Below are positions 1-64,000 of a stretch of DNA of 64,000 nucleotides, one piece after another; position 1 is the stretch's first letter, and every line of letters begins with the position of its first letter. The stretch is from contig JAAXIC010000029.1 of NCBI GenBank assembly GCA_012270555.1, positions 11,601-75,600 on the forward strand, in the 5' to 3' direction. The notes beneath the pieces are model-generated. The model saw only the letters and a list, made by a program, of their open reading frames with translations, was not told where the DNA came from and did not search any database. The position numbers and the translations under genes are program-made. This DNA is from Chloroflexota bacterium. GTDB taxonomy: Bacteria; Chloroflexota; UBA11872; VXOZ01.

Positions 1-1388
1 ATCCAGCTAGCCCGCTGAGCGATGCCAACGGCTTTCGCAAGGACGTGGGTGAGGCCTTGCGACGGTTGGCGATGCCATACATGCGGTATCCCGGCGGCAA
101 CTTTGTCAGCAACTACGATTGGCGTGATGGCGTGGGACCGCAGGATGAGCGTCCTGTGCGGGCGGACTTCGCTTGGAAGAGCATTGAGCCCAACACGTTT
201 GGCGTCGATGAATTCGTGCGTTGGTGCCGCTGGATGGACATCGAACCGATGATGGCGGTCAATCTCGGCACGCTGGGCGCCCGCGATGCAGCGGAACTTG
301 TCGAGTACTGCAACTTTCCCGGCGGCACATACTGGTCCGATGCAAGACGACGCAATGGCAGCGAGGAGCCTCACGGCATAAACCTGTGGTGCCTGGGCAA
401 CGAAATGGACGGCTCCTGGCAGGCTGGCCACTGCACGGCCACGGAATATGCGGCGAGAGCACAACAGGCGGGCCGCCTCATGAAGGGCGTCGACTCATCC
501 ATAGAATTGGTTGCGTGCGGCTCCACCGGCCGCTATATGGATACTTACTTGGAATGGGACCGCGTCGTACTGGAGACCTGCTGGGAAGACGTTGATTACA
601 TATCCGCCCACCGGTACAGCCGCAATTCAGAAGACGACAGCGCGTGGTTCCTGGCCGAGGGCGTGGAGATAGACCGGGTCTTGAGTGACTACGTCGGTCT
701 GCTGGCCTATGTGCGCGGCGTCAAGAGAAGCGATAAACAGATCTATGTTTCTTTCGACGAGTGGAATGTCTGGTATAAGGACCGCATGATAGATGGCGCG
801 TGGTCTCACGCTCCGCACCTGCTCGAGGAGATATATAACCTTGAAGATGCTCTAGTCTGTGCGCAGTTCTTGAATAGCTTTCTGCGCCACGCCGATATCG
901 TGAAGATTGCGTGCCTCGCGCAAATCGTCAACGTCATCGCACCCATTCTCACAAAGCCCGACGGCATGCTCATCCAGAGCATCTACTATCCGTTCCTGCT
1001 CTTTTCGCAGCACGCTCGGGGTGAATCACTCAAACCGATAGTCGATGGACCGTCGTATATTGCCGGCCCCCGGGGCGAGGTGCCGGTGCTGGACGTTTCA
1101 GCTTGTTACGAACCGGAAACAGATAGCGTCTGTGTCTTCATCATCAACAGAAGCCTCTCAAAGGACATTGATCTTCAAGTGTCACTTAGTGGTCTTCACG
1201 CAAGAGCCGTTCTCAATGCAATCGGCTTCACGGGCAATGACCCGAAGGCGCACAACGCTTGGGAAGATCCAGACGTTATCACGCCACGCTCGGCGACGGC
1301 TGCGGTCGATGAGGAAGCACGAGTGACTGCCGTTGTGCCGTCGCTTAGCTTGACCGTCCTGCGGGTGAAGTTGGAGTTGCCATCGTAG
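1..1388 (+). CDS. abfA: alpha-L-arabinofuranosidase, GH51 family (5'-truncated by window edge)
   Basis: Frame continues open from position 3 (…LSDANGFRKDVGEALRRLAMPYMRYPGGNFVSNYDW…). GH51 hallmarks YPGGNF and catalytic GNEMDG present; TAG stop at 1386-1388. Confidence 0.8.
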   Translation, partial: PASPLSDANGFRKDVGEALRRLAMPYMRYPGGNFVSNYDWRDGVGPQDERPVRADFAWKSIEPNTFGVDEFVRWCRWMDIEPMMAVNLGTLGARDAAELVEYCNFPGGTYWSDARRRNGSEEPHGINLWCLGNEMDGSWQAGHCTATEYAARAQQAGRLMKGVDSSIELVACGSTGRYMDTYLEWDRVVLETCWEDVDYISAHRYSRNSEDDSAWFLAEGVEIDRVLSDYVGLLAYVRGVKRSDKQIYVSFDEWNVWYKDRMIDGAWSHAPHLLEEIYNLEDALVCAQFLNSFLRHADIVKIACLAQIVNVIAPILTKPDGMLIQSIYYPFLLFSQHARGESLKPIVDGPSYIAGPRGEVPVLDVSACYEPETDSVCVFIINRSLSKDIDLQVSLSGLHARAVLNAIGFTGNDPKAHNAWEDPDVITPRSATAAVDEEARVTAVVPSLSLTVLRVKLELPS

Positions 1389-1507
1389 CGGAGTAATGGT
1401 CTTGCTCCAGCCACATGCAACGATGTGAGCGTGGCGCTTGCCAATCCCCGCCTTCCCATGATACAGAAGAGGTGCAAACCTGCAACGAAGTTCAGTTTGA
1501 GGACACG

Positions 1508-1882
1508 ATGATGAGACGCATCCGCATCCGCTGTGGCGACTTGGAAGCAGCGGCGACGCTCAATGACTCAAGCACTGCCCAAGCCATATGGGAAGCCCTG
1601 CCTATCGCAGGCAGTGCCAACGTCTGGGGCGATGAAATCTACTTCCGCATCCCCGTGACGCTGGCGGAAGACGATGCCCAGGACGTGGTCGAGCTTGGCG
1701 ATCTCGGGTACTGGCCGCCGGGCAATGCCTTCTGCATCTTCTACGGGCCGACGCCCATGAGCCGCGACAATGAAATACGGCCCGCTTCGCCGGTAAACGT
1801 CTTTGGCCGCGTGGAAGGTGATCCATTGGTTTTCAAGAGCGCGACTAGCGGTACGGCAGTGGTGATTGAGCGAATTGAGTGA
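1508..1882 (+). CDS. cyclophilin-like fold protein (DUF3830-like)
   Basis: ORF 1415..1882; internal in-frame ATG at 1508 (MMRRIRIRCGDLEAAATLNDSSTAQAIWEALP…) gives about 124 aa, typical of this small beta-barrel family. N-terminal extension in ORF track looks non-protein-like. Confidence 0.55.
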   Translation: MMRRIRIRCGDLEAAATLNDSSTAQAIWEALPIAGSANVWGDEIYFRIPVTLAEDDAQDVVELGDLGYWPPGNAFCIFYGPTPMSRDNEIRPASPVNVFGRVEGDPLVFKSATSGTAVVIERIE

Positions 1883-1932
1883 ACGTACGGTTTCCTTGCG
1901 ATAAGAGCACACAAATACCAGGAGAAATTGGC

Positions 1933-2766
1933 ATGGCATACGCATTGGAAGACGAATTCGGCGACATCATCGGCAAAGCGCGGCGAGGGCTGGGTCTGAG
2001 CGTGGCCGCGGTGGCGGAGCGGGTAGGCGTCAGTGGGGACGATCTCGAGAAGATGGAGAGCTATGATCTGACGCCTGATCAAGCGGGCGTAGATCGCCTT
2101 GCCGCTGTGCTGGGGCTCGATAGCGGCCGTCTCGGCGCGATTGCGCGCGAAGAATGGGAGCCGCATCCCTGCGACTTCACAGCCGCCGAGAACGTCGTCA
2201 TAGAGCACTTCCTCGTCGAGGAATACAATGCCAATGTGTACCTCCTGGTCAATATAGATACGCAGACAGCTCTGCTTATAGATGCCGGCGGACTTGGCGA
2301 AGAGGTCGTGCAACGTGTCCGACAGTCTGGCGTGCGCTTGCTGGCCGTCCTGATCACGCACGGGCACAGCGACCACACGGACTGGGTGAGCACAATCCGA
2401 CAAGGGACGGGAGCCGACGCCTACGTGCATGCCTCCGACGTAGCCATAAACCGGAGCAAGTTGGGCGCAGATGTGCGGTCGTTGCAGGGGAACGAGGACT
2501 TGGAGTTTGACGGCTTCAACGTGCGGGTCGTACCAACCCCCGGTCACACGGCGGGGAGCGTCACCTATGTGATTGGGAGCGCGGCGTTCACCGGAGACAC
2601 GCTGTTCGCCGGCTCAATGGGACGCTGCAGCTTAGCCTATCCGGAGATGCTGCAGACCATACGCGCGCAGGTGCTCACGCTGCCTCCTGCCACCAAGCTG
2701 CTGCCGGGACATGGCCCGGCGACCACCGTAGAAGAAGAGCGCGCCCACAATCCGTTCTTTGGCTAG
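1933..2766 (+). CDS. XRE-family HTH domain fused to metallo-beta-lactamase-fold hydrolase
   Basis: GGAG RBS 9 nt upstream of ATG 1933; N-term HTH (IIGKARRGLGLSVAAVAERVGVSGDDLEKME). C-term MBL motifs THGHSDH, PTPGHTAGS, GDTLF, LPGHG. Confidence 0.75.
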   Translation: MAYALEDEFGDIIGKARRGLGLSVAAVAERVGVSGDDLEKMESYDLTPDQAGVDRLAAVLGLDSGRLGAIAREEWEPHPCDFTAAENVVIEHFLVEEYNANVYLLVNIDTQTALLIDAGGLGEEVVQRVRQSGVRLLAVLITHGHSDHTDWVSTIRQGTGADAYVHASDVAINRSKLGADVRSLQGNEDLEFDGFNVRVVPTPGHTAGSVTYVIGSAAFTGDTLFAGSMGRCSLAYPEMLQTIRAQVLTLPPATKLLPGHGPATTVEEERAHNPFFG

Positions 2767-3121
2767 ACCGAGCCAAGAACTGCCCCACAGCACTATTCCC
2801 GGGTTAGGCGGACTCACGTCTGGTCGCGTGTCGTCACTTATTACTGTTGCACATCAAGCAGCCGCGCTCATAAGATGCAGTAGGGGTGTCCACATAATCT
2901 GTAGGCAAGCGTCTCCCACTGCCGTGTCGACTAGCGACCGCCTCCTGGCAATTAGATCGACATGTTCCCCATTGGCAGCAAGTACAGGGGTTTCGGCAAA
3001 ATTACTGTATTGTCGTCTCCCGTACAAAACCCTGGTAGAGAGCGTGCTATGCTCACAGAAGATGCACAGTTCGCATTTTCGCCGGTTTGTGTCCACACCC
3101 GCGGGGGAACGGAAGGGCCGT

Positions 3122-3895
3122 ATGAGGAACATCCACGCACCCTCTCGCAAAACTGATCCGCGAACAAACTTGCGGGGGAACGGTCGGTTGGGGCTTTATA
3201 GCCATACCCTTTCTTGCATCTCCAAGCTGGACATCTTTGCGGATCTCTTACCCCACGAGGTCAGCGAGATAGACCACTCCAGCGCGACAGTGAGAATACG
3301 CAAGGGTGGCGTGATCTACACCCCTGAAGAGCGTCGGGAAACGCTCTTCCTCATCAAAGAAGGGCGCGTACAGCTCTACCGCATCTCAATTGAGGGTCGG
3401 AAACTCGTTCTCGCCATGCTGGGGCCGGATATGTTCTTTGGGGAAATGCCCCTCTTTGGACAAGCCATGGAGGATTCGATAGCCCAGGCCGTGGACGACA
3501 CGACGCTCTGTACGCTTGGCCGCGCGGAAGTGGAGCGCATCCTGCTCACCTACCCCCGGATCGGCCTGCGCCTCATCCAGGTGCTCAACGAGCGTCTGCA
3601 AGAGGCCGAGACACGCTTGCACGAGAGCGCCTTCATGACCATGCCGGCCCGCACGGCGGCCTTGCTCCTGCGGCTGGCAGAGGACTCGGACGAGATCCAG
3701 GGACTCACCCACCAGGACTTGGCGGACATGCTCGGCGTCTATCGCGAAACCGTAACGGCGACGTTGGACAAATTAAAGCAGGAAAAGTTGCTGGAAATCG
3801 GCCGCAAGCGAATCAGTTTGACCAATCGCTCCGCGCTAGAAGACCTCATTCAAGGGGCGCCGAATACCCATTCACAAGGAGAAACGCACCGATGA
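3122..3895 (+). CDS. Crp/Fnr family transcriptional regulator
   Basis: cNMP-binding domain (GGVIYTPEERRETLFLIKEGRVQLY…FFGEMPLF) plus C-terminal Crp HTH (LTHQDLADMLGVYRETVTATLDKL). ORF track start 2759 gives a 120-aa Ser/Arg/Cys-rich non-protein-like extension. ATG 3122 preceded by GGAAGG at -12 preferred; ATG 3062 is an alternative. Confidence 0.7.
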   Translation: MRNIHAPSRKTDPRTNLRGNGRLGLYSHTLSCISKLDIFADLLPHEVSEIDHSSATVRIRKGGVIYTPEERRETLFLIKEGRVQLYRISIEGRKLVLAMLGPDMFFGEMPLFGQAMEDSIAQAVDDTTLCTLGRAEVERILLTYPRIGLRLIQVLNERLQEAETRLHESAFMTMPARTAALLLRLAEDSDEIQGLTHQDLADMLGVYRETVTATLDKLKQEKLLEIGRKRISLTNRSALEDLIQGAPNTHSQGETHR

Positions 3896-5118
3896 ATCCA
3901 ACAGCCCGCAAGCTGATGAGCCGCCGCAACATCCTCCTGGCTGCCGGCACAGCTACGGTTGGGCTCGTTGCCGCCGTGGCCTGCGGACAGATGCCGGAGG
4001 ACGCGGCCGTAGAGGAAGTCGAGGAAGCCGTGACGCCGCAAGCGGAAGCCGTGCAGCCCTCGCCCTCACCGGACCTTCCCGCAAATCTCCAGTTTTCCAC
4101 GTATGGCTGGAAGACAGACTTCTCCAAGCACAGCGTGCCACTGGACGAGATCAGCTCCGGCGGCCCTGGGAAAGACGGCATTCCGTCCATTGATGAGCCG
4201 CTATTCATCACACCTGAAGAGGCAACGCTTGACGTCGGCGATCATGAGCCAGTAGTGGCCGTGGACATCAATGGCGAAGCGAAAGCCTACCCAATCAATA
4301 TCCTGGTCTGGCACGAAATCGTAAACGATACCATCGGCGGCGTGCCGGTGACAGTCACGTTCTGCCCGCTCTGCAATACCGCCATTGCTTTTGATCGCCG
4401 CCTCGATGGCACTGTCTATGACTTTGGTGTGAGCGGCAACTTGCGGTACAGCGACCTCATCATGTACGACCGCCAGACCGAGAGTTGGTGGCAGCAGATC
4501 ACGGGCACGGCCATCGTCGGCGCACTCACCGGCAAGAAACTGACCCCGGTGCCGGCGTCAATGGTCTCGTTCTTGGACTTCCGCACTACGTATCCGGCAG
4601 CCGTTGTGCTATCGCGCGATACCGGCTTCCTGCGATCGTACGGCAGAAACCCGTATCTCGGCTATGACAATATTTCCAATTCACCGTTCCTGTTCTTCGA
4701 ACCTGTTGACGGACGACTCCCGGCCATGGAGCGAGTGGTCACAGTATCGTTGAATGGTGAAGACGCCGCCTACCCGTTTAGCGTGCTTGCGGAGCAAAAG
4801 GTGGTTGCAGATACCGTGGGTGGAGAATCGATTGTGGTCTTTCATCAACCCGGCGTGGACTCTCCCTTCTCGGGAACGGACATTGGCGCGGCCGGTGTCT
4901 TTGCGCCAACCGTTGACGGCGAGACCCTGAAGTTCACCGTGAATGACAAAGGGGAGATTCGGGATACGGAAACGCAATCGAAGTGGAACGTCCTCGGCCG
5001 GGCAGTTGCAGGTCCCCTGGAGGGTAAGCAACTCCAATCCATCATAAACGGCAACCACTTCTGGTTCGCTTGGGCGGTCTTCAAGCCCGAAACGCGCGTT
5101 TTTAGCTTGCCCAACTAA
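3892..5118 (+). CDS. DUF3179-family Tat-secreted lipoprotein
   Basis: ATGA overlap with crp stop (translational coupling). Twin-arginine motif SRRNILLAAG, lipobox AVAC, conserved FCPLCNT motif typical of DUF3179. Confidence 0.65.
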   Translation: MNPTARKLMSRRNILLAAGTATVGLVAAVACGQMPEDAAVEEVEEAVTPQAEAVQPSPSPDLPANLQFSTYGWKTDFSKHSVPLDEISSGGPGKDGIPSIDEPLFITPEEATLDVGDHEPVVAVDINGEAKAYPINILVWHEIVNDTIGGVPVTVTFCPLCNTAIAFDRRLDGTVYDFGVSGNLRYSDLIMYDRQTESWWQQITGTAIVGALTGKKLTPVPASMVSFLDFRTTYPAAVVLSRDTGFLRSYGRNPYLGYDNISNSPFLFFEPVDGRLPAMERVVTVSLNGEDAAYPFSVLAEQKVVADTVGGESIVVFHQPGVDSPFSGTDIGAAGVFAPTVDGETLKFTVNDKGEIRDTETQSKWNVLGRAVAGPLEGKQLQSIINGNHFWFAWAVFKPETRVFSLPN

Positions 5119-5567
5119 ACCAACAAGACTCCACCACAAGTTCATTGACGCCATGACGGCCGTGATAATTCACGGCCGTCATGTGTTTAATTTGTCAAGA
5201 CCGTCTGAGACTTGGTGCGTCTGGCTCCGCAGAGCAATAGAGATTGCGTGCAAAGTCCATCCTGCAAGGGACTAGGCGACAAGTGCTACCTAGAGCCCTT
5301 ACCCCAAGGGACCGCCTGATTCCATCCCGCTTTAGTTTGTTCTAGCGAAATACTCATATATCACCTACTCTATGGATTTGACATGTGTTTAGATGTATGA
5401 TAGGGTCGCTAAACGGATAATGGTTATGTATTGAAAAGCGACAAAACTATTAGAATTTTCCTGGTAGGCTGAACTAAGCAGTGCGATGAAAGGGACAGTA
5501 GGTGCCGGTCTGGGCAGGAAGCGGCAGGCACGGTCACTCAACCGGAAGAGGGTTAGGACAAAGCGCT

Positions 5568-8549
5568 ATGGCTCGTTTGCGTGCGTTGCTCCGTGCAGTT
5601 TCGCTTTGGGGTTCTATCAAGCGCATAGTGCCTGAGGTGGGGCGGCTTGGCATAGGGTTCGCGCTGGCGGCGGCGCTGAGCTTGGTCTTTGCCTCGGTAG
5701 CGCAGGCGCAGACGGACAGCGGGGAGAGTGGTGTTCCGAGGCTGACGATAGCGCGGTCGCACGCATCGGTGGTGAAGGGGGAGGAGGCGACATTCACCAT
5801 CACGGCGAGCAGCGCGCCGAGCGCGGACCTCGATGTATACGTGCAGGTACAGGTAACGGTCAGGGAGCGGTCGCTGTATCAGAGCAAGGTCATAGTGGTG
5901 TCTATGGCGGCGGGGGAGCGGACGATAGAGTTCATAGCGGGAACGGGCGGTAGCGAAGTAGGCGAGGGGACGCTGACGCTTGACGTGAGCATACTGGGTG
6001 GCAGCGGCTATCGCTTGGGGGAGACACAGGTGGCAGGCATTCGGGTGACGGATCCCCCACCGGCAGCAGGGACGAGGCAAGGAGTGCCCGCAGCGCCGTC
6101 GGGCTTCACGGCCAGTGCGGTAGCTGAAGACAGCATCGCGGTGAGTTGGACTGGTGTGGCAGGGGTGTCACGCTATCGGCTGGAGAAGCAGCTTGGGTCG
6201 CTTGGCATTGTGATGTGGAGAGTGGTGGGAGGACTGGATAGTATTGCGCAGACGAGCGCGACGGTGGCGGGCTTGCGGTCCGGGACGCAGTATCAGTACA
6301 GAGTGCGGGCCTACAATGCGGCAGGGTGGGGTGTCCCATCGTCAAGCGCAAGCGCCACGACCCAGGGAGTGCAGGGGCAAACTACCGATTTGGTGGGAGT
6401 GCGCGCCGCGCCGCCCACGCCGGGCGGGTTCAGCGCGAGCGCGCCGAATCATTTCACCATCAAGGCGAGTTGGAACGCGGTGACTGGAGCCAATTGCTAT
6501 CGGTTTGGCGTCTGGATTCACACAATTGGGTACCCGGCGGGTTGGCATTACAAGAATACGCCGGCAACGAGTTACACGTGGACGGGGGGTATTGACCGGG
6601 GCACGACGTACGACATAAGAGTAGCGGCAGCGAACGTTGATGACTGCCCCCCTGATGAGACAATTTCTGCGGAGTGGAGCGCTGATAGTTGGTTGAAAGT
6701 GACGACGCCCCGCCCTGATCCGCCGGCGCCCTCTGGGTTTAGCGGCAGCGCAACCGGCACCCATAGCATCAGCGCGAGTTGGGACCGGGTGGTTGGCGCC
6801 AGCAAGTATGAGTTTGGCATCAAGACAGGCACTCCCGGCAGTTGGAAATCCAAAGAAGTCTCAAGTCCGGCGACGAGCACGACGTGGAGTACGGGTCTGG
6901 CTCCGAACACGACGTATGAAATACGCGTGAGGGCCCACGGCGACCGCCATTGGCTTGCATTCGTGTGGGGTCCCTATAGTGAGGCGGAAGTGACTACCGA
7001 CGAAACATCGACACCGCCACCACCGCCGCCACCGCCGCCACCATCCAAATTGGCTACGCCAAAAGTTGACATCGTCCCGCTGCCGCAGCGCAAGGTGCGG
7101 TTGCAGTGGCAGGCAGTGACAGGCGCATCCGGGTATACCGTGCAGATTCAGAAGAGGGGTGGAAACTGGTCATCGCCTTCGCCTAGAGAAGAGACTCAAG
7201 GAGCCAACGAAACCTCTTACGATATCAACCTCATGGACATCTATGGAGGCGAGGGCCTAGCCCACGATACCAATGGCTTTGAATTTCGCGTAATGGCGAA
7301 GCATTCAGACTCAAACAGGAACAGCGCTTACAGTGCTGACATCATCGTCAGAGACAGTCCAAGTGTCACCGTCAACGGGCATAGTTCGAATAGGAATACG
7401 GCTGTAGTCAAGTGGAAAGCGCCAAGGAACGCCAAAGAGTACTTCGTGCGCTGGCGGGTGCTTGGAGATGACGCGAGCGGAAATGCTTATACGAGTCCTG
7501 GCTGGCATTTGGATGCAAGTTCTCTGCCAGCATCGACGTTCGCGCCGACTACTGCGACACCCTCTCCTACGTCGCTTACTTTGACAGCGCCTACAACTAT
7601 CGAGCATACGATTAGCGGCCTGACGCCGGGGGCGCTCCACGCCGTTCAAGTGGTATATCGGATCGACGACGGCTGGGTCTTCTCCGGTCGAGACGCCTAT
7701 GTATGGACTTCGAAGAATAAGCCTGCTCCTCTCACAAGAGTAGCGGGGTACCCCTTCTACGGTCATTTTGCGAACAAAACATATGCATATAGGATTTGCA
7801 AGAGTACGTTCGGTACAGACAGCAATACTTGGGCATTGATGATCGAGCATGCGTTGATGCAGTGGCAGAAGGCGACGAACGGCCTGATCTCAATGGTGCC
7901 TGAACATGACACGAGTAACCCAAATCATAGGCCAACTTCCCCGGAATACAAACCGTGTACGCAATACTCTTCATTCTTTGATGTATTTCTCTACACATTT
8001 GACGACCGCGAGCGGAGCGAAATCCGCATGATTAACCCGCCAAACAACGCTCCCTACCCGTGGGCCTTCTACGTTTACGAGATCGCGGCGGACCTCCTAA
8101 AGCATTGCCTGGTTAATAGCATAGCTTGCGTTACCGCGCCTGGCTTAATCGGCAAGCCTATCGAGGCGAGTACTGAGTTCCAAAGTGCGGACATTACCTT
8201 CAATTTTGATGAAGTGGAGGAAAAAAAGCTTAGTCCCGCAGTGCCTTCAGACGTGGTTTTCAATTCGTGTGTTATCAATGCAAATCCTCAGCCAAACGAC
8301 ATAAGACAATTGCCTAACAAGACTTGGACATCTGACCAATACGCCGCATATGCAGTTACAGTCCATGAAGGGGGACACGCGTTGGGTATTGGGGGCATCG
8401 AGATTGATCTGGCCACATTCACAGTCCTGGCAAGAGGCGCTCACCCAAGCACCGGAGACGCGGTGCTCAACTACACTTGGTCGGAACCGGACTGCGCGCC
8501 GCATCCGTTGGACATCATGGCGATTCACGCACTCTATCAGTCGCCCTAG
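5568..8549 (+). CDS. secreted multi-domain protein: beta-sandwich domain + multiple fibronectin type III domains + Pro10 linker + C-terminal metzincin-like zinc metalloprotease domain
   Basis: Signal peptide MARLRALL…FASVAQA (ATG 5568; ORF track GTG 5502 alternative). Repeated FN3 signatures (SWTGVAGVSRYRLEK…YQYRVRAYNAAGWG; SWDRVVGASKYEF…YEIRVRAHG). PPPPPPPPPP linker. Metzincin N-terminal motif YRICKS…ALMIEHALMQWQKATNGLISMV and HEGGHALGIGG (HExxHxxGxx but third ligand is Gly); Met-turn position reads AVLNY. Confidence 0.8.
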   Translation: MARLRALLRAVSLWGSIKRIVPEVGRLGIGFALAAALSLVFASVAQAQTDSGESGVPRLTIARSHASVVKGEEATFTITASSAPSADLDVYVQVQVTVRERSLYQSKVIVVSMAAGERTIEFIAGTGGSEVGEGTLTLDVSILGGSGYRLGETQVAGIRVTDPPPAAGTRQGVPAAPSGFTASAVAEDSIAVSWTGVAGVSRYRLEKQLGSLGIVMWRVVGGLDSIAQTSATVAGLRSGTQYQYRVRAYNAAGWGVPSSSASATTQGVQGQTTDLVGVRAAPPTPGGFSASAPNHFTIKASWNAVTGANCYRFGVWIHTIGYPAGWHYKNTPATSYTWTGGIDRGTTYDIRVAAANVDDCPPDETISAEWSADSWLKVTTPRPDPPAPSGFSGSATGTHSISASWDRVVGASKYEFGIKTGTPGSWKSKEVSSPATSTTWSTGLAPNTTYEIRVRAHGDRHWLAFVWGPYSEAEVTTDETSTPPPPPPPPPPSKLATPKVDIVPLPQRKVRLQWQAVTGASGYTVQIQKRGGNWSSPSPREETQGANETSYDINLMDIYGGEGLAHDTNGFEFRVMAKHSDSNRNSAYSADIIVRDSPSVTVNGHSSNRNTAVVKWKAPRNAKEYFVRWRVLGDDASGNAYTSPGWHLDASSLPASTFAPTTATPSPTSLTLTAPTTIEHTISGLTPGALHAVQVVYRIDDGWVFSGRDAYVWTSKNKPAPLTRVAGYPFYGHFANKTYAYRICKSTFGTDSNTWALMIEHALMQWQKATNGLISMVPEHDTSNPNHRPTSPEYKPCTQYSSFFDVFLYTFDDRERSEIRMINPPNNAPYPWAFYVYEIAADLLKHCLVNSIACVTAPGLIGKPIEASTEFQSADITFNFDEVEEKKLSPAVPSDVVFNSCVINANPQPNDIRQLPNKTWTSDQYAAYAVTVHEGGHALGIGGIEIDLATFTVLARGAHPSTGDAVLNYTWSEPDCAPHPLDIMAIHALYQSP

Positions 8550-8593
8550 GTGCTACAGGATGCGCACGAAGGAAATCAAGTGAGACGGGAGAA

Positions 8594-10291
8594 ATGATGA
8601 TGCAGGCAAGAAAGAAGCTCCGGGCGGGCTTGTTGGTATTAGGGTTCTCGTTGTTGGCGCTATTGTCTTTGGCCTGTGGCGGCGTCCAAGTTCCGCCGGC
8701 AAGTATAGCACGGTCCTATTCTACTGTTTACTGGTCGCCTGACGGCTCGCGGATTGTCTTTTCTCGCGGTGCGCAAGGGACGTTCGTGGTTGACGTTGGG
8801 GGCACACGCTTGCACACCATCCCACCTGATACAGCGATTGGGGAAGAATGGGAACCGGGCAGCGTTTCAGCGGCGCTCTCTCCTGATGGATCGCGCGTAG
8901 CGTACGTTGCGGTGTTCAATGCCAGTTTCCTTGCTGGTAACTTCAACGCTGAAATCATGAGCGCAAGGGTAGATGGCACTGATGTGCAGAGGCTTACACG
9001 CTCCCGCCAGAGTCATCTTGACGACACGTTGCCTTCGTGGTCGCCTGATGGGCGCCGAATTGCATTTGGAACGAGAGGGACTGGGGGTGGTCACAAGCTA
9101 GCAGTCATGAACGCTGATGGCTCCAACGTGCTGATACTCACTCAGCGTTTGCCCTACTTCTTTCTTGATAGTCCGCCAGTGTGGTCTCCTGACGGCGATT
9201 GGATTGGGTTCTTGGGCCGCCATCCGGAAGAGGGTGTGAGCACTCAACGTCTCGCACTTCACATGGTGCGTTCGGATGGAACGGAAGTCTTGAATCTTGG
9301 CGCGGCGGCAAGCCCGCCCGCCTGGTCGCCGGACGGCAGCAGGATTGCGTTCTTTCAGGACACTGAAGGGGGAATGGCGCTGTATGCGGCGAATGGAGAC
9401 GGCACGGAAAAGCGGATGTTGTTGGCGCTAGGTCAAGACCATGAGTGGTATGTAGGTGATCATTCGTGGTCGCCGGATGGTTCGGAGCTTCTCTTTACCG
9501 CTTACAAGAGAGATGACAGATCTTGGATTGGCCACACCATTAGCGTTGAGAACGGAAACATCCTCACCGAGTTTGCAGGAGTAGTGGCCGCATGGTCGCC
9601 GGATGGGTCGCGCATCGCGGTACAGACGAGGATTTGCAAGGGCGGCTACCTGAGCGACTGCAATCCAGACTTCTTGCAGGATGTCTTGTACACGATAGCG
9701 CGGGATGGCACGGATAGGCAGGTGCTGGTGCGCGGCTCGGCCACAGAAATGATTCTGGGCGCCGATTGGTATGACGTGTCCGCAGACGTTGCTGCATGCG
9801 CTGAGTTGCACGCGGGTAACCCGGGCTTGGTAGCAGACTGCCGGACGCTGTTGACGATACGCAATGCGTTGGCAGGCGATTCCTTCCTGAACTGGAGCGC
9901 TGACGTTCCCATAAGCGAGTGGGAAGGCGTATGGGTGGAAGGCGAGCCACCGCGGGTGCGGGGATTGGCGCCCGGTAGTGGAGCCGGCGACCCTAAGTTG
10001 AAGGGGGTAATTCCACCGGAGCTGGGAAACCTGAGTGAGTTGTGGCTGCTAGACCTGGGGAGTAATGATCTCACTGGGAGTATTCCGTCAGAGTTGAGCA
10101 ACCTCAGCAAGTTGGAATATTTAAATCTCCAACACAACATGCTGACCGGAGACATACCGCCGGAGTTGGGGAACCTAAAGGAGCTGGGAGAACTGATCAT
10201 CAACGGCAACGATCTAACCGGCTGTGTACCCCAGGCATTATCCGCAACTGTGACTAAATTCTATTCCGATGGATTGGAATACTGCGAGTGA
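8594..10291 (+). CDS. lipoprotein with TolB-like PD40 beta-propeller and C-terminal plant-specific leucine-rich repeats (eukaryote-like protein)
   Basis: Triple ATG at 8594/8597/8600 after GGGAG; lipobox LSLAC. Repeated WSPDGSRIAF/WSPDGDWIGF PD40 motifs. LRRNT-like cap (CRTLLTIRNALAGDSFLNWSAD…WEGVWVEG). 24-residue PS-LRRs (LTGSIPSELSNLSKLEYLNLQHNMLTGDIPPELGNL) ending in Cys cap (TGCVPQALS…DGLEYCE). Confidence 0.85.
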   Translation: MMMQARKKLRAGLLVLGFSLLALLSLACGGVQVPPASIARSYSTVYWSPDGSRIVFSRGAQGTFVVDVGGTRLHTIPPDTAIGEEWEPGSVSAALSPDGSRVAYVAVFNASFLAGNFNAEIMSARVDGTDVQRLTRSRQSHLDDTLPSWSPDGRRIAFGTRGTGGGHKLAVMNADGSNVLILTQRLPYFFLDSPPVWSPDGDWIGFLGRHPEEGVSTQRLALHMVRSDGTEVLNLGAAASPPAWSPDGSRIAFFQDTEGGMALYAANGDGTEKRMLLALGQDHEWYVGDHSWSPDGSELLFTAYKRDDRSWIGHTISVENGNILTEFAGVVAAWSPDGSRIAVQTRICKGGYLSDCNPDFLQDVLYTIARDGTDRQVLVRGSATEMILGADWYDVSADVAACAELHAGNPGLVADCRTLLTIRNALAGDSFLNWSADVPISEWEGVWVEGEPPRVRGLAPGSGAGDPKLKGVIPPELGNLSELWLLDLGSNDLTGSIPSELSNLSKLEYLNLQHNMLTGDIPPELGNLKELGELIINGNDLTGCVPQALSATVTKFYSDGLEYCE

Positions 10292-10496
10292 CTGTGAGAC
10301 TGCAAGAGCCGATATACCTGATCTACTTTGTGGAGTGAAGTTTGGTGTAGACAATGATGATAGGTGCGTGGCTTCACACCCTGTCACTGTCGACTCGGTG
10401 ATGAGCTACGATTCTGAAACTGGTGTGAATGAGCCGGACTGTGCGCCGCACCCGCTGGACATCATGGCGATATTCTCGTTGTATCAATCCCCATAG
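10292..10496 (+). pseudogene. remnant of metzincin C-terminal domain (decayed tandem-duplicate fragment)
   Basis: Last about 45 codons (…HPVTVDSVMSYDSETGVNEPDCAPHPLDIMAIFSLYQSP*) align to the C-terminus of the 5568..8549 gene (…HPSTGDAVLNYTWSEPDCAPHPLDIMAIHALYQSP*), about 90% nt identity over the core. No HExxH or catalytic domain upstream; retains serralysin-like Met-turn SVMSY. Confidence 0.5.
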
Positions 10497-10536
10497 TTCC
10501 CACTGATAGCGTGAAGTGAGGCGGGAGAAGACAGTG

Positions 10537-12579
10537 CTGACATTGAAGAAGCTCAGGGCAGGTTCGTTAGTAGTGGGGATATTGTTGTTGGCGTTATCGT
10601 CATTGGGCTGCAGTAATGGGCAGATCCCGCCGGCATGGGATGCCAATCCGTATTCAACGTTGAACTGGACACCAGACAGTACGCAGATTGTCTTTTCGCG
10701 CTCCGTTCAGGGGACGTTCGTGGTTGACGTTACGGGCACGCGCTTGCACACCATACCAACGAACGCGCCGCTTGGGGATCTTTATCATCCAGGCAGTGTC
10801 GCAGCGGCACTTTCACCTGATGGATCGCGGGTAGCATACGTTGCTTTATTCTCTGACGGCTTATATGGGGCATCCAACGCTGAAATCATGATCGCAAGCA
10901 TAGCTGGTACAAGTGTCCGCAGACTTACACGAAATGTAGACTCCCATGATACGCATCCCGTGTGGTCGCCGGACGGGAACTACATTGCCTACTTGTCTGG
11001 TGACAAACTTGCCGTGATGACTGTAGACGAAGGGAACGTGCAGGCACTTCCGTTGTCAGTTGTTTCCGGGGGATTTGGGCCGGTTTGGTCGCCCGACGGC
11101 AGTAGGCTTGCATACTTGGTTTGGGATGAAGAGATCGCGCATGGAGTCCCTTACGTCATGCGGCTCGATGGATCGGACATCGTGAAGCTAGGCGATGCGG
11201 TTGTGGTTGGTGAACCGGCTTGGTCGCCCGACGGTAGCAGGATTGCGTACTTGGGCTTCGAGGAAAGTGAAGATGACAAAGTTCTCTACGTGGCACGGCC
11301 GGATGGATCGGAAGTCTTGGACCTTGGGAAGGCAGCAAGCCCGCCGGCCTGGTCGCCGGACGGCAATAGGATTGCATTCTTCCAGCAAGAAAAAGGATTG
11401 AGGCTGTATACGGCGAATCCAGACGGGACGGGCAGACGGCTGGTCTTGACGCTCGGGAGAATTGGTGAGTGGCGGCCCGGCGCGCTTTCATGGTCGCCGG
11501 ATGGCTCGACGCTTCTCTTTGCCAGTTACTACCTTTCCATTTACGAGAGGTATGAACAAGGGCCGTGGCATCTCGTCAACATAGAGGACGAAAAAATCGT
11601 TGCCGACTTTGAGGGGGAAACTCCTGAGTGGTCGCCAGACGGTTCGCGTATAGCCGTGCTCGCCAATATGTGCAAGCGCTTTGGTGACGGTGGATTCATG
11701 GAAGACTGTGATCCCAACGATCAGGACGTGCTGTACACGCTGGCGCGAGACGGGACGGATAGGCAGGTATTGGTGCGTGCGACGAATGATCGTCAGAGTA
11801 CGAAGTACGAGCGTCTGAATGCGGACTTCATACGCCGCGACGTGCCGCGCCGCCAGGCGGTGTGTGCAGTGCGCTACGCCGATAACGCCGGCTTGTCGCA
11901 GGATTGCGAGACGCTGCTGGCGCTGCGCGACAAGTTAGGTGGGGATGCCTTCCTCAATTGGCACAATTCTATCCCCATGGCACGGTGGCAAGGGGTCACC
12001 ATTGAGGGAAATCCTCCGCGCGTACACGGACTGCATATCCCTATAGCTAGCGGGGCGTCACCGGTGCTGAAGGGTGTTCTACCATCGGAGTTGGGCAATC
12101 TCAGCGAATTGCGCCGGATAGATTTCAGCGGCAATGCCTTAACAGGGGAGTTGCCGGCTGAGCTAGGCAATCTGATCAAGTTGGAACGCTTGGTTCTGTA
12201 CGAAAACAACCTGACCGGGAGTATTCCGGCAGAGCTAGGCAACTTGAGCGCATTGCAGGGATTGTATTTGGGCGGGAATGACCTGAGTGGGAGTATACCG
12301 GCGGAGTTGGGCAACCTCGCGAAGCTGGAGGAGTTGGACCTAAAGGACAATTCCCTAACGGGAAGTATTCCAGCAGCGTTGGACAACCTGAACGAGGTTA
12401 AAGTGCTCTTGCTACAAGATAACGGTCTAACTGGCAGCCTCCCACCTGAGTTAGGAAACCTTGAGAACCTGAAAACGCTCGATGTCTCGGGCAACGATCT
12501 AACGGACTGCGTGCCGAAAGTGTTGTCCGAACGTACGCCTAATGTCTTTACCGATGGATTGGAATCGTGTGCGGAGTGA
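10537..12579 (+). CDS. lipoprotein with PD40 beta-propeller and plant-specific LRRs (paralog of 8594..10291)
   Basis: GTG 10537 after GGGAG (GTG 10516 alternative); N-term aligns with paralog (LKKLRAGSLVVG vs ARKKLRAGLLVLG); lipobox LSSLGC. WSPDGxxIA(Y/F) repeats, LRRNT cap (CETLLALRDKLGGDAFLNWHNS), 6 PS-LRRs, Cys cap (TDCVPKVLS…DGLESCAE). Confidence 0.85.
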   Translation: MTLKKLRAGSLVVGILLLALSSLGCSNGQIPPAWDANPYSTLNWTPDSTQIVFSRSVQGTFVVDVTGTRLHTIPTNAPLGDLYHPGSVAAALSPDGSRVAYVALFSDGLYGASNAEIMIASIAGTSVRRLTRNVDSHDTHPVWSPDGNYIAYLSGDKLAVMTVDEGNVQALPLSVVSGGFGPVWSPDGSRLAYLVWDEEIAHGVPYVMRLDGSDIVKLGDAVVVGEPAWSPDGSRIAYLGFEESEDDKVLYVARPDGSEVLDLGKAASPPAWSPDGNRIAFFQQEKGLRLYTANPDGTGRRLVLTLGRIGEWRPGALSWSPDGSTLLFASYYLSIYERYEQGPWHLVNIEDEKIVADFEGETPEWSPDGSRIAVLANMCKRFGDGGFMEDCDPNDQDVLYTLARDGTDRQVLVRATNDRQSTKYERLNADFIRRDVPRRQAVCAVRYADNAGLSQDCETLLALRDKLGGDAFLNWHNSIPMARWQGVTIEGNPPRVHGLHIPIASGASPVLKGVLPSELGNLSELRRIDFSGNALTGELPAELGNLIKLERLVLYENNLTGSIPAELGNLSALQGLYLGGNDLSGSIPAELGNLAKLEELDLKDNSLTGSIPAALDNLNEVKVLLLQDNGLTGSLPPELGNLENLKTLDVSGNDLTDCVPKVLSERTPNVFTDGLESCAE

Positions 12580-12623
12580 CAGCAGAGCCACGCTAGTTCG
12601 TCTACTGTATTGAGATTAGTGGG

Positions 12624-15600
12624 ATGTCAGGAATGAGAAGGCTTTTTACAAGTGCAGTGGTACTAGGGCTGCTCGTGATGATCGGGGCGGTTGTGGGATG
12701 TAGTGGGATATCCGGCGGTCACGTCATGCAAGATGCGCCATTGGACACGCCTTTGGCCGAGTCCCAAACACCAACGCAGAAAGACACGCCGCCTGAGAAT
12801 ACACTCAGGCTAGAAGCTGACAAACTAATGAACAGTCAGCCCCGCGACGTCAGCCGCTTCAACCTCTTTGCAGTGAAACCGTTAGGAGCAGCATCTGTAG
12901 GTGATGTAGAAGCCGACAGTTTAGAGGACGTGTTGGAGAAGGGGCTGCGCTTGGCCCAGGCTTCTCCGGTGCATTTAGCGGTGCGCGGAACGGGCGTGAA
13001 TAACTCGGTCCGTTGTGCATGGCGAGGCGTGGCCAGAACTGCGACACAACGAGAACAGGCAGTCAGGTTCTGGTTGGAACTCGCCACTGCTGATCCGCTG
13101 CCGTCGGCAGCGGAGGTGGAGCGCCGTTTCACGGCTGAGTTGAATCGGATAAGAGTGTTGTTGCCGGAGACCGCTAAGGCTAATTTTAGATCCCTTGCGC
13201 AGGGCGGCCTGTCGATCGAGTATCTCTTCCTGACCTGCTACGTGGACTACACTGCCAGTGAGTACATTCTGGGCGCGGGGCCGACTACGCTCACGCTGGC
13301 CTACGACCACATGGCGGAAACACGTTCATATGATCTTTACAGCCGGGCGCACACGGCGGGAGAATTTGGCGGTGATGCGCTGTTGTCTGCGACTGAGTAC
13401 CAAGCCGGGCTCGACCAGATGGTCGCTGACGCGGAGGATGCGCTGAGTGGGATAGTAGAGGGACGGGAGAGCGTGGTATTCTTGGCACCCATGGGGGCGC
13501 ATCACGCGATTGCGATTGAGGCGTGGCAGGTCGTTGATCAGTGGGACGTGCAGACGGTGGACGGCGTGGTGAACGCGGTGCGGTACGGGGCGTATGCCGG
13601 CGACCCGGAGCATACGCAGACGCTGGCGGGGTTGAAGACGCGGGTCACGACGGCGGCAGCGAGTGATGCGTTTGTGAACAAGCGGATTGCCAACGCCAGC
13701 GGCTTGCAGGCGCACTATAGGAGTATCGGGGCGTATGGCGACATCACGCCGGACGATGGCGAGACGACGACGTTCACCCCGGCGCAACCGCCGCCGCTGC
13801 GGGTCTGCGCCAACGGCACGGCGGTGCCCAGTCCCCGAGATAACCGCGCGCTGGTGCTGGACTGTGGGACGCTATTGGAACTGAAGGACACCCTGGTTGG
13901 CACGGCGACGCTGAACTGGAGCGCGAGCACGGCGCTCACGAGTTGGGACGGGGTGACGACGGGCGGCACGCCGAGCCGGGTGACCAGGCTGCGACTGGCG
14001 AGCAAGAGCCTGAGCGGGAGCATTCCGGTGGAATTAGGCACGCTGAATGCCTTGACCCACCTGGACCTGAGCAGCAATTCCCTGACTGGGGAGATTCCGG
14101 AGGAATTGGGATTGCTGGAGAATCTGGTAGAGCTGAAGCTTTCCGGCAACACGTTCACAGGATGCATACCGCTGGCGCTGGAGGACGTGACCACGAACGA
14201 CCTGAGCAGCCTGAATATCCTCTACTGCCTGGAGGAACCGCCCGCGCCGGAGGACCTCAGCGTGTCTCTGGCCGACGACACGTTCACCCTCAGTTGGACT
14301 GCCGTCACCGGCGCGGACCAGTACCGGGTGCAGTACAGAACCGGCGGCTCTGAGAGCGAGTGGACGAGCCTAGATGCCGTGACGACTGCCAGCCAGACGC
14401 TTAGTCCCGAGGATGGGCCCTTATGTGAGACGACCTATGAGTTTCGCGTGCAGGCGCACGGCGACGGCATTGCCCTCGCTGCCGAGTGGGGCGAGCCGTC
14501 CGCGGCGGTCTCGCACACCACGGGAACCTGCAACCTCCCGCCTGTGTTCGCCGTCGAATCCTACGCCTTCACAGTATCCGAGGACGCTTCTCCGTGGCCT
14601 GAGGTGAGCGTCTTGGGAACCGTTTCGGCAACCGACCCGGACGAGGGAGATACGCCGTTCTACTACATAACTGCCGGGAATGAGGCTGGGCAGTTCGGAA
14701 TAGACGGGAGCCGAGGGGAAATTCTGGTCTGGCGCGCTCTGGACCACGAGACGGCCTCATCGTACACGTTGACGGTGGAGGCGCGGGATGGGAAGGAGAA
14801 CGGCACGGCATCGGTGACAGTTGAAATCACTGTCTCCGAGGGTCCCCCACCCGCGCCGGAGGACCTCAGCGTGTCCCTTGCGGAAGGCGTGTTTACTATC
14901 TCATGGAGCGAGTTGACGGGAGCAGACCGGTACCGAGTGCAGCACAGAACCGGTGGCGAAGAGGGTGAGTGGACGAACCTGGATGCCGTGACGGCTGCCA
15001 GCCAGACGTTCAGCCCAGAGGGCGGCGCCATATGCGGCACGACTTACGAGTTCCAGGTGCAGGCCCGGGGAAATGGCATTGCCTATGTAGCCGGGTGGGG
15101 AGAATTCTCCGAGTCCGCTTCGCACACGACCGAAGCGTGCAATCTGCCGCCCGCGTTCGACTCTGCGACGTATACCTTCACGGTTGCCGAGGATGCTGCC
15201 ACCAGCACGGCCGTCGGCTCCGTTTCCGCCACCGATCCCAATGAGAATGACAGTGTGACCTACTCAATCACTGCAGGCAACGGCGACGGCACGTTTTCCA
15301 TAGACGGCAGCAGCGGGAGCATTGCGGTCGCTGCCGCCCTGGATTATGAGACCACCACGGCGTACTCACTAACGGTGCAGGCCAGCGACGGCAAGGAGGA
15401 TGGCACGGCGACGGCAACAGTCGCGATCACTGTCACCAACGTGGCGGAAGATCCTCCGCCCGCGCCGGAGGACCTCAGCGTGTCTCTGGCCGACGACACG
15501 TTCACCCTCAGTTGGACTGCCGTCACCGGTGCGGACCAGTACCGGGTGCAGTACAGAACCGGCGGCTCTGAGAGTGAGTGGACGAGCCTGGATGTCGTGA

Positions 15601-16991
15601 CCGCTGCCAGCCAGACGTTCAGCCCAGAGGGTGGCGCCTTATGCGGGACGACTTATGAGTTCCAGGTGCAGGCACACGGCGACGGGGAGACCTACCTTGT
15701 CGAGTGGGGAGAGTTCTCCGAGTCCGCTTCGCACACGACCGAAGCGTGCAATCTCCCGCCCGCGTTCGGCTCTGCGACATACACCTTTACGATAGCTGAA
15801 GACGCTGACATAGGTACGACCGTTGGCACCGTCTCCGCCACCGACCCCAACCCCAACGATGGGGACAGTGTGACCTACTCAATCACTGCGGGCAACGGCG
15901 ACGGTACGTTCTCCATAAACGGCAGCAGCGGGAGCATTACGGTCGCCGCCGCGCTGGATTACGAGACCACCATGGCGTACTCGCTGACGGTGCAGGCCAG
16001 CGACGGGAAGGAAGGCGGCACGGCGTTCGCGACGGTCGAGATCACGATCACCGACGTGGCGGAAGATCCCCCGCCCGCGCCGTATAGACTGCCCTCGGTC
16101 TACAATGACGGCGTGTTCCAGCTCAGTTGGAGGTCCGTCGCTGGCGCAGACCAGTACCGGGTGCAGTACCGTATCGGCGGCGACGCGGGTACCTGGATCA
16201 ACTTGGCCGCCACGACGAACACATACCAGTTTTTTACCCTGGAGGGCGGAATTACGTGCGGGACGACCTATGAGTTCCGCATGCAGGCGCGTGGCGACGG
16301 GGAGACCTACCCCGCTATCTGGGGTTCACCATCCAGCGCCGCCATATTCACTGCCCACCCTTGCAACCAGGCGCCTGCGTTTGGCTCTGCGACGTATGAC
16401 TTCACGGTAGCCGAGGACTCTGCCACGGGCACGGCCGTTGGCACTGTTTCCGCCACCGACCCCGACAGCGGGGATAGCGTGACCTATTCGATCACCGCCG
16501 GCAATGGCGACGGCAAGTTTTCCATAGACGGCAGCAGCGGGAGCATTACGGTTGCCGCCGCGCTGGATTACGAGACCGCAACGTCGTACACGCTGACGGT
16601 GCAGGCCAGCGACGGGAAGAAGGATGGCACGGCGACAGCGACGGTCGCAATCAGCGTCACCAACGTGGCGGAAGCTCCTCCGCCCGCGCCGGAGGACCTG
16701 ACCGGCACGGTCACGCACAACAGCGTCACGCTCTCGTGGGACGCGCCCGATGACACCACCGTCACGAGCTACCAGATACTGCGGCGCAGACCCGACCACG
16801 GCGAGACAGAGTTGCTGGTGCACGTAGCCGATACCGAGAGCATTGACGATACCGAGAGTATCGAGACCACGTACACGGACACGGATGTGGCGCCCGGCAC
16901 CCGCTACGTGTACCGGGTCAAGGCCATTAACGCTATCGGTCTGGGTCCGTTCTCAAAGCCCGTGACCGTGACTACTGCGCAACAGCCCTAG
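12624..16991 (+). CDS. giant lipoprotein: N-terminal unknown domain + PS-LRR module + four tandem [FN3 + cadherin] units + terminal FN3
   Basis: Lipobox VVGC. LRRNT-like cap (CANGTAVPSPRDNRALVLDCGTLLELKDTL…NWSAS…WDGV) then LSGSIPVELGTLNALTHLDLSSNSLTGEIPEELG. Four about 200-aa units starting PPAPEDLSVSLA with FN3 (YRVQYRTGG…YEFQVQAHGDG) then cadherin-like repeat (…VSATDPN…ITAGNGDGTFSIDGSSGSI…LDYET…YSLTVQASDGK). 1455 aa. Confidence 0.85.
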   Translation: MSGMRRLFTSAVVLGLLVMIGAVVGCSGISGGHVMQDAPLDTPLAESQTPTQKDTPPENTLRLEADKLMNSQPRDVSRFNLFAVKPLGAASVGDVEADSLEDVLEKGLRLAQASPVHLAVRGTGVNNSVRCAWRGVARTATQREQAVRFWLELATADPLPSAAEVERRFTAELNRIRVLLPETAKANFRSLAQGGLSIEYLFLTCYVDYTASEYILGAGPTTLTLAYDHMAETRSYDLYSRAHTAGEFGGDALLSATEYQAGLDQMVADAEDALSGIVEGRESVVFLAPMGAHHAIAIEAWQVVDQWDVQTVDGVVNAVRYGAYAGDPEHTQTLAGLKTRVTTAAASDAFVNKRIANASGLQAHYRSIGAYGDITPDDGETTTFTPAQPPPLRVCANGTAVPSPRDNRALVLDCGTLLELKDTLVGTATLNWSASTALTSWDGVTTGGTPSRVTRLRLASKSLSGSIPVELGTLNALTHLDLSSNSLTGEIPEELGLLENLVELKLSGNTFTGCIPLALEDVTTNDLSSLNILYCLEEPPAPEDLSVSLADDTFTLSWTAVTGADQYRVQYRTGGSESEWTSLDAVTTASQTLSPEDGPLCETTYEFRVQAHGDGIALAAEWGEPSAAVSHTTGTCNLPPVFAVESYAFTVSEDASPWPEVSVLGTVSATDPDEGDTPFYYITAGNEAGQFGIDGSRGEILVWRALDHETASSYTLTVEARDGKENGTASVTVEITVSEGPPPAPEDLSVSLAEGVFTISWSELTGADRYRVQHRTGGEEGEWTNLDAVTAASQTFSPEGGAICGTTYEFQVQARGNGIAYVAGWGEFSESASHTTEACNLPPAFDSATYTFTVAEDAATSTAVGSVSATDPNENDSVTYSITAGNGDGTFSIDGSSGSIAVAAALDYETTTAYSLTVQASDGKEDGTATATVAITVTNVAEDPPPAPEDLSVSLADDTFTLSWTAVTGADQYRVQYRTGGSESEWTSLDVVTAASQTFSPEGGALCGTTYEFQVQAHGDGETYLVEWGEFSESASHTTEACNLPPAFGSATYTFTIAEDADIGTTVGTVSATDPNPNDGDSVTYSITAGNGDGTFSINGSSGSITVAAALDYETTMAYSLTVQASDGKEGGTAFATVEITITDVAEDPPPAPYRLPSVYNDGVFQLSWRSVAGADQYRVQYRIGGDAGTWINLAATTNTYQFFTLEGGITCGTTYEFRMQARGDGETYPAIWGSPSSAAIFTAHPCNQAPAFGSATYDFTVAEDSATGTAVGTVSATDPDSGDSVTYSITAGNGDGKFSIDGSSGSITVAAALDYETATSYTLTVQASDGKKDGTATATVAISVTNVAEAPPPAPEDLTGTVTHNSVTLSWDAPDDTTVTSYQILRRRPDHGETELLVHVADTESIDDTESIETTYTDTDVAPGTRYVYRVKAINAIGLGPFSKPVTVTTAQQP
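14230..16680 (+). repeat. intragenic tandem repeat, four units of about 610 bp (FN3-cadherin modules)
   Basis: Unit starts near 14240, 14846, 15454, 16078 (and terminal partial at 16676) all begin ccgcccgcgccggaggacctcagcgtg or close variant. Units 1 and 3 share long identical nt runs (e.g. gacgacacgttcaccctcagttggactgccgtcaccgg…gaccagtaccgggtgcagtacagaaccggcggctctgag). Confidence 0.8.
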
Positions 16992-17319
16992 TGGAGAACG
17001 GGCCTTTCCAGTGGCGGCGGGCCCAGTACGAGAGGGTGCTTGATCTGGCTCGCGCTCGTCAGAGACAAACCCGGGCCCAGGGAGTTTTGCTGCATGGGTT
17101 CCACGCTGATGTTTCGCCGAATAGAACGCAGATTGCGATGTACAAGGGAATGATCGGCAGCGATGATAGAACGCATTGACCGGATGCTACGTCCGGTCAG
17201 TTCATGTCCAGACATGCTTGGCGGATGCACTGGGGGGATACTGCTATTTCTTCGTATCGATTGTCCCTCTTGGCGGTTTTGGAGGCGATGCGAGAGCCTC
17301 TAAGATTGGAGACCAAGCC

Positions 17320-18432
17320 TCAACGTGCCAAATCCGAGAACCGGTTGGGATTCCAGTGGGCCACCGGTCGGGTAGTCTTGCCCGTGGTTAGGAGGTCTCG
17401 GATTATCTCGGCGGTCATGGGCGCTTGTTGGATACCCAGCTTGTGGTGACCGACGGCGTAGTAGTAGCCGGGGAGAGCAGAGGGCCCAACCAGTGGATAG
17501 CCGTCGGGGCTAAAGGGGCGGAAACCCGACCAGAGTTCTGCGATAGTGCCCGCCGCTAGGTCGGGAATAGCTTCGATGGCGGCGTGGAGTATATCCTGGA
17601 TCGCGCCGGCCGTATTGCGCCGGTCGTAACCTACCTTTTCGGTCGTTGCACCCAGCACAATGCGTCCGCTCTTGCGCGGGATGATGATGTACTGCGGCAG
17701 GTTGATGAGGTGGCTGAGCGCGACGGTATCCGCATGCAGGGAGAGCATCTGGCCGCGCTCCGGCTGCACGGGGATATGTTCCGGTGCTCCCTGCAGCGTG
17801 CCACCCCAACTGCCGGCCGCGTTGACGACCGCTCCAGCCTGGAACACCTGGTTTGCCGTGCGCACGCCGGTGACCCTGCCATTTTCGACGTGTAGTGCCT
17901 GGGCGTCGCAGCCGGCGAAGATGCTGACTCCCGTCTTGCGCGCGCCTACTTCCAAAGCGCGCAATAGGCGCCGGTTTTCGATATTTGCGCATGATGTCAC
18001 CATGCCGAGGGTAACCGGCAACGTGACCTCCGGTTGGCGTCTCCGCACCTCATCAGGTGGGATGAACTCACATCCAAGATCTGCCCCATCCAATTGGGGC
18101 TGCAGCGCGCGCATGTTCGCTTCATCTTCCGCAGTCAGGGCAAGATGGAGGGCGGGGTGACGCACCGCCTCGATGTCGATGCCAGTCTCGTCGGCGAGCA
18201 CGGGGGCCAACGTAAGCAGCATCTCGCTGCCCTCCACCCGCAGCGCAAAATCGTCAATGCTCTCATAGGGATAGGGTCGGCTCATCAGCACACCCGCGGA
18301 CGCCCAAGAAGCTTCCTTGCCAACCGCGCTGCGTTCGAGCAGCGCCACGGAAAGGCCGGCGGCCCGCACGGCGCGCGCGATCATGAGACCGATGATACCG
18401 GCGCCGATGACTACAACATCGTAGGTTTCCAT
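17320..18432 (-). CDS. thiO: FAD-dependent glycine oxidase / D-amino-acid oxidase family protein (ThiO-like)
   Basis: Rossmann dinucleotide motif METYDVVVIGAGIIGLMIA; conserved blocks IIIPRKSGRIVLGATTEKVGYD and SGFRPFSPDGYPLVG matching B. subtilis ThiO. ATG at 18432 preferred over TTG at 18456. Confidence 0.7.
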   Translation of the reverse strand: METYDVVVIGAGIIGLMIARAVRAAGLSVALLERSAVGKEASWASAGVLMSRPYPYESIDDFALRVEGSEMLLTLAPVLADETGIDIEAVRHPALHLALTAEDEANMRALQPQLDGADLGCEFIPPDEVRRRQPEVTLPVTLGMVTSCANIENRRLLRALEVGARKTGVSIFAGCDAQALHVENGRVTGVRTANQVFQAGAVVNAAGSWGGTLQGAPEHIPVQPERGQMLSLHADTVALSHLINLPQYIIIPRKSGRIVLGATTEKVGYDRRNTAGAIQDILHAAIEAIPDLAAGTIAELWSGFRPFSPDGYPLVGPSALPGYYYAVGHHKLGIQQAPMTAEIIRDLLTTGKTTRPVAHWNPNRFSDLAR

Positions 18433-18741
18433 CCTGGTCTTTAGCCCCTCACACAAAGTCCGATGCTTTGATGAATCCTCTAGCCTTCAATTCTACTCTA
18501 CTTGTGCCGCTGTGTTCCGCCCTTGTAGCTTCACTCCCGTGTAGTCTCCAAGGTCTGGAAGGAGCTTCATGTAGTCCCCTCGCGGCTTAGGATCTTGGCA
18601 AGACTACGGTATGAGTTGCTTAGTCCCCCTTACTAGGCTTGTATAAGTCCACTAGGTCTGATTGTGGCATAATCGAACAGGTTGCAACGCAGCTTGTCTC
18701 CCATTCACAATACTTTGGAGCAAATATCAGGGGACTCGTGC

Positions 18742-19623
18742 ATGCCGGAGAAAGTGCTCTTCGACACGGACATTGGCACTGACATCGATGACGCGGTGTG
18801 TCTGGCATACCTGTTGGCCCAGCCCGCGTGCGAATTGCTTGGCATTACAACGGTGAGCGGTGAGGCAACCAAGCGCGCCATGCTGGCGAGCGCCTTGTGC
18901 CGGGCGGCCGGCAGGGATATACCGATCCACCCTGGCGCGGAAGAACCGTTGCTCATTGCGCAGAGGCAACCTCAGGCGCAGCAGGCGGACGCACTAGGTG
19001 ATTGGTCGCACAGTAGCACGTTTCCGCAAGGCTCTGCCGTGGAATTCTTGCGCCAAACTATTCGCGCGCATCCCGGTGAGGTAACCTTGCTCGCAGTCGG
19101 CCCGCTGACCAATGTCGGTCTCCTCTTTCGCACAGACCCTGAGATTCCCAGTTTGCTAAAGGCTTTGGTGCTCATGTGCGGCCAGTTCTTTGGGCGTGCG
19201 TCGGGACGAGGTCCGGTGGAATGGAACGCCTCGTGCGATCCTCATGCCGCGGCCATTGTCTACCAGAGTACGGTTGCAACCCATCGGTCACACGGCCTCG
19301 ACGTCACCCGGCAGGTCCGCATGCCCGCGAGTGAAGTCCGGGCACGCTTTCAAGCCCCGTTACTGCGCCCGGTGGCGGCGTTTGCTGAGGTCTTCTTCCG
19401 GCGTCGCGACGAAATCACGTTCCACGATCCGCTCGCGGCCACCACGATCTTTGACAGCAGTATTTGCACGTTTGCACACGGCACCGTGCAGGTGGAGCTT
19501 GAGAGCCGGCAGCTTGCGGGCTTCATGCACTGGCAGGCAGACACTGCCACCGGCCTACATCAGGTAGCAGATACGGTAGACCCCAGTCGTTTCTTTGCGC
19601 ACTATTTCTCAGTTTTCAACTAA
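18742..19623 (+). CDS. nucleoside hydrolase (IU-NH family)
   Basis: N-terminal [11 protein letters not shown] (DxDxxxDD) motif. RBS AGGGGA 7 nt upstream of ATG 18742; ORF-track start 18682 adds non-conserved leader. Confidence 0.8.
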
Positions 19624-19633
19624 GGAGAACAGC

Positions 19634-20110
19634 ATGTTCCAAGGGAAAGTACTCGGCATCTACACCGCCCCGGCTCGGAAGGAGCCCATGGTGTCGCAGC
19701 AGGAAGTTCACGTAGTTCCAGGCAAAGGCATTGAGGGCGACCGCTACTATATTGGAAACGCTACATATTCCGATCGTGCGGGTCCTCACCGGGAAATCAC
19801 ACTGATAGAGCGTGAGAGTCTCGACGCGCTCGAGCGAGAGTATGGGTATAGCCTTGAACCCGAGCTTTCGCGTCGCAACGTCTTGGTCTCCGGCGTGCCG
19901 CTCAACCACCTCATCGAGCGGGAGTTTACGCTTGGCGACGTGCGCTTGCGCGGCCTCCTCCTCTGCGAACCCTGCGCGAACTTGGCGGAGACCAGCGGCC
20001 GCTCCAACATCATCAATCACCTCTTGCATCGCGGCGGCCTGCGTGCTGAGATACTGACTGAAGGCACGATTAGCGTTGGTGCGGATATCCTGCCGGCTGG
20101 GGAAGACTAG
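19634..20110 (+). CDS. MOSC domain-containing protein
   Basis: AAGGAGA RBS 5 nt upstream of ATG 19634. MOSC beta-barrel features (VVPGKGIEGDRY…; conserved Cys in LLLCEPCANL). Confidence 0.7.
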   Translation: MFQGKVLGIYTAPARKEPMVSQQEVHVVPGKGIEGDRYYIGNATYSDRAGPHREITLIERESLDALEREYGYSLEPELSRRNVLVSGVPLNHLIEREFTLGDVRLRGLLLCEPCANLAETSGRSNIINHLLHRGGLRAEILTEGTISVGADILPAGED

Positions 20111-20154
20111 GCCGTGAAAGCGGCATTTGCGGTATTCGACCACATCTCCAAGTG

Positions 20155-20925
20155 CTATCCAGTCCTATACCCCAATGTGCCGCCGCCGTCGGCGTAGAGT
20201 TCCGTGCCTGTCAGGAAGGTCGCTTCATCCGAGACGAGAAAGAGCGCGGCGTCGGCCATCTGTTGTGGTGTCGAAATGTACCCCAGTGGGGCCCGCGCGG
20301 AAACGCTGGCTCGCGCCGCGTCCGGGTCGGGCTGCATGTTCAGAAAGCTCTCAAACAGCGGCGTGTTCACACTCGACGGACAGAGTGAGTTGGCCCGGAC
20401 GCCGTATTGGGCGCAATCCAATGCCAGGGCTCGCGTAAAGGCGATCACCCCGCCCTTCGACGTACAGTAGGCTATCGAGTGCGGTTGCGCGTGCACGCCG
20501 ACCATCGAGGCGATATTCAGGATGTTCCCGCGTGTCTCTTTCAAAGCGGGCAGCGCGTGTTTGCACGTCCAGAGCAGGCTCTTGAGGTTGATGTTCATAA
20601 TGTAGTCCCACTCAGCCTCGGTCGTGCCTTCCACGTCCTTGTCCACGTACACTGCCGCATTGTTCACGAGAATGTGCAATTCCCCAAACGCGTCCAGTGT
20701 GCCTTGCAGCATGCCGCACACATCGTTCTCGGAGGCAACGTCTGCCTTGAAGGCGTGCGCCTGCCCGCCCGCCTCCTGAATGGCGGAAGCTACGCGCTCA
20801 GCGCCCTCCTGATTGAGGTCTACGACGGCTATGGCCGCACCCTCGGTGGCAAAGCGCAAGGCCATTGCTTCCCCAATGCCGCTGCCGCTGCCCGTAATCA
20901 GGGCAACTTTGTCTTTTAGTCTCAT
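20155..20925 (-). CDS. SDR family NAD(P)-dependent oxidoreductase
   Basis: TGSGSGIG cofactor motif, NNAA, catalytic YCTSK. AAGGAG RBS 8 nt upstream of ATG at 20925. Confidence 0.85.
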   Translation of the reverse strand: MRLKDKVALITGSGSGIGEAMALRFATEGAAIAVVDLNQEGAERVASAIQEAGGQAHAFKADVASENDVCGMLQGTLDAFGELHILVNNAAVYVDKDVEGTTEAEWDYIMNINLKSLLWTCKHALPALKETRGNILNIASMVGVHAQPHSIAYCTSKGGVIAFTRALALDCAQYGVRANSLCPSSVNTPLFESFLNMQPDPDAARASVSARAPLGYISTPQQMADAALFLVSDEATFLTGTELYADGGGTLGYRTG

Positions 20926-21245
20926 ACTCACGCTCCTTGAAAATCGCTGAAAGAGTCTTTACTCCACATAACTATCGCGCAAATCGCAAACGCGCTCTCA
21001 AGCAATTATACCGAGAAGAATCGAGCCTCATGTTGTTGGAGCAAGGAGCGCATAGTCCTTAATTGACGATCATTTACGCAGACAGTAGCATGCACTAGAA
21101 GCAATGCCCCGGACACTTTGGTGGCGGGGCAATTTCCCGATCTGTTGGATTACCAAAACTGGGTCTGTAGGCCCCGTGGTTGTCTTTCACCGTATCGTAC
21201 GCACAAGACCGAATTCGTCTCTCACGACACCATGAGCAAGGCAAC

Positions 21246-22451
21246 ATGAGCGGAACCCTCGTCGTCGGACAGTCCGGTGGATCGACCGCCACACTAAGCA
21301 ACACGCTGGCGGGTGTGCTTGCAGCAGCACTGCAGAGCGGTGCCGTAGACCGTATGTATGGTATGTGCAACGGCATAGAGGGCTTACTGCACGAACGGTT
21401 CGTAGACCTGTCCAACACGCCGGCACGGCTCCTCGATGCGCTCCGGCAGACTCCTTCTGCTGCTCTCGGTTCCTGTCGCTATGGCTTGACGGAATCGGAC
21501 GCCGAGCGCGCATTGGATGTGCTCAAGGCCCATGACGTGCGGTACTTTATCTACATAGGCGGCAATGGCTCGGCCCTCACCGTGCAAGCGGTCAATCGCT
21601 GGGCGCAGACGAGCGGCTATGATTTGCACGCCATCGCTGTGCCCAAGACCATTGACAATGATCTTTGGGGCACGGATCACACCCCCGGCTACGGCAGCGC
21701 GGCACGGTTTGCGGCGCTCGCCGCGCTGGACGGCGGCTCCGATTCCTGGGCGCTGCGTACCCACGACCACGTCAAAATTCTGGAGACGTTTGGCAGGAAT
21801 ACGGGATGGGTAACTGCCGCGACTGCGCTGGCCAAGCGGGAAGAGGCCGACCCGCCCCATCTCATTTATGTTCCCGAACGACCGCTTACTCAGGAGCGCT
21901 TCCTGCGGGAGGTCCAAGCTGCCTATGACCGTTTCGGGTACGTCCACGTCGCCGTCTGCGAAGGGCTGCGCCGACCGGACGGCGAACTCCTGTTTGCGTC
22001 GAATCGCCTCGTTGACCGGGATGCGTTCGGTAGGGGCCAACTTGGGGGCGTGAGCACGCTCCTTGCCGAATTAGTCGCAAGCGAGTTGGGACTGAAGAGC
22101 CGCACCGACAAGCCCGGTACAATGCAGCGCGCGTGTATGTCGCTCGCTTCCTCGGTAGACCTTGAGGAATCCTATCGTGTTGGCAAAGCCGCGGTGGATG
22201 CGGCAGTCTCCGGCGCAACGGCTAAGATGATTACCTTGGAACGAGAGCCTGGCCCGGAATACGCGGTCACTACCGGTCTCATTGCCGTGGACGACGTCGC
22301 GGGCAAAGAGCGACCGCTCCCTGACGCGTATCTCAATGAAACGGGCAACTATGTAACCACGGCATTCCTGGACTACGTGCGGCCGCTGATTGGCGCGCCG
22401 CTGCCGGAATACGTGCGCCTGGGCACTCCGACGGTATCCAAACAGGCCTAG
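21246..22451 (+). CDS. pfk: 6-phosphofructokinase (group III; ATP- or PPi-dependent cannot be decided)
   Basis: GGNGS, PKTIDNDL and other PFK blocks present; Lys in PKTIDND is PPi-PFK-like while GGNGS is ATP-like. ATG 21246 (MSGTLVVGQSGG) chosen over ORF-track 21180. Confidence 0.75.
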   Translation: MSGTLVVGQSGGSTATLSNTLAGVLAAALQSGAVDRMYGMCNGIEGLLHERFVDLSNTPARLLDALRQTPSAALGSCRYGLTESDAERALDVLKAHDVRYFIYIGGNGSALTVQAVNRWAQTSGYDLHAIAVPKTIDNDLWGTDHTPGYGSAARFAALAALDGGSDSWALRTHDHVKILETFGRNTGWVTAATALAKREEADPPHLIYVPERPLTQERFLREVQAAYDRFGYVHVAVCEGLRRPDGELLFASNRLVDRDAFGRGQLGGVSTLLAELVASELGLKSRTDKPGTMQRACMSLASSVDLEESYRVGKAAVDAAVSGATAKMITLEREPGPEYAVTTGLIAVDDVAGKERPLPDAYLNETGNYVTTAFLDYVRPLIGAPLPEYVRLGTPTVSKQA

Positions 22452-22545
22452 GATTGAGACCACTTGAGGCAACCTGCTTGAGTCTAATGGATGCCATTGT
22501 GCCGATCAGCTACCCTCCAGGCAAGAGAGACGATACTACGTGAAG

Positions 22546-23730
22546 ATGCTGCGTTTTCTTGCGCGGCCTGCGGCCGGGCTGCCGCGCACCGTAATCATCC
22601 TCAGCGCAGGCTTCTTCTTTGTTTTCATGGGCGCCAGCGCCTTCCAGCAATTCCTCATCCCCTATCTCACGGACAAAGGGGTAACAAGCGCTTTCCAGGC
22701 AGCTACCGTACTTGCATTGGTATACATTTCCTTTCTCGTGTGGCGGGCGGTGGTCGCGTATACCCTCTACTACCTGGGCGAGTACTGGAGTACGGTCTTG
22801 GGCGCGGCCACGTACTCGCTCTTTGCCATCGCCGCCTTTGCGCTCAATCGCTTCGAACTCCTGCTGCTTGCCGCCGCGATGTGGGGGTGGGGCGCCGCGG
22901 CCATGTGGATCTCGAGCACCACCCAACTGCTCGATGCTACCGCCGACACACACTATGGCCGCGCTAACGGCCTGCTGTACACGGCGACCACCGGCGGGCA
23001 AGCCATTGGCGTACTCTTGCTCGGGGCGCTCATGAGCGTTACGAGCGTGGAATTCGGCCCACCAGTCGCGGCTGCTATCACGGGGATTGGTGTCGCAACC
23101 TTTCTCTTTCTGCCCTACCAACATACGAAGCGCGTAAAACCCCGGCTGGCCCCGATTTTCCAAGTATTGACCGTGCCAAGGACCGGCCTCGCCGCACTCT
23201 TTCTCTTTCTTTCCTCCCTCGCCTTTGGACTCATCCTGGGCAGCTTCAGCCAGATCATCGGCAGCGGTCAGGGACACGGTATGCTTGCACTTATTACTGC
23301 TGGATATTGGATCGTGCGGATCTTTGGCAGCTACGCGGGCGGCTTCATCGCGGATTGGCTTGGCCGCGAGCAGGTTCTTATACTCTCATTCAGCGTGGCC
23401 GGTTTGGGTCTGCTCCTGCCGACGTTCTTTGGCGGGACGGTTACCCTGAGCATTGCGGCGCTGGCAATGGGATTGCTCAACAGCACGGTGCCGGTGGCGA
23501 CCAATGCCATGATCGGCGACCTCACTACCTTCAGCAACCGCCACCTCGCAATCGCGTCGCTCTTCGTCTGGCGGGACCTTGGCGTGGGCATCGCCATCCT
23601 GGCGGGAGCGGCCATCATCTCACTCATTGGCAGCGAACAGGTGATCTTTGGGATCTTTGGTGTGGCGTTCTTGGTCTCCGCCGGCTTTGCCTACTGGCTC
23701 AAAGGACAGCCCGTTGTGAAGATGGCCTAA
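22546..23730 (+). CDS. MFS transporter
   Basis: About 12 predicted TM helices, hydrophobic throughout; ATG 22546 two codons after GTG 22540. Confidence 0.75.
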   Translation: MLRFLARPAAGLPRTVIILSAGFFFVFMGASAFQQFLIPYLTDKGVTSAFQAATVLALVYISFLVWRAVVAYTLYYLGEYWSTVLGAATYSLFAIAAFALNRFELLLLAAAMWGWGAAAMWISSTTQLLDATADTHYGRANGLLYTATTGGQAIGVLLLGALMSVTSVEFGPPVAAAITGIGVATFLFLPYQHTKRVKPRLAPIFQVLTVPRTGLAALFLFLSSLAFGLILGSFSQIIGSGQGHGMLALITAGYWIVRIFGSYAGGFIADWLGREQVLILSFSVAGLGLLLPTFFGGTVTLSIAALAMGLLNSTVPVATNAMIGDLTTFSNRHLAIASLFVWRDLGVGIAILAGAAIISLIGSEQVIFGIFGVAFLVSAGFAYWLKGQPVVKMA

Positions 23731-23811
23731 GGTCCCTTTGGAACCGCTTGGTGCTGCGAAGACGGTGCTTGACTGCCACTATGCGCACGTTTCAGCGGTG
23801 GAGCAAGCAAC

Positions 23812-23860
23812 GCAAAAAAAAAGACAGAGTGGCATGCTTGCCATTCTGTCTCTCTAAAGA
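23812..23860. terminator. bidirectional intrinsic terminator between convergent MFS and fmdB genes
   Basis: A9 tract, hairpin GACAGAGTGGCA-tgcttgcc-ATTCTGTC (about 10/12 bp stem), then TCTCTCT run. Confidence 0.5.
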
Positions 23861-23916
23861 AAAGCCTTGGTCAAGAGTGAATCACGGACACTGTGCCTGT
23901 TAGGGACACGAAAAGG

Positions 23917-24234
23917 TCAGTCGTCTTTAGCCGACGAGGACTTCGATTCGCCGCCAGAGTCTGAGTTGGCCGTGCCTGCCGCCTTGGACTCGGCTTTGTC
24001 CTTTGCCGGAGCCTCTTTGGGTTTTGGACTGCCGTTATTCTCGCTCTTGCCATTATCCGTACGGTTATCGGTTACGTACCAGCCGCTCCCTTTGAAGATC
24101 ACGCTCGCGGGATGGAACACTTTACGCACTGCCCCATTGCACTCAGGGCAGTTCGTCACCGGAGGATCGCTGAACCGCTGTTGCCGCTCAAAACGATAGG
24201 TACAGGCATCACACGCATATTCGTACAACGGCAT
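23917..24234 (-). CDS. FmdB-family zinc-ribbon protein with low-complexity C-terminal tail
   Basis: MPLYEYACDACTYRF…CPECNG: two CxxC pairs typical of FmdB putative regulatory zinc ribbon. Tail is K/S/A/E/D-rich. Confidence 0.7.
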   Translation of the reverse strand: MPLYEYACDACTYRFERQQRFSDPPVTNCPECNGAVRKVFHPASVIFKGSGWYVTDNRTDNGKSENNGSPKPKEAPAKDKAESKAAGTANSDSGGESKSSSAKDD

Positions 24235-24482
24235 TGAATTCACATACCTCCACAGTCAGGTCTTGCGCTTTCGCTTTTCGTCTCGTGTTACAGGCAGTCT
24301 GCTATCGCCAGAAGATTTCAGTTTGCCGCGTCCATGCTCACATACGGACGTATAGCGCAATTCGCCTGAGCATTCTTGATTGTCAACGCAATTACAACGC
24401 AGCAAAGGCTAAATGCGCCTAAAGAGAACCATTTACAATCAAGTTCCAAGTATACCACTCACGGCAGGATTCGGTGAGGCGC

Positions 24483-25457
24483 CTAGGATGCTTCGGGCAG
24501 GTGCAGCGCAAGCGTTTCTAAAGCAAGACGGACATTGACGTTTGCGCGCACCCACTCGCGCGCTTCATCGATGCGCTTGATCACGCTTACGGCTTCCTGG
24601 GGAGAAATACTGAGTTCGACATCATGGCCCATGGCAGGACGGTTATCACTGTCGTGATCCGACACACCCGCTTGTACCAAGAGGAAAGAGCGCCACCATT
24701 CACTCCAAAGATCGAACAAGCGGTCTATGTCTGACACATCGTCCAAGAGATGGTCAATAAGCTCCATGCGAGAAGCGCGGTCGGCGCGAAGAGTCTGAAT
24801 GAGTAAGCGTACGAGAGATTCCTCTCGCTCGCGCAGTTCCGGGTCCATACTTGCAGCGATCGCCCACCCCATGCGTCCCAAGCTTGCTGCAGCGAGAAAC
24901 GCCGCGTCTGGCTGCGACACGCCTCGCCGTTCTAACTCAGATTGGACCAGGCGTCGCGGCAGTCCGGTGAGACGCCACACTTGGCAGCGCGAAAGCAGAG
25001 TCTGCGGCATGAGGTGTGTGGAAGAAGCCGTGAGGATCAGCGTGTTGTGCGCGGGTGGCTCCTCTAGGGTCTTGAGAAGGCGCTGGCTCGCTTCAGGTTG
25101 GAGCAGGTGTGCGTCGAGAATGACTGAGACGCGCTGCACCGCTTGGTAGGGACGCAAAGCGACCGCCTGTTGCAGCGCGGCAACTTGCTCCATGCGAATG
25201 GACCTGCGTCCTTCTTCCAACTCCACCAGATGAAGGTCGGGATGTTGGAGACGCGCCACTCCCTTGCACTGTATGCACTCCCAACACGGGTCGTTAGGCT
25301 GAACTTCGCACAGCAGCGCGGCGGTCAGGTCGAGCGCCAGCGTCCACTTGCCCACCGCTGCCGGGCCGGTAAAGAGGATGGCATGCCCCAGAGCGTCTTG
25401 GGCAAGTGCGCGTTGCAGGAAACGCTGCACCCGTTCATGACCAACCGTACGCCACAT
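24483..25457 (-). CDS. holB: DNA polymerase III subunit delta-prime
   Basis: N-terminal HAILFTGPAAVGKWTLALDLTAALLC (AAA+ clamp-loader P-loop-like region), zinc module CWECIQC, SRC motif (LLSRCQVWRL). Confidence 0.75.
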   Translation of the reverse strand: MWRTVGHERVQRFLQRALAQDALGHAILFTGPAAVGKWTLALDLTAALLCEVQPNDPCWECIQCKGVARLQHPDLHLVELEEGRRSIRMEQVAALQQAVALRPYQAVQRVSVILDAHLLQPEASQRLLKTLEEPPAHNTLILTASSTHLMPQTLLSRCQVWRLTGLPRRLVQSELERRGVSQPDAAFLAAASLGRMGWAIAASMDPELREREESLVRLLIQTLRADRASRMELIDHLLDDVSDIDRLFDLWSEWWRSFLLVQAGVSDHDSDNRPAMGHDVELSISPQEAVSVIKRIDEAREWVRANVNVRLALETLALHLPEAS

Positions 25458-25469
25458 GTTCTGAATCTT

Positions 25470-26705
25470 CTAGGTGCAATGAATCTCAGCGATGAAGTCC
25501 GCCCAGCTTGGCGAAAGCTGAGACTCCACGACATATCCGTTCAGAATCTCCTCGTAGGATTTGGCGTTGTACGTGCCTGCGGGACCCCATAGCGCCTGCC
25601 ACAGTGCCGCTTCAATGCGCAGCCCGTCGGCAACCAGTTGCTTGCAGGTCTCACGGGTGTGTTCCAAGGGTACCGGTGAGAGTGCATGTGCTTCCAGATA
25701 CGTAGCCAAGTGAGCCAATACGGCCGCGACTGCCTCGTAACGCGCATCTTTCAACGCCGGATGTAAGTAGATCAGCACCCAATTGCCGATACGCAACGCC
25801 GCAGTGTCGAGAAGGTCCGGCGCGTATCCGATTATGGCATGGTCGAGGTGATGAACGAGGTGAGCCGTTACTTCCTGTTCTGCAAGTAAGGACCGCACTT
25901 GGGCAAGCAAGGCGTCACTTGGTTTATCAAATGGATTAGGAACCGGCCGGTATGCATCCATTGGAATGAGATTGGCCTCTTTATAGAGTATTCCGGCAAA
26001 GACCTGCGTCACCGTGCCGGGTTTAGGTTGACCTGGAATGTCCTCGACCCAGCGTTGGAATGCGGCCCGTTGGAATCGTTGGACCACAAAAGGGCCTAGT
26101 TTCTGCGGATGGGACATAGGGAGTCCGTAAAGCAAGATAGAAATCTCCAGATTGCCGGGGACCAGGGGATTTTGCAGGAAGCGAGCAGCAATCTCTGGAT
26201 CAGTAAGCCAGGAGAGACGAATAGTACGAGACTCCGCAAACGTTGACCCACCGTCGTCCGTAATCGGCTGCGGAATGCCGCGGTCAAGAAGCCACTGCTC
26301 TAGTCCCGCATTGTCAAGAAGCTCAAAGGTATTGGCAAGTGAAATCTGGCCGGAAGACTTGTGCCAAACCAAGACTGCATATTGCAGGATCAGGTACATG
26401 TCTCCGGTGGTAGCGTCTGTGAAGGGAGAAGCCAACGGATAGCCTAATACGGGGCCGCCGCCAAGCGCCCGAAACATGACGTAGAACTGGGGGCCATCGG
26501 GAACATCAGGGATGACGTACCCGAAACCCTCGCCGTATCCGGCTGCCTCGCTATAGAAGCCCTGGCTTGGCGGATCGGTTTGGGAGAGCACGTTGCCCCT
26601 TGCCGCCGCAAAGGCGGGTGAAACACCGAAGAAGAAAAGCCAGAGAGCAACAAAGAGGCTAACACCGCAGCGCCGCCAGTTATCCAACAAGCGATTTCTT
26701 GGCAT
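25470..26705 (-). CDS. secreted hypothetical protein (signal peptide), function unknown
   Basis: N-terminal signal/TM (RRCGVSLFVALWLFFFGVSPAFAAARG). No recognizable motif. Start overlaps stop region of upstream BY-kinase gene by about 26 nt, implying co-transcription with the polysaccharide cluster. Confidence 0.5.
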   Translation of the reverse strand: MPRNRLLDNWRRCGVSLFVALWLFFFGVSPAFAAARGNVLSQTDPPSQGFYSEAAGYGEGFGYVIPDVPDGPQFYVMFRALGGGPVLGYPLASPFTDATTGDMYLILQYAVLVWHKSSGQISLANTFELLDNAGLEQWLLDRGIPQPITDDGGSTFAESRTIRLSWLTDPEIAARFLQNPLVPGNLEISILLYGLPMSHPQKLGPFVVQRFQRAAFQRWVEDIPGQPKPGTVTQVFAGILYKEANLIPMDAYRPVPNPFDKPSDALLAQVRSLLAEQEVTAHLVHHLDHAIIGYAPDLLDTAALRIGNWVLIYLHPALKDARYEAVAAVLAHLATYLEAHALSPVPLEHTRETCKQLVADGLRIEAALWQALWGPAGTYNAKSYEEILNGYVVESQLSPSWADFIAEIHCT

Positions 26706-27336
26706 TGGGATCATCGTTGAACACTACGCCAAGTACGTGCGCATCGATCTGCGCCAGCATCGCCTTGGCACGTTGGATTTGGTCGCGCCGCGCTTGATTG
26801 GCACGCACCACGAGGAGCACGCCGTCAACGTACCGCGCCAATGCCGCAGCGTCCGCGGTCGTGAGGAGCGGCGGAGTATCGAGGATGACGTGGTCGCTTG
26901 CAGCGGCAAGATCCGCGATTAAGTCGGCCATGCGCTGGGAGGCGAGCAGGTCAGGAGCATTTTCCGGTACGGCTCCGGCAGTAAGCAGATTCAGCCCTGC
27001 TGTGCCGCAGTTCTCGTGAAACGCTGGGCCGTCTGCGCCACCCAAGTAGTCGGCAAGCCCAGGTTCCTGTGAGACACCCAGCATGGTGTGCAGGCTGGGC
27101 GTGCGCAAGTTCGCATCGACAAGCGTAACGCGGAGACCCAATTGCGCCAAAGAGGACGCAAGACACGTCGAGACGAGGGACTTGCCTTCTTGCGGGCCCG
27201 CGCTGGTCACTACCAGCGCTTTCTGCGCGTGTTCCTCTGCCTGAAAGCGGATGGTGGTACGGAGGGAGCGGAAAGCCTCGAAAGCCGGGCTATTCGCTTC
27301 GAGTGCTCGCTGAAGTGATGAGGAGAGTTCCGTCAT
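26680..27336 (-). CDS. polysaccharide biosynthesis tyrosine autokinase (CpsD/CapB-type BY-kinase)
   Basis: Walker A VVTSAGPQEGKS, Walker A'/B region LVDANLRTPS…ILDTPPLL, MinD/ParA-like fold typical of CapB/CpsD. Confidence 0.8.
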   Translation of the reverse strand: MTELSSSLQRALEANSPAFEAFRSLRTTIRFQAEEHAQKALVVTSAGPQEGKSLVSTCLASSLAQLGLRVTLVDANLRTPSLHTMLGVSQEPGLADYLGGADGPAFHENCGTAGLNLLTAGAVPENAPDLLASQRMADLIADLAAASDHVILDTPPLLTTADAAALARYVDGVLLVVRANQARRDQIQRAKAMLAQIDAHVLGVVFNDDPNAKKSLVG

Positions 27337-27405
27337 AATTGTCCTTGCCTTATATCGTCAAGCGGCAATGCAGTGTTTACACAGTTAGTACACGTGTAGC
27401 CAAAT

Positions 27406-28083
27406 TCACTTGGGAACCGGAGGGATGCAGGCGAGGATAGGCACGCCGAGAATCTGCTCAGCCTCTCGCCGGAGGCGGACGCGCGCATCGAGAAACTCGC
27501 TTGCAAGCGCCAACGTGATGCCGGCAATTGCGCCAAGTACAAAGGCAACTGCCACATTGAATCTTAGGCGAGGGCCTATCTGCACAGCGTTACTCGCTTC
27601 ATCAAATACCCGAGCCTGCACGAAGATGTCGCCGTCCGGGCCGCTGCTCTGCTCCGATTGTGTTAGCCGCACGAGCTCGTAGGCAAACCCATTGGCGGCA
27701 TGAACCGCTTGTTGTGGAGAGGTGCTCTCCACCTGGATCAAGACTATGTAGCTGTTCGAGACGATAGCCGTCCGCAAGCCGCCGAGTACGGTATCAGGCG
27801 ATACATCAAGCTCCATGCGGTCTACCACGCGCTGCGCCACCTCCCCGGTGCGCAAGTGCCCTACATAGGTGTTGAGCAGCCGCTCTACAGCCCCCATCGT
27901 CCAGTAGTCGATGACGTTCGGCGTAACGAGAACACTCGCTCCCGCTTGGTATACGGGTTGCTGCCGACTGCTGTAGAAATAGGCGGTGAGCGCGGCAACG
28001 AGAGCAAGAACGAGCACAATCCAGTACCGCCGTCGAATGACGCCTGTGTAGTCCTGCAGCCGTAGAGATGCAAGCTCAAGCAT
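27406..28083 (-). CDS. Wzz/chain-length-determinant family protein (BY-kinase transmembrane modulator, CapA/CpsC-like)
   Basis: N-terminal TM (WIVLVLALVAALTAYF), periplasmic domain, C-terminal TM (VAFVLGAIAGITLALASEFL) then basic tail: PCP topology. Confidence 0.65.
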   Translation of the reverse strand: MLELASLRLQDYTGVIRRRYWIVLVLALVAALTAYFYSSRQQPVYQAGASVLVTPNVIDYWTMGAVERLLNTYVGHLRTGEVAQRVVDRMELDVSPDTVLGGLRTAIVSNSYIVLIQVESTSPQQAVHAANGFAYELVRLTQSEQSSGPDGDIFVQARVFDEASNAVQIGPRLRFNVAVAFVLGAIAGITLALASEFLDARVRLRREAEQILGVPILACIPPVPK

Positions 28084-28092
28084 TCAGCATAC

Positions 28093-28842
28093 CTAGCTTT
28101 CGGTTGAATCCTCAAGCGGGCCCTGCGCAGTCGCCAAGTCTTGTTGCGGAATGGGGGGAATAGTCATCAGTACCGGAATACGCAGCGCTTCCTCAACATC
28201 TTCTCGCGAGCGACAGATGCCCGATAACACCTCCAGGACAAACGCAAGCCCCGTGATGAGGAGAAAGGCCACCAGTGTGCGAGCAAAGATATCGAGGCCC
28301 AGACGGACCAGCGAGGTAGCTTCCGGGTCGGTCGCCGGGTCAAGGATCGTGAGGCTTACAAGTCCCTCACGCACAGTGAGAGAATAGTCCCCGGCTCTCG
28401 TCTCGAGTAGTGTCTGCGCAGCGTCTGCCAAGGCCTGCGCGACTAGCGGTTCATCACTGACAAAGGTGAGTTCCAAGATTCGATGACTGTGGGTGCTGCG
28501 CAGTGAGTCTTCAATCTGTTTTGGCGTGAACTGCAATCCATAACGCTCGGCAACAATATCGGAAACGCTCGCGGCGAACGCCTGCCCTTGGACGATTTCG
28601 GAGAAGTCCTCAATGTTGTACTGGGCGAGAACCTGACGGTAGTATTCCTCCGAGTAATAGGACTCCCCGCTCTCAGGTGTCGCAGTAGGAGGTACGGCCT
28701 GAACATGGACGCGCACGGATGACTCATAGGCATTCGGCCAGATGAGTGCCAAAACCACACTTCCAATGAACGCCACGATGGTGACGCTCAGGATTAGCTT
28801 CCTTCTGGCTCCCAGAATTCTGAGATACGATTGAATGCTCAT
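28093..28842 (-). CDS. Wzz/chain-length-determinant family protein (second tandem copy)
   Basis: Same PCP topology: N-TM ILSVTIVAFIGSVVLALIW, C-TM LVAFLLITGLAFVLEVL. 10-nt gap to downstream paralog. Confidence 0.65.
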   Translation of the reverse strand: MSIQSYLRILGARRKLILSVTIVAFIGSVVLALIWPNAYESSVRVHVQAVPPTATPESGESYYSEEYYRQVLAQYNIEDFSEIVQGQAFAASVSDIVAERYGLQFTPKQIEDSLRSTHSHRILELTFVSDEPLVAQALADAAQTLLETRAGDYSLTVREGLVSLTILDPATDPEATSLVRLGLDIFARTLVAFLLITGLAFVLEVLSGICRSREDVEEALRIPVLMTIPPIPQQDLATAQGPLEDSTES

Positions 28843-28893
28843 GTAAAACTCGGTTGGCGCGTGAATACCACCTCATTTTAGCAGATTCCTTGC

Positions 28894-30027
28894 CTACGCC
28901 AGTGAGGGCGGCGAACATGGGCCTTTGGGAAAGCGCGGCCGCGACGCGGCCGTGTCAATGAGGGCTGCCATTCTCTCTTTGAATACGCTGGTGTCGAAGG
29001 CTGCGGCATGTTCCGTGATGCGCTCAGTGCAAAACACCATTGTGGCAAAGCGTTCAATTGCTTCGCAAAGAGCTTCCACTCGTTGTTCAGAGAAGAAGAG
29101 TCCCGTTTCTCCCTCAACCACCGTGTCAAGCGCTCCGCCGGCAGCATAGGCGATGACCGGACGTCCGGAGGCTTGCGTTTCTACCGGGACCAGCCCGAAG
29201 TCCTCTTCCCCAGGAAAGACCAGAGCTCTGCACTGCGACAAGTGGCGCCGCCGTATCTCATCGTCTACGTAACCCAGAAACTGCACGTTTGGCTCTGCCA
29301 TCGCCTCCAAGCGAGCGCGGTCTCGTCCATCGCCGATAATCCGCAAGGGCAAGCCAAGACGGTTGAAGGCTTGGATCGCTAAGTCCACCCGCTTGTAAGG
29401 CACCAGGCGGGAGACAATCAGGAAGTAGTCGTCAATGTGGTCGGATGGGGCAAAAAGCGACGTGTCGACCGGTGGGAAGAGGATGGACGCTTCGCGGTTG
29501 TAATATGTCTTGATCCGTGCAGCTATAGCCCGGGAAATCGCAACGAAGTCGTCCACACGCGCGTTCGTGGCGACATCCCAGGCGCGAATTCTTGTGAGTA
29601 CTGCAGGCAGCGCCTTGCGTGGCAGCCAGCCTATTTGCTCCCCCGCAAGGTATTCCCGTGTGTTCCAGGCAAAGCGCATGGGAGAGAGGCAATAGCAAAT
29701 GTGCCTGGCGTCTTCACGGGTAATGACGCCCTTACACCATGCGCTGCTGTTGCTAAGGACTACGTCATATTCGCGAAGGTCAAGGCGCTCGAAGGCGATA
29801 GGATAGAGCGGCAGCAGCATCTGATGCCGCGGATAACGGGTGAGCGGTCCAAGCTTCTGCAGAAAGGTAGTACGTATGTCGAGTGGGCGAAAAGCCGTGG
29901 ACATAGCGTCCGGTCGGTAGAAGGACGTGTAAATGGGCGCCTCTGGGAAGATTTCGTGGAGCGTAAGCAGAACGTTCTCCGCGCCCCCCATCTGGTTGAG
30001 ATAATCGTGGGCTATGGCAATGCGCAT
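28894..30027 (-). CDS. glycosyltransferase family 4
   Basis: GT4 C-terminal signature (LVFPGEEDFGLVPVETQASGRPVIA; E-x7-E motif) and GT-B fold N-domain. Confidence 0.8.
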   Translation of the reverse strand: MRIAIAHDYLNQMGGAENVLLTLHEIFPEAPIYTSFYRPDAMSTAFRPLDIRTTFLQKLGPLTRYPRHQMLLPLYPIAFERLDLREYDVVLSNSSAWCKGVITREDARHICYCLSPMRFAWNTREYLAGEQIGWLPRKALPAVLTRIRAWDVATNARVDDFVAISRAIAARIKTYYNREASILFPPVDTSLFAPSDHIDDYFLIVSRLVPYKRVDLAIQAFNRLGLPLRIIGDGRDRARLEAMAEPNVQFLGYVDDEIRRRHLSQCRALVFPGEEDFGLVPVETQASGRPVIAYAAGGALDTVVEGETGLFFSEQRVEALCEAIERFATMVFCTERITEHAAAFDTSVFKERMAALIDTAASRPRFPKGPCSPPSLA

Positions 30028-30260
30028 CGTGATAGGTGGTGCTCTTTATTGTATGCAGGAGTAAGCGAGCTTTGCTTGGTGTGATATGATGCAGCACCGT
30101 CTAGGGCTGCTACGGGCGAGAATCTAGCAACCTATCCGTATCTCTGCGCTGAGAAAGTCATGCCGTACCTGAATTGTACGGAATCTGGATTCACTGACAA
30201 CGTTGGCACGGCATGATCTTACGGCATGCTAACATCGATACGTTTGTCTAGGAGGACCAC

Positions 30261-31718
30261 TTAGTAGGCGCCGTCGCGGCGTAGGACTGCCGGAATCGTG
30301 CGAATGATAAGATTGATGTCAAGGCCAAGCGACCAATTGTCAATATAGTAAATGTCCATCATCACCATCTCTTCGAAGGGGACGTTGCTCCGCCCGTTCA
30401 CTTGCCACAGCCCGGTCAAGCCGGGCTTTACACTGAGCCGTTTCTTCTGCCATTCCTCATACTGGGCCACTTCTTCGGCGAGCGGCGCCCGCGGGCCGAC
30501 AAGGCTCATGTCGCCGCGCAGGATGTTCCAAAACTGCGGCAGTTCATCGAGCGAAAGCCTGCGCAGCCAAGCGCCGACTCTCGTGCGCCGGGGGTCGTTT
30601 GCCATTTTGAAGAGCGGTCCATCGGCTTGGTTATGGTCGGCGAGCGCAGAGCGCAGTTCGTCGGCGTCCTCGCGCATGGAGCGGAACTTGTACATTCTGA
30701 ACGGCTTGCCGTTCTGGCCGACACGTTCCGCCGTGTACAGCACCGGGCCGGACGATTCCAATTTGATAGCAAGCGCAATGATCAAGAATACGGGACTGCC
30801 CAAGAGGAGCACGGCTGAAGACATGATCGTGTCGAGGAGGCGTTTCAGGAAGAAGTCCCAGCCAACGATCCCACCGTCTTTCAGGCCAATGATGGGGATG
30901 CCTCCAATAGAGTCAATATCTACCGTGTTGAGTTGAATTTCGAAGAGGTCCGGGATGAGGTGAAAGCCAACTCCTTGCGCTTTGCATTGATCCATTACGT
31001 CGGCAATACGCCGGTGCTCGGTGGCGGGCAGCGCGATGATCACACGCTCCACCCCGTAGGCTTGTACCACGTCGGCAAGTCGATCAACCGCACCCAATAC
31101 CTTGATGCGACCGAAGTGCGCGCCACGCGCGAAATGCCCATCATCCAGGAACCCTACGAGTCGGTACCCGAGGTTCGGTTGCGTTACCACCTGCTGCATG
31201 ATCATCTTGCCATGCATGCCGCCGCCGACCACGACCAACTGTTCGAGCAGACGGCCGCGACGCCGCAGCATGTCAACCCCAATGCGGAACAGCACGCGGC
31301 TCGCGCCGATGATGAGCGGGGTGCTCAAGCCGATATAGGTGAATACCAGGCGTGAATAAACCGCAGGCTGGTACATAGAGAATATGACGATGAGAATGAA
31401 GACGGCCAGCGCGGACCCCAAGAAGATGCGACCGAGTTCGTCGAGCAGGCCCGTAGACCGCCGCAAACGGTAGACGCGCGTGATCTGGAAAGCGACAAGA
31501 ATCAAGGCAAGGTAGCTAGCAAAGACGCCCAGATAGAAGCCAAACGGCAAGTACTGAAACTCTGTCAGAAGCGGCCCGATCTCCAACTCGTAGCGTAGCC
31601 ACCAGGAGAGGTAGAAAGCAAGAGCGGCGAGTGCCAGGTCAAGTACGCCGAAGAGCAGCTTGCCCGCAAGCTGCTTTCTGCGCTTGACTTTTGGCGGCGA
31701 AACCATTGAGGCAACCAT
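30261..31718 (-). CDS. undecaprenyl-phosphate sugar phosphotransferase (WbaP/CpsE-type priming glycosyltransferase)
   Basis: N-terminal TM bundle plus C-terminal bacterial sugar transferase domain (KFRSM…[21 protein letters not shown]-like: [13 protein letters not shown]…[22 protein letters not shown]). ATG 31718 abuts upstream stop (31721-23); ORF-track GTG 31772 would overlap 52 nt. Confidence 0.85.
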   Translation of the reverse strand: [485 protein letters not shown]

Positions 31719-31720
31719 AG

Positions 31721-32881
31721 TTAACTCTGAGTAGGCACTTGAGTGCCGAGTGACTGATACAAGTTCATGCACGTGCGCACCGATTTATCCCAAGAGAATC
31801 GGCTGGCCTGCTCAAGGCCGCGCGCGCGCAGGCTGTCCGCGAGTGCAGTGTCCGTCAGAATGCTTGCCATGGCGGCAGCCAAATTGCTCTCCTCACGCGG
31901 CGGCACCAGTACGCCGGCATCACTTGCAATTTCCGGCATGGAGGATGTATTCGAGGTGATCACCGGCGTGCCCGAGGCCATGGCTTCAAGTACCGGATAG
32001 CCAAATCCCTCATAGGTTGAAGGATAGACAAACACGTCAGCGCTACTATACCACAGCGGTAATTCTGCGCGCGCCACATACCCCGGCATGAGCAGACGAT
32101 CACCAACATTGGCTTCCGCAATCGCTTGCTGAATCGCTTGCGTCATCCAACCTTTGGCGCCAACCAATACCAGGCTATGGGGCAGCTTTTCTTCACGCAC
32201 GACTTTCCCAAACGCGCGGATGAGCACGTCGACATTCTTGCGCGGTTCTAATGTGCCGACGTAGAGAACATATCGATTCGGCAAGCCCTTGGAGGTACGA
32301 AATGTGCTGCACTCCTCCTGTGTGCGCGGACAGAAGTCAGCGTCAGCGGCATGATGGACGACATGCACCCGCTCTTGCGGGACTCCGAGCATTTGCACCA
32401 CGTCGTCACGGGTGCTTGCGGACACTGCGACGACTGCATTCGCATGCTGCGCAGACAAGCGGGTGAAAAGCCGGAGATAGTGTCGTTTGAGTTGAGGGAA
32501 TAACCGAGGATAGCGAAGAAAAGTAAGGTCGTGGATCGTCAGAACGGTGGGGCACGCTGCCCCCATTGGAATCACGTTCAGCGGGCAGTGCAGTACATCT
32601 AGTTTATCATGGGCCGCGCGCCATGCCAAGACTGTCTGCTCCCACAAGATACGGGGCACCGGGTGCGCTGTGGGGAGCCTGCTCGTGACAATGGTAGGCG
32701 TGTGTCGCGTGGGCTCGCGCCACTCCGGCATGAGGTTGTTCGTAAAGAGGGTATAGTGATTCTTGCCGTCGGTATTGAGAAGATGTGTTGTCAGTTGTCG
32801 AATGTAGTGGCTTATGCCGGCATTGCGGTAGTCCTGTGAGGAGTAGAGCTTCAGGGCATTGATCCCAATTTTCACGGCCAA
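31721..32881 (-). CDS. glycosyltransferase family 4
   Basis: GT4 signature (VFVYPSTYEGFGYPVLEAMASGTPVITSNTSSMPE). Confidence 0.8.
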   Translation of the reverse strand: MAVKIGINALKLYSSQDYRNAGISHYIRQLTTHLLNTDGKNHYTLFTNNLMPEWREPTRHTPTIVTSRLPTAHPVPRILWEQTVLAWRAAHDKLDVLHCPLNVIPMGAACPTVLTIHDLTFLRYPRLFPQLKRHYLRLFTRLSAQHANAVVAVSASTRDDVVQMLGVPQERVHVVHHAADADFCPRTQEECSTFRTSKGLPNRYVLYVGTLEPRKNVDVLIRAFGKVVREEKLPHSLVLVGAKGWMTQAIQQAIAEANVGDRLLMPGYVARAELPLWYSSADVFVYPSTYEGFGYPVLEAMASGTPVITSNTSSMPEIASDAGVLVPPREESNLAAAMASILTDTALADSLRARGLEQASRFSWDKSVRTCMNLYQSLGTQVPTQS

Positions 32882-33251
32882 ACCTCGTACTGCTGGGCGT
32901 TCCAGCGGGTGAACACCATGCTCACCTGTTATTGTAGCGCGAAGAGGGTGTGGCGCTCATGCGTGAGCGCACGGTCCTCGAGTTTGGCTGAAACTGGGAA
33001 TTGCGCGCTTCTCGGCTGCGCTCGTGGCGTTGAGAGAACCGGATCGAGACCACTCACGGAGTGAAGCGCGGTACCATGCAGAAGCGCAAGGGCCTGAGGC
33101 GTGGGCCGGATACCGCAGTGTCAATTGTCCCGGAATCTTCCCTGGCGAGTGTCTAGCCACGCCGGTCGCTTTCAGTGCGTGCCTGTCTCACATATTCATG
33201 CTAGCATGAATGCACACGGTATTTGCCCACGCCATGAGGAGCCACAGCGCC

Positions 33252-34013
33252 ATGCGTCTTGGAATCGTGACCTACAACATCGCGGCAGACTGGGACATTC
33301 CCGCAATTCTCGCAAACTGTGAAGCGGTTGGTATCCATGGAGCAGAACTCCGCACCACCCACGCCCACGGTGTCGAGCCCACCCTTTCGGCGCAAGAACG
33401 CCGGGAAATAAAGGCACGATTCGCAGATTCGCCGGTCACGATCATCGGATTGGGGACGACCTGTGAGTTCCACGCGCTCGATGCAGAAACGGTGCAGGAG
33501 AACATCGAGACCGCGAAGGAGTTTGCGCAGCTTGCGCATGACGTGGGCGCCACAGGCATAAAAGTGCGGCCAAACGGCTTGCAACTGGAGGCCGGTGTGC
33601 CAAGAGAACAAACTCTGGAGCAGATTGGCAGTGCGCTCAGTGAAGTCGGAGCCGCCGCCCAGGACCTCAACGTCGAGGTGTGGCTGGAGATGCACGGCCG
33701 CGACACAGCCGAGCCGCAGAACATCCGCCGGATCATGGACAACGCCGCTGATTCCAATGTATACGTCTGCTGGAATTCGAATCCACAGGACGTGGAGTCG
33801 GGCTCTATCGCCGCAAGCTACGCTCTAGTGCGCAACGAGATTCACCACGTCCATATCAACCGCCTCTACAGCGACTATCCCTATCGTGAGTTATTCGGGC
33901 TCCTGAACGATGACGGCTACACCGGTTGGCTCTGCGCGGAGATCCAGGCCTCTTCCGACCCGCTGACTGTGCTGCAGTACTACCGGACGCTATTCCACAG
34001 TTTGGGCGGGTAA
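33252..34013 (+). CDS. sugar phosphate isomerase/epimerase (xylose-isomerase-like TIM barrel)
   Basis: TIM-barrel AP-endonuclease/xylose isomerase-like blocks (GIHGAELRTTH…VEVWLEMHG…GWLCAEIQ). ATG 33252 (MRLGIVTYN) preferred; 33234 or 33210 alternatives. Confidence 0.7.
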   Translation: MRLGIVTYNIAADWDIPAILANCEAVGIHGAELRTTHAHGVEPTLSAQERREIKARFADSPVTIIGLGTTCEFHALDAETVQENIETAKEFAQLAHDVGATGIKVRPNGLQLEAGVPREQTLEQIGSALSEVGAAAQDLNVEVWLEMHGRDTAEPQNIRRIMDNAADSNVYVCWNSNPQDVESGSIAASYALVRNEIHHVHINRLYSDYPYRELFGLLNDDGYTGWLCAEIQASSDPLTVLQYYRTLFHSLGG

Positions 34014-34257
34014 GGCATTCATTCCACTGAAAGTGCGCACTCAGGCGCAGCCGGTGCCGCGACTCGCTAAACGCGGTATAATTGGGTTTGGTCGCACCGG
34101 ATAGGCGGCTTCAAGCGAGGTGTGGCTCCCTAGGACTAAGCTGATTAAAGTATGCCGCGAGACCACCAAGCGCAGCACTTCGATTTACTCTGTTGCGCTT
34201 GCTGCCGACCGCAGAATGACGGAATCTATTGAATACGACGAGAGAATCTGAATAAAC

Positions 34258-34659
34258 ATGGCACGAAAGAGACGAAGATCGAACAGTCAGCGACGCAGGC
34301 CGGCAAGGAACCGCAACACAGGCAGAGAGCGGCGCGCAGCAAGCGCGGCCCAGCCCCAGGCAGGCCAGGCCGGTCAGGAGGCGTCGAGCAGCGGGTTGGC
34401 CTCTTCCATTCCCGCAGAGTCTGCTGCGTCGTCTTCCAGGGTGCCAATGGATGCACAGAGTGGACGGCTGGGTTCCACACAGTCCCCGGAGACGCCCGCC
34501 GGTGCGCGGACAGCTTGGCCTACGCGTCGCAAGCGGTCCCAGCTTGTAGAACTGCCGGTCCAGGAGCTTGATCACGTGCGCAGCGATCTCGCGCGGATCG
34601 GTCTGCTCTCCTTGGGCATGGTGATTGTACTGGTGGTGCTGACGTTCGTCTTGCGCTGA
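34258..34659 (+). CDS. hypothetical protein, Arg-rich N-terminus with C-terminal transmembrane anchor
   Basis: MARKRRRSNSQRRRPARNRN…; single C-terminal TM IGLLSLGMVIVLVVLTFVLR. Low-complexity; an antisense 219-aa ORF (34111..34770) looks less protein-like. Confidence 0.35.
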   Translation: MARKRRRSNSQRRRPARNRNTGRERRAASAAQPQAGQAGQEASSSGLASSIPAESAASSSRVPMDAQSGRLGSTQSPETPAGARTAWPTRRKRSQLVELPVQELDHVRSDLARIGLLSLGMVIVLVVLTFVLR

Positions 34660-34758
34660 CGGGCCCTCTGCTCCACCATGCAGAAGCGATCCGTGTTGTC
34701 GAGATCCGGTCTCATCCGCGCTGCCGCTGAGAAAGAAACACCACGTTTGAAGTAGACG

Positions 34759-35259
34759 ATGTTTGAGCAAGGCACGACACTCTCACAAATCATCGGCACG
34801 TCTCTCGCCAGTTTCTTGTTGGCCCTCTTGTTTCTGCGCATCTATTTGCCCTTTGCGCCGAAACGTCCGGGCACACCGATCGGCAAGATTCGCCTTGGCA
34901 TTCGCGAGAAGGTCCTCATCTTTCGCCCCACGCTCATCCCCCTTCTCTTGCTGCTCTTCGTAAACCAGATCCCCGTTTCCGGCATTCAGTTTTCTTTCAT
35001 GCTGCCCGGAACTGAGTTGATGATCATGCTGGCTGTCTTGATTGCGGCGCTGGTGCCCATGGCCTACGTCTTCACGACCGAGGGGTATTCGCTCAGCAAC
35101 GGACAGTCCCATAAATGGGAAAACTATCGTCGCTATGAGATTGAGAGCGGTACGGTCGTTCTCGAAGGCAAGGGAGAACGGCCCCTAAAGCAAAAGCTGT
35201 ATATTCCCCCTGAGAAAGAGAACGCGCTGCGCACGGTCTTGAAGCGGTTTGTAGGCTAG
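34759..35259 (+). CDS. hypothetical membrane protein
   Basis: Three predicted TM helices followed by soluble C-terminal domain; no recognizable motif. Confidence 0.45.
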   Translation: MFEQGTTLSQIIGTSLASFLLALLFLRIYLPFAPKRPGTPIGKIRLGIREKVLIFRPTLIPLLLLLFVNQIPVSGIQFSFMLPGTELMIMLAVLIAALVPMAYVFTTEGYSLSNGQSHKWENYRRYEIESGTVVLEGKGERPLKQKLYIPPEKENALRTVLKRFVG

Positions 35260-35341
35260 GTGCGCGCTCGCTTCCCAATTTCCATTCGCGCTCACACACT
35301 CAGTGCAAGAACGCGATGTGTAGAGGAAGGCGCGAGAAGCA

Positions 35342-36778
35342 GTGAAGCGAAGGTCGCCTCAAGAGAATCCTCACCCCTCGCTCTTTGTTGATGCCAATTC
35401 CAGCAAAGAACCGGCTTCTGCGCGTGCACGCCCAACCGCCGCTGCCGTGCCTCTGGCTACGCGTATGCGCCCGCTGACGCTGGATGAGTACGTAGGGCAA
35501 GCCCATCTCCTGGGTGAAAAAGGCGTATTGCGCCAGGCAATCACGGTGGACCGCATCCCCTCGATGATTCTCTGGGGACCGCCCGGATCAGGCAAGACGT
35601 CACTCGCTGCCATCATCGGCCGCACCGCCAAAGCCAAAATTGCGAGCCTCAGCGCCGTAAGCGCCGGCGTTGCTGATCTACGCAAGGTGGTGGAGGAGTC
35701 CCAGGCGCGTCTCGAACTGACCGGCCAGCGCACTATCCTCTTCATCGACGAGATCCACCGTTTCTCCAAGAGCCAGCAAGACGCCATCTTGCCCTATGTG
35801 GAAGACGGCACCGTCACGTTGATTGGCGCCACCACGGAAAACCCTTCGTTTGAGGTGAACGCTCCTCTGCTCTCGCGCACCCGTGTCTATAAGCTCGAAC
35901 CGCTCAGCGATGCTGAGATCATGGCACTGGTGGAGCGGAGTGTGGCGGACACTGAACGGGGGTTGGGCCGGCAGCAGGTGGCAATGCAACCGGAGGCCTT
36001 GTCGTATCTCATCAGCATGGCGAACGGCGATGCTCGTGTGGCGTTGAACGCGTTAGAATTAGCCGTCGAGCTTGTCAGGGCGGACGACACCGGTAAGCGT
36101 CTGGTGACACGAGACAGTATCGCGCAGGCACTCCAGCGGCGGGTGCTCCCCCACGATAAGAAGGGGGATTTTCACTACGACCTTATCTCGGCGTACATCA
36201 AGAGTGTGCGGGGCAGCGATCCCCATGCAGCGGTCTATTGGCTCGCGCGCATGCTGGAGGGCGGAGAAGATCCGCTCTTCGTCGTACGCCGCATGGTGAT
36301 TCTCGCTTCGGAGGACATCGGACTTGCCGACCCGCAGGCGCTCGGTGTCGCCGTCGCCGCCCAGCAGGCGGTGCACTTCATCGGCATGCCGGAGGGGATT
36401 TTTCCGCTCACCCAGGCGACGCTCTACCTCGCCACGGCGCCCAAAAGCAATTCGGCGCTGCGGGCGTATGTCGCGGCACGTGAGGCTGTCAATGAAATGG
36501 GCAACCTCAGCGTGCCGCTCCATCTGCGTAACGCGCCAACCGGGCTGATGGCGGCGTTTGGACACGGCAAGGACTACAAGTATCCGCACTCGTTTGCGGG
36601 GAACTGGGTGGAGGAAGCGTACCTACCCGACCCTTTGCAGGGCCAGCGCTTTTTCGAGCCAGGTGCGGAAGGCTTCGAGCGCACGCTTCAGCAGCGTCTC
36701 GCCGAATTCGCAGAGCGCCGCAAAAAAGCCGAAGCGGAGGCTAACGAGCCTGACGAACCGATGCCGGACACTCGCTAG
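35342..36778 (+). CDS. rarA: replication-associated recombination protein A (AAA+ ATPase)
   Basis: Conserved N-term PLATRMRPLTLDEYVGQAHLLG, Walker A GPPGSGKTSLA, Walker B ILFIDEIHRF, sensor and MgsA C-terminal domain. Confidence 0.85.
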   Translation: MKRRSPQENPHPSLFVDANSSKEPASARARPTAAAVPLATRMRPLTLDEYVGQAHLLGEKGVLRQAITVDRIPSMILWGPPGSGKTSLAAIIGRTAKAKIASLSAVSAGVADLRKVVEESQARLELTGQRTILFIDEIHRFSKSQQDAILPYVEDGTVTLIGATTENPSFEVNAPLLSRTRVYKLEPLSDAEIMALVERSVADTERGLGRQQVAMQPEALSYLISMANGDARVALNALELAVELVRADDTGKRLVTRDSIAQALQRRVLPHDKKGDFHYDLISAYIKSVRGSDPHAAVYWLARMLEGGEDPLFVVRRMVILASEDIGLADPQALGVAVAAQQAVHFIGMPEGIFPLTQATLYLATAPKSNSALRAYVAAREAVNEMGNLSVPLHLRNAPTGLMAAFGHGKDYKYPHSFAGNWVEEAYLPDPLQGQRFFEPGAEGFERTLQQRLAEFAERRKKAEAEANEPDEPMPDTR

Positions 36779-37950
36779 ATGAGACCGCGCAAGGGCTGAG
36801 CGTAACCGGTCAGTTCCGCGTATCCGTAGCCTGCTGCATCTCCGGAAATGCGCACCGCGCCCTCCCAGTAGATCACATTGGCTAAGACCTCTTGGTCCGC
36901 GAGCAGCGGCTCCAATACTAGGCGCAACGAGTCACCATCTAACGCCAGTTCAATCTCCCATCCCGCGGGATACGTAGCGCCGCTGTTTTTGCTTCGCCAA
37001 CTGCCGAAAGGCGTGATTGTGAAGTCTTCTGCTGTCAGGTAGCGGGTCGTGCCGTCCGGAGAAACCAGCAGTCCGCCGAATAACGGCTCCAGGCTGCCGT
37101 CTTGATGCCGGATTTGGCCTACCATAATGTCATGACCGTCGTCGAGATGAATGGCAAACCAATCCCACCCCACGGCACCCGCGCTTAGCGCACTGGTTCC
37201 GAATTCACGGTCCATCCAACTCAAGCCACTGACGGCGAACTCCCCGCCACCTATTTCCACAGTACCCTTCGTTTCCAAGCGCGAGAGCGAATAGTAATAG
37301 CTGGCATTGCCGGCTTCAGGCCCCTTCTGGCTCAGGCCGTTGTCACCGTGGAAGGCAGGCGCTTTGACCGGTGTCAGGGTAAGGTCAATGGCAAAGCCGG
37401 CCGCTTTCGCGCGTATCAGCATTTGCGATATCGTGTCGTCCGCAGCGAAAACCGCCCAATCGTCGATCCAAACGCGGAAGCGCGGTGACACCTCCGCGCC
37501 GGCGAGGTCTACGGCCCCGCGACTGAATCGCTCTTCCTGGTAGAACGTCCCTCCTGCCATGTCGCTCACCGTGAAGTGCGCCAGGTACATCTGATTTGTG
37601 TACCACTCCGACCGGCTGTCACGCTGTTCCGGGGTCAAGGCGCGGCGGAAGATAGTGAACTGGTATCCAAAGCGCCGACCGTCGGCTGTCGTCAGGTTCC
37701 CCGTGAAATACCACCATTCCGTTTGGAAGGCCGGATGAGGACCATGGTCGCGGGGGAATTCCCATTGCCATGGCCCGATCGCACGCGCAAAACCGTCGGT
37801 ATTGGGTTCCACTGCAACGACTATGGTTTCTGCGCCGATGGGTTGCGATGGTCGGCTTGAAACTCGCACTACCCCGTAAACAAGGATTGCGATTACTGCC
37901 GCAATCAGGCCGAACCAGAGCACTTGTTTATTGACATAAATACTATTCAT
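36775..37950 (-). CDS. AttH-like CrtC/lipocalin-domain protein associated with ABC transporter (COG5621-like predicted secreted hydrolase)
   Basis: N-terminal TM, then TEWWYFTGNL…GRRFGYQFTIFR block characteristic of hydroxyneurosporene-synthase (CrtC)-like/AttH proteins. ATG 37950 is 2 nt from permease stop. Confidence 0.7.
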   Translation of the reverse strand: MNSIYVNKQVLWFGLIAAVIAILVYGVVRVSSRPSQPIGAETIVVAVEPNTDGFARAIGPWQWEFPRDHGPHPAFQTEWWYFTGNLTTADGRRFGYQFTIFRRALTPEQRDSRSEWYTNQMYLAHFTVSDMAGGTFYQEERFSRGAVDLAGAEVSPRFRVWIDDWAVFAADDTISQMLIRAKAAGFAIDLTLTPVKAPAFHGDNGLSQKGPEAGNASYYYSLSRLETKGTVEIGGGEFAVSGLSWMDREFGTSALSAGAVGWDWFAIHLDDGHDIMVGQIRHQDGSLEPLFGGLLVSPDGTTRYLTAEDFTITPFGSWRSKNSGATYPAGWEIELALDGDSLRLVLEPLLADQEVLANVIYWEGAVRISGDAAGYGYAELTGYAQPLRGLI

Positions 37951-40510
37951 TGCGGATGGCCTCGGCGGGGGTGAGATGGGCAACACGCCAGGCCGGATAC
38001 GCTCCCGCCAACAGCGCCGCCGTCAGCGCTATGAGCACCGCTTGCAGCAATGAGCCTGGGGACACGAGAAAGGAGAACGTCCAGCCGAACGCGCGGACAT
38101 TGATGACATCGATGAGCATCTTTGCGAGCAGTAAGCCTATCGGCAGCGCGAAGAGACCGGCGGCAAGACCCATGAGACCTGTTTCCAGCAGCGTGAGCCG
38201 CCACAGTTGTCCGCTGGTCAGGCCAAGCGCCCGCATCGTGCCCAGTGTGCGCTTCTGGTCGAGCTGCAAGGCCATGAGGGCGCTCAGAACGCCAATGAAG
38301 GCTACTACGGCGGCAAGACTGCGCAAGGCGGCGGTAATATTGAAGGCGCGGTCGAAGATGGTGAAGACCTGCGTGCGCAACTCGCCGGTGCTCTGCACGT
38401 TCAATCCCTGGTCGGCAACCAGTCGGCGCGCACTCTCCACCACGTGCGCGCTTTGGGTCTCGGGCGTCAGGAATAAGGCAAATGACGACACCCACGGATC
38501 GGCGAAGTGCTCCCGATAGACGGGATCCGCCATGAGCACAATCCCTTGATCCGTACCGTAGTGGTAGTAAACACCCACGATGGGAAAGCTGCGAACACCA
38601 TTGTCGGTGAGGACGTTGAGTGTGTTCACTTCCGGTGAAATACCCCGGCGGTAGGCGAACGACTCCGTCACGATGATCGCGCCAGCCTGCATGGCCTCCC
38701 AAACTTCCTCTTGGGGAACGGCAAGCCAAAGGTAGCGACGAGAGCGTTCCGCCAAGTCGTCACTCACCGCGACAAGATTGACTGGCGGCAATCCGGGATA
38801 GTCCGGCGCCAGCACCGGCACGTCGCGCGCAGTCAGGACCTGTGAAACACCGGGCAGGTTTTGTAGTTGAACTGCCAACTCCGGGTCTAAATTGACCGTT
38901 TCGAGCAATCCACTTGCCGGCGCGGAAATGAACACGTCTGCCGTCAGCGCGCCATCGAGCCACGTGGTTACCGTGCCTCGAAAGCTTGCAATCATCACAC
39001 TCACGCCGACGATCACGCTGACCGACAGCGACAGCGCGGCTACCGCCACCCCGGTGCGGCTTAGTGAGCGGGCAATCGCACGGGGAGCAATGCGGCCCAG
39101 CGTGCCGATAGCGCGCCCGAGAAATGGTTGCACCAAGTGCATCACGAGCAACAACGCAAGCGGCGTCATGAGTACACTCCCCATAAGCACGAGAAAGAGC
39201 GCCCCGAAACCAAGCAAAAGACTCTGCGCTTGGAATTGAGTCAGAACAAGTCCAGCGCCAAGAACGACAATCCCGGTTACCGCCGCCACGTCAGCGCGAG
39301 AACGCGATGCTTGCTCCGCATCGGCACTGCGCAACGTACTGGCAGGCGTAATGCGAGTCGCATTCAGCGCGGGGATCAGGGCCGCCGCGAGGCTGGCGCC
39401 AAGTCCCGTAAACACCCCTTTGGCGATGGTGAGGGAGGTAAGCGTAAGCGCCTGCACCTCGACCCGGTAGTAGAGGTCGCTGATGGTCCTCGTTACCGCG
39501 CCTACGAGGAAGCCGCCAAGCACGTAGCCGACCGCCAGGCCGAGCAGTGTGCCCGCGACGCCGAGGACGAGCGCTTCCAAGAGAATACCGGCAAACACCT
39601 GGCGCCGCGTGGCGCCAATCGCGCGCAACATGCCGATCTGCGTCCGGCGTTGCACCACGCTAAAAGACATGATGTTGTAGACCAGAAACAGGCCGACGAT
39701 CAGCGCGAGTAGGCTGAGGGCTTGCAGATTGAGCGTGAAGCTATCGCTCAGTTGCTCCAGACTGCTTCTATTGCTTTCGACCGGCCGCACAACGACCCCA
39801 GGAGGCAAAGAACCTTGGATATCCGCAAGAACTTGGGCGTCGGTGAGCACGAGGTCAATGCGCGTCAGCACACCCGGACTGCCCACGATCTCTTGGGCCG
39901 TGCTGATGTCCGCGACGACAAGCGAGGCAAGGGCCTGTGCGCTCAGTTCATTCGCAGGATGGATGATCCCCACAAGCGTGACGTTTCGCCTCCCCCGCGC
40001 CGTGCGGAGCGCGAGTTGATCCCCGGGCTCGACGCCAAGCCGGGCGGCGACGGACTGCGCTACCAAGACGGTGTCCGGCTCGGCCATGAGGCGAAGTAGC
40101 GCCTGACCCTCCACGCCCGGAACGGTCGCAGTGGAAGCGCCGGCCAAGTACTGACGCACCTGTGCCTCGGCAAAAGGATCGATGCCCAGCAGCGTTAATG
40201 GGATTTCAGCGGCGCCAACACGAACCGTGTCCTGGATTACTGGGGCACCGGTGCGAATACCAAGGTCGGCGCGCAGCGAGCGATAGAGCGAGGAGGGAAC
40301 GCCGCTCGGGCCGCCCACGATTTCGTGGGTTGCATCGCCTTGGAGGCTTGCCAGACTGAGCGAGAACGCCCGGCGCGCCGATTCTGCGGCCACGTCAACG
40401 CCCACTATCAGCGCGACGCCGGCGAGAATGCTGATAACGAAGAGTACACTCTGCAAGACGCGCCGCTGCAGCGCGCGGTAGACGAGGCGGCTGACGACGG
40501 CGCCGGTCAT
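37943..40510 (-). CDS. ABC transporter permease, MacB/FtsX-like with two FtsX domains
   Basis: 855 aa; two 4-TM FtsX modules each preceded by large extracytoplasmic domain; immediately downstream of ATPase gene. Confidence 0.8.
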   Translation of the reverse strand: MTGAVVSRLVYRALQRRVLQSVLFVISILAGVALIVGVDVAAESARRAFSLSLASLQGDATHEIVGGPSGVPSSLYRSLRADLGIRTGAPVIQDTVRVGAAEIPLTLLGIDPFAEAQVRQYLAGASTATVPGVEGQALLRLMAEPDTVLVAQSVAARLGVEPGDQLALRTARGRRNVTLVGIIHPANELSAQALASLVVADISTAQEIVGSPGVLTRIDLVLTDAQVLADIQGSLPPGVVVRPVESNRSSLEQLSDSFTLNLQALSLLALIVGLFLVYNIMSFSVVQRRTQIGMLRAIGATRRQVFAGILLEALVLGVAGTLLGLAVGYVLGGFLVGAVTRTISDLYYRVEVQALTLTSLTIAKGVFTGLGASLAAALIPALNATRITPASTLRSADAEQASRSRADVAAVTGIVVLGAGLVLTQFQAQSLLLGFGALFLVLMGSVLMTPLALLLVMHLVQPFLGRAIGTLGRIAPRAIARSLSRTGVAVAALSLSVSVIVGVSVMIASFRGTVTTWLDGALTADVFISAPASGLLETVNLDPELAVQLQNLPGVSQVLTARDVPVLAPDYPGLPPVNLVAVSDDLAERSRRYLWLAVPQEEVWEAMQAGAIIVTESFAYRRGISPEVNTLNVLTDNGVRSFPIVGVYYHYGTDQGIVLMADPVYREHFADPWVSSFALFLTPETQSAHVVESARRLVADQGLNVQSTGELRTQVFTIFDRAFNITAALRSLAAVVAFIGVLSALMALQLDQKRTLGTMRALGLTSGQLWRLTLLETGLMGLAAGLFALPIGLLLAKMLIDVINVRAFGWTFSFLVSPGSLLQAVLIALTAALLAGAYPAWRVAHLTPAEAIRNE

Positions 40511-40513
40511 GGA

Positions 40514-41221
40514 TCAGACTACGGCAGCGGCCGGTTGCATGGACAGCGCGCCATCGTGGAGCCGACAGACGCGGGACGCCTGACGCGCGATCTCGTGGTC
40601 GTGGGTAGCCATCAAGAGTGTGCGTCCGGCCTCACGCGTGAGTTGGAGCAGAATTGAGAGCACGCGGGCGCTGTTCTGGGCGTCGAGATTGCCGGTGGGT
40701 TCGTCGGCAAGGACGATGAGGGGCTCATGCGCGAGCGCGCGGACGATGGCAACCCGTTGTTGCTCACCGCCGCTGAGCTTCTCCGGAAACGTGTTCGTGC
40801 GATCGCCGAGACCCACGCGCTCAAGCAATGAGGCCGCGTAGTCTCTGCGGTTGGCGTCCACGCTTCCTTCAAGCTCCGCAGGCAAGAGTATGTTTTCCCA
40901 TACCGTGAGCGTGGGAATCAGATTGAACAACTGAAATACCATACCGACGTGGCGGCGGCGAAAATGCGTGCGCGCCGTGTCGCTGAGACTTGTCAATGTG
41001 GTGCCATCGATGACGATTGAGCCGCTATCGGGGGTATCAATGCCACCGATCAGATGGAGCAGCGTCGTCTTGCCGCTGCCGCTGCTGCCCAAGATGGCAA
41101 CGAATTCGCCCCGGCCGACCTCCAGGCTAGCGTCGGTTAGTACCTCACGCTGCTCGCCTAGATCGCGAAAGGACTTGCTTATACCGGAGATTGAAACTAT
41201 GGTGTTGTGCTTGTTGTTCAT
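40514..41221 (-). CDS. ABC transporter ATP-binding protein (LolD/MacB-type)
   Basis: Walker [10 protein letters not shown], signature LSGGEQQR, Walker B LVLADEPT, H-loop. ATG 41221 ([18 protein letters not shown]) preferred over ORF-track 41320. Confidence 0.85.
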
Positions 41222-41288
41222 TTCTTGTGGGTGGAACGTCAGGAATGGAATTCGGGGTTCCACCACGAAGCACTCTGCAGCCAAGGAC

Positions 41289-41933
41289 TCATTGCGGCGT
41301 CCCGCTGGCTGTCGTGCCATGCTTCAGATGCATCTCGGCGAGTCGTTTGAATGCAGTAGGTACAGGGCCGCCCTCAAGGTATTGTCGAACCTTGTCGGCG
41401 CACTCCTGAGAAGTAAGCTGCGCAGTATTGACCTCAATGTCATAGATACCGGGCAGATGAACTTCACGCTGCCAGCGCCGAATGTGTTCGTCTAGTCCAT
41501 GACCGGGGCTCCAAGTCTTTTGTCGCCGCTCGACGATTACGTCTACAGGACAACGAACTCCTACGAAAAGGACAGGTAGGTCGCTCAAGCGCCGTGCGCT
41601 GTCAAAGAGGATGCCCTGCGGCACTGAGTAAGCATCATGATGACCGACGTCCACGACGACGTTTATGCTCATCCGGCTATGGGCGGCAATCGATTCGTAC
41701 ATAGCCGCGTACAGCACTGGAACGAGAGGTTCAATCGTATCGGATAACTCTCCACCCGGGCGCAGACCGATCCCTGGGCTGAATCGCTCTGATGTCAACT
41801 GCTTGAAGCCATCTACGCCGAGGTTGATCCATACGCCAGCGAACGTGTCCAAAATCACCTTGGCAATGCTCGACTTACCAGACCGCGGCACACCGTTCAG
41901 GATGATGATTTGCCCCGGCCCGGAAGCTATCAC
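41289..41933 (-). CDS. chloramphenicol phosphotransferase-like (CPT family) P-loop kinase
   Basis: GQIIILNGVPRSGKSS P-loop and LFVGVRCPVDVIVERR block align with Streptomyces CPT (IILNGGSSAGKS…LWVGVRCDGAVAEGRE). Confidence 0.7.
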   Translation of the reverse strand: MIASGPGQIIILNGVPRSGKSSIAKVILDTFAGVWINLGVDGFKQLTSERFSPGIGLRPGGELSDTIEPLVPVLYAAMYESIAAHSRMSINVVVDVGHHDAYSVPQGILFDSARRLSDLPVLFVGVRCPVDVIVERRQKTWSPGHGLDEHIRRWQREVHLPGIYDIEVNTAQLTSQECADKVRQYLEGGPVPTAFKRLAEMHLKHGTTASGTPQ

Positions 41934-42045
41934 CGTGCACTCCTTTTGGCGTAGAAGATGGGCTTTGCCTCAACGCGAAAGAGACAATCAGCCTTGCAGA
42001 CCGGGAGTTGGCGGCCTACTTCTAGGAAACCCAGAATGTACGTCG

Positions 42046-42120
42046 TGGTACCCCCAGGGCGACTCGAACGCCCGCTCCTGGCTCCGGAGGCCAGTGCTCT
42101 ATCCACTGAGCTATGGGGGC
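42046..42120 (-). tRNA. tRNA-Arg (anticodon CCG)
   Basis: Minus-strand sequence GCCCCCATAGCTCAGTGGATAGAGCACTGGCCTCCGGAGCCAGGAGCGGGCGTTCGAGTCGCCCTGGGGGTACCA folds as cloverleaf: D-arm AGCTCAGTGGATAGAGC, anticodon stem CTGGC/GCCAG with loop CTCCGGA (anticodon CCG), T-arm GGGCGTTCGAGTCGCCC, encoded CCA. Coordinates +/-1. Confidence 0.85.
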
Positions 42121-42210
42121 CTGTTCTTCTTTATGATACCAGACCGCTGCGGCGCACCACAGACCGCGAGAGATGGGGTCACTAGCTCGAATGAGGAAGG
42201 GAACAGTAGT

Positions 42211-43686
42211 CTAGGGGGAGGTCGCCAGCTTGCCGACTTCTTCAAAGGCGGCTTGCGCCCACTCAACGGCCCCGGCGGGATAAATGCCGAGCACGAGCGT
42301 GCCGATCATGCCAATGGCGACTACAGCGCCAATGGCCGTGGAAGCGGGTACAGGCAGCAGGCGGGGCTGAATATCTACCATGTACATATTCACGACCACG
42401 CGCAGATAGTAATAGGCCGAGACTGTACTCGTAAGCACCAGGACCACCGCCACCCACGTCAGACCGGCGTTGACGGCCACTTGGAGCAGATAGAGTTTCC
42501 CGAAAAATCCCGCGGCTGGCGGAATGCCGGTGAGCGAGATCATGAAGACCGCCATCGCCACGGCCATGAGCGGCGAACTGCGACCCAGGTTCTGGAAGTT
42601 TTCCAAGTCCGTGCCGTCGGTCCGGCGCTCGACCGCGAACGTCACGGCGAAAGCGCCCAGCGTCATCAAGGCATACACCACGGCGTAAAACATGACGGCA
42701 GCGACCGCGTCCCGCATGAGGCCGCCCGCTTCCGAGTGAGCGTGTACTATCGCGATGCCGACCAGCATGTAGCCGGTATGGGCGATGGAGGAGTACGCCA
42801 GCAGGCGCTTCACGTCCCGCTGCCAGATGGCAACAAAGTTGCCGACGATCATGCTGGCTACCGCAATGGCGATCACGATAGGCAATACCATGTCTTGCCA
42901 CGGTTCAAGTCCGTGCACTACCACCCGCAGAAGGCCCGCCATGGCGCCCATCTTGGCCCCGGCTGCCAGAAAGGCCGTAGAAGGAGTGGGCGCGCCCTGA
43001 TAGGCGTCAGGCGTCCACATGTGGAAGGGCACTGCCGCCACTTTGAATGCCAGGCCGACGAGGAGAAGGCCGAGGCCCAGTAAGAACCAGGGATTGTCCG
43101 CGCCTTGGCTCTGCACGTACAACGCTATATTCGCGAGATTCGTCGTGCCGGTAAGCCCAAAGAGCCAGGCAATGCCGTAAAGCAGAACACCGGAGGCAAA
43201 CGCGCCCAGCAGGAAGTACTTGAGGGCACCTTCCGTGGCACGAAAGCGGTCGCGCTTGATGGCCACGAGCACATAAACGGGAATTGAGGTCAACTCCACG
43301 CCAAGATAGAGCGTAATCAGATCGCCCGTAGCGCCCAGCAAAAGCATTCCGACGGTTGCAAAGAGTATAAGCGCCGACAACTCGGCGAAGGGGACATCTT
43401 GCGACTGGGCAAACGCAAGCACGATGCTGAGCGCGGCAATGGCGATGAAGAGCACTTTGAAAAAGACCGCATAGCCGTCGGTCAGCACCATGCCGCTGAA
43501 AGCGGTACCGCTGTCTGCGCGCAAAACCACGCTGACGAGAATTGCGACCACACTGCCAACTACGATCAGGCCCATCAGCCCGCGATGGGTGCGCCTGCCG
43601 CCGAAAGCATCCACCATGAGAACCGCGGCAGCGATCAAGGTGAGGATGATTTCCGGCAGTATGCTTGTGAGATCTTCTATTTGCAC
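42211..43686 (-). CDS. nuoN: NADH-quinone oxidoreductase subunit N
   Basis: 14-TM antiporter-like subunit; position at 3' end of nuo operon. Confidence 0.85.
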   Translation of the reverse strand: MQIEDLTSILPEIILTLIAAAVLMVDAFGGRRTHRGLMGLIVVGSVVAILVSVVLRADSGTAFSGMVLTDGYAVFFKVLFIAIAALSIVLAFAQSQDVPFAELSALILFATVGMLLLGATGDLITLYLGVELTSIPVYVLVAIKRDRFRATEGALKYFLLGAFASGVLLYGIAWLFGLTGTTNLANIALYVQSQGADNPWFLLGLGLLLVGLAFKVAAVPFHMWTPDAYQGAPTPSTAFLAAGAKMGAMAGLLRVVVHGLEPWQDMVLPIVIAIAVASMIVGNFVAIWQRDVKRLLAYSSIAHTGYMLVGIAIVHAHSEAGGLMRDAVAAVMFYAVVYALMTLGAFAVTFAVERRTDGTDLENFQNLGRSSPLMAVAMAVFMISLTGIPPAAGFFGKLYLLQVAVNAGLTWVAVVLVLTSTVSAYYYLRVVVNMYMVDIQPRLLPVPASTAIGAVVAIGMIGTLVLGIYPAGAVEWAQAAFEEVGKLATSP

Positions 43687-43720
43687 GGACTATTCCTTAC
43701 ACATGCCCCAACACTGAAAG

Positions 43721-45223
43721 CTAACGAATCACAGCGCTCGACACCCCGGATTCCGCTAATGCCTGCATGATTCCGCTCGTGTCGGCGGTAAAGAGTTCAA
43801 CGAATATCTGTGGCTGCACCCCGGCCCATACCACCACCGCTGCCAAAGCCACGAGCACCGCGGCCTCCAGCCTGGTGATGTCCTCAAGGCGGCTGTGGGC
43901 CTCTTTTAGGGTGCCAAGCATGACCCGCCAGTACATCCATAGCATGTACGCCGCGGAAAGTATGATGCCGAGAACGGCGAGGACGCCAAAGATGCGCGTA
44001 CCCGTCATGAAGGCGCCGAGCAGTACCATGAACTCGCCGACAAATCCCGATAGCCCCGGCAGCCCAATGGAGGCGAGCGAGAAGAAGAGCAAGAGCGTGG
44101 CATAGACCGGCCAGCGGTGGGCCAGACCGCCCAGGTTTGCTATCAATCGGTCATGGGTGCGCTCATAGAGCTGTCCCACGCAGAGGAAGAGAGCGCCGGT
44201 AACCAGACCGTGGCTGAACATCTGCATGATAGCGCCGTCGAGACCCTGTTGCGTGAAGGAGAAGATGCCCAACGTCACGAAACCCATATGGCTGACTGAT
44301 GAATAGGCAATGAGCTTCTTGAGGTCCGTCTGCATAAGGGCGACCAACGCGCCATAGAGAATGGCGACGACCGACAAGACCAGGATCGCCGTCTGCGCCA
44401 ATTCGCTGGCATCGGGAAAGAGCGGCAGACTGAAGCGAATGAAACCGTAGCCGCCCATCTTGAGCAGGATGCCGGCCAGGATCACGCTGCCGGTTGTCGG
44501 CGCTTCTACGTGGGCGTCCGGCAGCCACGTGTGGAAGGGAATCATAGGCACCTTGATTGCAAAGGCGAGGAAGAATGCCAGGAAGGCCCAAAGCTGGAAG
44601 CGCTCGCCGTAGGTACCCTGGGTGAGTTCGAGTATGTCGAACGTGTACACGCCCGTCGTATTGCCGTGCACGAAGTAGAGCGCCAGAATGGCGACGAGCA
44701 TGAGCAGACTACCGAAGAGCGTGTAAAGGACGAACTTGACCGTTGCGTACACACGGCGCTCGCCACCCCAGACCCCGATCAGAACGTACATGGGGATGAG
44801 CATGACTTCCCAGAATACGTAGAACAGGACGAAGTCCAAAGCGAGGAACACACCGGTTATGCCCACCTCCAAAATGAGCATGGTGAAGAGGTACTCTTTC
44901 ACGCGCTCGTGCACCGATGCCCAGGCATAGACAATGCACAGGAAGAAGAGGAACGTATTCAGGAGCACCATCAGCAGGCTAATGCCGTCGACGCCGAGCG
45001 CATACTGGATGCCTAAGGCCGGCAGCCAGTCGAACGTCTCTCGAAACTGCATGCCGGCGCCGGATTCGAAGCTCACCCACACAACCACACTCAACACGAG
45101 CGAGAGCAGAGTCCCCGCAAGCGACACGGCAAACATCGCGCGGCGCTCAGGCAGGAAGAGCACGATGACGGCCGCGACGAGCGGCAACCAGAGAATGAGT
45201 GAAAGAATGGGGATTGAATCCAC
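43721..45223 (-). CDS. nuoM: NADH-quinone oxidoreductase subunit M
   Basis: Antiporter-like subunit. ORF-track start 45355 (TTG) would overlap nuoL by 120 nt; GTG at about 45223 preceded by GAGGT at -7 gives MDSIPILSLILWLP… typical NuoM N-terminus. Confidence 0.8.
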   Translation of the reverse strand: MDSIPILSLILWLPLVAAVIVLFLPERRAMFAVSLAGTLLSLVLSVVVWVSFESGAGMQFRETFDWLPALGIQYALGVDGISLLMVLLNTFLFFLCIVYAWASVHERVKEYLFTMLILEVGITGVFLALDFVLFYVFWEVMLIPMYVLIGVWGGERRVYATVKFVLYTLFGSLLMLVAILALYFVHGNTTGVYTFDILELTQGTYGERFQLWAFLAFFLAFAIKVPMIPFHTWLPDAHVEAPTTGSVILAGILLKMGGYGFIRFSLPLFPDASELAQTAILVLSVVAILYGALVALMQTDLKKLIAYSSVSHMGFVTLGIFSFTQQGLDGAIMQMFSHGLVTGALFLCVGQLYERTHDRLIANLGGLAHRWPVYATLLLFFSLASIGLPGLSGFVGEFMVLLGAFMTGTRIFGVLAVLGIILSAAYMLWMYWRVMLGTLKEAHSRLEDITRLEAAVLVALAAVVVWAGVQPQIFVELFTADTSGIMQALAESGVSSAVIR

Positions 45224-45233
45224 CAATGCTACC

Positions 45234-47141
45234 TCAACGCACCATGATGATATAGAAGGCGAGCACGAGCGCCGTACCCAAGACAACGCTAAAGGCATAG
45301 TTTTCCAAGCGGCCGGTCTGCATACGCCGGAGACCGCCGCCAACCTCGCTGACAACTAAGCCAATGAGGTTCACTATGCCGTCCACGATATTCAGGTCGA
45401 ACCAGGCAAAGAGCCACCCCACGCCACGGGTGCCCCCTGCCAGGACGGTGTCGTAGAAGTCATCGAGGAAATACTTGTTGACCAGTAACGTATGGAGCGG
45501 CCCCGCCCTGCCGGCGACAGTCTCGGGAGCCGGCGACTTGCGCATGAATACACTGTAGGCAATGAGAATACCGACGAGGGCAATCAGAGTCGAGACAGCC
45601 ATGACGCCGAGCACAAACGCCGTAGACGGCTTATGGACGAGACCGGCTAATTCCGCCGCCAGGAACGTATCATGCAGGTAATCGTGGATGAGCCCGTGCT
45701 CGGGCGGAACGCCCACGAACCCCGCTATCGCCGCTCCCACCGCCAAGACGATGAGCGGTATGGTCATCACACGCGGCGACTCGTGCACATGCGAGAACCG
45801 CTCGGTTTCCATGCGGGTCTTGCCAAAGAAGGTAAGGATTATCATGCGGAACGTATAAATGGCCGTTAGGAACGAGGCCAACGCGCCCAAGGCGTAGAGC
45901 AGGTAGCCCATCCCGCCGGCAAGCAGCGTGGCTCCAAGCAGTTCGTCCTTACTCCAGAATCCCGCCAGTGGGATGATGCCGGAGAGCGCCAAACCGCCGA
46001 TGATGTACGTTGAACCGGTAACCGGCATCTTGCCGAAGAGGCCGCCCATGCGCTGCATGTCCTGCTCTTCGTTGGTGCCGTGAATGACGGAGCCGGAACC
46101 CAGGAAGAGCAATCCTTTGAAAAACGCGTGGGTCGCCAAGTGGAAAATCGCCGCGGTAAAGGCACCCACGCCGAGAGCCATAAACATCAGCCCGAGTTGA
46201 CTAACGGTGGAGTACGCGAGGACACGCTTGATGTCGTTCTGTGCCAGGCCGATGGTCGCCGCAAAGAGGGCCGTAAACGCGCCGACAATTGCCACAACCG
46301 CCATGGCGTTTGCTGACAGCACATAGAGCGGATTAAACCGCGCCACCATGTAGACACCCGCCGTGACCATCGTGGCTGCGTGGATCAAAGCGCTTACCGG
46401 CGTTGGGCCTTCCATCGCGTCAGGCAACCACACGTGCAACGGAAACTGCGCCGACTTGCCCATGGCGCCCACAAAGAGCAGAAGACAGATGATCGTGAGC
46501 ATGCCCGGTGTCACGGCTGCAACGGCCGGGGCTTGCACGAAGATTTCGTCGTAGTCCAGTGTCCCGAAGACATACCACGCCAGAAGGAGTCCGATTAAGA
46601 AGCCAACATCCCCGATGCGGTTCGTCAAGAAGGCCTTGACGGCGGCCGCAGACGCCGACTGACGGTCGAACCAGAACCCAATCAAGAGATAGGAGCACAG
46701 GCCGACGGCTTCCCAGAAGACGAATAAGACCAGCAGGTTGTTCGCCATCACGAGCATGATCATCGCGAAGACAAACAGAGGCAAATAGGTGAAGAAACGC
46801 CAGAATCCGGGATCGTGGTCCATGTAGCCAATCGAATAGACGTGGACCATGAAAGAAACGCTTGTGACCACGAGCAGCATAACGAGCGTGAGAGCATCCA
46901 CGCGCAGCGCGATGTCCAAGGCGAAATCGCCAGAAACCGCCCACGTCCAAAGCGTGACTGACTGCGGTTCCGCGTGATCCAACTGTGTAATGAACAAGGC
47001 CACGCTGACGACAAGCGCGCCCAGCACGCCAGCGTTAGCGACGAGGCCGGTATGCTTCTTGAGATATTTGCGACCAAAGACGCCGTTAATCGCGAAAGCG
47101 ACGAATGGCAGGAGTGGTATCAGCCAGGCAACGTCGGCCAT
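45234..47141 (-). CDS. nuoL: NADH-quinone oxidoreductase subunit L
   Basis: 635 aa antiporter-like subunit with long C-terminal horizontal helix region. Confidence 0.85.
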   Translation of the reverse strand: MADVAWLIPLLPFVAFAINGVFGRKYLKKHTGLVANAGVLGALVVSVALFITQLDHAEPQSVTLWTWAVSGDFALDIALRVDALTLVMLLVVTSVSFMVHVYSIGYMDHDPGFWRFFTYLPLFVFAMIMLVMANNLLVLFVFWEAVGLCSYLLIGFWFDRQSASAAAVKAFLTNRIGDVGFLIGLLLAWYVFGTLDYDEIFVQAPAVAAVTPGMLTIICLLLFVGAMGKSAQFPLHVWLPDAMEGPTPVSALIHAATMVTAGVYMVARFNPLYVLSANAMAVVAIVGAFTALFAATIGLAQNDIKRVLAYSTVSQLGLMFMALGVGAFTAAIFHLATHAFFKGLLFLGSGSVIHGTNEEQDMQRMGGLFGKMPVTGSTYIIGGLALSGIIPLAGFWSKDELLGATLLAGGMGYLLYALGALASFLTAIYTFRMIILTFFGKTRMETERFSHVHESPRVMTIPLIVLAVGAAIAGFVGVPPEHGLIHDYLHDTFLAAELAGLVHKPSTAFVLGVMAVSTLIALVGILIAYSVFMRKSPAPETVAGRAGPLHTLLVNKYFLDDFYDTVLAGGTRGVGWLFAWFDLNIVDGIVNLIGLVVSEVGGGLRRMQTGRLENYAFSVVLGTALVLAFYIIMVR

Positions 47142-47156
47142 TATCTCTCTGCGCCC

Positions 47157-47465
47157 CTAGCCTTTGAGTGTGTTGATTTCATCTACGTTCAGCGTATCCC
47201 GATGACGCGACAGCGCCACAATGATGGCAAGACCCACCGCGGCTTCCGCAGCGGCAACCGTCAACGAGAAGATGACGAAAGCTTGCCCCAGCATGTTATC
47301 CAGCGCCACGGCAAACCCTACAAAAGTGACGTTGGCTCCCAGCAAAATAAGCTCAATTGACATAAACACAATAAGCAAGTTACGCCGCACCAGCACACCG
47401 AGCAAGCCGATGATGAAGAGTGCCGCGCCCAGCACCAAGTAGTATTCCAAGGCTGGGATGATCAT
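47157..47465 (-). CDS. nuoK: NADH-quinone oxidoreductase subunit K
   Basis: 102 aa, 3 TM, conserved Glu residues in TM2/TM3. Confidence 0.85.
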   Translation of the reverse strand: MIIPALEYYLVLGAALFIIGLLGVLVRRNLLIVFMSIELILLGANVTFVGFAVALDNMLGQAFVIFSLTVAAAEAAVGLAIIVALSRHRDTLNVDEINTLKG

Positions 47466-47466
47466 C

Positions 47467-48105
47467 TCAGTCGCCTATCTCCTCAGCGCTGTTTGGCCGG
47501 TTGCTGCTTCTGACGTTGGCTTTCTCGTACCGCTCCGCCATCCACTCTGACACCCCCATCTCAGAAGATGAGCGTGGCCGTCGCGGCCTTTGTCTCGCCA
47601 AGACGATGGCGCCCACTACCGCAGCCGTCAATAATACGGAGGCCACTTCAAAGGGAAGCAAGTAGTCGCGAAAGAGCACTTGCCCTAATGCCTGTACGTT
47701 CCCGCCCTGTCCCGCGACCCATGCGGGCGAATGGGGTCCCTGGGCACCAATGGTGATGGTGGCTCCGGTGAGGACGATGAACTCCAAGAAGAGGATGGCA
47801 CCAATCACTATGGCGAGAGGCGCTTGCACGTGAAACTGACGCACGCGCTCCACCGCACCGATATTGAGCAGCATCATGGTGAAGAGAAAGAGCACAATGA
47901 TAGCGCCGGCATAGATGATTATGTGCGCCGCGGCGAGAAACTCGGCGCGCAGCAGGATAAATATCCCTGCAAGATGGAACACAACGCCCACAAGCGAGAG
48001 CGCGCACTGGACCGGATTGCGCAGCATGATCACGAGCACGGCGAACACCACACTCGCAAGCGCAAAATACGCAAAGATCAGAGTGAGCAAGGTCTCGCTA
48101 GTCAA
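47467..48105 (-). CDS. nuoJ: NADH-quinone oxidoreductase subunit J
   Basis: 212 aa membrane subunit; synteny between nuoI and nuoK. Confidence 0.8.
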   Translation of the reverse strand: MTSETLLTLIFAYFALASVVFAVLVIMLRNPVQCALSLVGVVFHLAGIFILLRAEFLAAAHIIIYAGAIIVLFLFTMMLLNIGAVERVRQFHVQAPLAIVIGAILFLEFIVLTGATITIGAQGPHSPAWVAGQGGNVQALGQVLFRDYLLPFEVASVLLTAAVVGAIVLARQRPRRPRSSSEMGVSEWMAERYEKANVRSSNRPNSAEEIGD

Positions 48106-48556
48106 GCGTTGCGACCTCCTTGCCCTGCTTGTCCACCAGGTCCATCAGGCGGTCTACGTCGTAGATCAGCGTGCTGCGGTCGTCCGTTGAGAAGTCGAAT
48201 GCGTCGGTCATCTCTAAAGCCTCAACCGGGCAGGCTTCCACACAGAGGCTGCAGAAGAGACAGCGGCCGACATCCAACGTGTACGACGTCACCACTTTTT
48301 CCGTCGGCTGGGCAGGGTTCGACTCCGTTGTGATGGTGATGCACTCATTCGGACACGCCGTCTCACACAGGCCGCAGCCCACGCACTTTGGCCGTCCATC
48401 CGGTCTGCGTCTCATGCCCACCGCGCCGCGATAGATCGCAGAGAGGGGCCGCTTCTGCTCCGGGTAGCGGATGGTTACCGGCCGCCGGAAGAACTCACGA
48501 AGGGTAACGCTGAGCCCTTTCGCGATCGGCAGCAGCGAGTCAAACCGAAAACTCAT
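48098..48556 (-). CDS. nuoI: NADH-quinone oxidoreductase subunit I (2x[4Fe-4S] ferredoxin)
   Basis: Two CxxCxxCxxxCP motifs (CVGCGLCETACP, CLFCSLCVEACP). Confidence 0.9.
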   Translation of the reverse strand: MSFRFDSLLPIAKGLSVTLREFFRRPVTIRYPEQKRPLSAIYRGAVGMRRRPDGRPKCVGCGLCETACPNECITITTESNPAQPTEKVVTSYTLDVGRCLFCSLCVEACPVEALEMTDAFDFSTDDRSTLIYDVDRLMDLVDKQGKEVATLD

Positions 48557-48580
48557 TGCACACTCTCCCCCGATTTTTTC

Positions 48581-49600
48581 CTAGGCGTAAATCGTTAACT
48601 TGAGCACAGTGGCAACTGCCAAGTTGAGCAGTCCCAACGGCAAGAGCACTTTCCAGCAAAAGTTCATCATTTGGTCGTAGCGAAATCGCGGCAACGTGGC
48701 GCGAATCCAAAAGTAGATGAATAGAAAGAGGAAGACCTTGGACATCATGATGCCAACAGCCAGCAAGGTTGTGAAAAGATGCCCGATATATGGCTCCAGG
48801 AATTGCGCCGGCCACCCGCCGCCCAGGAAGACCGCGCTTACCAAGAAGGACGCCAAAAGCATGTTGGCGTACTCGGATAAGAAGAAGAATGAGAACCGCC
48901 AACCGGAATACTCGACGTGATATCCGGAAACAAGCTCAGTCTCCGCTTCCGGCAGGTCGAAGGGCGCGCGGTTGGTTTCCGCCAAGGCGGCACAAACAAA
49001 AACGAACGCGCCAATTATGAGAGGAATGGCGAAAGGAACTTGCTGCTGCCGCACGATTTCAGGCAGCGAGAGCGAACCCGCGAGGACCACAACGCCGACG
49101 AGCGCGATACCGAGCATGATCTCATAGCTGATCATCTGCGCGCTCGACCGCAGGCTTCCCAGCAGCGCATACTTGCTATTCGACGCCCACCCGGCCATGA
49201 CAATGCCGTACACCGCCACGGACGTAAGCGCCACGATGTAGAGTACGCCCACGTTGAGATCGGTGGCATAGAGGCCGATGACCCGTCCGAAGATGTGAAG
49301 CTCGGTACCGACCGGCACCACGGACCACGCCATAAAGGACGGCACCAAGAGCAAGAACGGGGCCAGGATGAAAAGGGCGCGGTCTGCTCCGGCCGGGATC
49401 ATGTCTTCTTTACCCAAGAGTTTGACGGCATCAGCCAGCGTTTGAAATGCGCCAAAGGGACCGACGCGGTTGGGGCCGAGGCGAGATTGAATGCGACCCA
49501 AGAGGCGCCGCTCGCCCCAAATGAGCGGAGGCACCACGAGCAGCGGCACCGCAAAGGCAATGATGGATTTGAAGATTACCGCGATGACAAGCTCTGTCAT
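48581..49600 (-). CDS. nuoH: NADH-quinone oxidoreductase subunit H
   Basis: 8-TM NuoH/ND1 family (…GERRLLGRIQSRLGPNRVGPFG…). Confidence 0.9.
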   Translation of the reverse strand: MTELVIAVIFKSIIAFAVPLLVVPPLIWGERRLLGRIQSRLGPNRVGPFGAFQTLADAVKLLGKEDMIPAGADRALFILAPFLLLVPSFMAWSVVPVGTELHIFGRVIGLYATDLNVGVLYIVALTSVAVYGIVMAGWASNSKYALLGSLRSSAQMISYEIMLGIALVGVVVLAGSLSLPEIVRQQQVPFAIPLIIGAFVFVCAALAETNRAPFDLPEAETELVSGYHVEYSGWRFSFFFLSEYANMLLASFLVSAVFLGGGWPAQFLEPYIGHLFTTLLAVGIMMSKVFLFLFIYFWIRATLPRFRYDQMMNFCWKVLLPLGLLNLAVATVLKLTIYA

Positions 49601-52158
49601 GTCTCATTCCTAGCTCGCGGCTGTGCCGAGCCAACTTCGGCCGCGGGAACGGCAGCACGCACCGATACCGCAACCGTGGCCTCCGCACCCAGTAACGCTC
49701 CCACCGGCGCGTCCGGGAAGCCAACGGGAAGGTAGACCACGTCTTCCGCCAAACGGTCATTTGCTTTCGCCGTAACAGTCACGTCCGCGCCATTTGCTTG
49801 GATCCCCACCTTCTCACCGTCGCTTACGCCAAGGCGCTCAAGTTGCGCCGGGTGCAATTCGGCAACCGGCTCCTCCACCAAACGGCGTAGGTTGCTGCTG
49901 TAGCGGCCGGTGACGCCCGGCACAAAGAGATGATCTTGAGTCACCAAGAGCAGTTTGCCGTCGCCGTTCACGCTTGGCAGCGCCGGCAGTTCTTGCCAGC
50001 CAAAGCGCGGTGCGCTGTGTGTGGTTGGGATGTCTGCCAGCACCGCGGCAATCTCTTGGGCCACTGAGTCCGAATTCTTGTACGTCCACCGCGCGCCAAG
50101 CTGCAACGCGAGTTCGGTGAAGATCTGCCAATCGGCTTTCGCTTCACCCACGGGGGGAATTGCCGCCTGCGCCCGTTGCGCGCGGCCTTCAAGATTGGTG
50201 TAGGTTCCAGTCTTCTCGGCAAAGCTGACCGCAGGCAGTACTACGTCGGCATGCTCCGCCGCCGTGCTGTTCACAAAGAGGTCCTGCACCACCACGAAAC
50301 CAGCCTGATCAAGGAGTGTCTGCGCCTGCTGGTGATTGCGAGCGCTCGCTGCCAAGTCTTCTCCAATGATGTAGAGCACGGAGACATCGGCGCCGGACAA
50401 GAGATCATCGAGCGTGAGTCCTTGCGATTCGGGCAGCACCACGTCCCACAGCCTCCCCAATGCACTGCGGGCCTGGGCGTCATCACCGCTGCGGAAATTC
50501 GGCAAGAGGTCCGCTCCCGCGCCCATTTGCACGAGGCCCCGAGAGTTTGCCTTGGCGGCGAGTGGGAAGAGGTGGGCTTCAGGCAATGCCAATGCAAGAT
50601 TGGCCGCCGCTTGCGCAAAGTTTCCGGCGCTGCCAATGAGCCAGTTGCCGAGTGCCCACACGATACCGACGCTGCCCGCCTGGGCGAGTTGTGCAGCAGT
50701 CTCACTCAAATCTGTCAGTTCGATTCCGGTGTCGGCGGCAGCAGTCTCGAGGTTGTAGTCCCGTAACTCCTCCGGCGCGCTGCCGTTACTGGACTGGCGG
50801 GAGAGCTCAGCCGCTAGTCCTTGGACAAGATGCTCCTCCGTTCCCGGTCGCACGCGCAGTACGCGTTGCGCGAAGCGGCTATCCTGTCTGCTTGGCAGAC
50901 TGCTGACCTGAATAAGCGCTTTGCCTTGGTCGCGCACCCACTGCCGCATCCGCATGCCGAGCACGTCGTGGCTTTCCATAATATCGCCGCCCACGACCAG
51001 GAAAGCATCCATGTGCTCCATTTGGGTGATGCTAAAATTAAAGGCGGCGGGTCCTAGCGTCTTGAGCGTGGGAATGAACGTCCAGCGCTCGGTGCTGTCG
51101 AGGTTGTTGGTGCCCACTACCTCTCGCATGAGACGTGAAACCAGATAGTTTTCTTCATCAGAGAGACGCCCGGATGTAATGGCTGCGATTGTGTCCGGCC
51201 CGTGCTGCGACTTTGCCTCGGCAATCTGGTTCGCCACCAAGGTGAGCGCTTCATCCCAGCTTGCCGGTTCCAGCGTGCCATTCCGGCGGATGAGCGGCTG
51301 TTTCACACGCCCATCGTCGTGAATGTAGTCGTAGCCAAAGCGGCCGCGCGTGCAGAGCATGCCGTCGCCAGGACCGCGGTCGCGTGTGTTAACCGGTGTT
51401 TGGTCACGGAGCGCGGGGTTCGCTTTTGTGCGCAATACCTCGCCCATGCGGGTCTCGACGTGCATCTGGCAACCGACGCTGCAGTGGTTGCAAATGGATT
51501 CGCTTTGGTTCACCTGCCATGCGCGTCCACTGTGCATGAATGGGCGGCTGAGCAGAGCACCTACCGGGCACACTTCGATGCACTCGCCGCACTCGACGCA
51601 GTCGAGCGGTTCGTCGAACTGTGTCCCAATGTAGCTATGAAAACCGCGCAGGTTGAAGGTAAGCGCGCTATCCCCAACGCGTTCGTCGCAGATGCGCACA
51701 CATTTGCCGCAGTAGATACAGCGATTTGGATCCCATTCAATCAAAGGACTGAATTCGTGGTCGGGCTCGTTTGGATTGTCGCTACCCAACTTGCTGCGGT
51801 ACACCCCTACTTCATAGGCGGTGTGCTGCAGGTCGCAGACACCCGACTTGTCGCAATAGGGACAATCCAGCGGGTGATGCTGCAGGGTCATTTCCATGAT
51901 GCCCTGCTGGGCGTGCACCACGGGTTCGGTCTTCGTGCTCACCACCATGCCGTTCATGGCCATGGTGTTGCAGGAAGAGAGCGGCTTCGGCGCGCGTTCA
52001 ACCTCCACGACGCACATGCGGCACGCGCCGTAGGGCTTGAGAAAGGTGTCGAAGCACAGCGTAGGAATGTAGATGCCGGCTTTGCGTGCGGCATCGAGGA
52101 TTGTGGAACCGTCAGGTACCGTTACCTCTTGACCGTCAACTGTAAGTGTTACCGGCAT
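49597..52158 (-). CDS. nuoG: NADH-quinone oxidoreductase subunit G (75-kDa Fe-S subunit)
   Basis: N-terminal 2Fe-2S ferredoxin fold (TLCFD…CRMC), 4Fe-4S clusters (HPLDCPYCDKSGVCDLQ; CIYCGKCVRIC; CVECGECIEVCP), molybdopterin-oxidoreductase-like C-terminal domain. Confidence 0.85.
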   Translation of the reverse strand: MPVTLTVDGQEVTVPDGSTILDAARKAGIYIPTLCFDTFLKPYGACRMCVVEVERAPKPLSSCNTMAMNGMVVSTKTEPVVHAQQGIMEMTLQHHPLDCPYCDKSGVCDLQHTAYEVGVYRSKLGSDNPNEPDHEFSPLIEWDPNRCIYCGKCVRICDERVGDSALTFNLRGFHSYIGTQFDEPLDCVECGECIEVCPVGALLSRPFMHSGRAWQVNQSESICNHCSVGCQMHVETRMGEVLRTKANPALRDQTPVNTRDRGPGDGMLCTRGRFGYDYIHDDGRVKQPLIRRNGTLEPASWDEALTLVANQIAEAKSQHGPDTIAAITSGRLSDEENYLVSRLMREVVGTNNLDSTERWTFIPTLKTLGPAAFNFSITQMEHMDAFLVVGGDIMESHDVLGMRMRQWVRDQGKALIQVSSLPSRQDSRFAQRVLRVRPGTEEHLVQGLAAELSRQSSNGSAPEELRDYNLETAAADTGIELTDLSETAAQLAQAGSVGIVWALGNWLIGSAGNFAQAAANLALALPEAHLFPLAAKANSRGLVQMGAGADLLPNFRSGDDAQARSALGRLWDVVLPESQGLTLDDLLSGADVSVLYIIGEDLAASARNHQQAQTLLDQAGFVVVQDLFVNSTAAEHADVVLPAVSFAEKTGTYTNLEGRAQRAQAAIPPVGEAKADWQIFTELALQLGARWTYKNSDSVAQEIAAVLADIPTTHSAPRFGWQELPALPSVNGDGKLLLVTQDHLFVPGVTGRYSSNLRRLVEEPVAELHPAQLERLGVSDGEKVGIQANGADVTVTAKANDRLAEDVVYLPVGFPDAPVGALLGAEATVAVSVRAAVPAAEVGSAQPRARNET

Positions 52159-52218
52159 GCTTCCCTCTTCCCAGCCGTGCCAACAACTAAACTCGCTTGC
52201 TTGTATCCCATCCTGGAC

Positions 52219-53424
52219 TTAGCGATCAATTTCACCGAGCACAATATCTATACTGCCAATCACCGAAACCACGTCAGCCAAGAGCCGTCCTTTGACGAGG
52301 TACGGCAATGACTGCAAATTGACAAAGGAAGGCGAGCGCACGTGCATGCGGTAGGGTTTGCCGCTGCCGTCGCTGACCACATAGAAGCCGAGTTCACCTT
52401 TGGGCGCTTCAATCGCAACATACGTCTCGCCACGCGGCACCGGGAAGCCGTGGATGTACATCCAGAAATGATTGATCATCGCTTCCATGTCTGTATAGAG
52501 GCGCGGCGTGTCCGGTCGGGCGACACGTGCGTCATCGGTCATCACGGGGCCGGGTGGCAAGTGCTCGATCACCTGACGCATAATGCGCACGCTCTGGCGC
52601 ATCTCCTCAAGGCGCAGCAGGTAGCGGCTATAGACATCGCCTTTGCCGGTGCCGGTTGGGATGTCGAACTCCACCTTGTCGTAGGCGGCATATGGTTCTG
52701 CCTTGCGGATGTCCCACTCCACCCCCGATCCACGCAAGCAAGCGCCGGACAACCCCATCGCGATGGCGTCGTCGCCGGATATCACGCCTACGTCCACGGT
52801 GCGGCCCAGCCAGAGGTCGTTCTTGCTGAGCAGCTTGTCAAACTGGTTGATTTCCTTGATGAAGTAGTCCAGTGAACTTTCTAGCTTCTCATAGAAGGGC
52901 TCGCGCGGCTCTTCCAGAAAGCCACCGGGACGCATCACGCTGTGCGTCATGCGCGCACCGCAGAGTTCTTCAAAGAGCTCCAAAACGCGTTCGCGGGCGC
53001 GAAAGGCATAGAGGAATACCGACATGGCGCCGATGTCTAGCGCATGGGTGCCGATCCATACGAGATGTCCCGCCAGACGCCCCAGTTCGCCGACGATGCA
53101 GCGCAGCCATTGCGCGCGTTCCGGCACCTCGATGCCGGCAAGCGTCTCCACAGCCACCAGCCAGCCAAGGTTGCTGGAAGCCGCGGCGGTATAGTCCATG
53201 CGGTCCGTGTACCCCAGGATCTGGGTATACGTCTCGCTTTCGGCGATCTTTTCCGTGCCGCGGTGCAGGTAGCCAATGATGGGTACGGCTTCCTCAATGT
53301 ACTCACCGTCCATCTTCAGGACGACGCGCAGCACGCCGTGGGTACTGGGATGCTGCGGCCCCATGTTCAGGATCAGTCCTGAATCATCTTCACCGGCAAT
53401 GCGTTCAATCTCTACAGTCGCCAT
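52219..53424 (-). CDS. nuoD: NADH-quinone oxidoreductase subunit D
   Basis: 49-kDa subunit signature (MGPQHPSTHGVLRVVLKMDGE…). Confidence 0.9.
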   Translation of the reverse strand: MATVEIERIAGEDDSGLILNMGPQHPSTHGVLRVVLKMDGEYIEEAVPIIGYLHRGTEKIAESETYTQILGYTDRMDYTAAASSNLGWLVAVETLAGIEVPERAQWLRCIVGELGRLAGHLVWIGTHALDIGAMSVFLYAFRARERVLELFEELCGARMTHSVMRPGGFLEEPREPFYEKLESSLDYFIKEINQFDKLLSKNDLWLGRTVDVGVISGDDAIAMGLSGACLRGSGVEWDIRKAEPYAAYDKVEFDIPTGTGKGDVYSRYLLRLEEMRQSVRIMRQVIEHLPPGPVMTDDARVARPDTPRLYTDMEAMINHFWMYIHGFPVPRGETYVAIEAPKGELGFYVVSDGSGKPYRMHVRSPSFVNLQSLPYLVKGRLLADVVSVIGSIDIVLGEIDR

Positions 53425-53463
53425 GTGACGCTCTCACTACTCCTGAGGTAGTGCTTTACTCGA

Positions 53464-53934
53464 CTAAAGCCCCTCGCGCGGAAAGTCCTTGCGCAAGGGG
53501 TGATACTCATAATCTTCATCCATGAGGATGCGCCGGAGGTCGGGATGATTGACGAAGTTTACGCCCATCAGATCGTAGACTTCGCGTTCCGGCCAGTCGG
53601 CGCCCGGCCAGACCTGTGCCATCGATTCTACTGACTCATGTGCAGCTATGCGCGTTTTGACGCGGATACGTCGATTAGCGGGGATTGAGCGTAGATGGTA
53701 GACGACTTCCAGTTCTTGCGATTCGCCGGGCCAATGTACTGCCGTGACATCACCGAAAAAGTTGAACCTTAGCTCGGGGTCGTCGCGCAGCGCCGTTGCA
53801 ACCACCAGCAGATCCGTGGCGGCGATTTCTATGGTCAAGTAGTTGCGGAGGGAGTTTGCGGCAATGACTCTATCGCCTAAGACGGCCTTCACACGTTCGT
53901 GGATCAGATCAGCGGCGACTGGCGGCGGAATGCT
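53464..53934 (-). CDS. nuoC: NADH-quinone oxidoreductase subunit C
   Basis: 30-kDa subunit family. ORF-track N-terminal 47 aa (Ala/Arg/Gly-rich) overlap nuoB; GTG at 53934 (MSIPPPVAADLIHERV…) with AAGGAG upstream preferred. Confidence 0.75.
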   Translation of the reverse strand, partial: SIPPPVAADLIHERVKAVLGDRVIAANSLRNYLTIEIAATDLLVVATALRDDPELRFNFFGDVTAVHWPGESQELEVVYHLRSIPANRRIRVKTRIAAHESVESMAQVWPGADWPEREVYDLMGVNFVNHPDLRRILMDEDYEYHPLRKDFPREGL

Positions 53935-53945
53935 CACGGAAACAC

Positions 53946-54497
53946 TTACTCCTTCGCGCCCGCAGCCGCGCGCGCGGTGAGCAGTGCCTCTTCCGAACCG
54001 GCCCACTCGCCCTGCTTGATCTTCTGCTGCAACAGCATGAGACCCTCGAGCAGCGCCTCGGGCCGCGGCGGGCAACCGGGCACGTAGATGTCTACGGGAA
54101 CGGCAAGATCCACCCCTTGCAGCACACTATAGGAGCGATACGGCCCGCCGCACGTAGCGCAATTGCCGTGTGCAATCACCCAGCACGGCCTGGCCATCTG
54201 CTCCCAAAGGTTCCGTATGATCGGGGCCATCTTCTTCGTGACCGTACCGGCAACAATCATTACATCCGATTGCCGCGGTGTGGCGCGCGGCGCCATGCCG
54301 AAGCGGTCCATGTCATAGTGCGAGGCGAAGAGCGCCATCATCTCGATTGCGCAGCACGCGAGGCCGAACGTCATGGGCCACAACGCGTTTGCCCGCCCCC
54401 AGTTCAGAATCTGGTCAGCGGAGGCAAGCACGAAGCCGGAAGCACCCGTCTTTTGCCCGGCAGCGGGCAGTGTTAGCGTATCTTCTATAGCCCCCAA
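53946..54497 (-). CDS. nuoB: NADH-quinone oxidoreductase subunit B (20-kDa, N2 cluster)
   Basis: Conserved [10 protein letters not shown] and …CPPRPEAL… cysteine motifs. TTG at 54497 with AAGGAG at -7 preferred over TTG 54518. Confidence 0.85.
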
Positions 54498-54862
54498 TCG
54501 AATGCTCCTTTCTTCCAAGCGTAAATGTAGCCAACCAGCAAGATAGCGATGAAAACTGCCATTTCAATCAGGCCAAAGAGGCCGAGAGACCCTATGATTA
54601 CGGCCCATGGAAAGAGAAAGGCAAGCTCTAGGTCAAAGACGACGTATACAATCGCGACCATGTAGAAGTGCACCCCGTGCTTGCCGCGGGTATCGCCCAC
54701 CACGCCACTTGGGCCAATCCCCGACTCGTAGGGAACCGTGCGCAGGGGTCCGGGGCGAAACTTCGGTCGGAGCACGGAAGCAAGAGCCAGCGAGACGATC
54801 CCAAATGCGGATGCCGCGACGAAGGTCACGAGGAAGGGAATGTATCCGACGTAATACTCCAT
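54485..54862 (-). CDS. nuoA: NADH-quinone oxidoreductase subunit A
   Basis: 125 aa, 3 TM, NuoA/ND3 family; first gene of operon. Confidence 0.85.
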
Positions 54863-54961
54863 CTGCTATCTTCTTGCCCTCAACTATGCCTGTATCAGTC
54901 GCGCTCCGGTCTTATAATGAACGAATTGTCCTTCATTTACAACCGCGTTCCGGTGCACGTC

Positions 54962-55624
54962 CTAACCTGACAGCGCACGCAGTACATCTGAGCAAGCGCC
55001 TTCCGCTGCTTGGCCTTCTGCCACACTTTCTCTCAGCACGTATGAGAGATACTCTACTTCGATTGAGAGATCGACACTGGCTAAGTGGACGTGAGGAGGC
55101 ACCTTTAGCGTAACGGGTGCGAAGTTCAGCAAGCAGCGCACCCCGGCAGCGACGAGTTGCTCGGTAACGCCCTGGGCCGCCTTTGCGGGCACGGCCAACA
55201 GCGCCATGACAATGTGGCGCGCTTGAATGGTTTCCTTGATCTGGTCCATCGGTTTCACGACCACGTCGCGGATCACCGTGCCGACGCGTCGTGGATCGGA
55301 ATCGAAAGCCTCGACAATGCGAAAGCCTTGGCGCGGAAAACCATCATATGCCAAGAGTGCGGAGCCCAAATTGCCAACGCCGATAAGTGCCATGGGCCAG
55401 CCCTCGCCAATACCCAAGATCTTCTGCACATGAGTCTGGAGCGAGTGCACCTCATACCCCACGCCGCGTCGACCGAAGCTCCCAAAATAAGCAAGGTCGC
55501 GGCGGACCTGGGCAGCAGTGGAACCGGTCAAGGCAGAGAGATGTTCGGAGGAGATGCTCTCCACTCCCTGCTCCCGTAGCGCAGCCAACGTACGATAGTA
55601 CATTGAGAGGCGTCTGATCGCCAT
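54962..55624 (-). CDS. rex: redox-sensing transcriptional repressor Rex
   Basis: N-terminal winged helix (AIRRLSMYYRTL…), Rossmann NADH-binding GxGxxG (IGVGNLGSALL). ATG at 55624 preferred over ORF-track 55657. Confidence 0.85.
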   Translation of the reverse strand: MAIRRLSMYYRTLAALREQGVESISSEHLSALTGSTAAQVRRDLAYFGSFGRRGVGYEVHSLQTHVQKILGIGEGWPMALIGVGNLGSALLAYDGFPRQGFRIVEAFDSDPRRVGTVIRDVVVKPMDQIKETIQARHIVMALLAVPAKAAQGVTEQLVAAGVRCLLNFAPVTLKVPPHVHLASVDLSIEVEYLSYVLRESVAEGQAAEGACSDVLRALSG

Positions 55625-55684
55625 CTGCGGCGCTTTTCCCCTCGGAGACCCAGACATTGGCGCTCCTCAAGTCAGAGGCAATTG

Positions 55685-55704
55685 CCACGTGAAACATATC
55701 ACAA
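55685..55704. promoter_or_regulatory. candidate Rex operator (ROP) upstream of rex
   Basis: Minus-strand reads cTTGTGAtatgtTTCACgtg, matching TTGTGAA-N4-TTCACAA consensus at 13/14 positions of the half-sites; 60-80 nt upstream of rex start. Confidence 0.5.
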
Positions 55705-56222
55705 GCTCCCGCCGTACGCAACTAATCAATGCCGTCTCCTAGGCGAAATTCTCCAGATTCTGATCCTCCATGCGCTCACGTATTTCTATTGCCAAATCGG
55801 TCGGAACCTACAGGATGCACTGCTCGGGATACGAGAGACTAGAGAGCGCGAAACTCACGGACCTCGTTTGTTTGGATGTCACACAAAACACAATTCGCTC
55901 CTAAACGACGTGCGCAGGGATCTGCAGCAAGAATCCTTACGAGACTCTCTGCGCAGTGTTGATGCAACGCTCGCTGCATTGATCTTGCGTGTAAGGAACA
56001 AGACAGCGGACCAATGGTGGGATGCGCCCGGCAAGAGTCACGTGCAACCGCTGTCCAGCCTGAGCGAAACTAAGCCAGTGAGTCCAAAGTGAGGGAAGAG
56101 AGAAAGGCGGGCGGATAGAATGCCGGCAAGGCAAAAGAACGTGCCCGGTCACTGTAGGGATGGGTAACCAGATACGCGTCAGGAACGGCAAGTCTCAATG
56201 CGAGTGAGGTGAGACGGTGCGC

Positions 56223-58046
56223 TCACCCGGGTAGCTGCGGCACCTGGCCCGGTTGCTCCTCCGGCGGCACGATCTTCGTGCCAACGAGCCAGCGCTCTCG
56301 CCATGGCCGGTAGCGGCTGCGAAACCGGTCGACGTGGGACTTTCCATCGATCACGACCTCTCGGTGAATCTCAGCATCCACGCCGTCCACTGCCCACTCG
56401 ATCTGCAAACGCTCACCCAGAGGAAGGTCAGGGTCTTCTTTGTCTGGCAAGGGCGGGCCGTGCTCCACCCAGTTCTTGGCGACGGCAGGTAGCATGCGCA
56501 CCCATCGGTTTAGACTGCGACCGTGAAACACGAACTTGAGTTCCATGGATTCTTCGTCAACGTGCGTTTGGATGAGGATAGGGTGTTCCGAATCGTTGAC
56601 GAATTTGAGGTCGACACCCGGATCATAAACCGCGGCATCGAACCCCGGCGGACTCCCATCACGTTCGTAATAGCCGACGCGATAAGAATGTTGATTGCGC
56701 TCTATGATCGGCAGGCCGGCCCAGAACGCCGCGCGGAACATGGTTGTTGATACTTGGCAGACTCCTCCGCCGACGCCCGGCACCGTCTGATCGCCAAAGA
56801 TGATCAGACTGGATTGGTAGCCGTCGTCGCGCGTGATCGGGCCCAGTACGTTTAGGAATGAGAACGTCTCTCCCGGCGGGATCACGTAGCCGTGGAGCTT
56901 GGAGGCTGCATGGGCGATGTTGTGGGCGCGCTCAACCGGAGACCCGGCAAATAAGGAAACACCTTCCGCAATAACGTTCTCAAACCCCCAGTTGTGCATG
57001 TTCTGCGCTGTGTACATCGGCTCTCGGACCTGAGCCGGGAGGTAAAGCGCCGTAATACCTTGCTCAATGGCAGCCTGCGCGGTAGCCAGGAGCACATCGG
57101 AATCGGTTTGATACCCCTGCGCGGCCGGCTCCTGTAGGTGCACTGCTTCATCGCGGACGGTGAAGCGTGCGTTTGTGGGAGGCCGCGTTGCCTCGACAGA
57201 AACCTGGTCCAGCCACTCTTGGAGTAACTTGGGATCTCCCATGATTGCCAAGCGGCCCTCCTCCGGGTCTTGGTGAATCTGCAACCAGGGTGTCAACGTA
57301 CTCCCTGGTACCTCCCAACCATCACCAGCAAGCTCGAAGCGCAAGCCTTGGGCAACCAGCGTATCGAATACTGACTTTGTCTCTTCGGCCATTTGCACTG
57401 TGATCGGCGGCACGAGGGTCACAACAGGCAAGTTGACCATCTGACGCTGGGGTGGATCGGACGGCAGTTTCATCAGCCTTAACGTAGCTTCGCGGTCTAA
57501 TTGCTTGCCATCGGCACCGGGCACAACGCGCACCCGGTTGGTCTGGCGCTCCAGCGTTGAGTTTTCGGGCGAGCGGTCGATCTGCTGTGCAATAGCATTC
57601 AAGAAATCCAAGGCCACCGTAGAGTTCAAGAATATCGGCAAATCAACCTGGTTGCGCGCACTCAGTCCCGAGAACCAGTACCACATGCGCCGCCGCTCAC
57701 GAGCAAAGGCCGCGCGAATTGCTTCTTCGATTTCTACAATGAGACCGATCTCCGTGGCAGTGGGTGTCCACGTGGCTTCTTCGTAGCCGAAGACTACTGG
57801 GCTGTGGAGGTAGTCTTGCCACTGCGCCGCAACCAGCGCATTTGCCTCCGTCATCGACAAACCGGAAATGTCCACGGAGCCAATAAAGGTGCCGGGCAGT
57901 GCGTACCGAGCAGCCTGGGATCGCAAGACACCAAACACCGATCCCCCTGCCACGCCCGCAACCGGCACGGCAGCGACTTTCAGCAGCAGCCGCCTGGGTA
58001 TCCGGTGAGAGCTTGTCTTCCACGCGTAGCGCGATCGCATTGACAT
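56223..58046 (-). CDS. VanW family protein (YoaR-like)
   Basis: N-terminal TM, long extracellular region and C-terminal VanW domain (…PGVGGGVCQVSTTMFRAAFWAGLPIIERNQHSYRVGYY…). Confidence 0.75.
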   Translation of the reverse strand: MSMRSRYAWKTSSHRIPRRLLLKVAAVPVAGVAGGSVFGVLRSQAARYALPGTFIGSVDISGLSMTEANALVAAQWQDYLHSPVVFGYEEATWTPTATEIGLIVEIEEAIRAAFARERRRMWYWFSGLSARNQVDLPIFLNSTVALDFLNAIAQQIDRSPENSTLERQTNRVRVVPGADGKQLDREATLRLMKLPSDPPQRQMVNLPVVTLVPPITVQMAEETKSVFDTLVAQGLRFELAGDGWEVPGSTLTPWLQIHQDPEEGRLAIMGDPKLLQEWLDQVSVEATRPPTNARFTVRDEAVHLQEPAAQGYQTDSDVLLATAQAAIEQGITALYLPAQVREPMYTAQNMHNWGFENVIAEGVSLFAGSPVERAHNIAHAASKLHGYVIPPGETFSFLNVLGPITRDDGYQSSLIIFGDQTVPGVGGGVCQVSTTMFRAAFWAGLPIIERNQHSYRVGYYERDGSPPGFDAAVYDPGVDLKFVNDSEHPILIQTHVDEESMELKFVFHGRSLNRWVRMLPAVAKNWVEHGPPLPDKEDPDLPLGERLQIEWAVDGVDAEIHREVVIDGKSHVDRFRSRYRPWRERWLVGTKIVPPEEQPGQVPQLPG

Positions 58047-58885
58047 GCTAGAACTCCGCGGAAATGTCTATCGCGCTGATTTCCATAGTCTTCTGCTACT
58101 GGCTGCATCAAGCAACCGTTCGGACATTAAGGTTCTATTGTGCAAAATGTACCGCTCCAAACTTGCGGTTAACTCCAGGAGCCATCAGTCGAAGCCTGTC
58201 CAAACTCGGAAGAACTCGAAGAGGGCAGGGCTTCATTGTCACTGGTTTGCCTATCCCACACATTCCAGAGCTGTTTTGCAGAAACTGCGGACATAGGACC
58301 CGTTTGGCAAGTTGCTATAGCTAGCTCTACTCTTGTAAGAAAAGGGCGACCCCGCACCAGTTGGCGAGCGCCGTACATACGTGCGGAGACCCAATTGCGG
58401 CAACGGGCCTGACGCCATGGAACAGGTGCTCGTTGCCATTGGGGTGCACTCGAAACCGAGGTGGCGGGGTTAGACATGCCACCTCCACATGAAAGTAAGG
58501 CTCTCCTGCCGTACCACGTCATTGCGATCTTCCTCGACATTGAGGTTACGTGGAATCCTCACTTTCCAATGTATTATAGCACTACTTTAAAAGAAAGTGC
58601 CCTTCACGACATCTTCACTTGCTTTCGTTCAAACGCCAGGTACCTGGCGACGTTCGTTTCCGGCAGCGCTTGGATGTGCCTTCGCAAACGGACGAAGTGC
58701 GGCGCTCTGTCCCTGGCGCACGGCTCGTGAGCACTCACTGGCGCGATGAACATCTTCAGTAGCCAAGCCGGTACTTGGCTAATGACATCTGCGTCAAGCC
58801 ATGGAGCGCAAGGTCTTGCCCTTCCGGGTCTCACTTTAGCTTGTGAATCATGAGATTCTTGTGAAGACTTGCACTCAACACACAC

Positions 58886-59287
58886 CTAGTCAAAGACGGC
58901 TATCGCATCAATCTCGACGAGCCAGTCTTCACCCGACAACGATCCGATCTGCACCATGGTGGCGGTGGGGTACGGCGGTGCGAAAATCTCGTTGCGGATG
59001 CCGGTGACGACGGCCCGGAAGCGAATGTCGGTAACGTACATATTGAGGTGCGCCACGTTCTCAAGCGAGCCACCGGCCGCTTTGCAGAGCGCCTCGATGT
59101 TGGCGTAAACTTTGCGCGTCTGGGCTTCGATGTCGCCCTTCCCTACGAGGTCGCCGTTCTCATCTACCGGAAACTGGCCGGCAATGAACAGCACGCGCTT
59201 GATGCCATCGATCATCAGGCCTTGGGAGAAGTTGCTGAAAGGCGGGCAGACGCCTTCGCCGAGGATGGTCTTCTTTTCTAACGGCAT
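58886..59287 (-). CDS. ridA: RidA family protein (YjgF/TdcF reactive-intermediate deaminase)
   Basis: 133 aa; conserved RidA blocks (…AGGSLENVAHLNMYVTDI…; C-terminal …SLSGEDWLVEIDAIAV). Confidence 0.8.
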   Translation of the reverse strand: MPLEKKTILGEGVCPPFSNFSQGLMIDGIKRVLFIAGQFPVDENGDLVGKGDIEAQTRKVYANIEALCKAAGGSLENVAHLNMYVTDIRFRAVVTGIRNEIFAPPYPTATMVQIGSLSGEDWLVEIDAIAVFD

Positions 59288-59530
59288 ACTCTTTTGACTC
59301 CTAAGGTGTGAATCATAGATTTCTCGCTGCGCTCGAAATGACAGGATACCTTAAATCGATAGATTGCCACGAATTGACAACACAATCTTGAGTTGGCGCA
59401 AAGTCTCAAGATCACTCTGCAAATTCATTGGGCAACAACCATGCCGCGTACTGGGGTCAAAATGAACATTCGCCCCCTCGTTTCCAAAGGGGCGAACGTC
59501 TGACCAAAGCCAAATGGCAAAGGGTGAGCC

Positions 59531-60964
59531 CTAGCCCTTGTCGGCGTAGTACTCGTCAATCATCTCCTGCATGATCTTGCCGGCGCTTTGCATCGCTTCC
59601 GCGACGGTCAATTCCTGACTCCACGCCATGTTCATGTGGTCCAGGTAGACCCGGCGAATATCAACATAGTTGGGGTAGATTTGCGTCATGAAGCCGTTGC
59701 CCTCGCCAATCGGCTCCGTGATTGGGGTCAATTCGCGCGGAGGACGCGCCTTCTGCTCCGCCAAGCGCGGGTCATCCCAGGCCGATTTCACCACGGGCAT
59801 GCCGTAGTTCAGCAACGTGGTGACGCCGACCTGCACCTCGAGATCGGTGCTGATGAACTTTATCAGTTCCCACGTGGCGTCGGGACTCTTGGCGCCCGAC
59901 CACATGTACTGCACCGGGGTGTAGCTGCCCACCGCGTCCGAGTTTTCGCTCGCAACGCTATGGGCCGGGAAGCGCCGCGCTTTGACCGGCAATTCCTCGA
60001 CGCCCGGCACGTTCCAGCCGGATTCAGTGTTGAACCACGTGTGGAATACCGCGGCGCGCTGGTGCACGAACGGTGAATCACGACGTTGTTCCGCCGGAAT
60101 GGTGTCATTGAGCGCCGCCACGTCTTCCCGGGTCGGCTTTACGCGGTACCTAAACTCAAGGTCATACAGGAACTGGATGACATCGATGAACTCCGGTTCG
60201 TGCAGCCGGAAGCGCGCGTAGTCGTCGGTGACGAAGTTCGTGCCGTTTTGGATCAGCATCGTCGGCACTTCGGTGGTGGAGTCGTTGCGACTATAGAAAC
60301 CCCAAATGGGATTCTGATCGGCGCTGGAGCGTTGCGTGATCTCGCGCGCAGTCTCGAGCAATTCGCCGCCGTCACTGGGATTCCAGGTTTTCGGCGGTTC
60401 GTTGATGCCAAACCTATCGAGAAGGGCCGTGTTGTAGATTTGGATAGTAGCCAGCACGCCGTAAGGGAACGTCCATGACTTACCTTCGGGGTCCTGCAGC
60501 CAATCGATGCCCACCACGTCGGCAATCGCGGCCGCGTCGCGCTTAACAAAAGGCGTTAGGTCAGCAATATAGCCGGCGTCCCGATACTGAGGATAGCGGG
60601 TAGGCTCCGGGCCGAGGATGTCCGGCGAGGATCCGGCAGCGAGTTCCACCACCTGCTTTTCCATAAGCGCCCGATACGCCATGGACTGCCAGTTGACCGT
60701 GATGTTGGGATGCAGTTCTGCGAACGGGCCGAGCACGAGGTCCTCGAAAGCGCCCGCGTTCTCATGTATGTTCACGACCCAGTTAACGCTGACCGTCGCC
60801 TCTTCCATCGCGGGCATGTCTTCTGACTTAGGCGCATCGTCGGCCTCCGGCGCGGCAGCCGGCGCCTGCGCCACGCCGCAAGCAGCAAACACGGCCACGG
60901 TGCCCGCGCCCGCCGTTGTTGCCAATAGGCCACGACGCGTGATGTTTGTACGTTGTTCCGTCAT
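59531..60964 (-). CDS. ABC transporter substrate-binding protein (family 1 extracellular solute-binding), Tat-lipoprotein
   Basis: TRRGLLATTAGAG twin-Arg, lipobox FAACG, then Ala/Pro/Glu/Asp linker; SBP_bac_1-like fold. Paralog of 61168..62601 (same length 477 aa, about 60% aa identity by eye). Confidence 0.8.
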   Translation of the reverse strand: MTEQRTNITRRGLLATTAGAGTVAVFAACGVAQAPAAAPEADDAPKSEDMPAMEEATVSVNWVVNIHENAGAFEDLVLGPFAELHPNITVNWQSMAYRALMEKQVVELAAGSSPDILGPEPTRYPQYRDAGYIADLTPFVKRDAAAIADVVGIDWLQDPEGKSWTFPYGVLATIQIYNTALLDRFGINEPPKTWNPSDGGELLETAREITQRSSADQNPIWGFYSRNDSTTEVPTMLIQNGTNFVTDDYARFRLHEPEFIDVIQFLYDLEFRYRVKPTREDVAALNDTIPAEQRRDSPFVHQRAAVFHTWFNTESGWNVPGVEELPVKARRFPAHSVASENSDAVGSYTPVQYMWSGAKSPDATWELIKFISTDLEVQVGVTTLLNYGMPVVKSAWDDPRLAEQKARPPRELTPITEPIGEGNGFMTQIYPNYVDIRRVYLDHMNMAWSQELTVAEAMQSAGKIMQEMIDEYYADKG

Positions 60965-61167
60965 CTTTCGTTTCCTCCAGAATTGACTGCGAACGACACA
61001 CGTGCGCCCATGGCAGATTTAGTTCAAGATGCTCGGGCGCAGATTGCTACCCCCCCACATTGACCTCCTTTCCGGCCAGCATTCACTGGGCTTGGATTAT
61101 GCTCTGCTTCGCTGTGTCAATTCTAAAGCAAGGGGCGACTATTGACAATCGCCCCTTGCTGAAATCT

Positions 61168-62601
61168 TTACTCTTTCTCGGCCCAGTACGCGTCTATCAC
61201 CGCCTGCGTGTGTTTGCTGGAGTTCTGCATGGCTTCCTCAACGGTGAGCTCCTGCTTCCACACTAGCGATTTTTGCTCGTTGAAGAATCCCAAATGCTCC
61301 CGCCAGCCGGGGAAGATCTGGGTGATAAAGCCGCGGCCTTCCCGGAGCGGCTCGGCAATGGCGCTAATCTCGCGCGGCGGACGGGTCTTGGTCGCCGCCA
61401 GACGGGGATCGTCCCACGCATTTGCGTTCGCCGACAGGCCGTAGTTGAGCAGTGTTGTCACCGCCACACCAAACTCGATGTCCGACATGGCGAACTTCAT
61501 GAACTCCCAGACGGCATCCGGGTGCTTTGCGCCGGACCACATGTATTGCACCGCCGTCCAACCGCCTACCTTGTCGGAAGTCGGCCCTCCCTTGCTGTTC
61601 TCCAGCATGGGTACGGCCTTCATGGGCAGGTTTTCCACGTCTGGGTGTGTCCAGCCGCTCTCGGCGTTGAACCAGGTATTATTCATCGCCGCGCGCCCGT
61701 GCACGAAGAGCGCGTCGCGATGCCGGCCCTCGCCCAAGGTCTCTCTGAACGCAGCTTTCGCTTCAGCGGAGGGGGCCACGCGGTACTTGAACTCAAGGTC
61801 AAACATAAACTGTATGGCCTCGATGAATTCAGGCTCGTGCATGGTTGCCCGCCTCAGGTCGTCGTCGAGGAAATTGCCGCCGTTCTGAACGACGTAGGTA
61901 CTCAACTCGGTTGTGTAGTCTGCGCCGGTGTAAATGCCCCAAATCGGGTCTGGCTCGCTGCTTGACCTACTCGTTATCTCCCGCGCGACGTCAATGTACT
62001 CGCCGCCGTCACTGGCATTCCACTGCCGTGGCGGCTCGCTGATCCCATACTTGTCGAAGATGGACGTATTGTAAATGTGGATGGTGCCGAGCGCCGTATA
62101 GGGCATGGACCAGAAGCGTCCCTGCGGGTCGACGATCCAATCCAGCGCCACGGTGTCTCCGAGTTGACTCTGGTCGCGCTTGTAGAGGTCGGTGACTTCC
62201 CGCACAAACCCCTTGTCCGTCCACTCAATCCACCGCGTAGGATCGGGGGTGAGGATGTCGATGGCCTCGTTAGCGGCCAACTCGGCCAGCATCTTGTCAT
62301 AATGCGCCCGGTACGGTGAGCCTTCGTACTTGAGATCAATGTCGGGATGCATCTCCCTGAACCGGTTAATCACCCCGTCCTCGAACGCTTGCGCGTTCTC
62401 CGCGACGTTCACGATCCAACGCACGTTGACGGTTGCGGGCTCCGCCTTAGGCATGTCTTCAGCCTCCGGCGCGTCATCGGCTTCCGGTGCCGCGGTCGGA
62501 GCCTGGGCCACGCCGCAGGCGGCCAAGAGAGCGGCTCCGCTGAGACCGGCTGCGCCGGCGAGAAAACGCCGCCTACTCAAGCTGCTGAATGTGCTACGCA
62601 T
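61168..62601 (-). CDS. ABC transporter substrate-binding protein (family 1), Tat-lipoprotein; tandem paralog
   Basis: SRRRFLAGAAG twin-Arg, lipobox LAACG; collinear similarity to previous gene across whole length. Confidence 0.8.
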   Translation of the reverse strand: MRSTFSSLSRRRFLAGAAGLSGAALLAACGVAQAPTAAPEADDAPEAEDMPKAEPATVNVRWIVNVAENAQAFEDGVINRFREMHPDIDLKYEGSPYRAHYDKMLAELAANEAIDILTPDPTRWIEWTDKGFVREVTDLYKRDQSQLGDTVALDWIVDPQGRFWSMPYTALGTIHIYNTSIFDKYGISEPPRQWNASDGGEYIDVAREITSRSSSEPDPIWGIYTGADYTTELSTYVVQNGGNFLDDDLRRATMHEPEFIEAIQFMFDLEFKYRVAPSAEAKAAFRETLGEGRHRDALFVHGRAAMNNTWFNAESGWTHPDVENLPMKAVPMLENSKGGPTSDKVGGWTAVQYMWSGAKHPDAVWEFMKFAMSDIEFGVAVTTLLNYGLSANANAWDDPRLAATKTRPPREISAIAEPLREGRGFITQIFPGWREHLGFFNEQKSLVWKQELTVEEAMQNSSKHTQAVIDAYWAEKE

Positions 62602-62694
62602 GACAATACTCCTGATGGATTTTCTTGGCGTACTCTATTTTACGCCCCCCCCCAAGCAATTGAAGGCACGACCTCCTTTCCATACTACGCCTGG

Positions 62695-63504
62695 CTAAGC
62701 GGGCGAGAGAGCTGCTCTGAATTCTTCCCCTGTGGCGGTAAGCGCACCGCCGATTTCGAGCCAGTGGATGAATGCCTTGGTCATGAGGTTTTCGCCGGTG
62801 GACCACGCAGTCTCCGAGGCGGCGGTGCAGTCCCGGAGCACAATGGTGCGGTAGCGGTTGCGGGTCTGCAGAATGCCGCCGGGCTTCATGAGCAGGCAGA
62901 AGTTGAGAAGGAACCCCACGTAGACGAGATTGAGAATCTTGCGTTCTTTAAGGAAACGCTCTATCTGCTGAGGTTGGGAAAATAGAGAGTCACGTGGGTC
63001 GGGTTTGACGCAGTCGGCAAAGTCGTAGTTGTCGCGAATCTTCTGCCAGGGCTCCGCGTAGCCTTCACCAAAGACTGTGCTGGAGTACTCGGCCAACAAC
63101 TCCCGGCGGAATTCAGGCGGCGGCCAGTCGGGGGTGTCGTCTGCGGGTATTCTTGACGGATCCGGCGGCTCAAACCCCGGATAGCGCGCGAGAATTTGGG
63201 GCGGTTCGTTGTGGATGACCGGCACCCCGGCGTCGCGCGCCGCCTGGAGTACGGGCACGATCTCCTCTGCCATGATCTTACCGGCCCGCTTTGCCACACC
63301 ATGCCCGCCCATGTAGTTGTACTCCCAGTACTTGTCCACACCGGGAATGATGGGATCGCCGTCGCCGCCAAGATTCCACATGTCAATAGCGATGACCGCC
63401 GTGTTCGCGGTATCAATCGCTACCGTCTTGTGCACGTGGCCGTAATTGCGGTCGTCATACGCCTGCCCGGGCAGCGGGTGGACGCGATAGGAGCGCACTG
63501 GCAT
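62695..63504 (-). CDS. isochorismatase-family hydrolase (cysteine hydrolase) - tentative
   Basis: VIAIDMWN block resembles isochorismatase ALLVIDMQNDF; C-terminal LVYVGFLLNFCL resembles catalytic-Cys region (…GvatnvCV…). ATG 63504 (MPVRSYRV…) preferred. Confidence 0.5.
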   Translation of the reverse strand: MPVRSYRVHPLPGQAYDDRNYGHVHKTVAIDTANTAVIAIDMWNLGGDGDPIIPGVDKYWEYNYMGGHGVAKRAGKIMAEEIVPVLQAARDAGVPVIHNEPPQILARYPGFEPPDPSRIPADDTPDWPPPEFRRELLAEYSSTVFGEGYAEPWQKIRDNYDFADCVKPDPRDSLFSQPQQIERFLKERKILNLVYVGFLLNFCLLMKPGGILQTRNRYRTIVLRDCTAASETAWSTGENLMTKAFIHWLEIGGALTATGEEFRAALSPA

Positions 63505-63599
63505 GTGAAATGTGGCCATAGTTGATACCGCAAACGATTGGACTGTTCAGAACCGACGTCTTGCCGATGACTCCTCCGTGATCCATCTGTCCGATGTCC

Positions 63600-63825
63600 G
63601 TTCACCCTTCGACAAGCTCAGGGCGAACGGTTTGTTGGTAGCCTAATTCTTTGACAGGCTTTGGGCGAGCGGTCTGTTGGCTGCCTTACCCTTCGACAGG
63701 CTCAGGGCGAACGGTTAATCGTGATGCTCTATCTGAAACTGAGTTGCTTGCTCATGCTGAGCCTGCCTATCGTCCGTTCATGCTGAGCTTACCTTTCGTC
63801 CGTTCGTGCTGAGCTTGTCGAAGCA
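63600..63825. repeat. MITE-like inverted-repeat element with internal short tandem sub-repeats
   Basis: Left arm cccttcgacaagctcagggcgaacgg (about 63605) and right arm ccgttcgtgctgagcttgtcgaag (about 63800) are near-perfect reverse complements (22/24). Between them three direct about 43-nt copies of the left motif and three about 30-nt copies of the inverted motif (…cgtccgttcatgctgagc…). No ORF. Confidence 0.45.
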
Positions 63826-63860
63826 CCTCTTGGCCTGCTGAGCGAATACACGAATTATCC

Positions 63861-64000
63861 TTAATAGGGTCGATTGAATGGTACCGTTGCCTCGGCAACC
63901 TCCTCCGACACCCTTCCCGCGTCCCGCGCGCGGCGCAGTTCCAGCAGGGTATCCTCCACCGCCTCCAGCGTCTCCGCCACGTCCTCGTCGCTGTGCGCGT
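63861..64000 (-). CDS. 3' end of a minus-strand CDS continuing beyond window (hypothetical, acidic C-terminus …VAETLEAVEDTLLELRRARDAGRVSEEVAEATVPFNRPY*)
   Basis: Open frame on minus strand from window edge to TAA (complement of tta at about 63861-63863); GC3-rich codons consistent with host coding bias. Confidence 0.4.
   Translation of the reverse strand, partial: AHSDEDVAETLEAVEDTLLELRRARDAGRVSEEVAEATVPFNRPY

Follow-up and report, generated by a model that had tools for sequence, protein, structure and literature searches.

Paralogous propeller-LRR lipoprotein genes and an intervening protease stump in a Chloroflexota surface-protein cluster

Introduction

The propeller of TolB has six blades. 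Genes A and B, described here from a 64-kb stretch of a metagenome scaffold of an uncultured Dehalococcoidia bacterium (the window), resemble the TolB/PD40 family (PF07676) in their repeated [WL]SPDG..I.F blades, which match PD40, and in having TolB structures among their Foldseek matches. Unlike TolB, their products contain 7-8 blade motifs, score 103 and 99 bits on NCBIfam TIGR02800 (cut-off 343), lack the TolB N-terminal domain, and carry a lipoprotein signal in place of a plain signal peptide and an LRR domain at the C-terminus. The setting also differs from Tol-Pal: the organism belongs to Chloroflexota and no Tol-Pal genes lie near A and B. S9 peptidases, DPP-IV and tricorn protease likewise tie a PD40-type propeller to a peptidase and are the top structural matches to the propeller half; here, in contrast, two neighboring genes supply the propeller and the protease as distinct polypeptides, the latter being a metallo- rather than a serine peptidase. 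Gating of the protease by the propeller, as in those enzymes, is speculation by analogy.

The LRR part is closest to plant LRR receptor ectodomains and PGIP, with which it shares 24-residue LxxLxLxxNxL(t/s)GxIPxxLGx units and N- and C-terminal Cys-pair caps; the best Foldseek matches are MIK2, GSO1, FLS2, ERL1 and BRL2 (30-42% identity). Unlike the plant receptors, A and B have only 4-7 repeats, a propeller fusion and a bacterial lipoprotein signal, and lack a transmembrane helix, a kinase and a Pfam LRRNT_2 match. The same LRR profiles are matched by the Xanthomonas type III effectors XopL, XopAC and XopAE (NCBIfam E 1e-17 to 4e-11 for gene B), but gene B scores far below the cut-offs (64 versus 600 bits), and those effectors are injected and carry enzymatic domains, whereas A and B are predicted to be surface proteins exported by the Sec/lipoprotein route and bearing a propeller.

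Serralysin operons carry an inhibitor gene as the immediately downstream partner, and the inhibitors known for serralysins fold as small beta-barrels instead of propellers. The protease family represented upstream of gene A resembles serralysins and matrixins (MEROPS M10) in its HExxHxxG motif, Met-turn (S-V-M-x-Y) and terminal helix (D-I-x-A-I-x-x-L-Y), which align to serralysin, and it too has a partner gene immediately downstream. It differs in scoring below the M10 threshold (23 versus 24 bits), in the Leu at the Met-turn of the window copy, in its position at the very end of long FN3-rich proteins, on the C-terminal side, and in the replacement of the canonical third His (HExxHxxGxxH), with a conserved His-Pro following a variable insert of 15-55 residues, an arrangement resembling that of leishmanolysin. 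Finally, clusters of LRR, FN3 and cadherin proteins recall the 'eukaryote-like' repeat and adhesion proteins of sponge symbionts; that literature gives domain counts and describes neither the PD40+LRR fusion nor the metzincin linkage (PMC8163846).

Results

Gene cluster

Genes A and B are neighbors on the same strand (open reading frames 8477/8594/8600-10291 and 10516/10534-12579) within a cluster of four same-strand genes for secreted FN3, LRR and cadherin proteins, of which gene C is the last (Table 1). The frame of the upstream protease gene is open from 5502 and that of gene B from 10516, and gene A has an alternative ATG at 8594; the public starts of A and B each lie 6-9 nt 3′ of a GGGAG Shine-Dalgarno sequence. 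Because a terminator was found before the cluster (5152-5183) and no terminator-like site was found inside 5502-16991, a single operon is plausible.

Table 1. Features of the protease-propeller region, in window coordinates.
Feature	Position	Strand	Basis
Secreted multi-FN3 protein, 993 aa by public gene call; C-terminal divergent metzincin-like domain, ~7773-8549	5568..8549	+	ORF, Pfam, family profile
Spacer between protease gene and gene A, with Shine-Dalgarno GGGAG; 3′ part conserved upstream of gene B	8550..8599	+	Sequence and alignment
Gene A: lipoprotein, 563 aa; 7 PD40 blade motifs, two-Cys helical cap, 1 irregular + 3 canonical 24-residue plant-type LRRs, two-Cys C-terminal cap	8600..10291	+	ORF, Pfam, BLASTP, alignment, public gene call
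Copy of the spacer found downstream of gene A orthologues, perhaps with a few codons of the gene that comes after it	10292..10360	+	87% identity over 38 nt to L084 11687-11724
Metzincin 3′ stump, ~43 codons (..ASHPVTVDSVMSYDSETGVNEPDCAPHPLDIMAIFSLYQSP*); conserved His-Pro, Met-turn and terminal helix; no HExxH	10368..10496	+	HMM positions 189-232, E 6e-19
Spacer with conserved AAGTGAGNCGGGAGAA Shine-Dalgarno region upstream of gene B	10497..10533	+	Sequence and alignment
Gene B: paralogous lipoprotein, 681 aa; 8 PD40 blade motifs, cap, 1 irregular + 6 canonical plant-type LRRs, C-terminal cap	10534..12579	+	ORF, Pfam, BLASTP, alignment, public gene call
Gene C: large lipoprotein; two-Cys helical cap as in A and B, 3 plant-type LRRs, then four tandem FN3+cadherin units	12624..16991	+	ORF, Pfam, repeat listing

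Architecture of A and B

A and B are diverged paralogues in a widespread, unnamed family of Chloroflexota surface lipoproteins in which a PD40 beta-propeller is followed by a short, disulfide-capped plant-type LRR domain. They aligned over their whole length by BLASTP (50% identity, E=2e-175; overall identity about 50-58%), and both matched Pfam PD40 (E 2e-26 for A, 6.5e-34 for B) and, above curated cut-offs, LRR_8/LRR_1. Both N-termini comprise a K/R-rich n-region, a hydrophobic stretch and a Cys (LSLAC and SSLGC) that is invariant across 17 homologues. An earlier note on this DNA, which had called the two genes paralogous and assigned them a lipoprotein signal, a propeller and plant-type LRRs, is confirmed on these points, although its lengths of 566 and 680 aa were superseded by the public gene calls. 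Its seven-bladed propeller for both holds for A and not for B, in which an additional blade of ~45 residues brings the number of [WL]SPDG motifs from 7 to 8. Its LRR counts of about 4 and 6 fit A, with its irregular unit included, and fall one short for B; the canonical units (3 in A, 6 in B) fit the published plant-type consensus (PMC2946307). The LRRNT cap that it proposed gave no Pfam LRRNT_2 match in A or B at E<=0.01, though a helical two-Cys cap is predicted. In the AF2 model of gene B (mean pLDDT 78.8), the LRR part matched plant LRR-receptor ectodomains at the identities given above, and the propeller matched S9 peptidases, TolB and DPP-IV.

The same note had considered the architecture undescribed. 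More than 100 protein clusters (90% identity) cover >80% of gene B with both PD40 and LRR domains, and no paper describing the combination was found in a literature search; PD40+LRR is therefore common in sequence databases, yet unnamed.

The upstream protease

The gene preceding A matched Pfam fn3 (E 2e-27), and its C-terminal domain shows the motif HEGGHALG and, further on, a conserved His-Pro; the Met-turn has Leu (AVLNY), and the terminal helix reads PHPLDIMAIHALYQSP*. Matches to Pfam Peptidase_M10 reached 19-23 bits against a cut-off of 24; this was the best Pfam family for 6 of 19 members of the protease family, which comprises 506 representative clusters. When the family profile was compared with the PDB, the top of the list held metzincins only (E about 0.03), and the predicted model of the domain had a pLDDT of only 34. 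The product therefore appears metzincin-like by its motifs and weak profile matches, and the description 'intact metzincin gene' is borne out to that extent and not at the Pfam threshold.

The stump and its surroundings

The motif EPDCAPHPLDIMAI(H/F)(A/S)LYQSP* occurs exactly twice in the window (8487-8549 and 10434-10496), each time just upstream of a propeller gene, as previously claimed; the copies end 45-50 nt before A and about 37 nt before B. It corresponds to the terminal helix of the metzincin catalytic domain and aligns to '..DDIAAIQKLY' of serralysin. The suggestion that a ~200-bp protease remnant precedes B was too generous: in the 205-nt gap the metzincin accounts for only about 125 nt and the remainder copies the spacer that follows A, the junction falling between about 10340 and 10372. 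Module B is thus collinear with module A over ~125 nt of protease 3′ end, the Shine-Dalgarno spacer, the propeller-LRR gene and ~50 nt of downstream spacer, and the remaining protease is missing. A continuous blastn HSP (8484-9000 versus 10431-10931, 70% identity, E 1e-61) spans the protease 3′ end and the Shine-Dalgarno-bearing spacer and runs on into the 5′ portion of the propeller gene, far beyond chance. Because this collinearity crosses gene boundaries and reaches well outside the C-terminal motif, the upstream motif is a duplication scar rather than an independent tag, as the earlier note had proposed.

The stump lies within an 80-codon open frame (10254-10496) in which none of the candidate starts offers a convincing start codon or Shine-Dalgarno sequence, and it has no gene call in public assemblies. 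It shows 3 amino-acid changes in 22 codons and zero stops or frameshifts; dN/dS was 0.18 across 36 codons and 0.04 across the final 22. It retains the family-consensus Met-turn (SVMSY) and loop, both of which are lost in the adjacent full-length protease. In simulations, the state of the stump was compatible with no more than about 0.15-0.2 neutral substitutions per site (P<0.001 for d>=0.3), and by this substitution pattern it appears too well preserved for old debris.

Synonymous divergence (dS) was 1.23 between A and B, 1.24 between B and the A-orthologue and 0.35 between A and the A-orthologue; the saturated values (pS 0.6-0.7) are imprecise. The A-B value is 3.5 times the A-to-orthologue distance, so B is no recent copy of A, and those orthologue loci lack B: in four assemblies (L084, L085, L088 and L090) the protease is followed by A and then the next gene, with stump and B absent. 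B stands at much the same distance from every A-type protein (about 50-65% identity), whereas A was 75-87% identical to P0012 in 3 of 4 segments and 65% identical in the C-terminal part of the propeller.

The module in relatives

A two-gene module is conserved in Chloroflexota MAGs: a protein ending in a divergent metzincin-like domain, 20-80 bp, then a PD40 lipoprotein with or without LRRs. From the propeller side, a PD40 gene has a protease domain or fragment immediately before it in L004, L006 (twice), L008, L045, L057, L069 (twice), L084 (twice), L085, L088 (five times), L090 (three times) and the window (twice); from the protease side, a PD40 gene lies downstream of 3 of 3 proteases. PD40-LRR genes without an upstream protease or fragment occur in L083, L086, L087 and L091. 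Truncated protease pieces are frequent in these modules and one protease is split by an insertion sequence (L084); several comparison loci are low-coverage long-read assemblies (2-12x), in which some 'split' protease genes may be frameshift errors. The family turns over: identical LRR domains are found on propellers of only 57% identity, and 7- and 8-bladed proteins occupy one syntenic site.

Discussion

Overall, the best explanation, which we favor by a modest degree, is that B belongs to an old paralogous protease-propeller module that was recently truncated or placed beside A, and that its product is a lipoprotein partner of a metzincin. From the divergence, the A/B split would be old and would precede the separation from the related A-only genomes, and the protease stump would have been under coding constraint for nearly the whole time since. 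If so, the B module would for most of that time have existed as a complete protease-plus-propeller pair. Truncation or movement next to A could have occurred by illegitimate or non-allelic recombination between paralogous modules, or alternatively by a ~2.9 kb deletion from an old full-module tandem duplicate; blade (7 versus 8) and LRR (4 versus 7) numbers may have shifted through gain and loss of repeat units, as in orthologues elsewhere. Because searches turned up neither a donor of the stump nor a full-length parent, the recent truncation or placement rests on divergence arithmetic over 36-43 codons. Gene conversion from other paralogues might mimic both the age of B and the conservation of the stump.

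The scenario of the earlier note, a single in-place tandem duplication of the last ~125 nt of the protease, the spacer, the propeller-LRR gene and ~50 nt downstream, with the protease piece dead from birth and A and B (blade and LRR numbers included) diverging in place, is unlikely but is the strongest competitor. It accounts for one collinear HSP over gene boundaries, for a stump without HExxH or a credible start codon, and for a textbook junction, in which the downstream spacer follows both copies and protease-derived DNA begins within about 30 nt of its end; a spacer joined directly to the last 125 nt of the protease is the exact product of a one-step partial tandem duplication and is structurally more parsimonious. 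It must, however, predate the split from L084, L088 and L090 by the dS values, with subsequent loss there, and a fragment dead for so long would be expected to carry at least 0.6 substitutions per site, against the few changes, the low dN/dS and the simulated limit reported above; the stump also holds ancestral consensus residues that its live neighbor has lost. Duplication followed by decay is accordingly not supported. An assembly chimera or collapsed repeat as the source of an apparent stump is barely credible: the window derives from a metagenome scaffold and paralogous modules abound, but two independent public assemblies (different ENA records; L081, 15.7 kb, and L082, up to ~16743) match it without mismatch over 5502-16742, so the region is not an assembly artefact, and in a third sample, from Tara, gene B (97% identity) is again followed by gene C.

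It is improbable, though less so than a chimera, that the stump is kept by selection, as a translated upstream mini-ORF coupling into the PD40 gene, a small peptide recognized by the propeller or a recombination anchor for shuffling of PD40 cassettes. Short protease 3′ fragments with a C.PHP.D.MAI..LYQ helix do lie directly upstream of PD40 genes elsewhere (L084 4360-4587, L088 8978-9115, L090 2459-2599 and 896-1315, L006 8864-9118), the helix of L090 2459-2599 being intact while its Met-turn part looks degenerate; the frame before B is open over 80 codons, and variation at third codon positions places the conservation at the protein rather than the nucleotide level. Such fragments, however, are seen only where the motif survives (an ascertainment bias), that of L084 is merely the gene split by the insertion sequence, and a protease or fragment is absent upstream of many PD40-LRR genes; the missing Shine-Dalgarno-bearing start and gene call, and the finding of no conserved RNA structure and no promoter-like site above background, also count against it. 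Slightly more doubtful again is a different function, in which the PD40(-LRR) lipoprotein inhibits the metzincin encoded next to it for self-protection, like the inhibitors encoded beside serralysin genes, or in which the linkage is mere co-regulation of unrelated surface proteins. The tight, conserved adjacency and the fact that, among solved structures, serralysins are closest to the protease domain speak for an inhibitor; the small beta-barrel fold of known serralysin inhibitors and the persistence of PD40-LRR genes without a protease neighbor speak against it, and since only a stump precedes gene B, its propeller protein would have a role independent of a protease of its own.

The relatives are Dehalococcoidia/Chloroflexota MAGs from series that include sponge symbionts, and LRR, FN3 and cadherin genes have been reported as enriched in sponge-associated MAGs, Chloroflexota included (PMC8163846). 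The setting is probably animal-host-associated (sponge or coral). As partners of a metzincin, the A and B lipoproteins would, judging by their signals, be tethered to the cell membrane on its outer side, where the LRR arc and propeller face may bind extracellular protein or peptide ligands. The propeller may be the conserved partner of the co-transcribed secreted metzincin, serving in docking, substrate presentation or control, and several diverged modules would provide differing binding specificities.

Organization of the surface-protein cluster

Four long ORFs lie on one strand within 5502–16991 of the window (see the table of positions). Public metagenome scaffold ROBB19-1_SAMN11878273 and a second independent assembly match the cluster with 0 mismatches, up to ~16743. 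FN3 domains in the upstream protease-bearing protein were detected with Pfam (E 2e-27), and a run of 11 prolines (PPPPPPPPPPPS; window 6980–7015, residues ~495–506 of the 1015-aa ORF) is a linker between them. Gene C carries the same cap as genes A and B, the two propeller-LRR genes, and by a repeat search its tandem FN3+cadherin units are ~609–615 nt each with 71–95% nucleotide identity; Tandem Repeats Finder reported no repeats in the cluster. A strong terminator-like hairpin (14-bp stem) was found at 5152–5183 and 0 inside the cluster, which makes transcription as one unit plausible from sequence. This hairpin bounds the cluster and lies 3′ of a gene for a DUF3179 protein (E 4.5e-105) whose N-terminus is twin-arginine-like with a lipobox; gene and hairpin together span 3892–5183. 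Elsewhere in the window, AT skew reaches 0.17–0.28 across a minus-strand block (38000–50000) containing genes for an FtsX-type permease and subunits of NADH:quinone oxidoreductase (complex I).

Positions of genes and fragments in the window and in related loci (L0xx) from other assemblies
Feature	Sequence	Position	Strand	Description
Upstream protease-bearing gene	window	5568–8549	+	993 aa by public gene calls; signal peptide, several FN3
Gene A	window	8600–10291	+	563 aa
Spacer copy in A-B gap	window	10292 to ~10340/10360		homologous to spacer 3′ of gene A orthologue in L084
Stump (metzincin 3′ piece)	window	~10368–10496		positions 189–232 of 232-position protease-domain HMM; ~43 codons
Gene B	window	10534–12579	+	681 aa
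Gene C	window	12624–16991	+	1455-aa predicted lipoprotein; cap and 3 plant-type LRRs, then four FN3+cadherin units
PD40-LRR gene, syntenic site	L083	10001–11896
PD40-LRR gene, syntenic site	L087	10001–11842
PD40-LRR gene	L091	1265–3145
Split metzincin gene, N-terminal part	L084	2592–3197
DDE_Tnp_1 transposase insertion	L084	3356–4320	-	in metzincin gene
Split metzincin gene, last ~50 codons	L084	4360–4587		directly 5′ of PD40 gene

The duplicated segment and the A-B gap

The motif EPDCAPHPLDIMAI(H/F)(A/S)LYQSP* of the earlier note has two occurrences in the window and no more, both a short way 5′ of a propeller gene. When the two regions were aligned by blastn, one continuous HSP (8484–9000 against 10431–10931, 70% identity) was obtained that runs from the end of the protease across the spacer into the 5′ portion of the propeller gene, with more collinear HSPs farther along the genes. 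Since collinearity extends well outside the motif, the motif is a duplication scar, and the proposed unit, crossing from the protease 3′ end into the propeller gene, was recovered. Two marks of a tandem segmental duplication are present: collinear homology that passes from one gene into the next, and a flank duplicated where the copies join.

The gap between A and B is 205 nt. It had been described as a protease remnant of roughly 200 bp; the protease-derived share is the stump only, and the rest includes the spacer copy, which is 87% identical to the L084 spacer over 38 nt. The CTACT.T.T.G.G block of this spacer is also found 3′ of gene B. The stump contains the conserved His-Pro, the Met-turn and the terminal helix and lacks HExxH.

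The predicted propeller-LRR lipoproteins

A and B align end to end (50% identity with gaps, E 2e-175; 58% over aligned codons), and score 91.6 and 115.6 bits, respectively, for PD40 (PF07676; curated cut-off 20.9). Blade motifs ([WL]SPDG) are spaced by 41–54 residues. The seven blades earlier ascribed to both proteins hold for A, with 7 motifs; B has 8, the extra blade comprising ~45 residues. Scores for A and B were 31.4 and 49.4 bits for LRR_8 (PF13855; cut-off 27) and 35.4 and 70 bits for LRR_1 (PF00560; cut-off 20.6). LRR units, previously put at about four and six, number 1 irregular plus 3 canonical in A, in agreement, and 1 + 6 in B. Units were assigned to the plant-specific (PS) class when 23–25 residues long and fitting the published consensus LxxLxLxxNxL(t/s)GxIPxxLGx (PMC2946307); A has 3 units that fit a strict pattern, B has 6 and gene C has 3.

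The AF2 model of gene B (mean pLDDT 78.8, LRR part >90) is all-beta across residues 45–420. Foldseek searches of the PDB returned the plant LRR-receptor ectodomains MIK2, GSO1, FLS2, ERL1 and BRL2 (30–42% identity) for the LRR half, and S9 peptidases, TolB, DPP-IV and tricorn for the propeller half. TolB identity was rejected: A and B score 103 and 99 bits against the cut-off of 343 for the TolB equivalog TIGR02800, and no Tol-Pal genes were found among the neighbors in the window. NCBIfam matches, all sub-threshold, were to TolB and to the Xanthomonas LRR effectors XopAE, XopAC and XopL.

The LRRNT cap claimed earlier was not recovered as such. LRRNT_2 (PF08263) had no match in A or B at E ≤ 0.01, and a helical cap with two conserved Cys is nevertheless predicted to precede the LRRs, so the cap is called analogous to LRRNT_2, not demonstrably homologous. 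The N-termini consist of a K/R n-region and a hydrophobic core, followed by L-S-L-A-C or S-S-L-G-C, and the lipobox-type Cys is invariant in 17 homologues; A and B would carry a lipoprotein-like signal with a putative acylation site.

Clusters (90% identity) that cover >80% of gene B and have both PD40 and LRR Pfam matches number >100, many of them from NCBI records and 0 named; the architecture is therefore not rare, contrary to what "undescribed" had implied, and a literature search found no published description of a PD40+LRR fusion. The genome matches listed are overwhelmingly Dehalococcoidia/Chloroflexota MAGs, several of them from a MAG series that also includes sponge symbionts. A scan of genome contigs gave, among the matches listed, only distant relatives (≤36% identity), and close loci were obtained through exact-protein look-ups. 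Gene B has a single close relative, P0001 from a Tara sample, on a 2.5-kb contig that begins within gene B. The putative lipoproteins that combine PD40 with plant-type LRRs are an abundant, unnamed family in Chloroflexota MAGs, a modest but real result.

The metzincin-like domain

With Peptidase_M10 (PF00413), the whole upstream protein scored 19.1 bits and the domain alone, located at 7773–8549 (last 258 residues), 23.0 bits; both are below the cut-off of 24, and the protein is not assigned to this matrixin family. Searching the single domain directly against PDB sequences gave no meaningful match, while a family profile built from 19 members returned only metzincins on top (serralysins, MMPs, archaemetzincin, myroilysin) at a marginal E of ~0.03. 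The serralysin alignment runs from HExxHxxG through S-V-M-S-Y to ..DDIAAIQKLY, from which the C-terminal "tag" of the earlier note is most readily read as the helix that closes a catalytic domain of metzincin type. HExxHxxG is invariant in 19/19 members. In place of the canonical third His, these proteins have Gly, Asp or Asn at the third ligand position, and 15–55 residues of variable insert separate this site from a conserved His-Pro. At the Met-turn, 89 family representatives have Met and 16 have Leu, and in the window the residue is Leu in the full-length protein (AVLNY) and Met in the stump (SVMSY). The AF2 model of the domain (mean pLDDT 34, 6-row alignment) was unusable, so clan membership rests on motifs and weak profile similarity, and the domain is referred to as metzincin-like.

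An exhaustive HMMER search placed 506 representative clusters in the family (E ≤ 1e-3). A word-index search with the protease domain gave 4 matches and missed the query's own protein, and word-index negatives call for caution. The terminal motif was present in 108 of the 151 sequences inspected (150 listed matches of the 506, plus the sequence P0123), ending in nearly all 108 a few residues from the C-terminus. Protein lengths were 128–2676 residues. Locus L006 contains, at 9132–9632 and directly 5′ of a PD40-LRR gene, a ~167-aa ORF with its own lipoprotein-type signal (MRRTWIIILILPLFGVLACISC) and only the HExxH-to-C-terminus portion of the domain, which, instead of being a fragment, may be a mini-metzincin in its own right.

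Linkage and turnover of the two-gene module

Three HMMs (protease domain, propeller, LRR) were run on every six-frame ORF of the fetched loci. A full or partial protease domain was found directly 5′ of a PD40 gene in L004, L006 (twice), L008, L045, L057, L069 (twice), L084 (twice), L085, L088 (five times), L090 (three times) and the window (twice). From the protease side, a PD40 or PD40-LRR gene lay 20–120 bp downstream in 3/3 proteases looked up. PD40-LRR genes also stand alone, in L083, L086, L087 and L091. Conserved linkage of the putative PD40+LRR lipoproteins to C-terminal metzincin-like domains, themselves an uncharacterised family, is a modest but real finding.

The same grade applies to the evidence for frequent rearrangement. 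The homologues P0002, P0004 and P0006 have LRR domains that are 97–100% identical and propellers that are only ~57% identical, and P0002 (8 blades) and P0006 (7 blades) occupy one syntenic site, flanked by an AMP-binding gene and TauD, on two contigs from one and the same sample. Domain-level recombination is suggested by this, as is gain or loss of a blade between orthologues. In L084, a paralogous metzincin gene (2592–4587) is split by an insertion sequence, and L088, L090 and L006 have short pieces of protease 3′ end between their PD40 genes; several module loci are long-read assemblies at 2–12x coverage, and some "split" genes may be frameshift errors.

Age and history of the gene B module

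Divergence between genes A and B, the gene A orthologue P0012 of L084, the stump and the neighboring protease
Comparison	dS	dN/dS
A vs B	1.23	0.28
A vs P0012	0.35	0.44
B vs P0012	1.24	0.28
Stump vs neighboring protease, 36 codons	1.38	0.18
Stump vs neighboring protease, last 22 codons	saturated	0.04

Judged by these values, gene B is not a recent copy of A. It is about equidistant from all A-type proteins; A and B are not each other's closest relatives, as copies that arose in place would be, A being far nearer its orthologues, and in L084, L085, L088 and L090 the protease is followed by A and then by the next gene, with stump and B both absent. Divergence of the stump is comparable to that of gene B. 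Its last 22 codons differ from the neighboring protease at 10.8 of 14.5 synonymous and 6.2 of 51.5 non-synonymous sites, its frame is open, and it retains the family-consensus SVMSY and D..TGV.EPDC loop, as in L057 and P0168; in the live neighbor and the neighbor's orthologues these are replaced by AVLNY and a 4-codon deletion. In neutral-drift simulations, the probability of ≤3 amino-acid changes and no stop fell from 0.09 at 0.15 substitutions per site to 0.02 at 0.2 and to <0.001 at 0.3, and an old fragment dead from birth is expected to have accumulated at least 0.6. The stump thus does not look like a decaying pseudogene fragment, and it was, as its codons suggest, the coding sequence of a working protease through most of its history. 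The earlier observation is essentially right; its "decay" of the second protease copy, like its "undescribed (rare)" architecture, is wrong.

Three histories fit these data, two of them better: a diverged module, paralogous or from another lineage, was joined here recently, with an illegitimate left join inside the protease and a homologous right join in the spacer or gene C; or the full module was duplicated in tandem long ago, after which ~2.9 kb was deleted recently and the sister lineage lost the B module. These two are inseparable, since searches for a parent sequence gave none: a degenerate DNA pattern of TGVNEPDCAPHPLD had 0 matches in JGI metagenome contigs, and among 151 family representatives the best C-terminus, that of P0168, is consensus-like only and no parent. 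The one-step partial duplication of the earlier note, with a stump that is selected or refreshed by gene conversion, is less likely. That the stump upstream of gene B has a function is itself improbable. Short protease fragments recur at other loci and the conservation is codon-like, but only fragments with the motif are detectable, a source of ascertainment bias; moreover, no start codon with a Shine-Dalgarno sequence was found, no gene is called there in public assemblies, RNAalifold on 20 regions from protease end to PD40 start gave 0 predicted pairs, and no promoter-like site above background was found.

Little credence is given to a broader proposal, in which the protease C-terminal-helix segment (C.PHP.D.MAI..LYQ plus spacer) would be an actively maintained portable element travelling with PD40(-LRR) genes, a homology anchor or expression leader for cassette-like shuffling and amplification of surface receptors in host-associated Chloroflexota, the stump would be a working piece of a system that diversifies receptors and not debris, and the metzincin-like domain and PD40 lipoprotein would be an unrecognised two-component surface protease system. 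Three specific candidates were rejected: a conserved RNA structure at the motif, given the absence of predicted pairs and the codon-like conservation; a promoter or terminator within the stump, with no signal above shuffled background; and a +1 frameshift that would join gene A to the frame of the stump, for which a slippery sequence is absent at GAG-TGA-C and, by sequence inspection, the frame is open for merely 12 codons before a stop.

Implications

The event type (module duplication, truncation and change in repeat number) is ordinary genome evolution. As a worked example, it illustrates that a "remnant" beside a paralogue need not be old debris, and that divergence arithmetic separates old paralogy from recent rearrangement. 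The Cys lipobox, cap disulfides and Sec-type signals would make these proteins extracytoplasmic and membrane-anchored. An LRR arc and a propeller face are classic protein- and peptide-binding surfaces. Persistent adjacency of the propeller gene to a metzincin-like gene suggests that the propeller may be a partner of the secreted enzyme in docking, substrate presentation or control, with the LRR as an added ligand-binding module, and paralogues with different blade and LRR numbers could differ in specificity. FN3/cadherin/LRR genes are reported to be enriched in sponge-associated MAGs (PMC8163846), and this, together with the FN3/cadherin/LRR giant encoded by gene C, fits a putative role in host-matrix interaction. 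The PD40 propeller and plant-type LRR family, and its pairing with a metzincin-like family of ~500 clusters, are unnamed and unstudied, in a field that so far mostly counts "eukaryote-like" domains; if the host association is true, these proteins would be candidates for the binding and processing of host matrix or peptides by uncultured sponge or coral Dehalococcoidia.

What the first reader, a model, noticed from the sequence alone, without database searches (positions are those of the whole stretch)
14230..16680. Four tandem roughly 610-bp intragenic repeats with near-identical non-adjacent units (1 and 3): signs of recent gene conversion or expansion in a surface protein
- Each unit encodes one FN3 plus one cadherin repeat and begins with CCGCCCGCGCCGGAGGACCTCAGCGTG.
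- Units 1 (about 14240) and 3 (about 15454) share long stretches of exact nt identity (about 120 nt including …GACGACACGTTCACCCTCAGTTGGACTGCCGTCACCGG…), while unit 2 is more diverged.
- Such repeats are recombinogenic and typical of length- or phase-variable adhesins; the number of units may vary between strains.
- An assembly collapse or expansion error is also possible here.
Basis: seen in the sequence. Interest (0 to 1): 0.55.

Follow-up and report, generated by a model that had tools for sequence, protein, structure and literature searches.

The report
Patchy gene conversion in repeat adhesin
A probable surface lipoprotein of an uncultivated Dehalococcoidia bacterium carries four tandem fibronectin-III-plus-cadherin modules that have swapped short stretches of DNA with each other, which is real but normal for this large protein family.

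Summary
The repeat is real. Gene 12624-16991 (+, 1455 aa) encodes a lipoprotein signal, an unannotated N-domain and a short LRR. Four in-frame FN3+cadherin units follow (609/609/615/615 nt), then a diverged terminal FN3.

Units 1 and 3 are not near-identical overall (74% nt). They share one tract, 14238-14359 = 15456-15577: 120/122 identical, longest exact run 74 nt. Over that tract unit 2 is only 72-75% identical to either. Elsewhere unit 3 is closest to unit 2 (82% overall).

The mosaic is significant (permutation p<5e-5). Synonymous divergence drops in the tract (dS 0.13 against 0.5-0.7 for other pairs).

A related locus, L046 (79% nt, colinear over all four units), shows the exchange post-dates the split. 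It suggests unit 3 was the donor and unit 1 the recipient. L046 has one extra unit, so unit number differs between relatives. The colinearity argues against assembly collapse.

Across 120 homologues, unit number runs 0-7. 25 of 113 multi-unit proteins have a unit pair at ≥80% aa identity.

Phase variation is unsupported, and strain-level length variation could not be tested. Verdict: an ordinary new member of a known kind, low to moderate interest.

The parts
12624..16991 (+). Gene for a 1455-aa modular protein: signal/lipobox, N-domain, LRR, 4 x (FN3+cadherin), terminal FN3
   Evidence: ORF list, translation, Pfam Cadherin 8.3e-78, fn3 8.2e-36 and LRR hits
12624..12701 (+). Lipoprotein-type signal peptide MSGMRRLFTSAVVLGLLVMIGAVVG|C; lipobox V-V-G-C with Cys26
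   Evidence: Read from the translation. A Cys in the same position is kept in homologues P0083, P0059, P0013 and P0033. Lipidation is inferred, not shown.
12801..13823 (+). Conserved N-domain (aa 60-400) with no family annotation
13836..14228 (+). Short leucine-rich-repeat module with Cys-containing caps; the end boundary is the ...LNILYC cap, the start is approximate
   Evidence: Pfam LRR_1, LRR_8 and LRR_4 over aa 452-512; family consensus
14229..14837 (+). Unit 1 (FN3 + cadherin). Its cadherin half is the most diverged of the four.
14838..15446 (+). Unit 2 (FN3 + cadherin)
15447..16061 (+). Unit 3 (FN3 + cadherin), a mosaic: head matches unit 1, middle matches unit 2, a short patch near 15714-15725 matches unit 4
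   Evidence: AF2 model of this unit has pLDDT 96.2. Foldseek best hits are protocadherin-15, CELSR1 and P-cadherin two-domain fragments at E 7e-12 to 1e-9.
16062..16676 (+). Unit 4 (FN3 + cadherin). Its FN3 half is the most diverged. It is the best-conserved positional orthologue in L046 (89% nt).
16677..16988 (+). Terminal, diverged FN3 domain that starts with the same PPPAP linker
   Evidence: fn3 6.6e-16, 58.7 bits; alignment
14238..14402 (+). Conversion tract, unit 1 copy (inferred recipient). Core 14238-14359; covers the linker and about the first half of the FN3 domain.
   Evidence: 120/122 and 157/165 identical to 15456-15577/15620; outgroup comparison
15456..15620 (+). Conversion tract, unit 3 copy (inferred donor)
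5502..8549 (+). Upstream cassette gene: secreted FN3-rich protein with a C-terminal HEGGH zincin-like motif
   Evidence: Pfam fn3 2.3e-27 and a weak Peptidase_M10 hit at 1.3e-3; motif at aa 955; homologues lie upstream of the N-domain gene in 22 related loci
8477..10291 (+). Upstream cassette gene: PD40 beta-propeller + LRR lipoprotein (paralogue 1)
   Evidence: Pfam; lipobox LACGG; conserved upstream in 31 related loci
10516..12579 (+). Upstream cassette gene: PD40 beta-propeller + LRR lipoprotein (paralogue 2); ends 44 nt before the repeat gene
   Evidence: Pfam; lipobox LGCSN

Best explanation
The region is a genuine tandem array of four FN3+cadherin modules inside one gene. The gene encodes a membrane-anchored, outward-facing lipoprotein of an uncultivated Dehalococcoidia (Chloroflexota) bacterium, probably associated with a marine invertebrate. 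The array arose by duplication of roughly 609-nt module pairs, and it predates the split from the nearest sequenced relative. Since then, short non-reciprocal exchanges (intragenic gene conversion) between misaligned units have partly homogenised it. The clearest event copied about 120-165 nt, covering the proline linker and roughly the first half of the FN3 domain. It most likely went from unit 3 into unit 1. Its 5' end sits where array homology begins. The same recombination, acting at the conserved PPPAP linkers, adds or removes whole units in frame over evolutionary time. That changes the length of the extracellular chain without destroying the protein. Shown here: the repeat anatomy, the domain identities, the mosaic, its statistical support, its timing relative to L046, and unit-number differences among relatives. 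Inferred: lipidation and surface exposure, an adhesive or spacer function, the recombination mechanism, and the direction of transfer.
For: Anatomy:
- The period is 609/609/615 nt and every unit is in frame.
- Domains: four cadherin hits, and an fn3 hit in each unit. The unit 3 model has pLDDT 96 and matches metazoan cadherin two-domain fragments at E around 1e-11.

Mosaic:
- Units 1 and 3 are 98% identical over 14238-14359, whereas unit 1/unit 2 and unit 2/unit 3 are 72-75% over the same columns.
- The run of 41 concordant variable sites was not reached in 20,000 shuffles (p<5e-5). The best breakpoint gives Fisher p = 8e-13.
- dS for units 1 and 3 is 0.13 in the first 51 codons, against 0.51-0.70 for the other pairs. 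Amino-acid constraint therefore cannot explain the identity.
- Domain trees disagree. The FN3 halves of units 1-3 cluster (71-81% aa) with unit 4 apart. The cadherin halves of units 2-4 cluster (77-85%) with unit 1 apart.

Outgroup L046:
- It is colinear over 2921 nt at 79%.
- In the tract, Q1-Q3 is 98%, Q3-R3 89%, Q1-R3 91% and Q1-R1 80%. Q4-R4 is 89%, taken as the orthologue baseline.
- L046 has an extra 584-nt unit between the LRR cap and the orthologue of unit 1.

Family:
- 120 homologues carry 0-7 units. 25 of 113 have a unit pair at ≥80% aa identity.
- Patchy 93-99% tracts, including between non-adjacent units, occur in the chromosome-level MAG loci L002, L021 and L032.

Surface location: lipobox with a conserved Cys.
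Against: - No reads or conspecific assemblies cover the array, so the unit count and the mosaic in this particular assembly are not independently verified.
- The direction of transfer rests on one outgroup whose gene carries frameshifts (unit lengths 611 and 614 nt). The orthologue baseline comes from unit 4 alone.
- Orthologue identity for units 1-3 outside the tract is only 73-80%, so both lineages have had further exchanges that blur positional orthology.
- The shuffle test ignores rate variation along the unit. The unit 2 comparison over the same columns controls for that only in part.
- Function and localisation are inferred from domain types alone.
- Unlike many homologues, this protein lacks the C-terminal LRR module, so a stalk-presents-distal-domain model fits it less well.
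Confidence: 0.8

Rival explanations
1. Assembly artefact. The array, or the unit 1-like head of unit 3, is a chimera, collapse or expansion produced when repeats or co-occurring strains were assembled.
For: The repeats are 0.6 kb long with shared exact runs of up to 74 nt. Two short-read assemblies of the same organism yield only about 1-kb contigs for this gene (L047, L048) and both stop at window 13585. The window's sequencing technology is unknown.
Against: The order unit 1 to unit 4 plus terminal FN3 is colinear with an independent assembly of a different organism, as one 2921-nt HSP. The units are only 63-82% identical, with no exact run above 74 nt, so they are resolvable by ordinary reads. 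Unit 3 has private differences in both head and tail and is not a copy of other units. The ORF is intact and all units are in frame. The same patchy pattern occurs in chromosome-level MAGs.
Confidence: 0.07
2. Higher-order duplication. A two-unit block (units 1+2) was recently duplicated to give units 3+4, which would explain why non-adjacent units 1 and 3 resemble each other.
For: The unit 1/unit 3 offset is exactly two units (1218 nt).
Against: Units 2 and 4 do not share the matching similarity: 56-66% nt in the FN3 head and 71% overall. The unit 1/unit 3 similarity is confined to 20-27% of the unit, and unit 3 is otherwise closest to unit 2. The four-unit order already existed in the common ancestor with L046.
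Confidence: 0.03
3. Rapid, programmed length or phase variation. The array is a contingency locus whose unit number switches at high frequency within populations, like Rib/alpha-C, SasG/Aap or other 'Periscope' proteins.
For: It is a surface-type protein with in-frame modular repeats and identical 12-nt linkers. Unit number differs among relatives. 10 of 113 homologues have unit pairs at ≥90% aa identity. In the Periscope protein paper (PMC8201768), repeat identity correlates with length variation.
Against: DNA identity between units here is 63-82%, well below the highly identical repeats of Periscope proteins. There are no short sequence repeats. The four-unit block is retained between lineages about 20% diverged. 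No population data exist.
Confidence: 0.1

Closest known systems
Cadherin-, FN3- and LRR-domain 'eukaryote-like' proteins of sponge-associated bacteria (Robbins et al. 2021, PMC8163846)
   Same: It combines the same domain types. Relatives are all Dehalococcoidia/Chloroflexota MAGs, and one relative comes from the Petrosia ficiformis sponge metagenome. The paper reports cadherin- and FN3-domain genes enriched in sponge MAGs, with FN3 especially abundant in Chloroflexota.
   Different: The specific architecture (lipobox, unannotated N-domain, LRR, alternating FN3-cadherin units) and its conserved upstream cassette did not appear in the papers I searched. The host of this window's organism was not established.
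Periscope proteins / variable-length repeat surface proteins (SasG, Aap, Rib/alpha-C, Sgo0707; Whelan et al. 2021, PMC8201768)
   Same: Tandem folded beta-sandwich domains in a surface-anchored protein. SasG likewise has a two-domain repeat unit (E-G5). Unit number changes by intragenic recombination.
   Different: Repeat DNA identity is much lower (63-82%). The anchor is an N-terminal lipid rather than a C-terminal sortase motif. Strain-level length variation has not been shown.
Metazoan cadherin ectodomains (protocadherin-15, cadherin-23, CELSR1)
   Same: The unit 3 model superposes on two-domain cadherin fragments at Foldseek E 7e-12 to 1e-9 and 22-28% identity. Residues resembling the AED, TDPD/N and LDYE calcium-binding motifs are kept in all four units (read).
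   Different: The cadherin domains alternate with FN3 domains instead of abutting each other. The canonical inter-cadherin DxNDN calcium linker is therefore replaced by (T/S)xVAE(D/A)PPPAP. The protein is bacterial and lipid-anchored.
Concerted evolution by intragenic gene conversion in tandem-repeat genes
   Same: Mosaic units, homogenised synonymous sites, interior units more alike than edge elements, and units more alike to each other than to their orthologues.
   Different: Nothing unusual. Tract length (about 120-165 nt) and patchiness are typical.

Membership tests
Cadherin-domain protein (Pfam PF00028) | Sequence match to the cadherin profile above the curated cut-off, in each repeat | tested here: met
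   257.4 bits against a cut-off of 28.8, four stretches
Cadherin-domain protein (Pfam PF00028) | Cadherin-type beta-sandwich fold | tested here: met
   AF2 model pLDDT 96.2; Foldseek top hits are all cadherin ectodomains, probability 1.00
Cadherin-domain protein (Pfam PF00028) | Calcium binding at inter-domain sites | not testable with these tools
   AED, TDPD and LDYE-like residues are present, but the partner domain is FN3 and the DxNDN linker is absent.
Fibronectin type III domain (PF00041) | Profile match in the first half of each unit | tested here: met
   Units 1 and 3 score 29.4 and 30.9 bits (cut-off 25); units 2 and 4 score 21.5 and 20.8 bits (E 3-4e-4); terminal FN3 scores 58.7 bits
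Periscope / variable-length surface proteins | Tandem array of highly identical repeats at the DNA level | tested here: not met
   Pairwise unit identity is 63-82% nt; only one 122-nt tract reaches 98%
Periscope / variable-length surface proteins | Repeat number varies between strains of one species | not testable with these tools
   The conspecific contigs L047 and L048 stop at 13585. Between species, L046 has 5 units against 4 here.
Periscope / variable-length surface proteins | Cell-surface anchoring | tested here: inconclusive
   Lipobox VVG|C with a conserved Cys. No experimental localisation, and the envelope type of this lineage was not examined.
Phase-variable contingency gene | Short sequence repeat or invertible element able to switch expression or reading frame | tested here: not met
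   TRF finds no arrays in 11000-19000. All units are multiples of 3 nt.
Eukaryote-like proteins of sponge symbionts | Eukaryote-type interaction domains (LRR, cadherin, FN3, beta-propeller) in a host-associated bacterium | tested here: inconclusive
   The domains are present. One relative is from a sponge metagenome. The identical fragment sits on a contig tagged ROBB19-1_SAMN11878277 whose host I could not verify.
NTR/TIMP-like module (for the N-domain only) | OB-type NTR fold | tested here: inconclusive
   [not shown]
NTR/TIMP-like module (for the N-domain only) | Free N-terminal Cys that chelates the protease zinc, as in TIMPs | tested here: not met
   The modelled domain starts about 35 residues after the lipobox Cys26, which is predicted to be lipidated. 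The TIMP requirement is from my own knowledge.

The most novel reading that the evidence does not exclude
The four co-directional genes 5502-16991 form a conserved Dehalococcoidia host-matrix interaction cassette. They encode an FN3-rich HExxH metalloprotease-like protein, two PD40-propeller/LRR lipoproteins, and this N-domain/LRR/(FN3-cadherin)n lipoprotein. In this reading the unannotated N-domain is a bacterial NTR/TIMP-like module that binds or regulates the co-encoded protease or host matrix metalloproteases. Recombination-driven changes in the number of FN3-cadherin units tune how far the complex reaches from the membrane.
Probability: 0.08. Interest if true: 0.6.

Novelty: new member of a known kind. 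Interest (0 to 1): 0.27.

Why it matters
The finding itself matters little. Patchy homogenisation and changes in unit number are the expected behaviour of tandem-domain surface proteins, and this survey shows them to be routine across the family.

It does give a clean worked example of intragenic conversion, dated against an outgroup, in an uncultivated symbiont lineage. It also warns annotators and assemblers that genes of this family are repeat-rich and often fragmented.

The wider context has more value. The family is large and confined to Dehalococcoidia. It has a confidently folding but unannotated N-domain and a conserved neighbouring cassette. It may therefore be a useful handle on how these symbionts engage host matrix.

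Tried and rejected
- **Tandem Repeats Finder** found nothing, because the period exceeds its 500-nt limit. The repeat finder and my own alignments were used instead.
- **Two-unit higher-order repeat** was rejected, because units 2 and 4 lack the matching similarity.
- **Simple unequal crossover as the origin of the mosaic** was rejected by reasoning. A crossover between units 1 and 3 would give a hybrid at the array's left end together with a deletion. The reciprocal product would be a unit 3-head/unit 1-tail hybrid. Neither gives a unit 1-type head at position 3 with both parents retained.
- **Amino-acid constraint as the cause of the identity** was rejected on synonymous sites.
- **My first inference on direction** (unit 1 as donor, because the unit 2/unit 3 head identity is low) was overturned by the L046 outgroup. 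That comparison shows unit 2's head is the odd one out and unit 1's head is unit 3-type.
- **Exact-protein look-up** found nothing for the full protein.
- **GTDB genome scan** returned 43 related loci but not the source genome.
- **JGI metagenome scan** returned one distant locus only.
- **Searches for SRP109090 and SAMN11878277** in papers found nothing.
- **The afdb50 fold library** was unavailable.
- **Foldseek against PDB for the N-domain** gave no meaningful hit.
- **The promoter/terminator scan** was at background level, apart from one strong terminator at 5152-5183.


Full report

The window holds one long ORF, 12624-16991 on the + strand, encoding 1455 aa. Tandem Repeats Finder reports nothing, because its longest period is 500 nt. 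The repeat finder recovers several families spaced 609/609/615 nt.

Cutting the gene at 14229, 14838, 15447, 16062 and 16677 gives four in-frame units of 609, 609, 615 and 615 nt, followed by a shorter fifth element.

Pfam finds four cadherin domains (8.3e-78) plus fn3 and LRR. Scanned alone, the first half of every unit hits fn3. Units 1 and 3 are above the curated cut-off, units 2 and 4 are just below it, and the terminal element is a clear FN3 at 58.7 bits. An AlphaFold2 model of unit 3 has pLDDT 96.2. Its best Foldseek matches are all two-domain cadherin ectodomain fragments, at E 7e-12 to 1e-9.

So 'four roughly 610-bp units, each FN3 plus cadherin' is correct.

What all five boundaries share is the 12-mer CC(G/A)CCCGCGCCG, which encodes the PPAP linker.

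**2. The unit 1/unit 3 similarity**

Whole-unit nucleotide identities are as follows:

| Pair | nt identity |
|---|---|
| unit 1 / unit 2 | 68% |
| unit 1 / unit 3 | 74% |
| unit 1 / unit 4 | 63% |
| unit 2 / unit 3 | 82% |
| unit 2 / unit 4 | 71% |
| unit 3 / unit 4 | 72% |

Units 1 and 3 are therefore not near-identical units, and unit 2 is unit 3's closest relative overall.

14238-14311 equals 15456-15529 exactly over 74 nt, the longest exact run between any two units. 14238-14359 is 120/122 identical, and 14238-14402 is 157/165. Over the same columns, unit 1/unit 2 and unit 2/unit 3 are only 72-79% identical.

Among the 299 variable sites of the four-unit alignment, units 1 and 3 agree at 41 in a row. 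None of 20,000 shuffles reached that run (p<5e-5). The sites that discriminate unit 1 from unit 2 as unit 3's relative switch sharply at about unit position 130 (Fisher p = 8e-13).

Synonymous divergence between units 1 and 3 is 0.13 in the first 51 codons, against 0.51-0.70 for every other pair there. Protein-level constraint therefore does not explain the identity.

Unit 3 is a mosaic. Its head matches unit 1, its middle matches unit 2, and a short patch matches unit 4.

Domain-level relationships also disagree. The FN3 halves of units 1, 2 and 3 cluster (71-81% aa) with unit 4's FN3 apart (52-54%). The cadherin halves of units 2, 3 and 4 cluster (77-85%) with unit 1's cadherin apart (59%).

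**3. Timing, direction and unit number, from relatives**

*The same organism elsewhere.* No identical full-length protein is on record. A 317-aa fragment, P0121, is 100% identical. It lies on two roughly 1-kb short-read contigs, L047 and L048, which match window 12538/12557-13585 at 100% nt. Both end before the repeats.

*The nearest relative with an array.* This is L046. One HSP aligns L046 11376-14258 with window 14239-17136 at 79.3% over 2921 nt. All four units, the terminal FN3 and 145 nt downstream are colinear. A second HSP aligns the N-domain and LRR. Between them, L046 carries an extra 584 nt: one more unit, of the type that opens the array in most family members. The closest relative therefore has five units where the window has four. 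The junction lies at the proline linkers.

This colinearity with an independent assembly of another organism is my main argument against assembly collapse or expansion here.

*The tract against the outgroup.* Q is the window unit and R is the L046 unit at the same position:

| Comparison in the tract | nt identity |
|---|---|
| Q1 - Q3 | 98% |
| Q3 - R3 | 89% |
| Q1 - R3 | 91% |
| Q1 - R1 | 80% |
| Q4 - R4 (orthologue baseline) | 89% |

Units 1 and 3 of the window are thus more alike than true orthologues, so sequence was exchanged after the split. Unit 1's head is of the unit 3 type, which points to unit 3 as donor and unit 1 as recipient.

That direction rests on one outgroup whose gene is frameshifted, so I hold it with moderate confidence. 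I had first inferred the opposite direction from the low unit 2/unit 3 head identity. The outgroup shows that unit 2's head is simply divergent from everything (≤75%).

Outside the tract, positional orthologues of units 1-3 are only 73-80% identical, against 89% for unit 4. That suggests further exchanges in both lineages.

**4. Is this unusual for the family?**

No.

- The protein search returned 430 hits. The few that carry a name are 'cadherin domain-containing protein [Chloroflexi bacterium]'.
- Using an HMM of the unit, the 120 best homologues carry 0-7 full units. 25 of the 113 with two or more units have a pair at ≥80% aa identity, and 10 have a pair at ≥90%. 23 of those 25 pairs are adjacent and 2 are not.
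- A scan of one genome per GTDB species found 43 loci, all in Dehalococcoidia/Chloroflexota MAGs. Many are chromosome-level, and several genomes hold more than one copy.
- In those loci, unit pairs with 93-99% identity over 120-150 nt but 59-80% elsewhere are common. They include non-adjacent pairs, and they sit at various positions within the unit.

Patchy conversion and unit gain or loss are family traits.

**5. What the protein is**

The N-terminus, MSGMRRLFTSAVVLGLLVMIGAVVG|C, is a lipoprotein-type signal, and the Cys is conserved in homologues.

A full HMMER scan of 1.84 billion representative proteins finds 550 clusters with this domain.

A short LRR module follows, then the array. Many homologues end in a second, larger LRR domain. 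This protein ends in an FN3 instead.

Every unit keeps two Cys (…C(G/E)TTYEF… and …CN(L/Q)(P/A)P…), and both are nearly invariant family-wide. That is compatible with an extracellular disulfide, which I infer rather than show.

**6. Genomic context**

Upstream, on the same strand, lie three genes:

- 5502-8549 encodes a signal peptide, FN3 domains and a C-terminal HEGGH motif, with a weak matrixin hit.
- 8477-10291 and 10516-12579 encode two paralogous PD40-propeller + LRR lipoproteins.

Homologues of these genes precede the N-domain gene in 22-31 of the related loci, and in L044. Downstream genes are not conserved. A strong terminator-like hairpin at 5152-5183 precedes the cassette. The cassette is probably one transcription unit, which is an inference.

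**7. Ecology**

The only relative in the JGI/NCBI metagenome set, L045, is from the Petrosia ficiformis sponge metagenome. Cadherin- and FN3-domain genes are reported as enriched in sponge-associated MAGs, with FN3 notable in Chloroflexota (PMC8163846).

The contig carrying the identical fragment is tagged ROBB19-1_SAMN11878277. I could not establish its host. 'Marine-invertebrate symbiont' is therefore likely but not shown.

**8. Mechanism and comparison**

The best reading is ordinary concerted evolution. Misaligned units within the array recombine. Short non-reciprocal tracts homogenise patches. Occasional exchanges at the conserved linkers add or delete whole in-frame units.

This works like the variable-length 'Periscope' surface proteins (PMC8201768). 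The gene fails that class's key criterion of highly identical DNA repeats, and strain-level variation is untested. I therefore do not file it as a member.

Phase variation is unsupported. There are no short repeats, and all units preserve the reading frame.

**9. Verdict**

The gene-conversion interpretation is supported and can now be dated and given a direction. The assembly-error and phase-variation ideas are, respectively, unlikely and unsupported.

It is a new member of a known kind, and interest is low to moderate. The more interesting loose ends are the unannotated N-domain and the conserved cassette, both outside the finding proper.

Noticed in passing
[not shown]
   Followed up: partly
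window 5502-8549: The upstream secreted protein has several FN3 domains and a C-terminal HEGGHALGIGG zincin-like motif, with a weak matrixin hit (E 1.3e-3). Together with the TIMP-like hint in the next-but-two gene, this suggests a protease/binder pairing, which remains speculative.
   Followed up: partly
window 5502-16991; L001, L013, L014, L033, L044: The gene order FN3 protein, PD40-propeller/LRR lipoprotein(s), N-domain/LRR/(FN3-cadherin)n is conserved in many Dehalococcoidia loci, whereas the downstream genes are not.
   Followed up: partly
window 8477-10291 and 10516-12579: Two tandem paralogous PD40 beta-propeller + LRR lipoproteins. The ORF called from the first possible start of the first one overlaps the end of 5502-8549 by 73 nt, so its true start is probably further downstream.
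   Followed up: no
L002 and L007 (OZ240224.1, genes about 22.6 kb apart): Two paralogous family genes in one chromosome-level MAG are 59-71% identical over their first 900 nt, but 100% identical over the remaining roughly 7.1 kb, including all seven units. This is either a very recent large conversion or duplication, or an assembly duplication.
   Followed up: partly
L046 10001-14114: The closest relative's copy is broken into three ORFs (units of 611 and 614 nt) and its upstream cassette genes are fragmented. It is flanked by an integrase, an IS1595-type transposase fragment and type I restriction genes. It may be a decaying copy, or an error-rich long-read assembly.
   Followed up: no
L047 and L048 against window 12538-13585: Two independent short-read contigs identical to the window both end at exactly window position 13585, inside the conserved N-domain. 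The likely cause is an assembly-graph break where paralogues share sequence.
   Followed up: no
window 42000-50000: Strong positive AT skew (0.17-0.28) coincides with minus-strand genes for NADH:quinone oxidoreductase membrane subunits (Proton_antipo_M) and the NuoG-like subunit. This is the ordinary composition of hydrophobic-protein genes. A tRNA lies at 42049-42120 (-).
   Followed up: yes
window 5152-5183: A 14-bp-stem, GC-rich hairpin followed by a T-rich tail lies after the DUF3179 gene. It is the only convincing terminator-like site in 5000-17500.
   Followed up: no

Follow-up and report, generated by a model that had tools for sequence, protein, structure and literature searches.

Correia, ERIC and Nezha are examples of bacterial MITEs, or miniature inverted-repeat transposable elements. 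Another kind of short dispersed sequence is the REP palindrome, which in the CGTC-tagged families has a stem of 8-9 bp and a loop of 4-5 nt (PMC3733652). The Ssn family consists of single-domain GIY-YIG proteins of about 94 residues (CDD cd10448), whose genes are flanked by a hairpin repeat, referred to as NTS in Neisseria and as SRM in general; SsnA binds NTS solely as single-stranded DNA (ssDNA), on one strand, cuts it a few nucleotides upstream, and acts genome-wide on its flanking repeats (Chenal et al., Nat Commun 2025, PMC11893778). The Ssn architecture has been likened to an insertion sequence, and many nuclease/repeat pairs are expected (PMC11893778).

Here, a cluster of inverted and direct repeats in a 64-kb stretch of DNA (the window) is compared with these systems. 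The family to which the cluster belongs is like the bacterial MITEs in being small, multi-copy and non-coding, in lying between genes and in having inverted ends, but it differs from them in having neither target-site duplications nor a DDE-transposase parent, and in using a 27-nt hairpin singly, in doublets and in arrays. With the REP/REPIN-RAYT systems it shares the tagged short palindromes, the inverted doublets that form long hairpins, the absence of target-site duplication, the preference for the 3' side of genes and the presence of a single-copy gene with its own repeats on either side (Bertels & Rainey 2011, PMC3116915; Di Nocera et al. 2013, PMC3733652). However, its partner is a GIY-YIG nuclease and not an HUH Y1 transposase, its doublets are systematically heterotypic, and its unit sequence is conserved across phyla, whereas REPIN-RAYT systems are lineage-specific. 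Elsewhere the repeat flanks a small GIY-YIG gene, and the family is therefore most likely an Ssn-like system and not a classical MITE. This nuclease association, which was invisible to the first-pass annotation of the locus, changes the most likely mechanism.

Results

Anatomy of the repeat cluster

The features of the locus, in window coordinates, are the following.

62695-63519, - strand: isochorismatase-like gene (274 residues), downstream of the cluster; on the sense strand its ATG follows the cluster by 78 nt
63598-63826, no strand assigned: whole cluster, made up of three units of one orientation followed by two half units and a full unit of the opposite orientation
63598-63630, + strand: unit 1, a complete 33-nt small hairpin CCGTTCaCCCT-[TCGACAAGCTC]-AGGGcGAACGG (core 63604-63630), GG-type
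63646-63672, + strand: unit 2, degenerate, with the sequence CTTTGACAGGCTTTGGGCGAGCGG (74% relative to the reference copy, three mismatches in the 15-mer core)
63688-63714, + strand: unit 3, intact, aCC-CT-TCGACAGGCTC-AG-GG-CGAACGG, GG-type
63752-63765, - strand: half-unit remnant TCATGCTGAGCCTG, without the tail and the GTCGAAG part
63774-63791, - strand: half unit, being the tail CCGTTCA plus TGCTGAGCTTA, truncated before GTCGAAG
63800-63826, - strand: full inverse unit gTG-CT-TCGACAAGCTC-AG-CA-CGAACGG, CA-type, heterotypic to units 1 and 3
63861-63863, - strand: TAA stop codon of the class-III aminotransferase gene (Aminotran_3), upstream of the cluster and 34 nt before it on the sense strand

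The inverted and direct repeat structure reported in the first-pass annotation is present at 63598-63826. Its left half consists, as described there, of three direct copies of the left arm, one of them degenerate; the spacing, given as about 43 nt, is measured as 42 nt (63607-63732), and CTTCGACARGCTCAGGGCGAACGG is found in copies 1 and 3. In the right half (63752-63823) the inverse motif had been recognized correctly, but instead of three units of about 30 nt there is a period of 26 nt with one full unit and two half units, the sole complete inverse copy being 63800-63823, CCGTTCGTGCTGAGCTTGTCGAAG. The right end had been described as the reverse complement of the left arm, in agreement with the outer arms 63607-63630 and 63800-63823 being complementary at 22 of 24 positions; the 2-nt mismatch arises because the units are GG-type on one side and CA-type on the other. 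The CGAACGG tails of the cluster face inward, a layout designated F..R. When the 24-mer is searched with up to three mismatches, three occurrences are found in the 64-kb window, all of them in the cluster, where shuffled sequences give an expectation of 0.00, and a looser 15-mer search of the window shows no further convincing copy. The same intergenic sequence is found with 100% identity in two other metagenome contigs.

Energetically, the fold is favourable, as had been anticipated. The predicted RNA fold has an energy of -101 kcal/mol for the + strand (z = -5.3 versus shuffled controls) and of -88 kcal/mol for the - strand (z = -4.2), and as ssDNA the - strand of the cluster folds with z = -4.0. 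In the minimum-energy RNA fold of the + strand, the outer right unit has the inner left unit as its partner, whereas unit 1 together with the seven preceding bases forms its own 33-nt hairpin (63598-63630). The ssDNA fold of unit 1 has an energy of -7.2 kcal/mol on the + strand and of -9.8 kcal/mol on the - strand (z = -4.75).

Flanking genes and transcription context

From the ends and starts of the flanking genes it follows that the cluster occupies part of the 341 nt between two cistrons of what appears to be an operon, with the order Amidohydro_2 (two genes), Aminotran_3, the element, the isochorismatase-like gene and SBP (two genes). This gene order is conserved in three relatives (loci L126, L127 and L129). 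The two SBP_bac_1 genes downstream of the isochorismatase-like gene are tandem paralogues of 477 residues each (59531-60964 and 61168-62601, - strand). Both genes next to the cluster are on the - strand; they are therefore tandem, and not convergent as previously proposed. The suggested role as a terminator is not borne out either: no T-run follows the hairpins, so that the signature of an intrinsic terminator is absent, and the region 63300-64000 contains 0 terminator-like sites on either strand. A promoter scan of the region found nothing.

Searching the region against Rfam at a permissive E-value gave a chance-level match to SCARNA6 alone (12.5 bits versus a gathering score of 68), and the repeat has no Rfam match in the whole window or in 14 loci with typical doublets. 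The sole Rfam match above the gathering score in the whole window is a tRNA gene at 42049-42120 (- strand). A 9-nt tandem repeat, CCTCCACCG, is present in 2.6 copies at 63953-63975, within the 3' end of the aminotransferase coding sequence, and is probably a quirk of that coding sequence.

The 27-nt unit and its distribution

Stacking of 283 copies gives a unit with sharp boundaries and the consensus R-NN-CT-[TCGACARGCTC]-AG-N'N'-CGAACGG, in which a complementary stem of 4-5 bp and free sequence encloses an invariant 11-nt loop (TCGACARGCTC) and is followed by an invariant 7-nt 3' tail (CGAACGG). Among 462 distinct units, the four loop-adjacent stem positions are paired in 92-97% of the cases, compared with 49-77% in shuffles. 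The NN and N'N' positions covary, with CG, GC and TA alternatives all being seen, and slid controls collapse; the unit is therefore a small hairpin with a free-sequence stem, an invariant loop and a one-sided tail. Compensatory stem changes are also observed at orthologous sites, where GGGCT/AGCCC at one locus is replaced by GGTTC/GAACC or CCGCT/AGCGG at another.

A scan of one genome per species with the query TTCGACARGCTCAGGGCGAACGG and a scan of viral contigs for the unit each gave at least 120 loci. The arm motif is not unique, and the objection that it might be falls away because the cluster belongs to a dispersed repeat family. Hosts among the matches listed are Sphingomonadales, Burkholderiales, Nitrosomonadales, Methylococcales, Moraxella and Solimonas, as well as Dehalococcoidia and other Chloroflexota, cyanobacteria, Nitrospirota, Sulfuricurvum, Anaeromyxobacter, Desulfuromonadales, Methylomirabilis and others. 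The taxon labels of the contigs of metagenome-assembled genomes (MAGs) may include binning errors, though several of the matches are on very long contigs, either megabase contigs or complete chromosomes. The 27-nt unit is among the most widely distributed short repeats sampled. It is this unit that is dispersed, and not the composite of about 220 bp that had been regarded as the mobile or repeated element: only the unit, as stretches of 26-33 nt, matches elsewhere. When the 246-nt region is compared with plasmids by BLAST, 11-28% of the query is covered, by single units or doublets, and 0 records cover 80% or more of it, so that the recurrence of a whole element, as for a MITE, is not seen. 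On the megaplasmids of the Sphingobium Tom* strains, the matches are spread over 3-14 places each. The 246-nt region has no match in reference phages.

The usual layout elsewhere is an inverted doublet, R..F, with the tails pointing outward and a spacer of 10-91 nt (median 33), and the F..R layout of the window is rarer; single units and tandem arrays are also common among the genome loci listed. The arms of the doublets pair within themselves (57 of 68 and 64 of 68 for the genome loci, 45 of 48 and 47 of 48 for the viral loci), whereas the NN positions are complementary between the two arms in just 6 of 68 and 8 of 48 doublets, respectively. The doublets are heterotypic, which implies that the constraint is on the small hairpins and not on one long hairpin, and that a perfect long palindrome is avoided. 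The window cluster obeys the same rule, with GG-type units on one side and a CA-type unit on the other. In the doublets of loci L001-L120 and L130-L249, the stem types are almost always mixed, GG being combined with CC or CA. The ends of the doublets are sharp and their flanks are not complementary. The search for target-site duplications that the first-pass annotation had proposed gave 0 of 86 doublets at k >= 4, and inspection of the sequence at the ends of the window cluster shows none.

Tandem arrays with fixed periods are seen at four loci: five units every 37 nt (L030, 3788-3959), five every 67 nt (L060, 2435-2726), eight every 61 nt (L255, 2013-2463) and four every 24 nt (L108, 312-428). 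The spacers in these arrays are near-identical, and the arrays are not CRISPR-like.

With a crude ORF heuristic, the unit clusters are found in tandem, convergent and divergent gaps in 44, 30 and 10 cases, the background counts being 360, 134 and 131. The median cluster position is 24 nt past the upstream stop and single units show no orientation bias with respect to transcription (six F, five R), both as judged from crude gene calling. This gene-context pattern is REP-like. The CGTC- and GTAG-tagged REP families themselves were rejected as a match, as the tag of the unit is CCGTTCG/CGAACGG and its stem and loop geometry differs. Integron attC sites, Tn3-type inverted repeats and IS200/IS605 ends were also set aside, since what we take to be their consensus sequences do not match. 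A full-text search with DNA and peptide strings derived from the unit returned no papers on it, and nothing relevant was found in the literature on sphingomonad REP sequences.

History of the locus

The window was compared with six orthologous loci that have the same gene order and protein identities of 80-91%. Six of the seven loci, the window counted, keep the element, and one is empty. On the sense strand, the shared pair begins with a CA-type F unit a short distance past the stop of the aminotransferase gene; its second member, ahead of the next gene, is a GG-type R unit that forms a complete small hairpin. At one locus (L128) the contig breaks off 117 nt upstream of the gene and includes the R side alone. 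The empty locus, L126, has a gap of 63 nt with no trace of the element, though it is nested in the protein tree. From this presence/absence polymorphism it is concluded that the pair is old at this locus and can be lost. A search of metagenomes for a further empty site with the 274-residue protein found only a 65% relative in a different context.

The units are near-invariant among the orthologous loci, and the surrounding intergenic DNA barely aligns. The centres between the paired units vary, with half-unit duplications, an inserted 15-nt palindrome and 20-nt tail repeats; the 3+3 structure of the window is the product of local tandem expansion, with 3 x 42 nt on one side and 3 x 26 nt on the other. 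At L127 (approximately 2780-2830), the 15-nt palindrome GGCTTCGCGAAGCCC is inserted in the loop of the F unit, and at L269 (520-640) tandem repeats of about 20 nt, each ending in GAACGGG, stand between two units.

Indels are also observed elsewhere. A syntenic pair of Sphingobium loci differs by a 143-nt indel that contains a doublet and is bounded by a 4-nt repeat, and the same pair has compensatory stem changes at shared sites. A similar indel is found when a Sphingopyxis locus is compared with the syntenic locus of an alphaproteobacterial MAG. In homologous Moraxella plasmids the doublet is present in seven of seven, and because all of them carry it, these plasmids are uninformative about mobility.

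A small GIY-YIG nuclease gene flanked by the unit

Among the ORFs lying between unit clusters, one (L095) encodes a GIY-YIG protein of 96 residues, has units within approximately 100 nt on both sides, and reads into a unit; the remaining such ORFs are ordinary or spurious, and a reading of the translations reveals no RAYT-like ORF. An all-against-all BLAST of the ORFs within 2.5 kb of the units at the 120 loci listed also shows no recurrent neighbour family or DDE transposase, the largest cluster comprising six loci. The GIY-YIG protein belongs to PF01541 (Pfam) and has no match in NCBIfam. Searching with it gives 1940 hits at E <= 1e-10; the best 120 of these 1940 are 73-89% identical, span Beta-, Gamma- and Deltaproteobacteria and Planktothrix, and include Rugosibacter, Rhodoferax and Neisseriaceae. 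In 101 of these best 120 homologues the C-terminal tail is encoded by the unit, the tail peptides being ALRQAQGER, VRPEPVEG...PSTSSGRT, FDKLRTNG and VRPELVEG. When both protein sets are combined, such tails occur in 134 of 201 proteins, with the unit order F in 58, R then F in 41, R in 29 and F then R in 6. Unit-derived peptides are likewise found in 71 of the 150 closest cluster representatives (clustered at 50% identity; 80% to 46% identical to the query); NTS peptides are represented among these 150 by two weak 5-mer matches only, which are probably due to chance.

In all six loci inspected, L095 included, the GIY-YIG gene of about 95 codons has units on both sides, and of the five loci beyond L095 four have the canonical unit and one has a variant unit. 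In the complete genome of Rugosibacter aromaticivorans the start is preceded, at a distance of 14 nt, by an R unit and the 3' end is spanned by an R..F doublet, and in the complete genome of Planktothrix eight R units are found upstream and three F units downstream. Units on both sides are also seen in a Neisseriaceae isolate and in one MAG. On a plasmid of Sphingomonas parapaucimobilis, a 51%-identical homologue is flanked by the matching variant unit CTTCGAC-TTC-GCTCAG. The neighbourhood of the gene differs in every organism inspected, with hsdM and hsdS, gyrB and dinB, or other genes on its two sides.

In Rugosibacter aromaticivorans (L254, CP010554.1, 975-3987) the gene and its units lie within a type I restriction-modification system, with hsdM, which appears split into two ORFs, on one side and hsdS on the other. 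At L258 (2770-2800) the stop codon of the GIY-YIG ORF, of 94 residues, is the TGA within the CTGAGC of the R unit, so that the coding sequence finishes within the repeat; owing to a shifted frame, the ORF of other copies continues through the unit.

The best relatives of known structure are UPF0213 proteins, small GIY-YIG proteins of the YhbQ type (PDB entries 1zg2, BH0048, E = 1e-16, and 1ywl, EF2693, E = 9e-13), and E. coli YhbQ is 37.5% identical to the partner nuclease. A tblastn search of the E. coli records of the plasmid collection finds no homologue above 38% identity, and the viral contigs contain no close relative, only eight distant ones without clear units. The 64-kb window itself has no GIY-YIG ORF. 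The element of the window is an orphan copy.

Comparison with the Ssn system

The family resembles the Ssn system in every testable feature. There is a small single-domain GIY-YIG gene with a short oriented hairpin repeat on both sides, in the same arrangement as NTS-ssnA-NTS; the same repeat is scattered intergenically, genome-wide and across phyla; and the nuclease and repeat variants appear to co-vary. The 27-nt unit, with its covarying 4-bp stem and one-sided CGAACGG tail, is within the 20-50 nt of the oriented Ssn/SRM hairpins, and the flanking on both sides is found for the family. However, the SRM consensus HGTCWYN(0-2)YYVSBRHN(0-5)WNVSBRGN(0-2)RNCYNB has 0 matches in 63501-63900 of the window and in the GIY-YIG loci, and the geometry differs: in the unit the stem has 4-5 bp, the invariant loop 11 nt and the 3' tail 7 nt, whereas NTS has a 5' CGTC tag, an 8-9-bp stem and a 3-5-nt loop. 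Because of the SRM mismatch and the different geometry, and because the nearest solved structures of the nuclease are those of UPF0213 proteins, the pair is filed as a putative variant of the Ssn-type kind and not as a proven member.

Discussion

What the region contains is probably an orphan group of recognition hairpins, shared across phyla, for a GIY-YIG ssDNA nuclease whose activity would generate or maintain the dispersed copies. According to this proposal, the units would fold into small hairpins wherever DNA becomes single-stranded, be it at replication forks, in transformation or in conjugation; the cognate nuclease, which may be encoded elsewhere in the source genome, would recognize the loop and the tail and cut nearby, and either its activity or the repair that it provokes would seed and maintain unit copies genome-wide. 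The inverted doublets with a short spacer would be gene-less derivatives of a unit-gene-unit element. At the present locus, an old F..R pair is situated between two co-transcribed genes, each member having been tandemly duplicated in this lineage, and any effect of the cluster on the mRNA of the operon would be a by-product.

It is possible, although we put this forward tentatively, that the R-unit/GIY-YIG gene/F-unit arrangement is an autonomous ssDNA-hairpin mobile element, with the nuclease acting as transposase or homing enzyme, with gene-less doublets and single units as its REPIN- or MITE-like derivatives, and with the pair spreading horizontally over at least eight phyla together with a near-invariant 27-nt module. 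If this is true, it would be a second, structurally distinct Ssn-type nuclease/site pair with a new ssDNA specificity.

Of the two classes named in the first-pass annotation, a MITE or a REP-like family, the second is the better description, and the defining features of the first are missing. A classical MITE would be a non-autonomous derivative of a DDE insertion sequence, moved by cut-and-paste via its terminal inverted repeats and leaving target-site duplications. The size of the cluster and its complementary arms fit, the family is multi-copy, and the R..F doublets resemble two terminal repeats around a short spacer. Such an origin is nevertheless very improbable, as neither the 86 doublets nor the window cluster have a target-site duplication, the composite is not repeated as a whole, no transposase or recurrent neighbour is found among the 120 loci listed, single units and tandem arrays are common, and each arm has its own covarying hairpin, which is needless for a plain terminal repeat. 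The candidate parent, R-unit/GIY-YIG gene/F-unit, encodes no DDE transposase, and the layout of the window is opposite to it (F..R). We also consider it improbable that the units are REP or REPIN sequences that a RAYT (HUH Y1 tyrosine transposase) mobilizes in trans, as is the case in Pseudomonas and Enterobacteria. The general anatomy is that of REPINs, with a short tagged hairpin, inverted doublets, no target-site duplication and an intergenic bias to the 3' side of genes (PMC3116915, PMC3733652), but there is no GTAG or CGTC tag, the stem of 4-5 bp and loop of 11 nt contrast with the 8-9 bp and 4-5 nt of the CGTC-tagged families, it is a GIY-YIG nuclease gene that the unit consistently flanks, no RAYT-like neighbour recurs among the 120 loci listed, and the unit is near-identical across phyla whereas REPIN-RAYT systems are lineage-specific and vertically inherited. 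That the repeats are older host or selfish sequences, into which the GIY-YIG gene inserts as a homing endonuclease, parasitising and not maintaining them, is likewise doubtful. It would agree with the position of the gene between upstream R-type and downstream F-type units, as if inserted in the spacer of a doublet (L254, L255), with the neighbourhood being different in each organism, and with the 73-89% identity across phyla of the best 120 homologues, which suggests recent horizontal transfer. However, it leaves the spread and conservation of gene-less units unexplained, the precedent SsnA acts genome-wide on its flanking repeats (PMC11893778), and the 51%-identical homologue with its matching unit variant suggests co-evolution and not opportunistic targeting.

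An explanation at the RNA level deserves more weight, although it is unlikely to be the main one. In this case the intercistronic stem-loops of the aminotransferase/amidase/transporter operon would be a partial terminator or a barrier to 3' exonucleases, kept for a host function. This would be consistent with the strong RNA fold (z = -5.3 and -4.2), with the location of the cluster 34 nt past a stop codon and between co-directional genes, with the family being enriched in tandem and convergent gaps, depleted in divergent ones and located at a median of 24 nt after the upstream stop, and with the conservation of the units at the locus while the flanking intergenic DNA diverged. A host-level RNA function could equally account for the long retention at the locus, and a role of the cluster in RNA stability is possible. 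Against this, there is no T-tract terminator and no Rfam family, single units occur in both orientations (F 6, R 5, from crude gene calling), one orthologous locus (L126) lacks the element, and the cross-phylum invariance of loop and tail and the linkage with the nuclease are left unexplained.

For genome annotation, recognition of the unit would remove spurious protein tails, as gene callers often extend ORFs into it (101 of the 120 closest GIY-YIG homologues). Ssn enzymes are under development as site-specific ssDNA cutters, and the present pair, with the conserved 11-nt loop and 7-nt tail as its likely recognition site, is a new candidate cutter. The link between the unit and a GIY-YIG clade extends the 2025 Ssn discovery to a repeat of different architecture, and suggests that nuclease/hairpin pairs occur generally in bacterial genomes and are horizontally mobile. 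In Methylobacterium bullatum (L252, LR743510.1, 1090-1640), the hairpin repeat on either side of a 45%-identical homologue is a different one, CCTCATCCTGAGGTGCC...GGAGGCCTCGAAGGAGG, which suggests that there are many distinct nuclease/repeat pairs.
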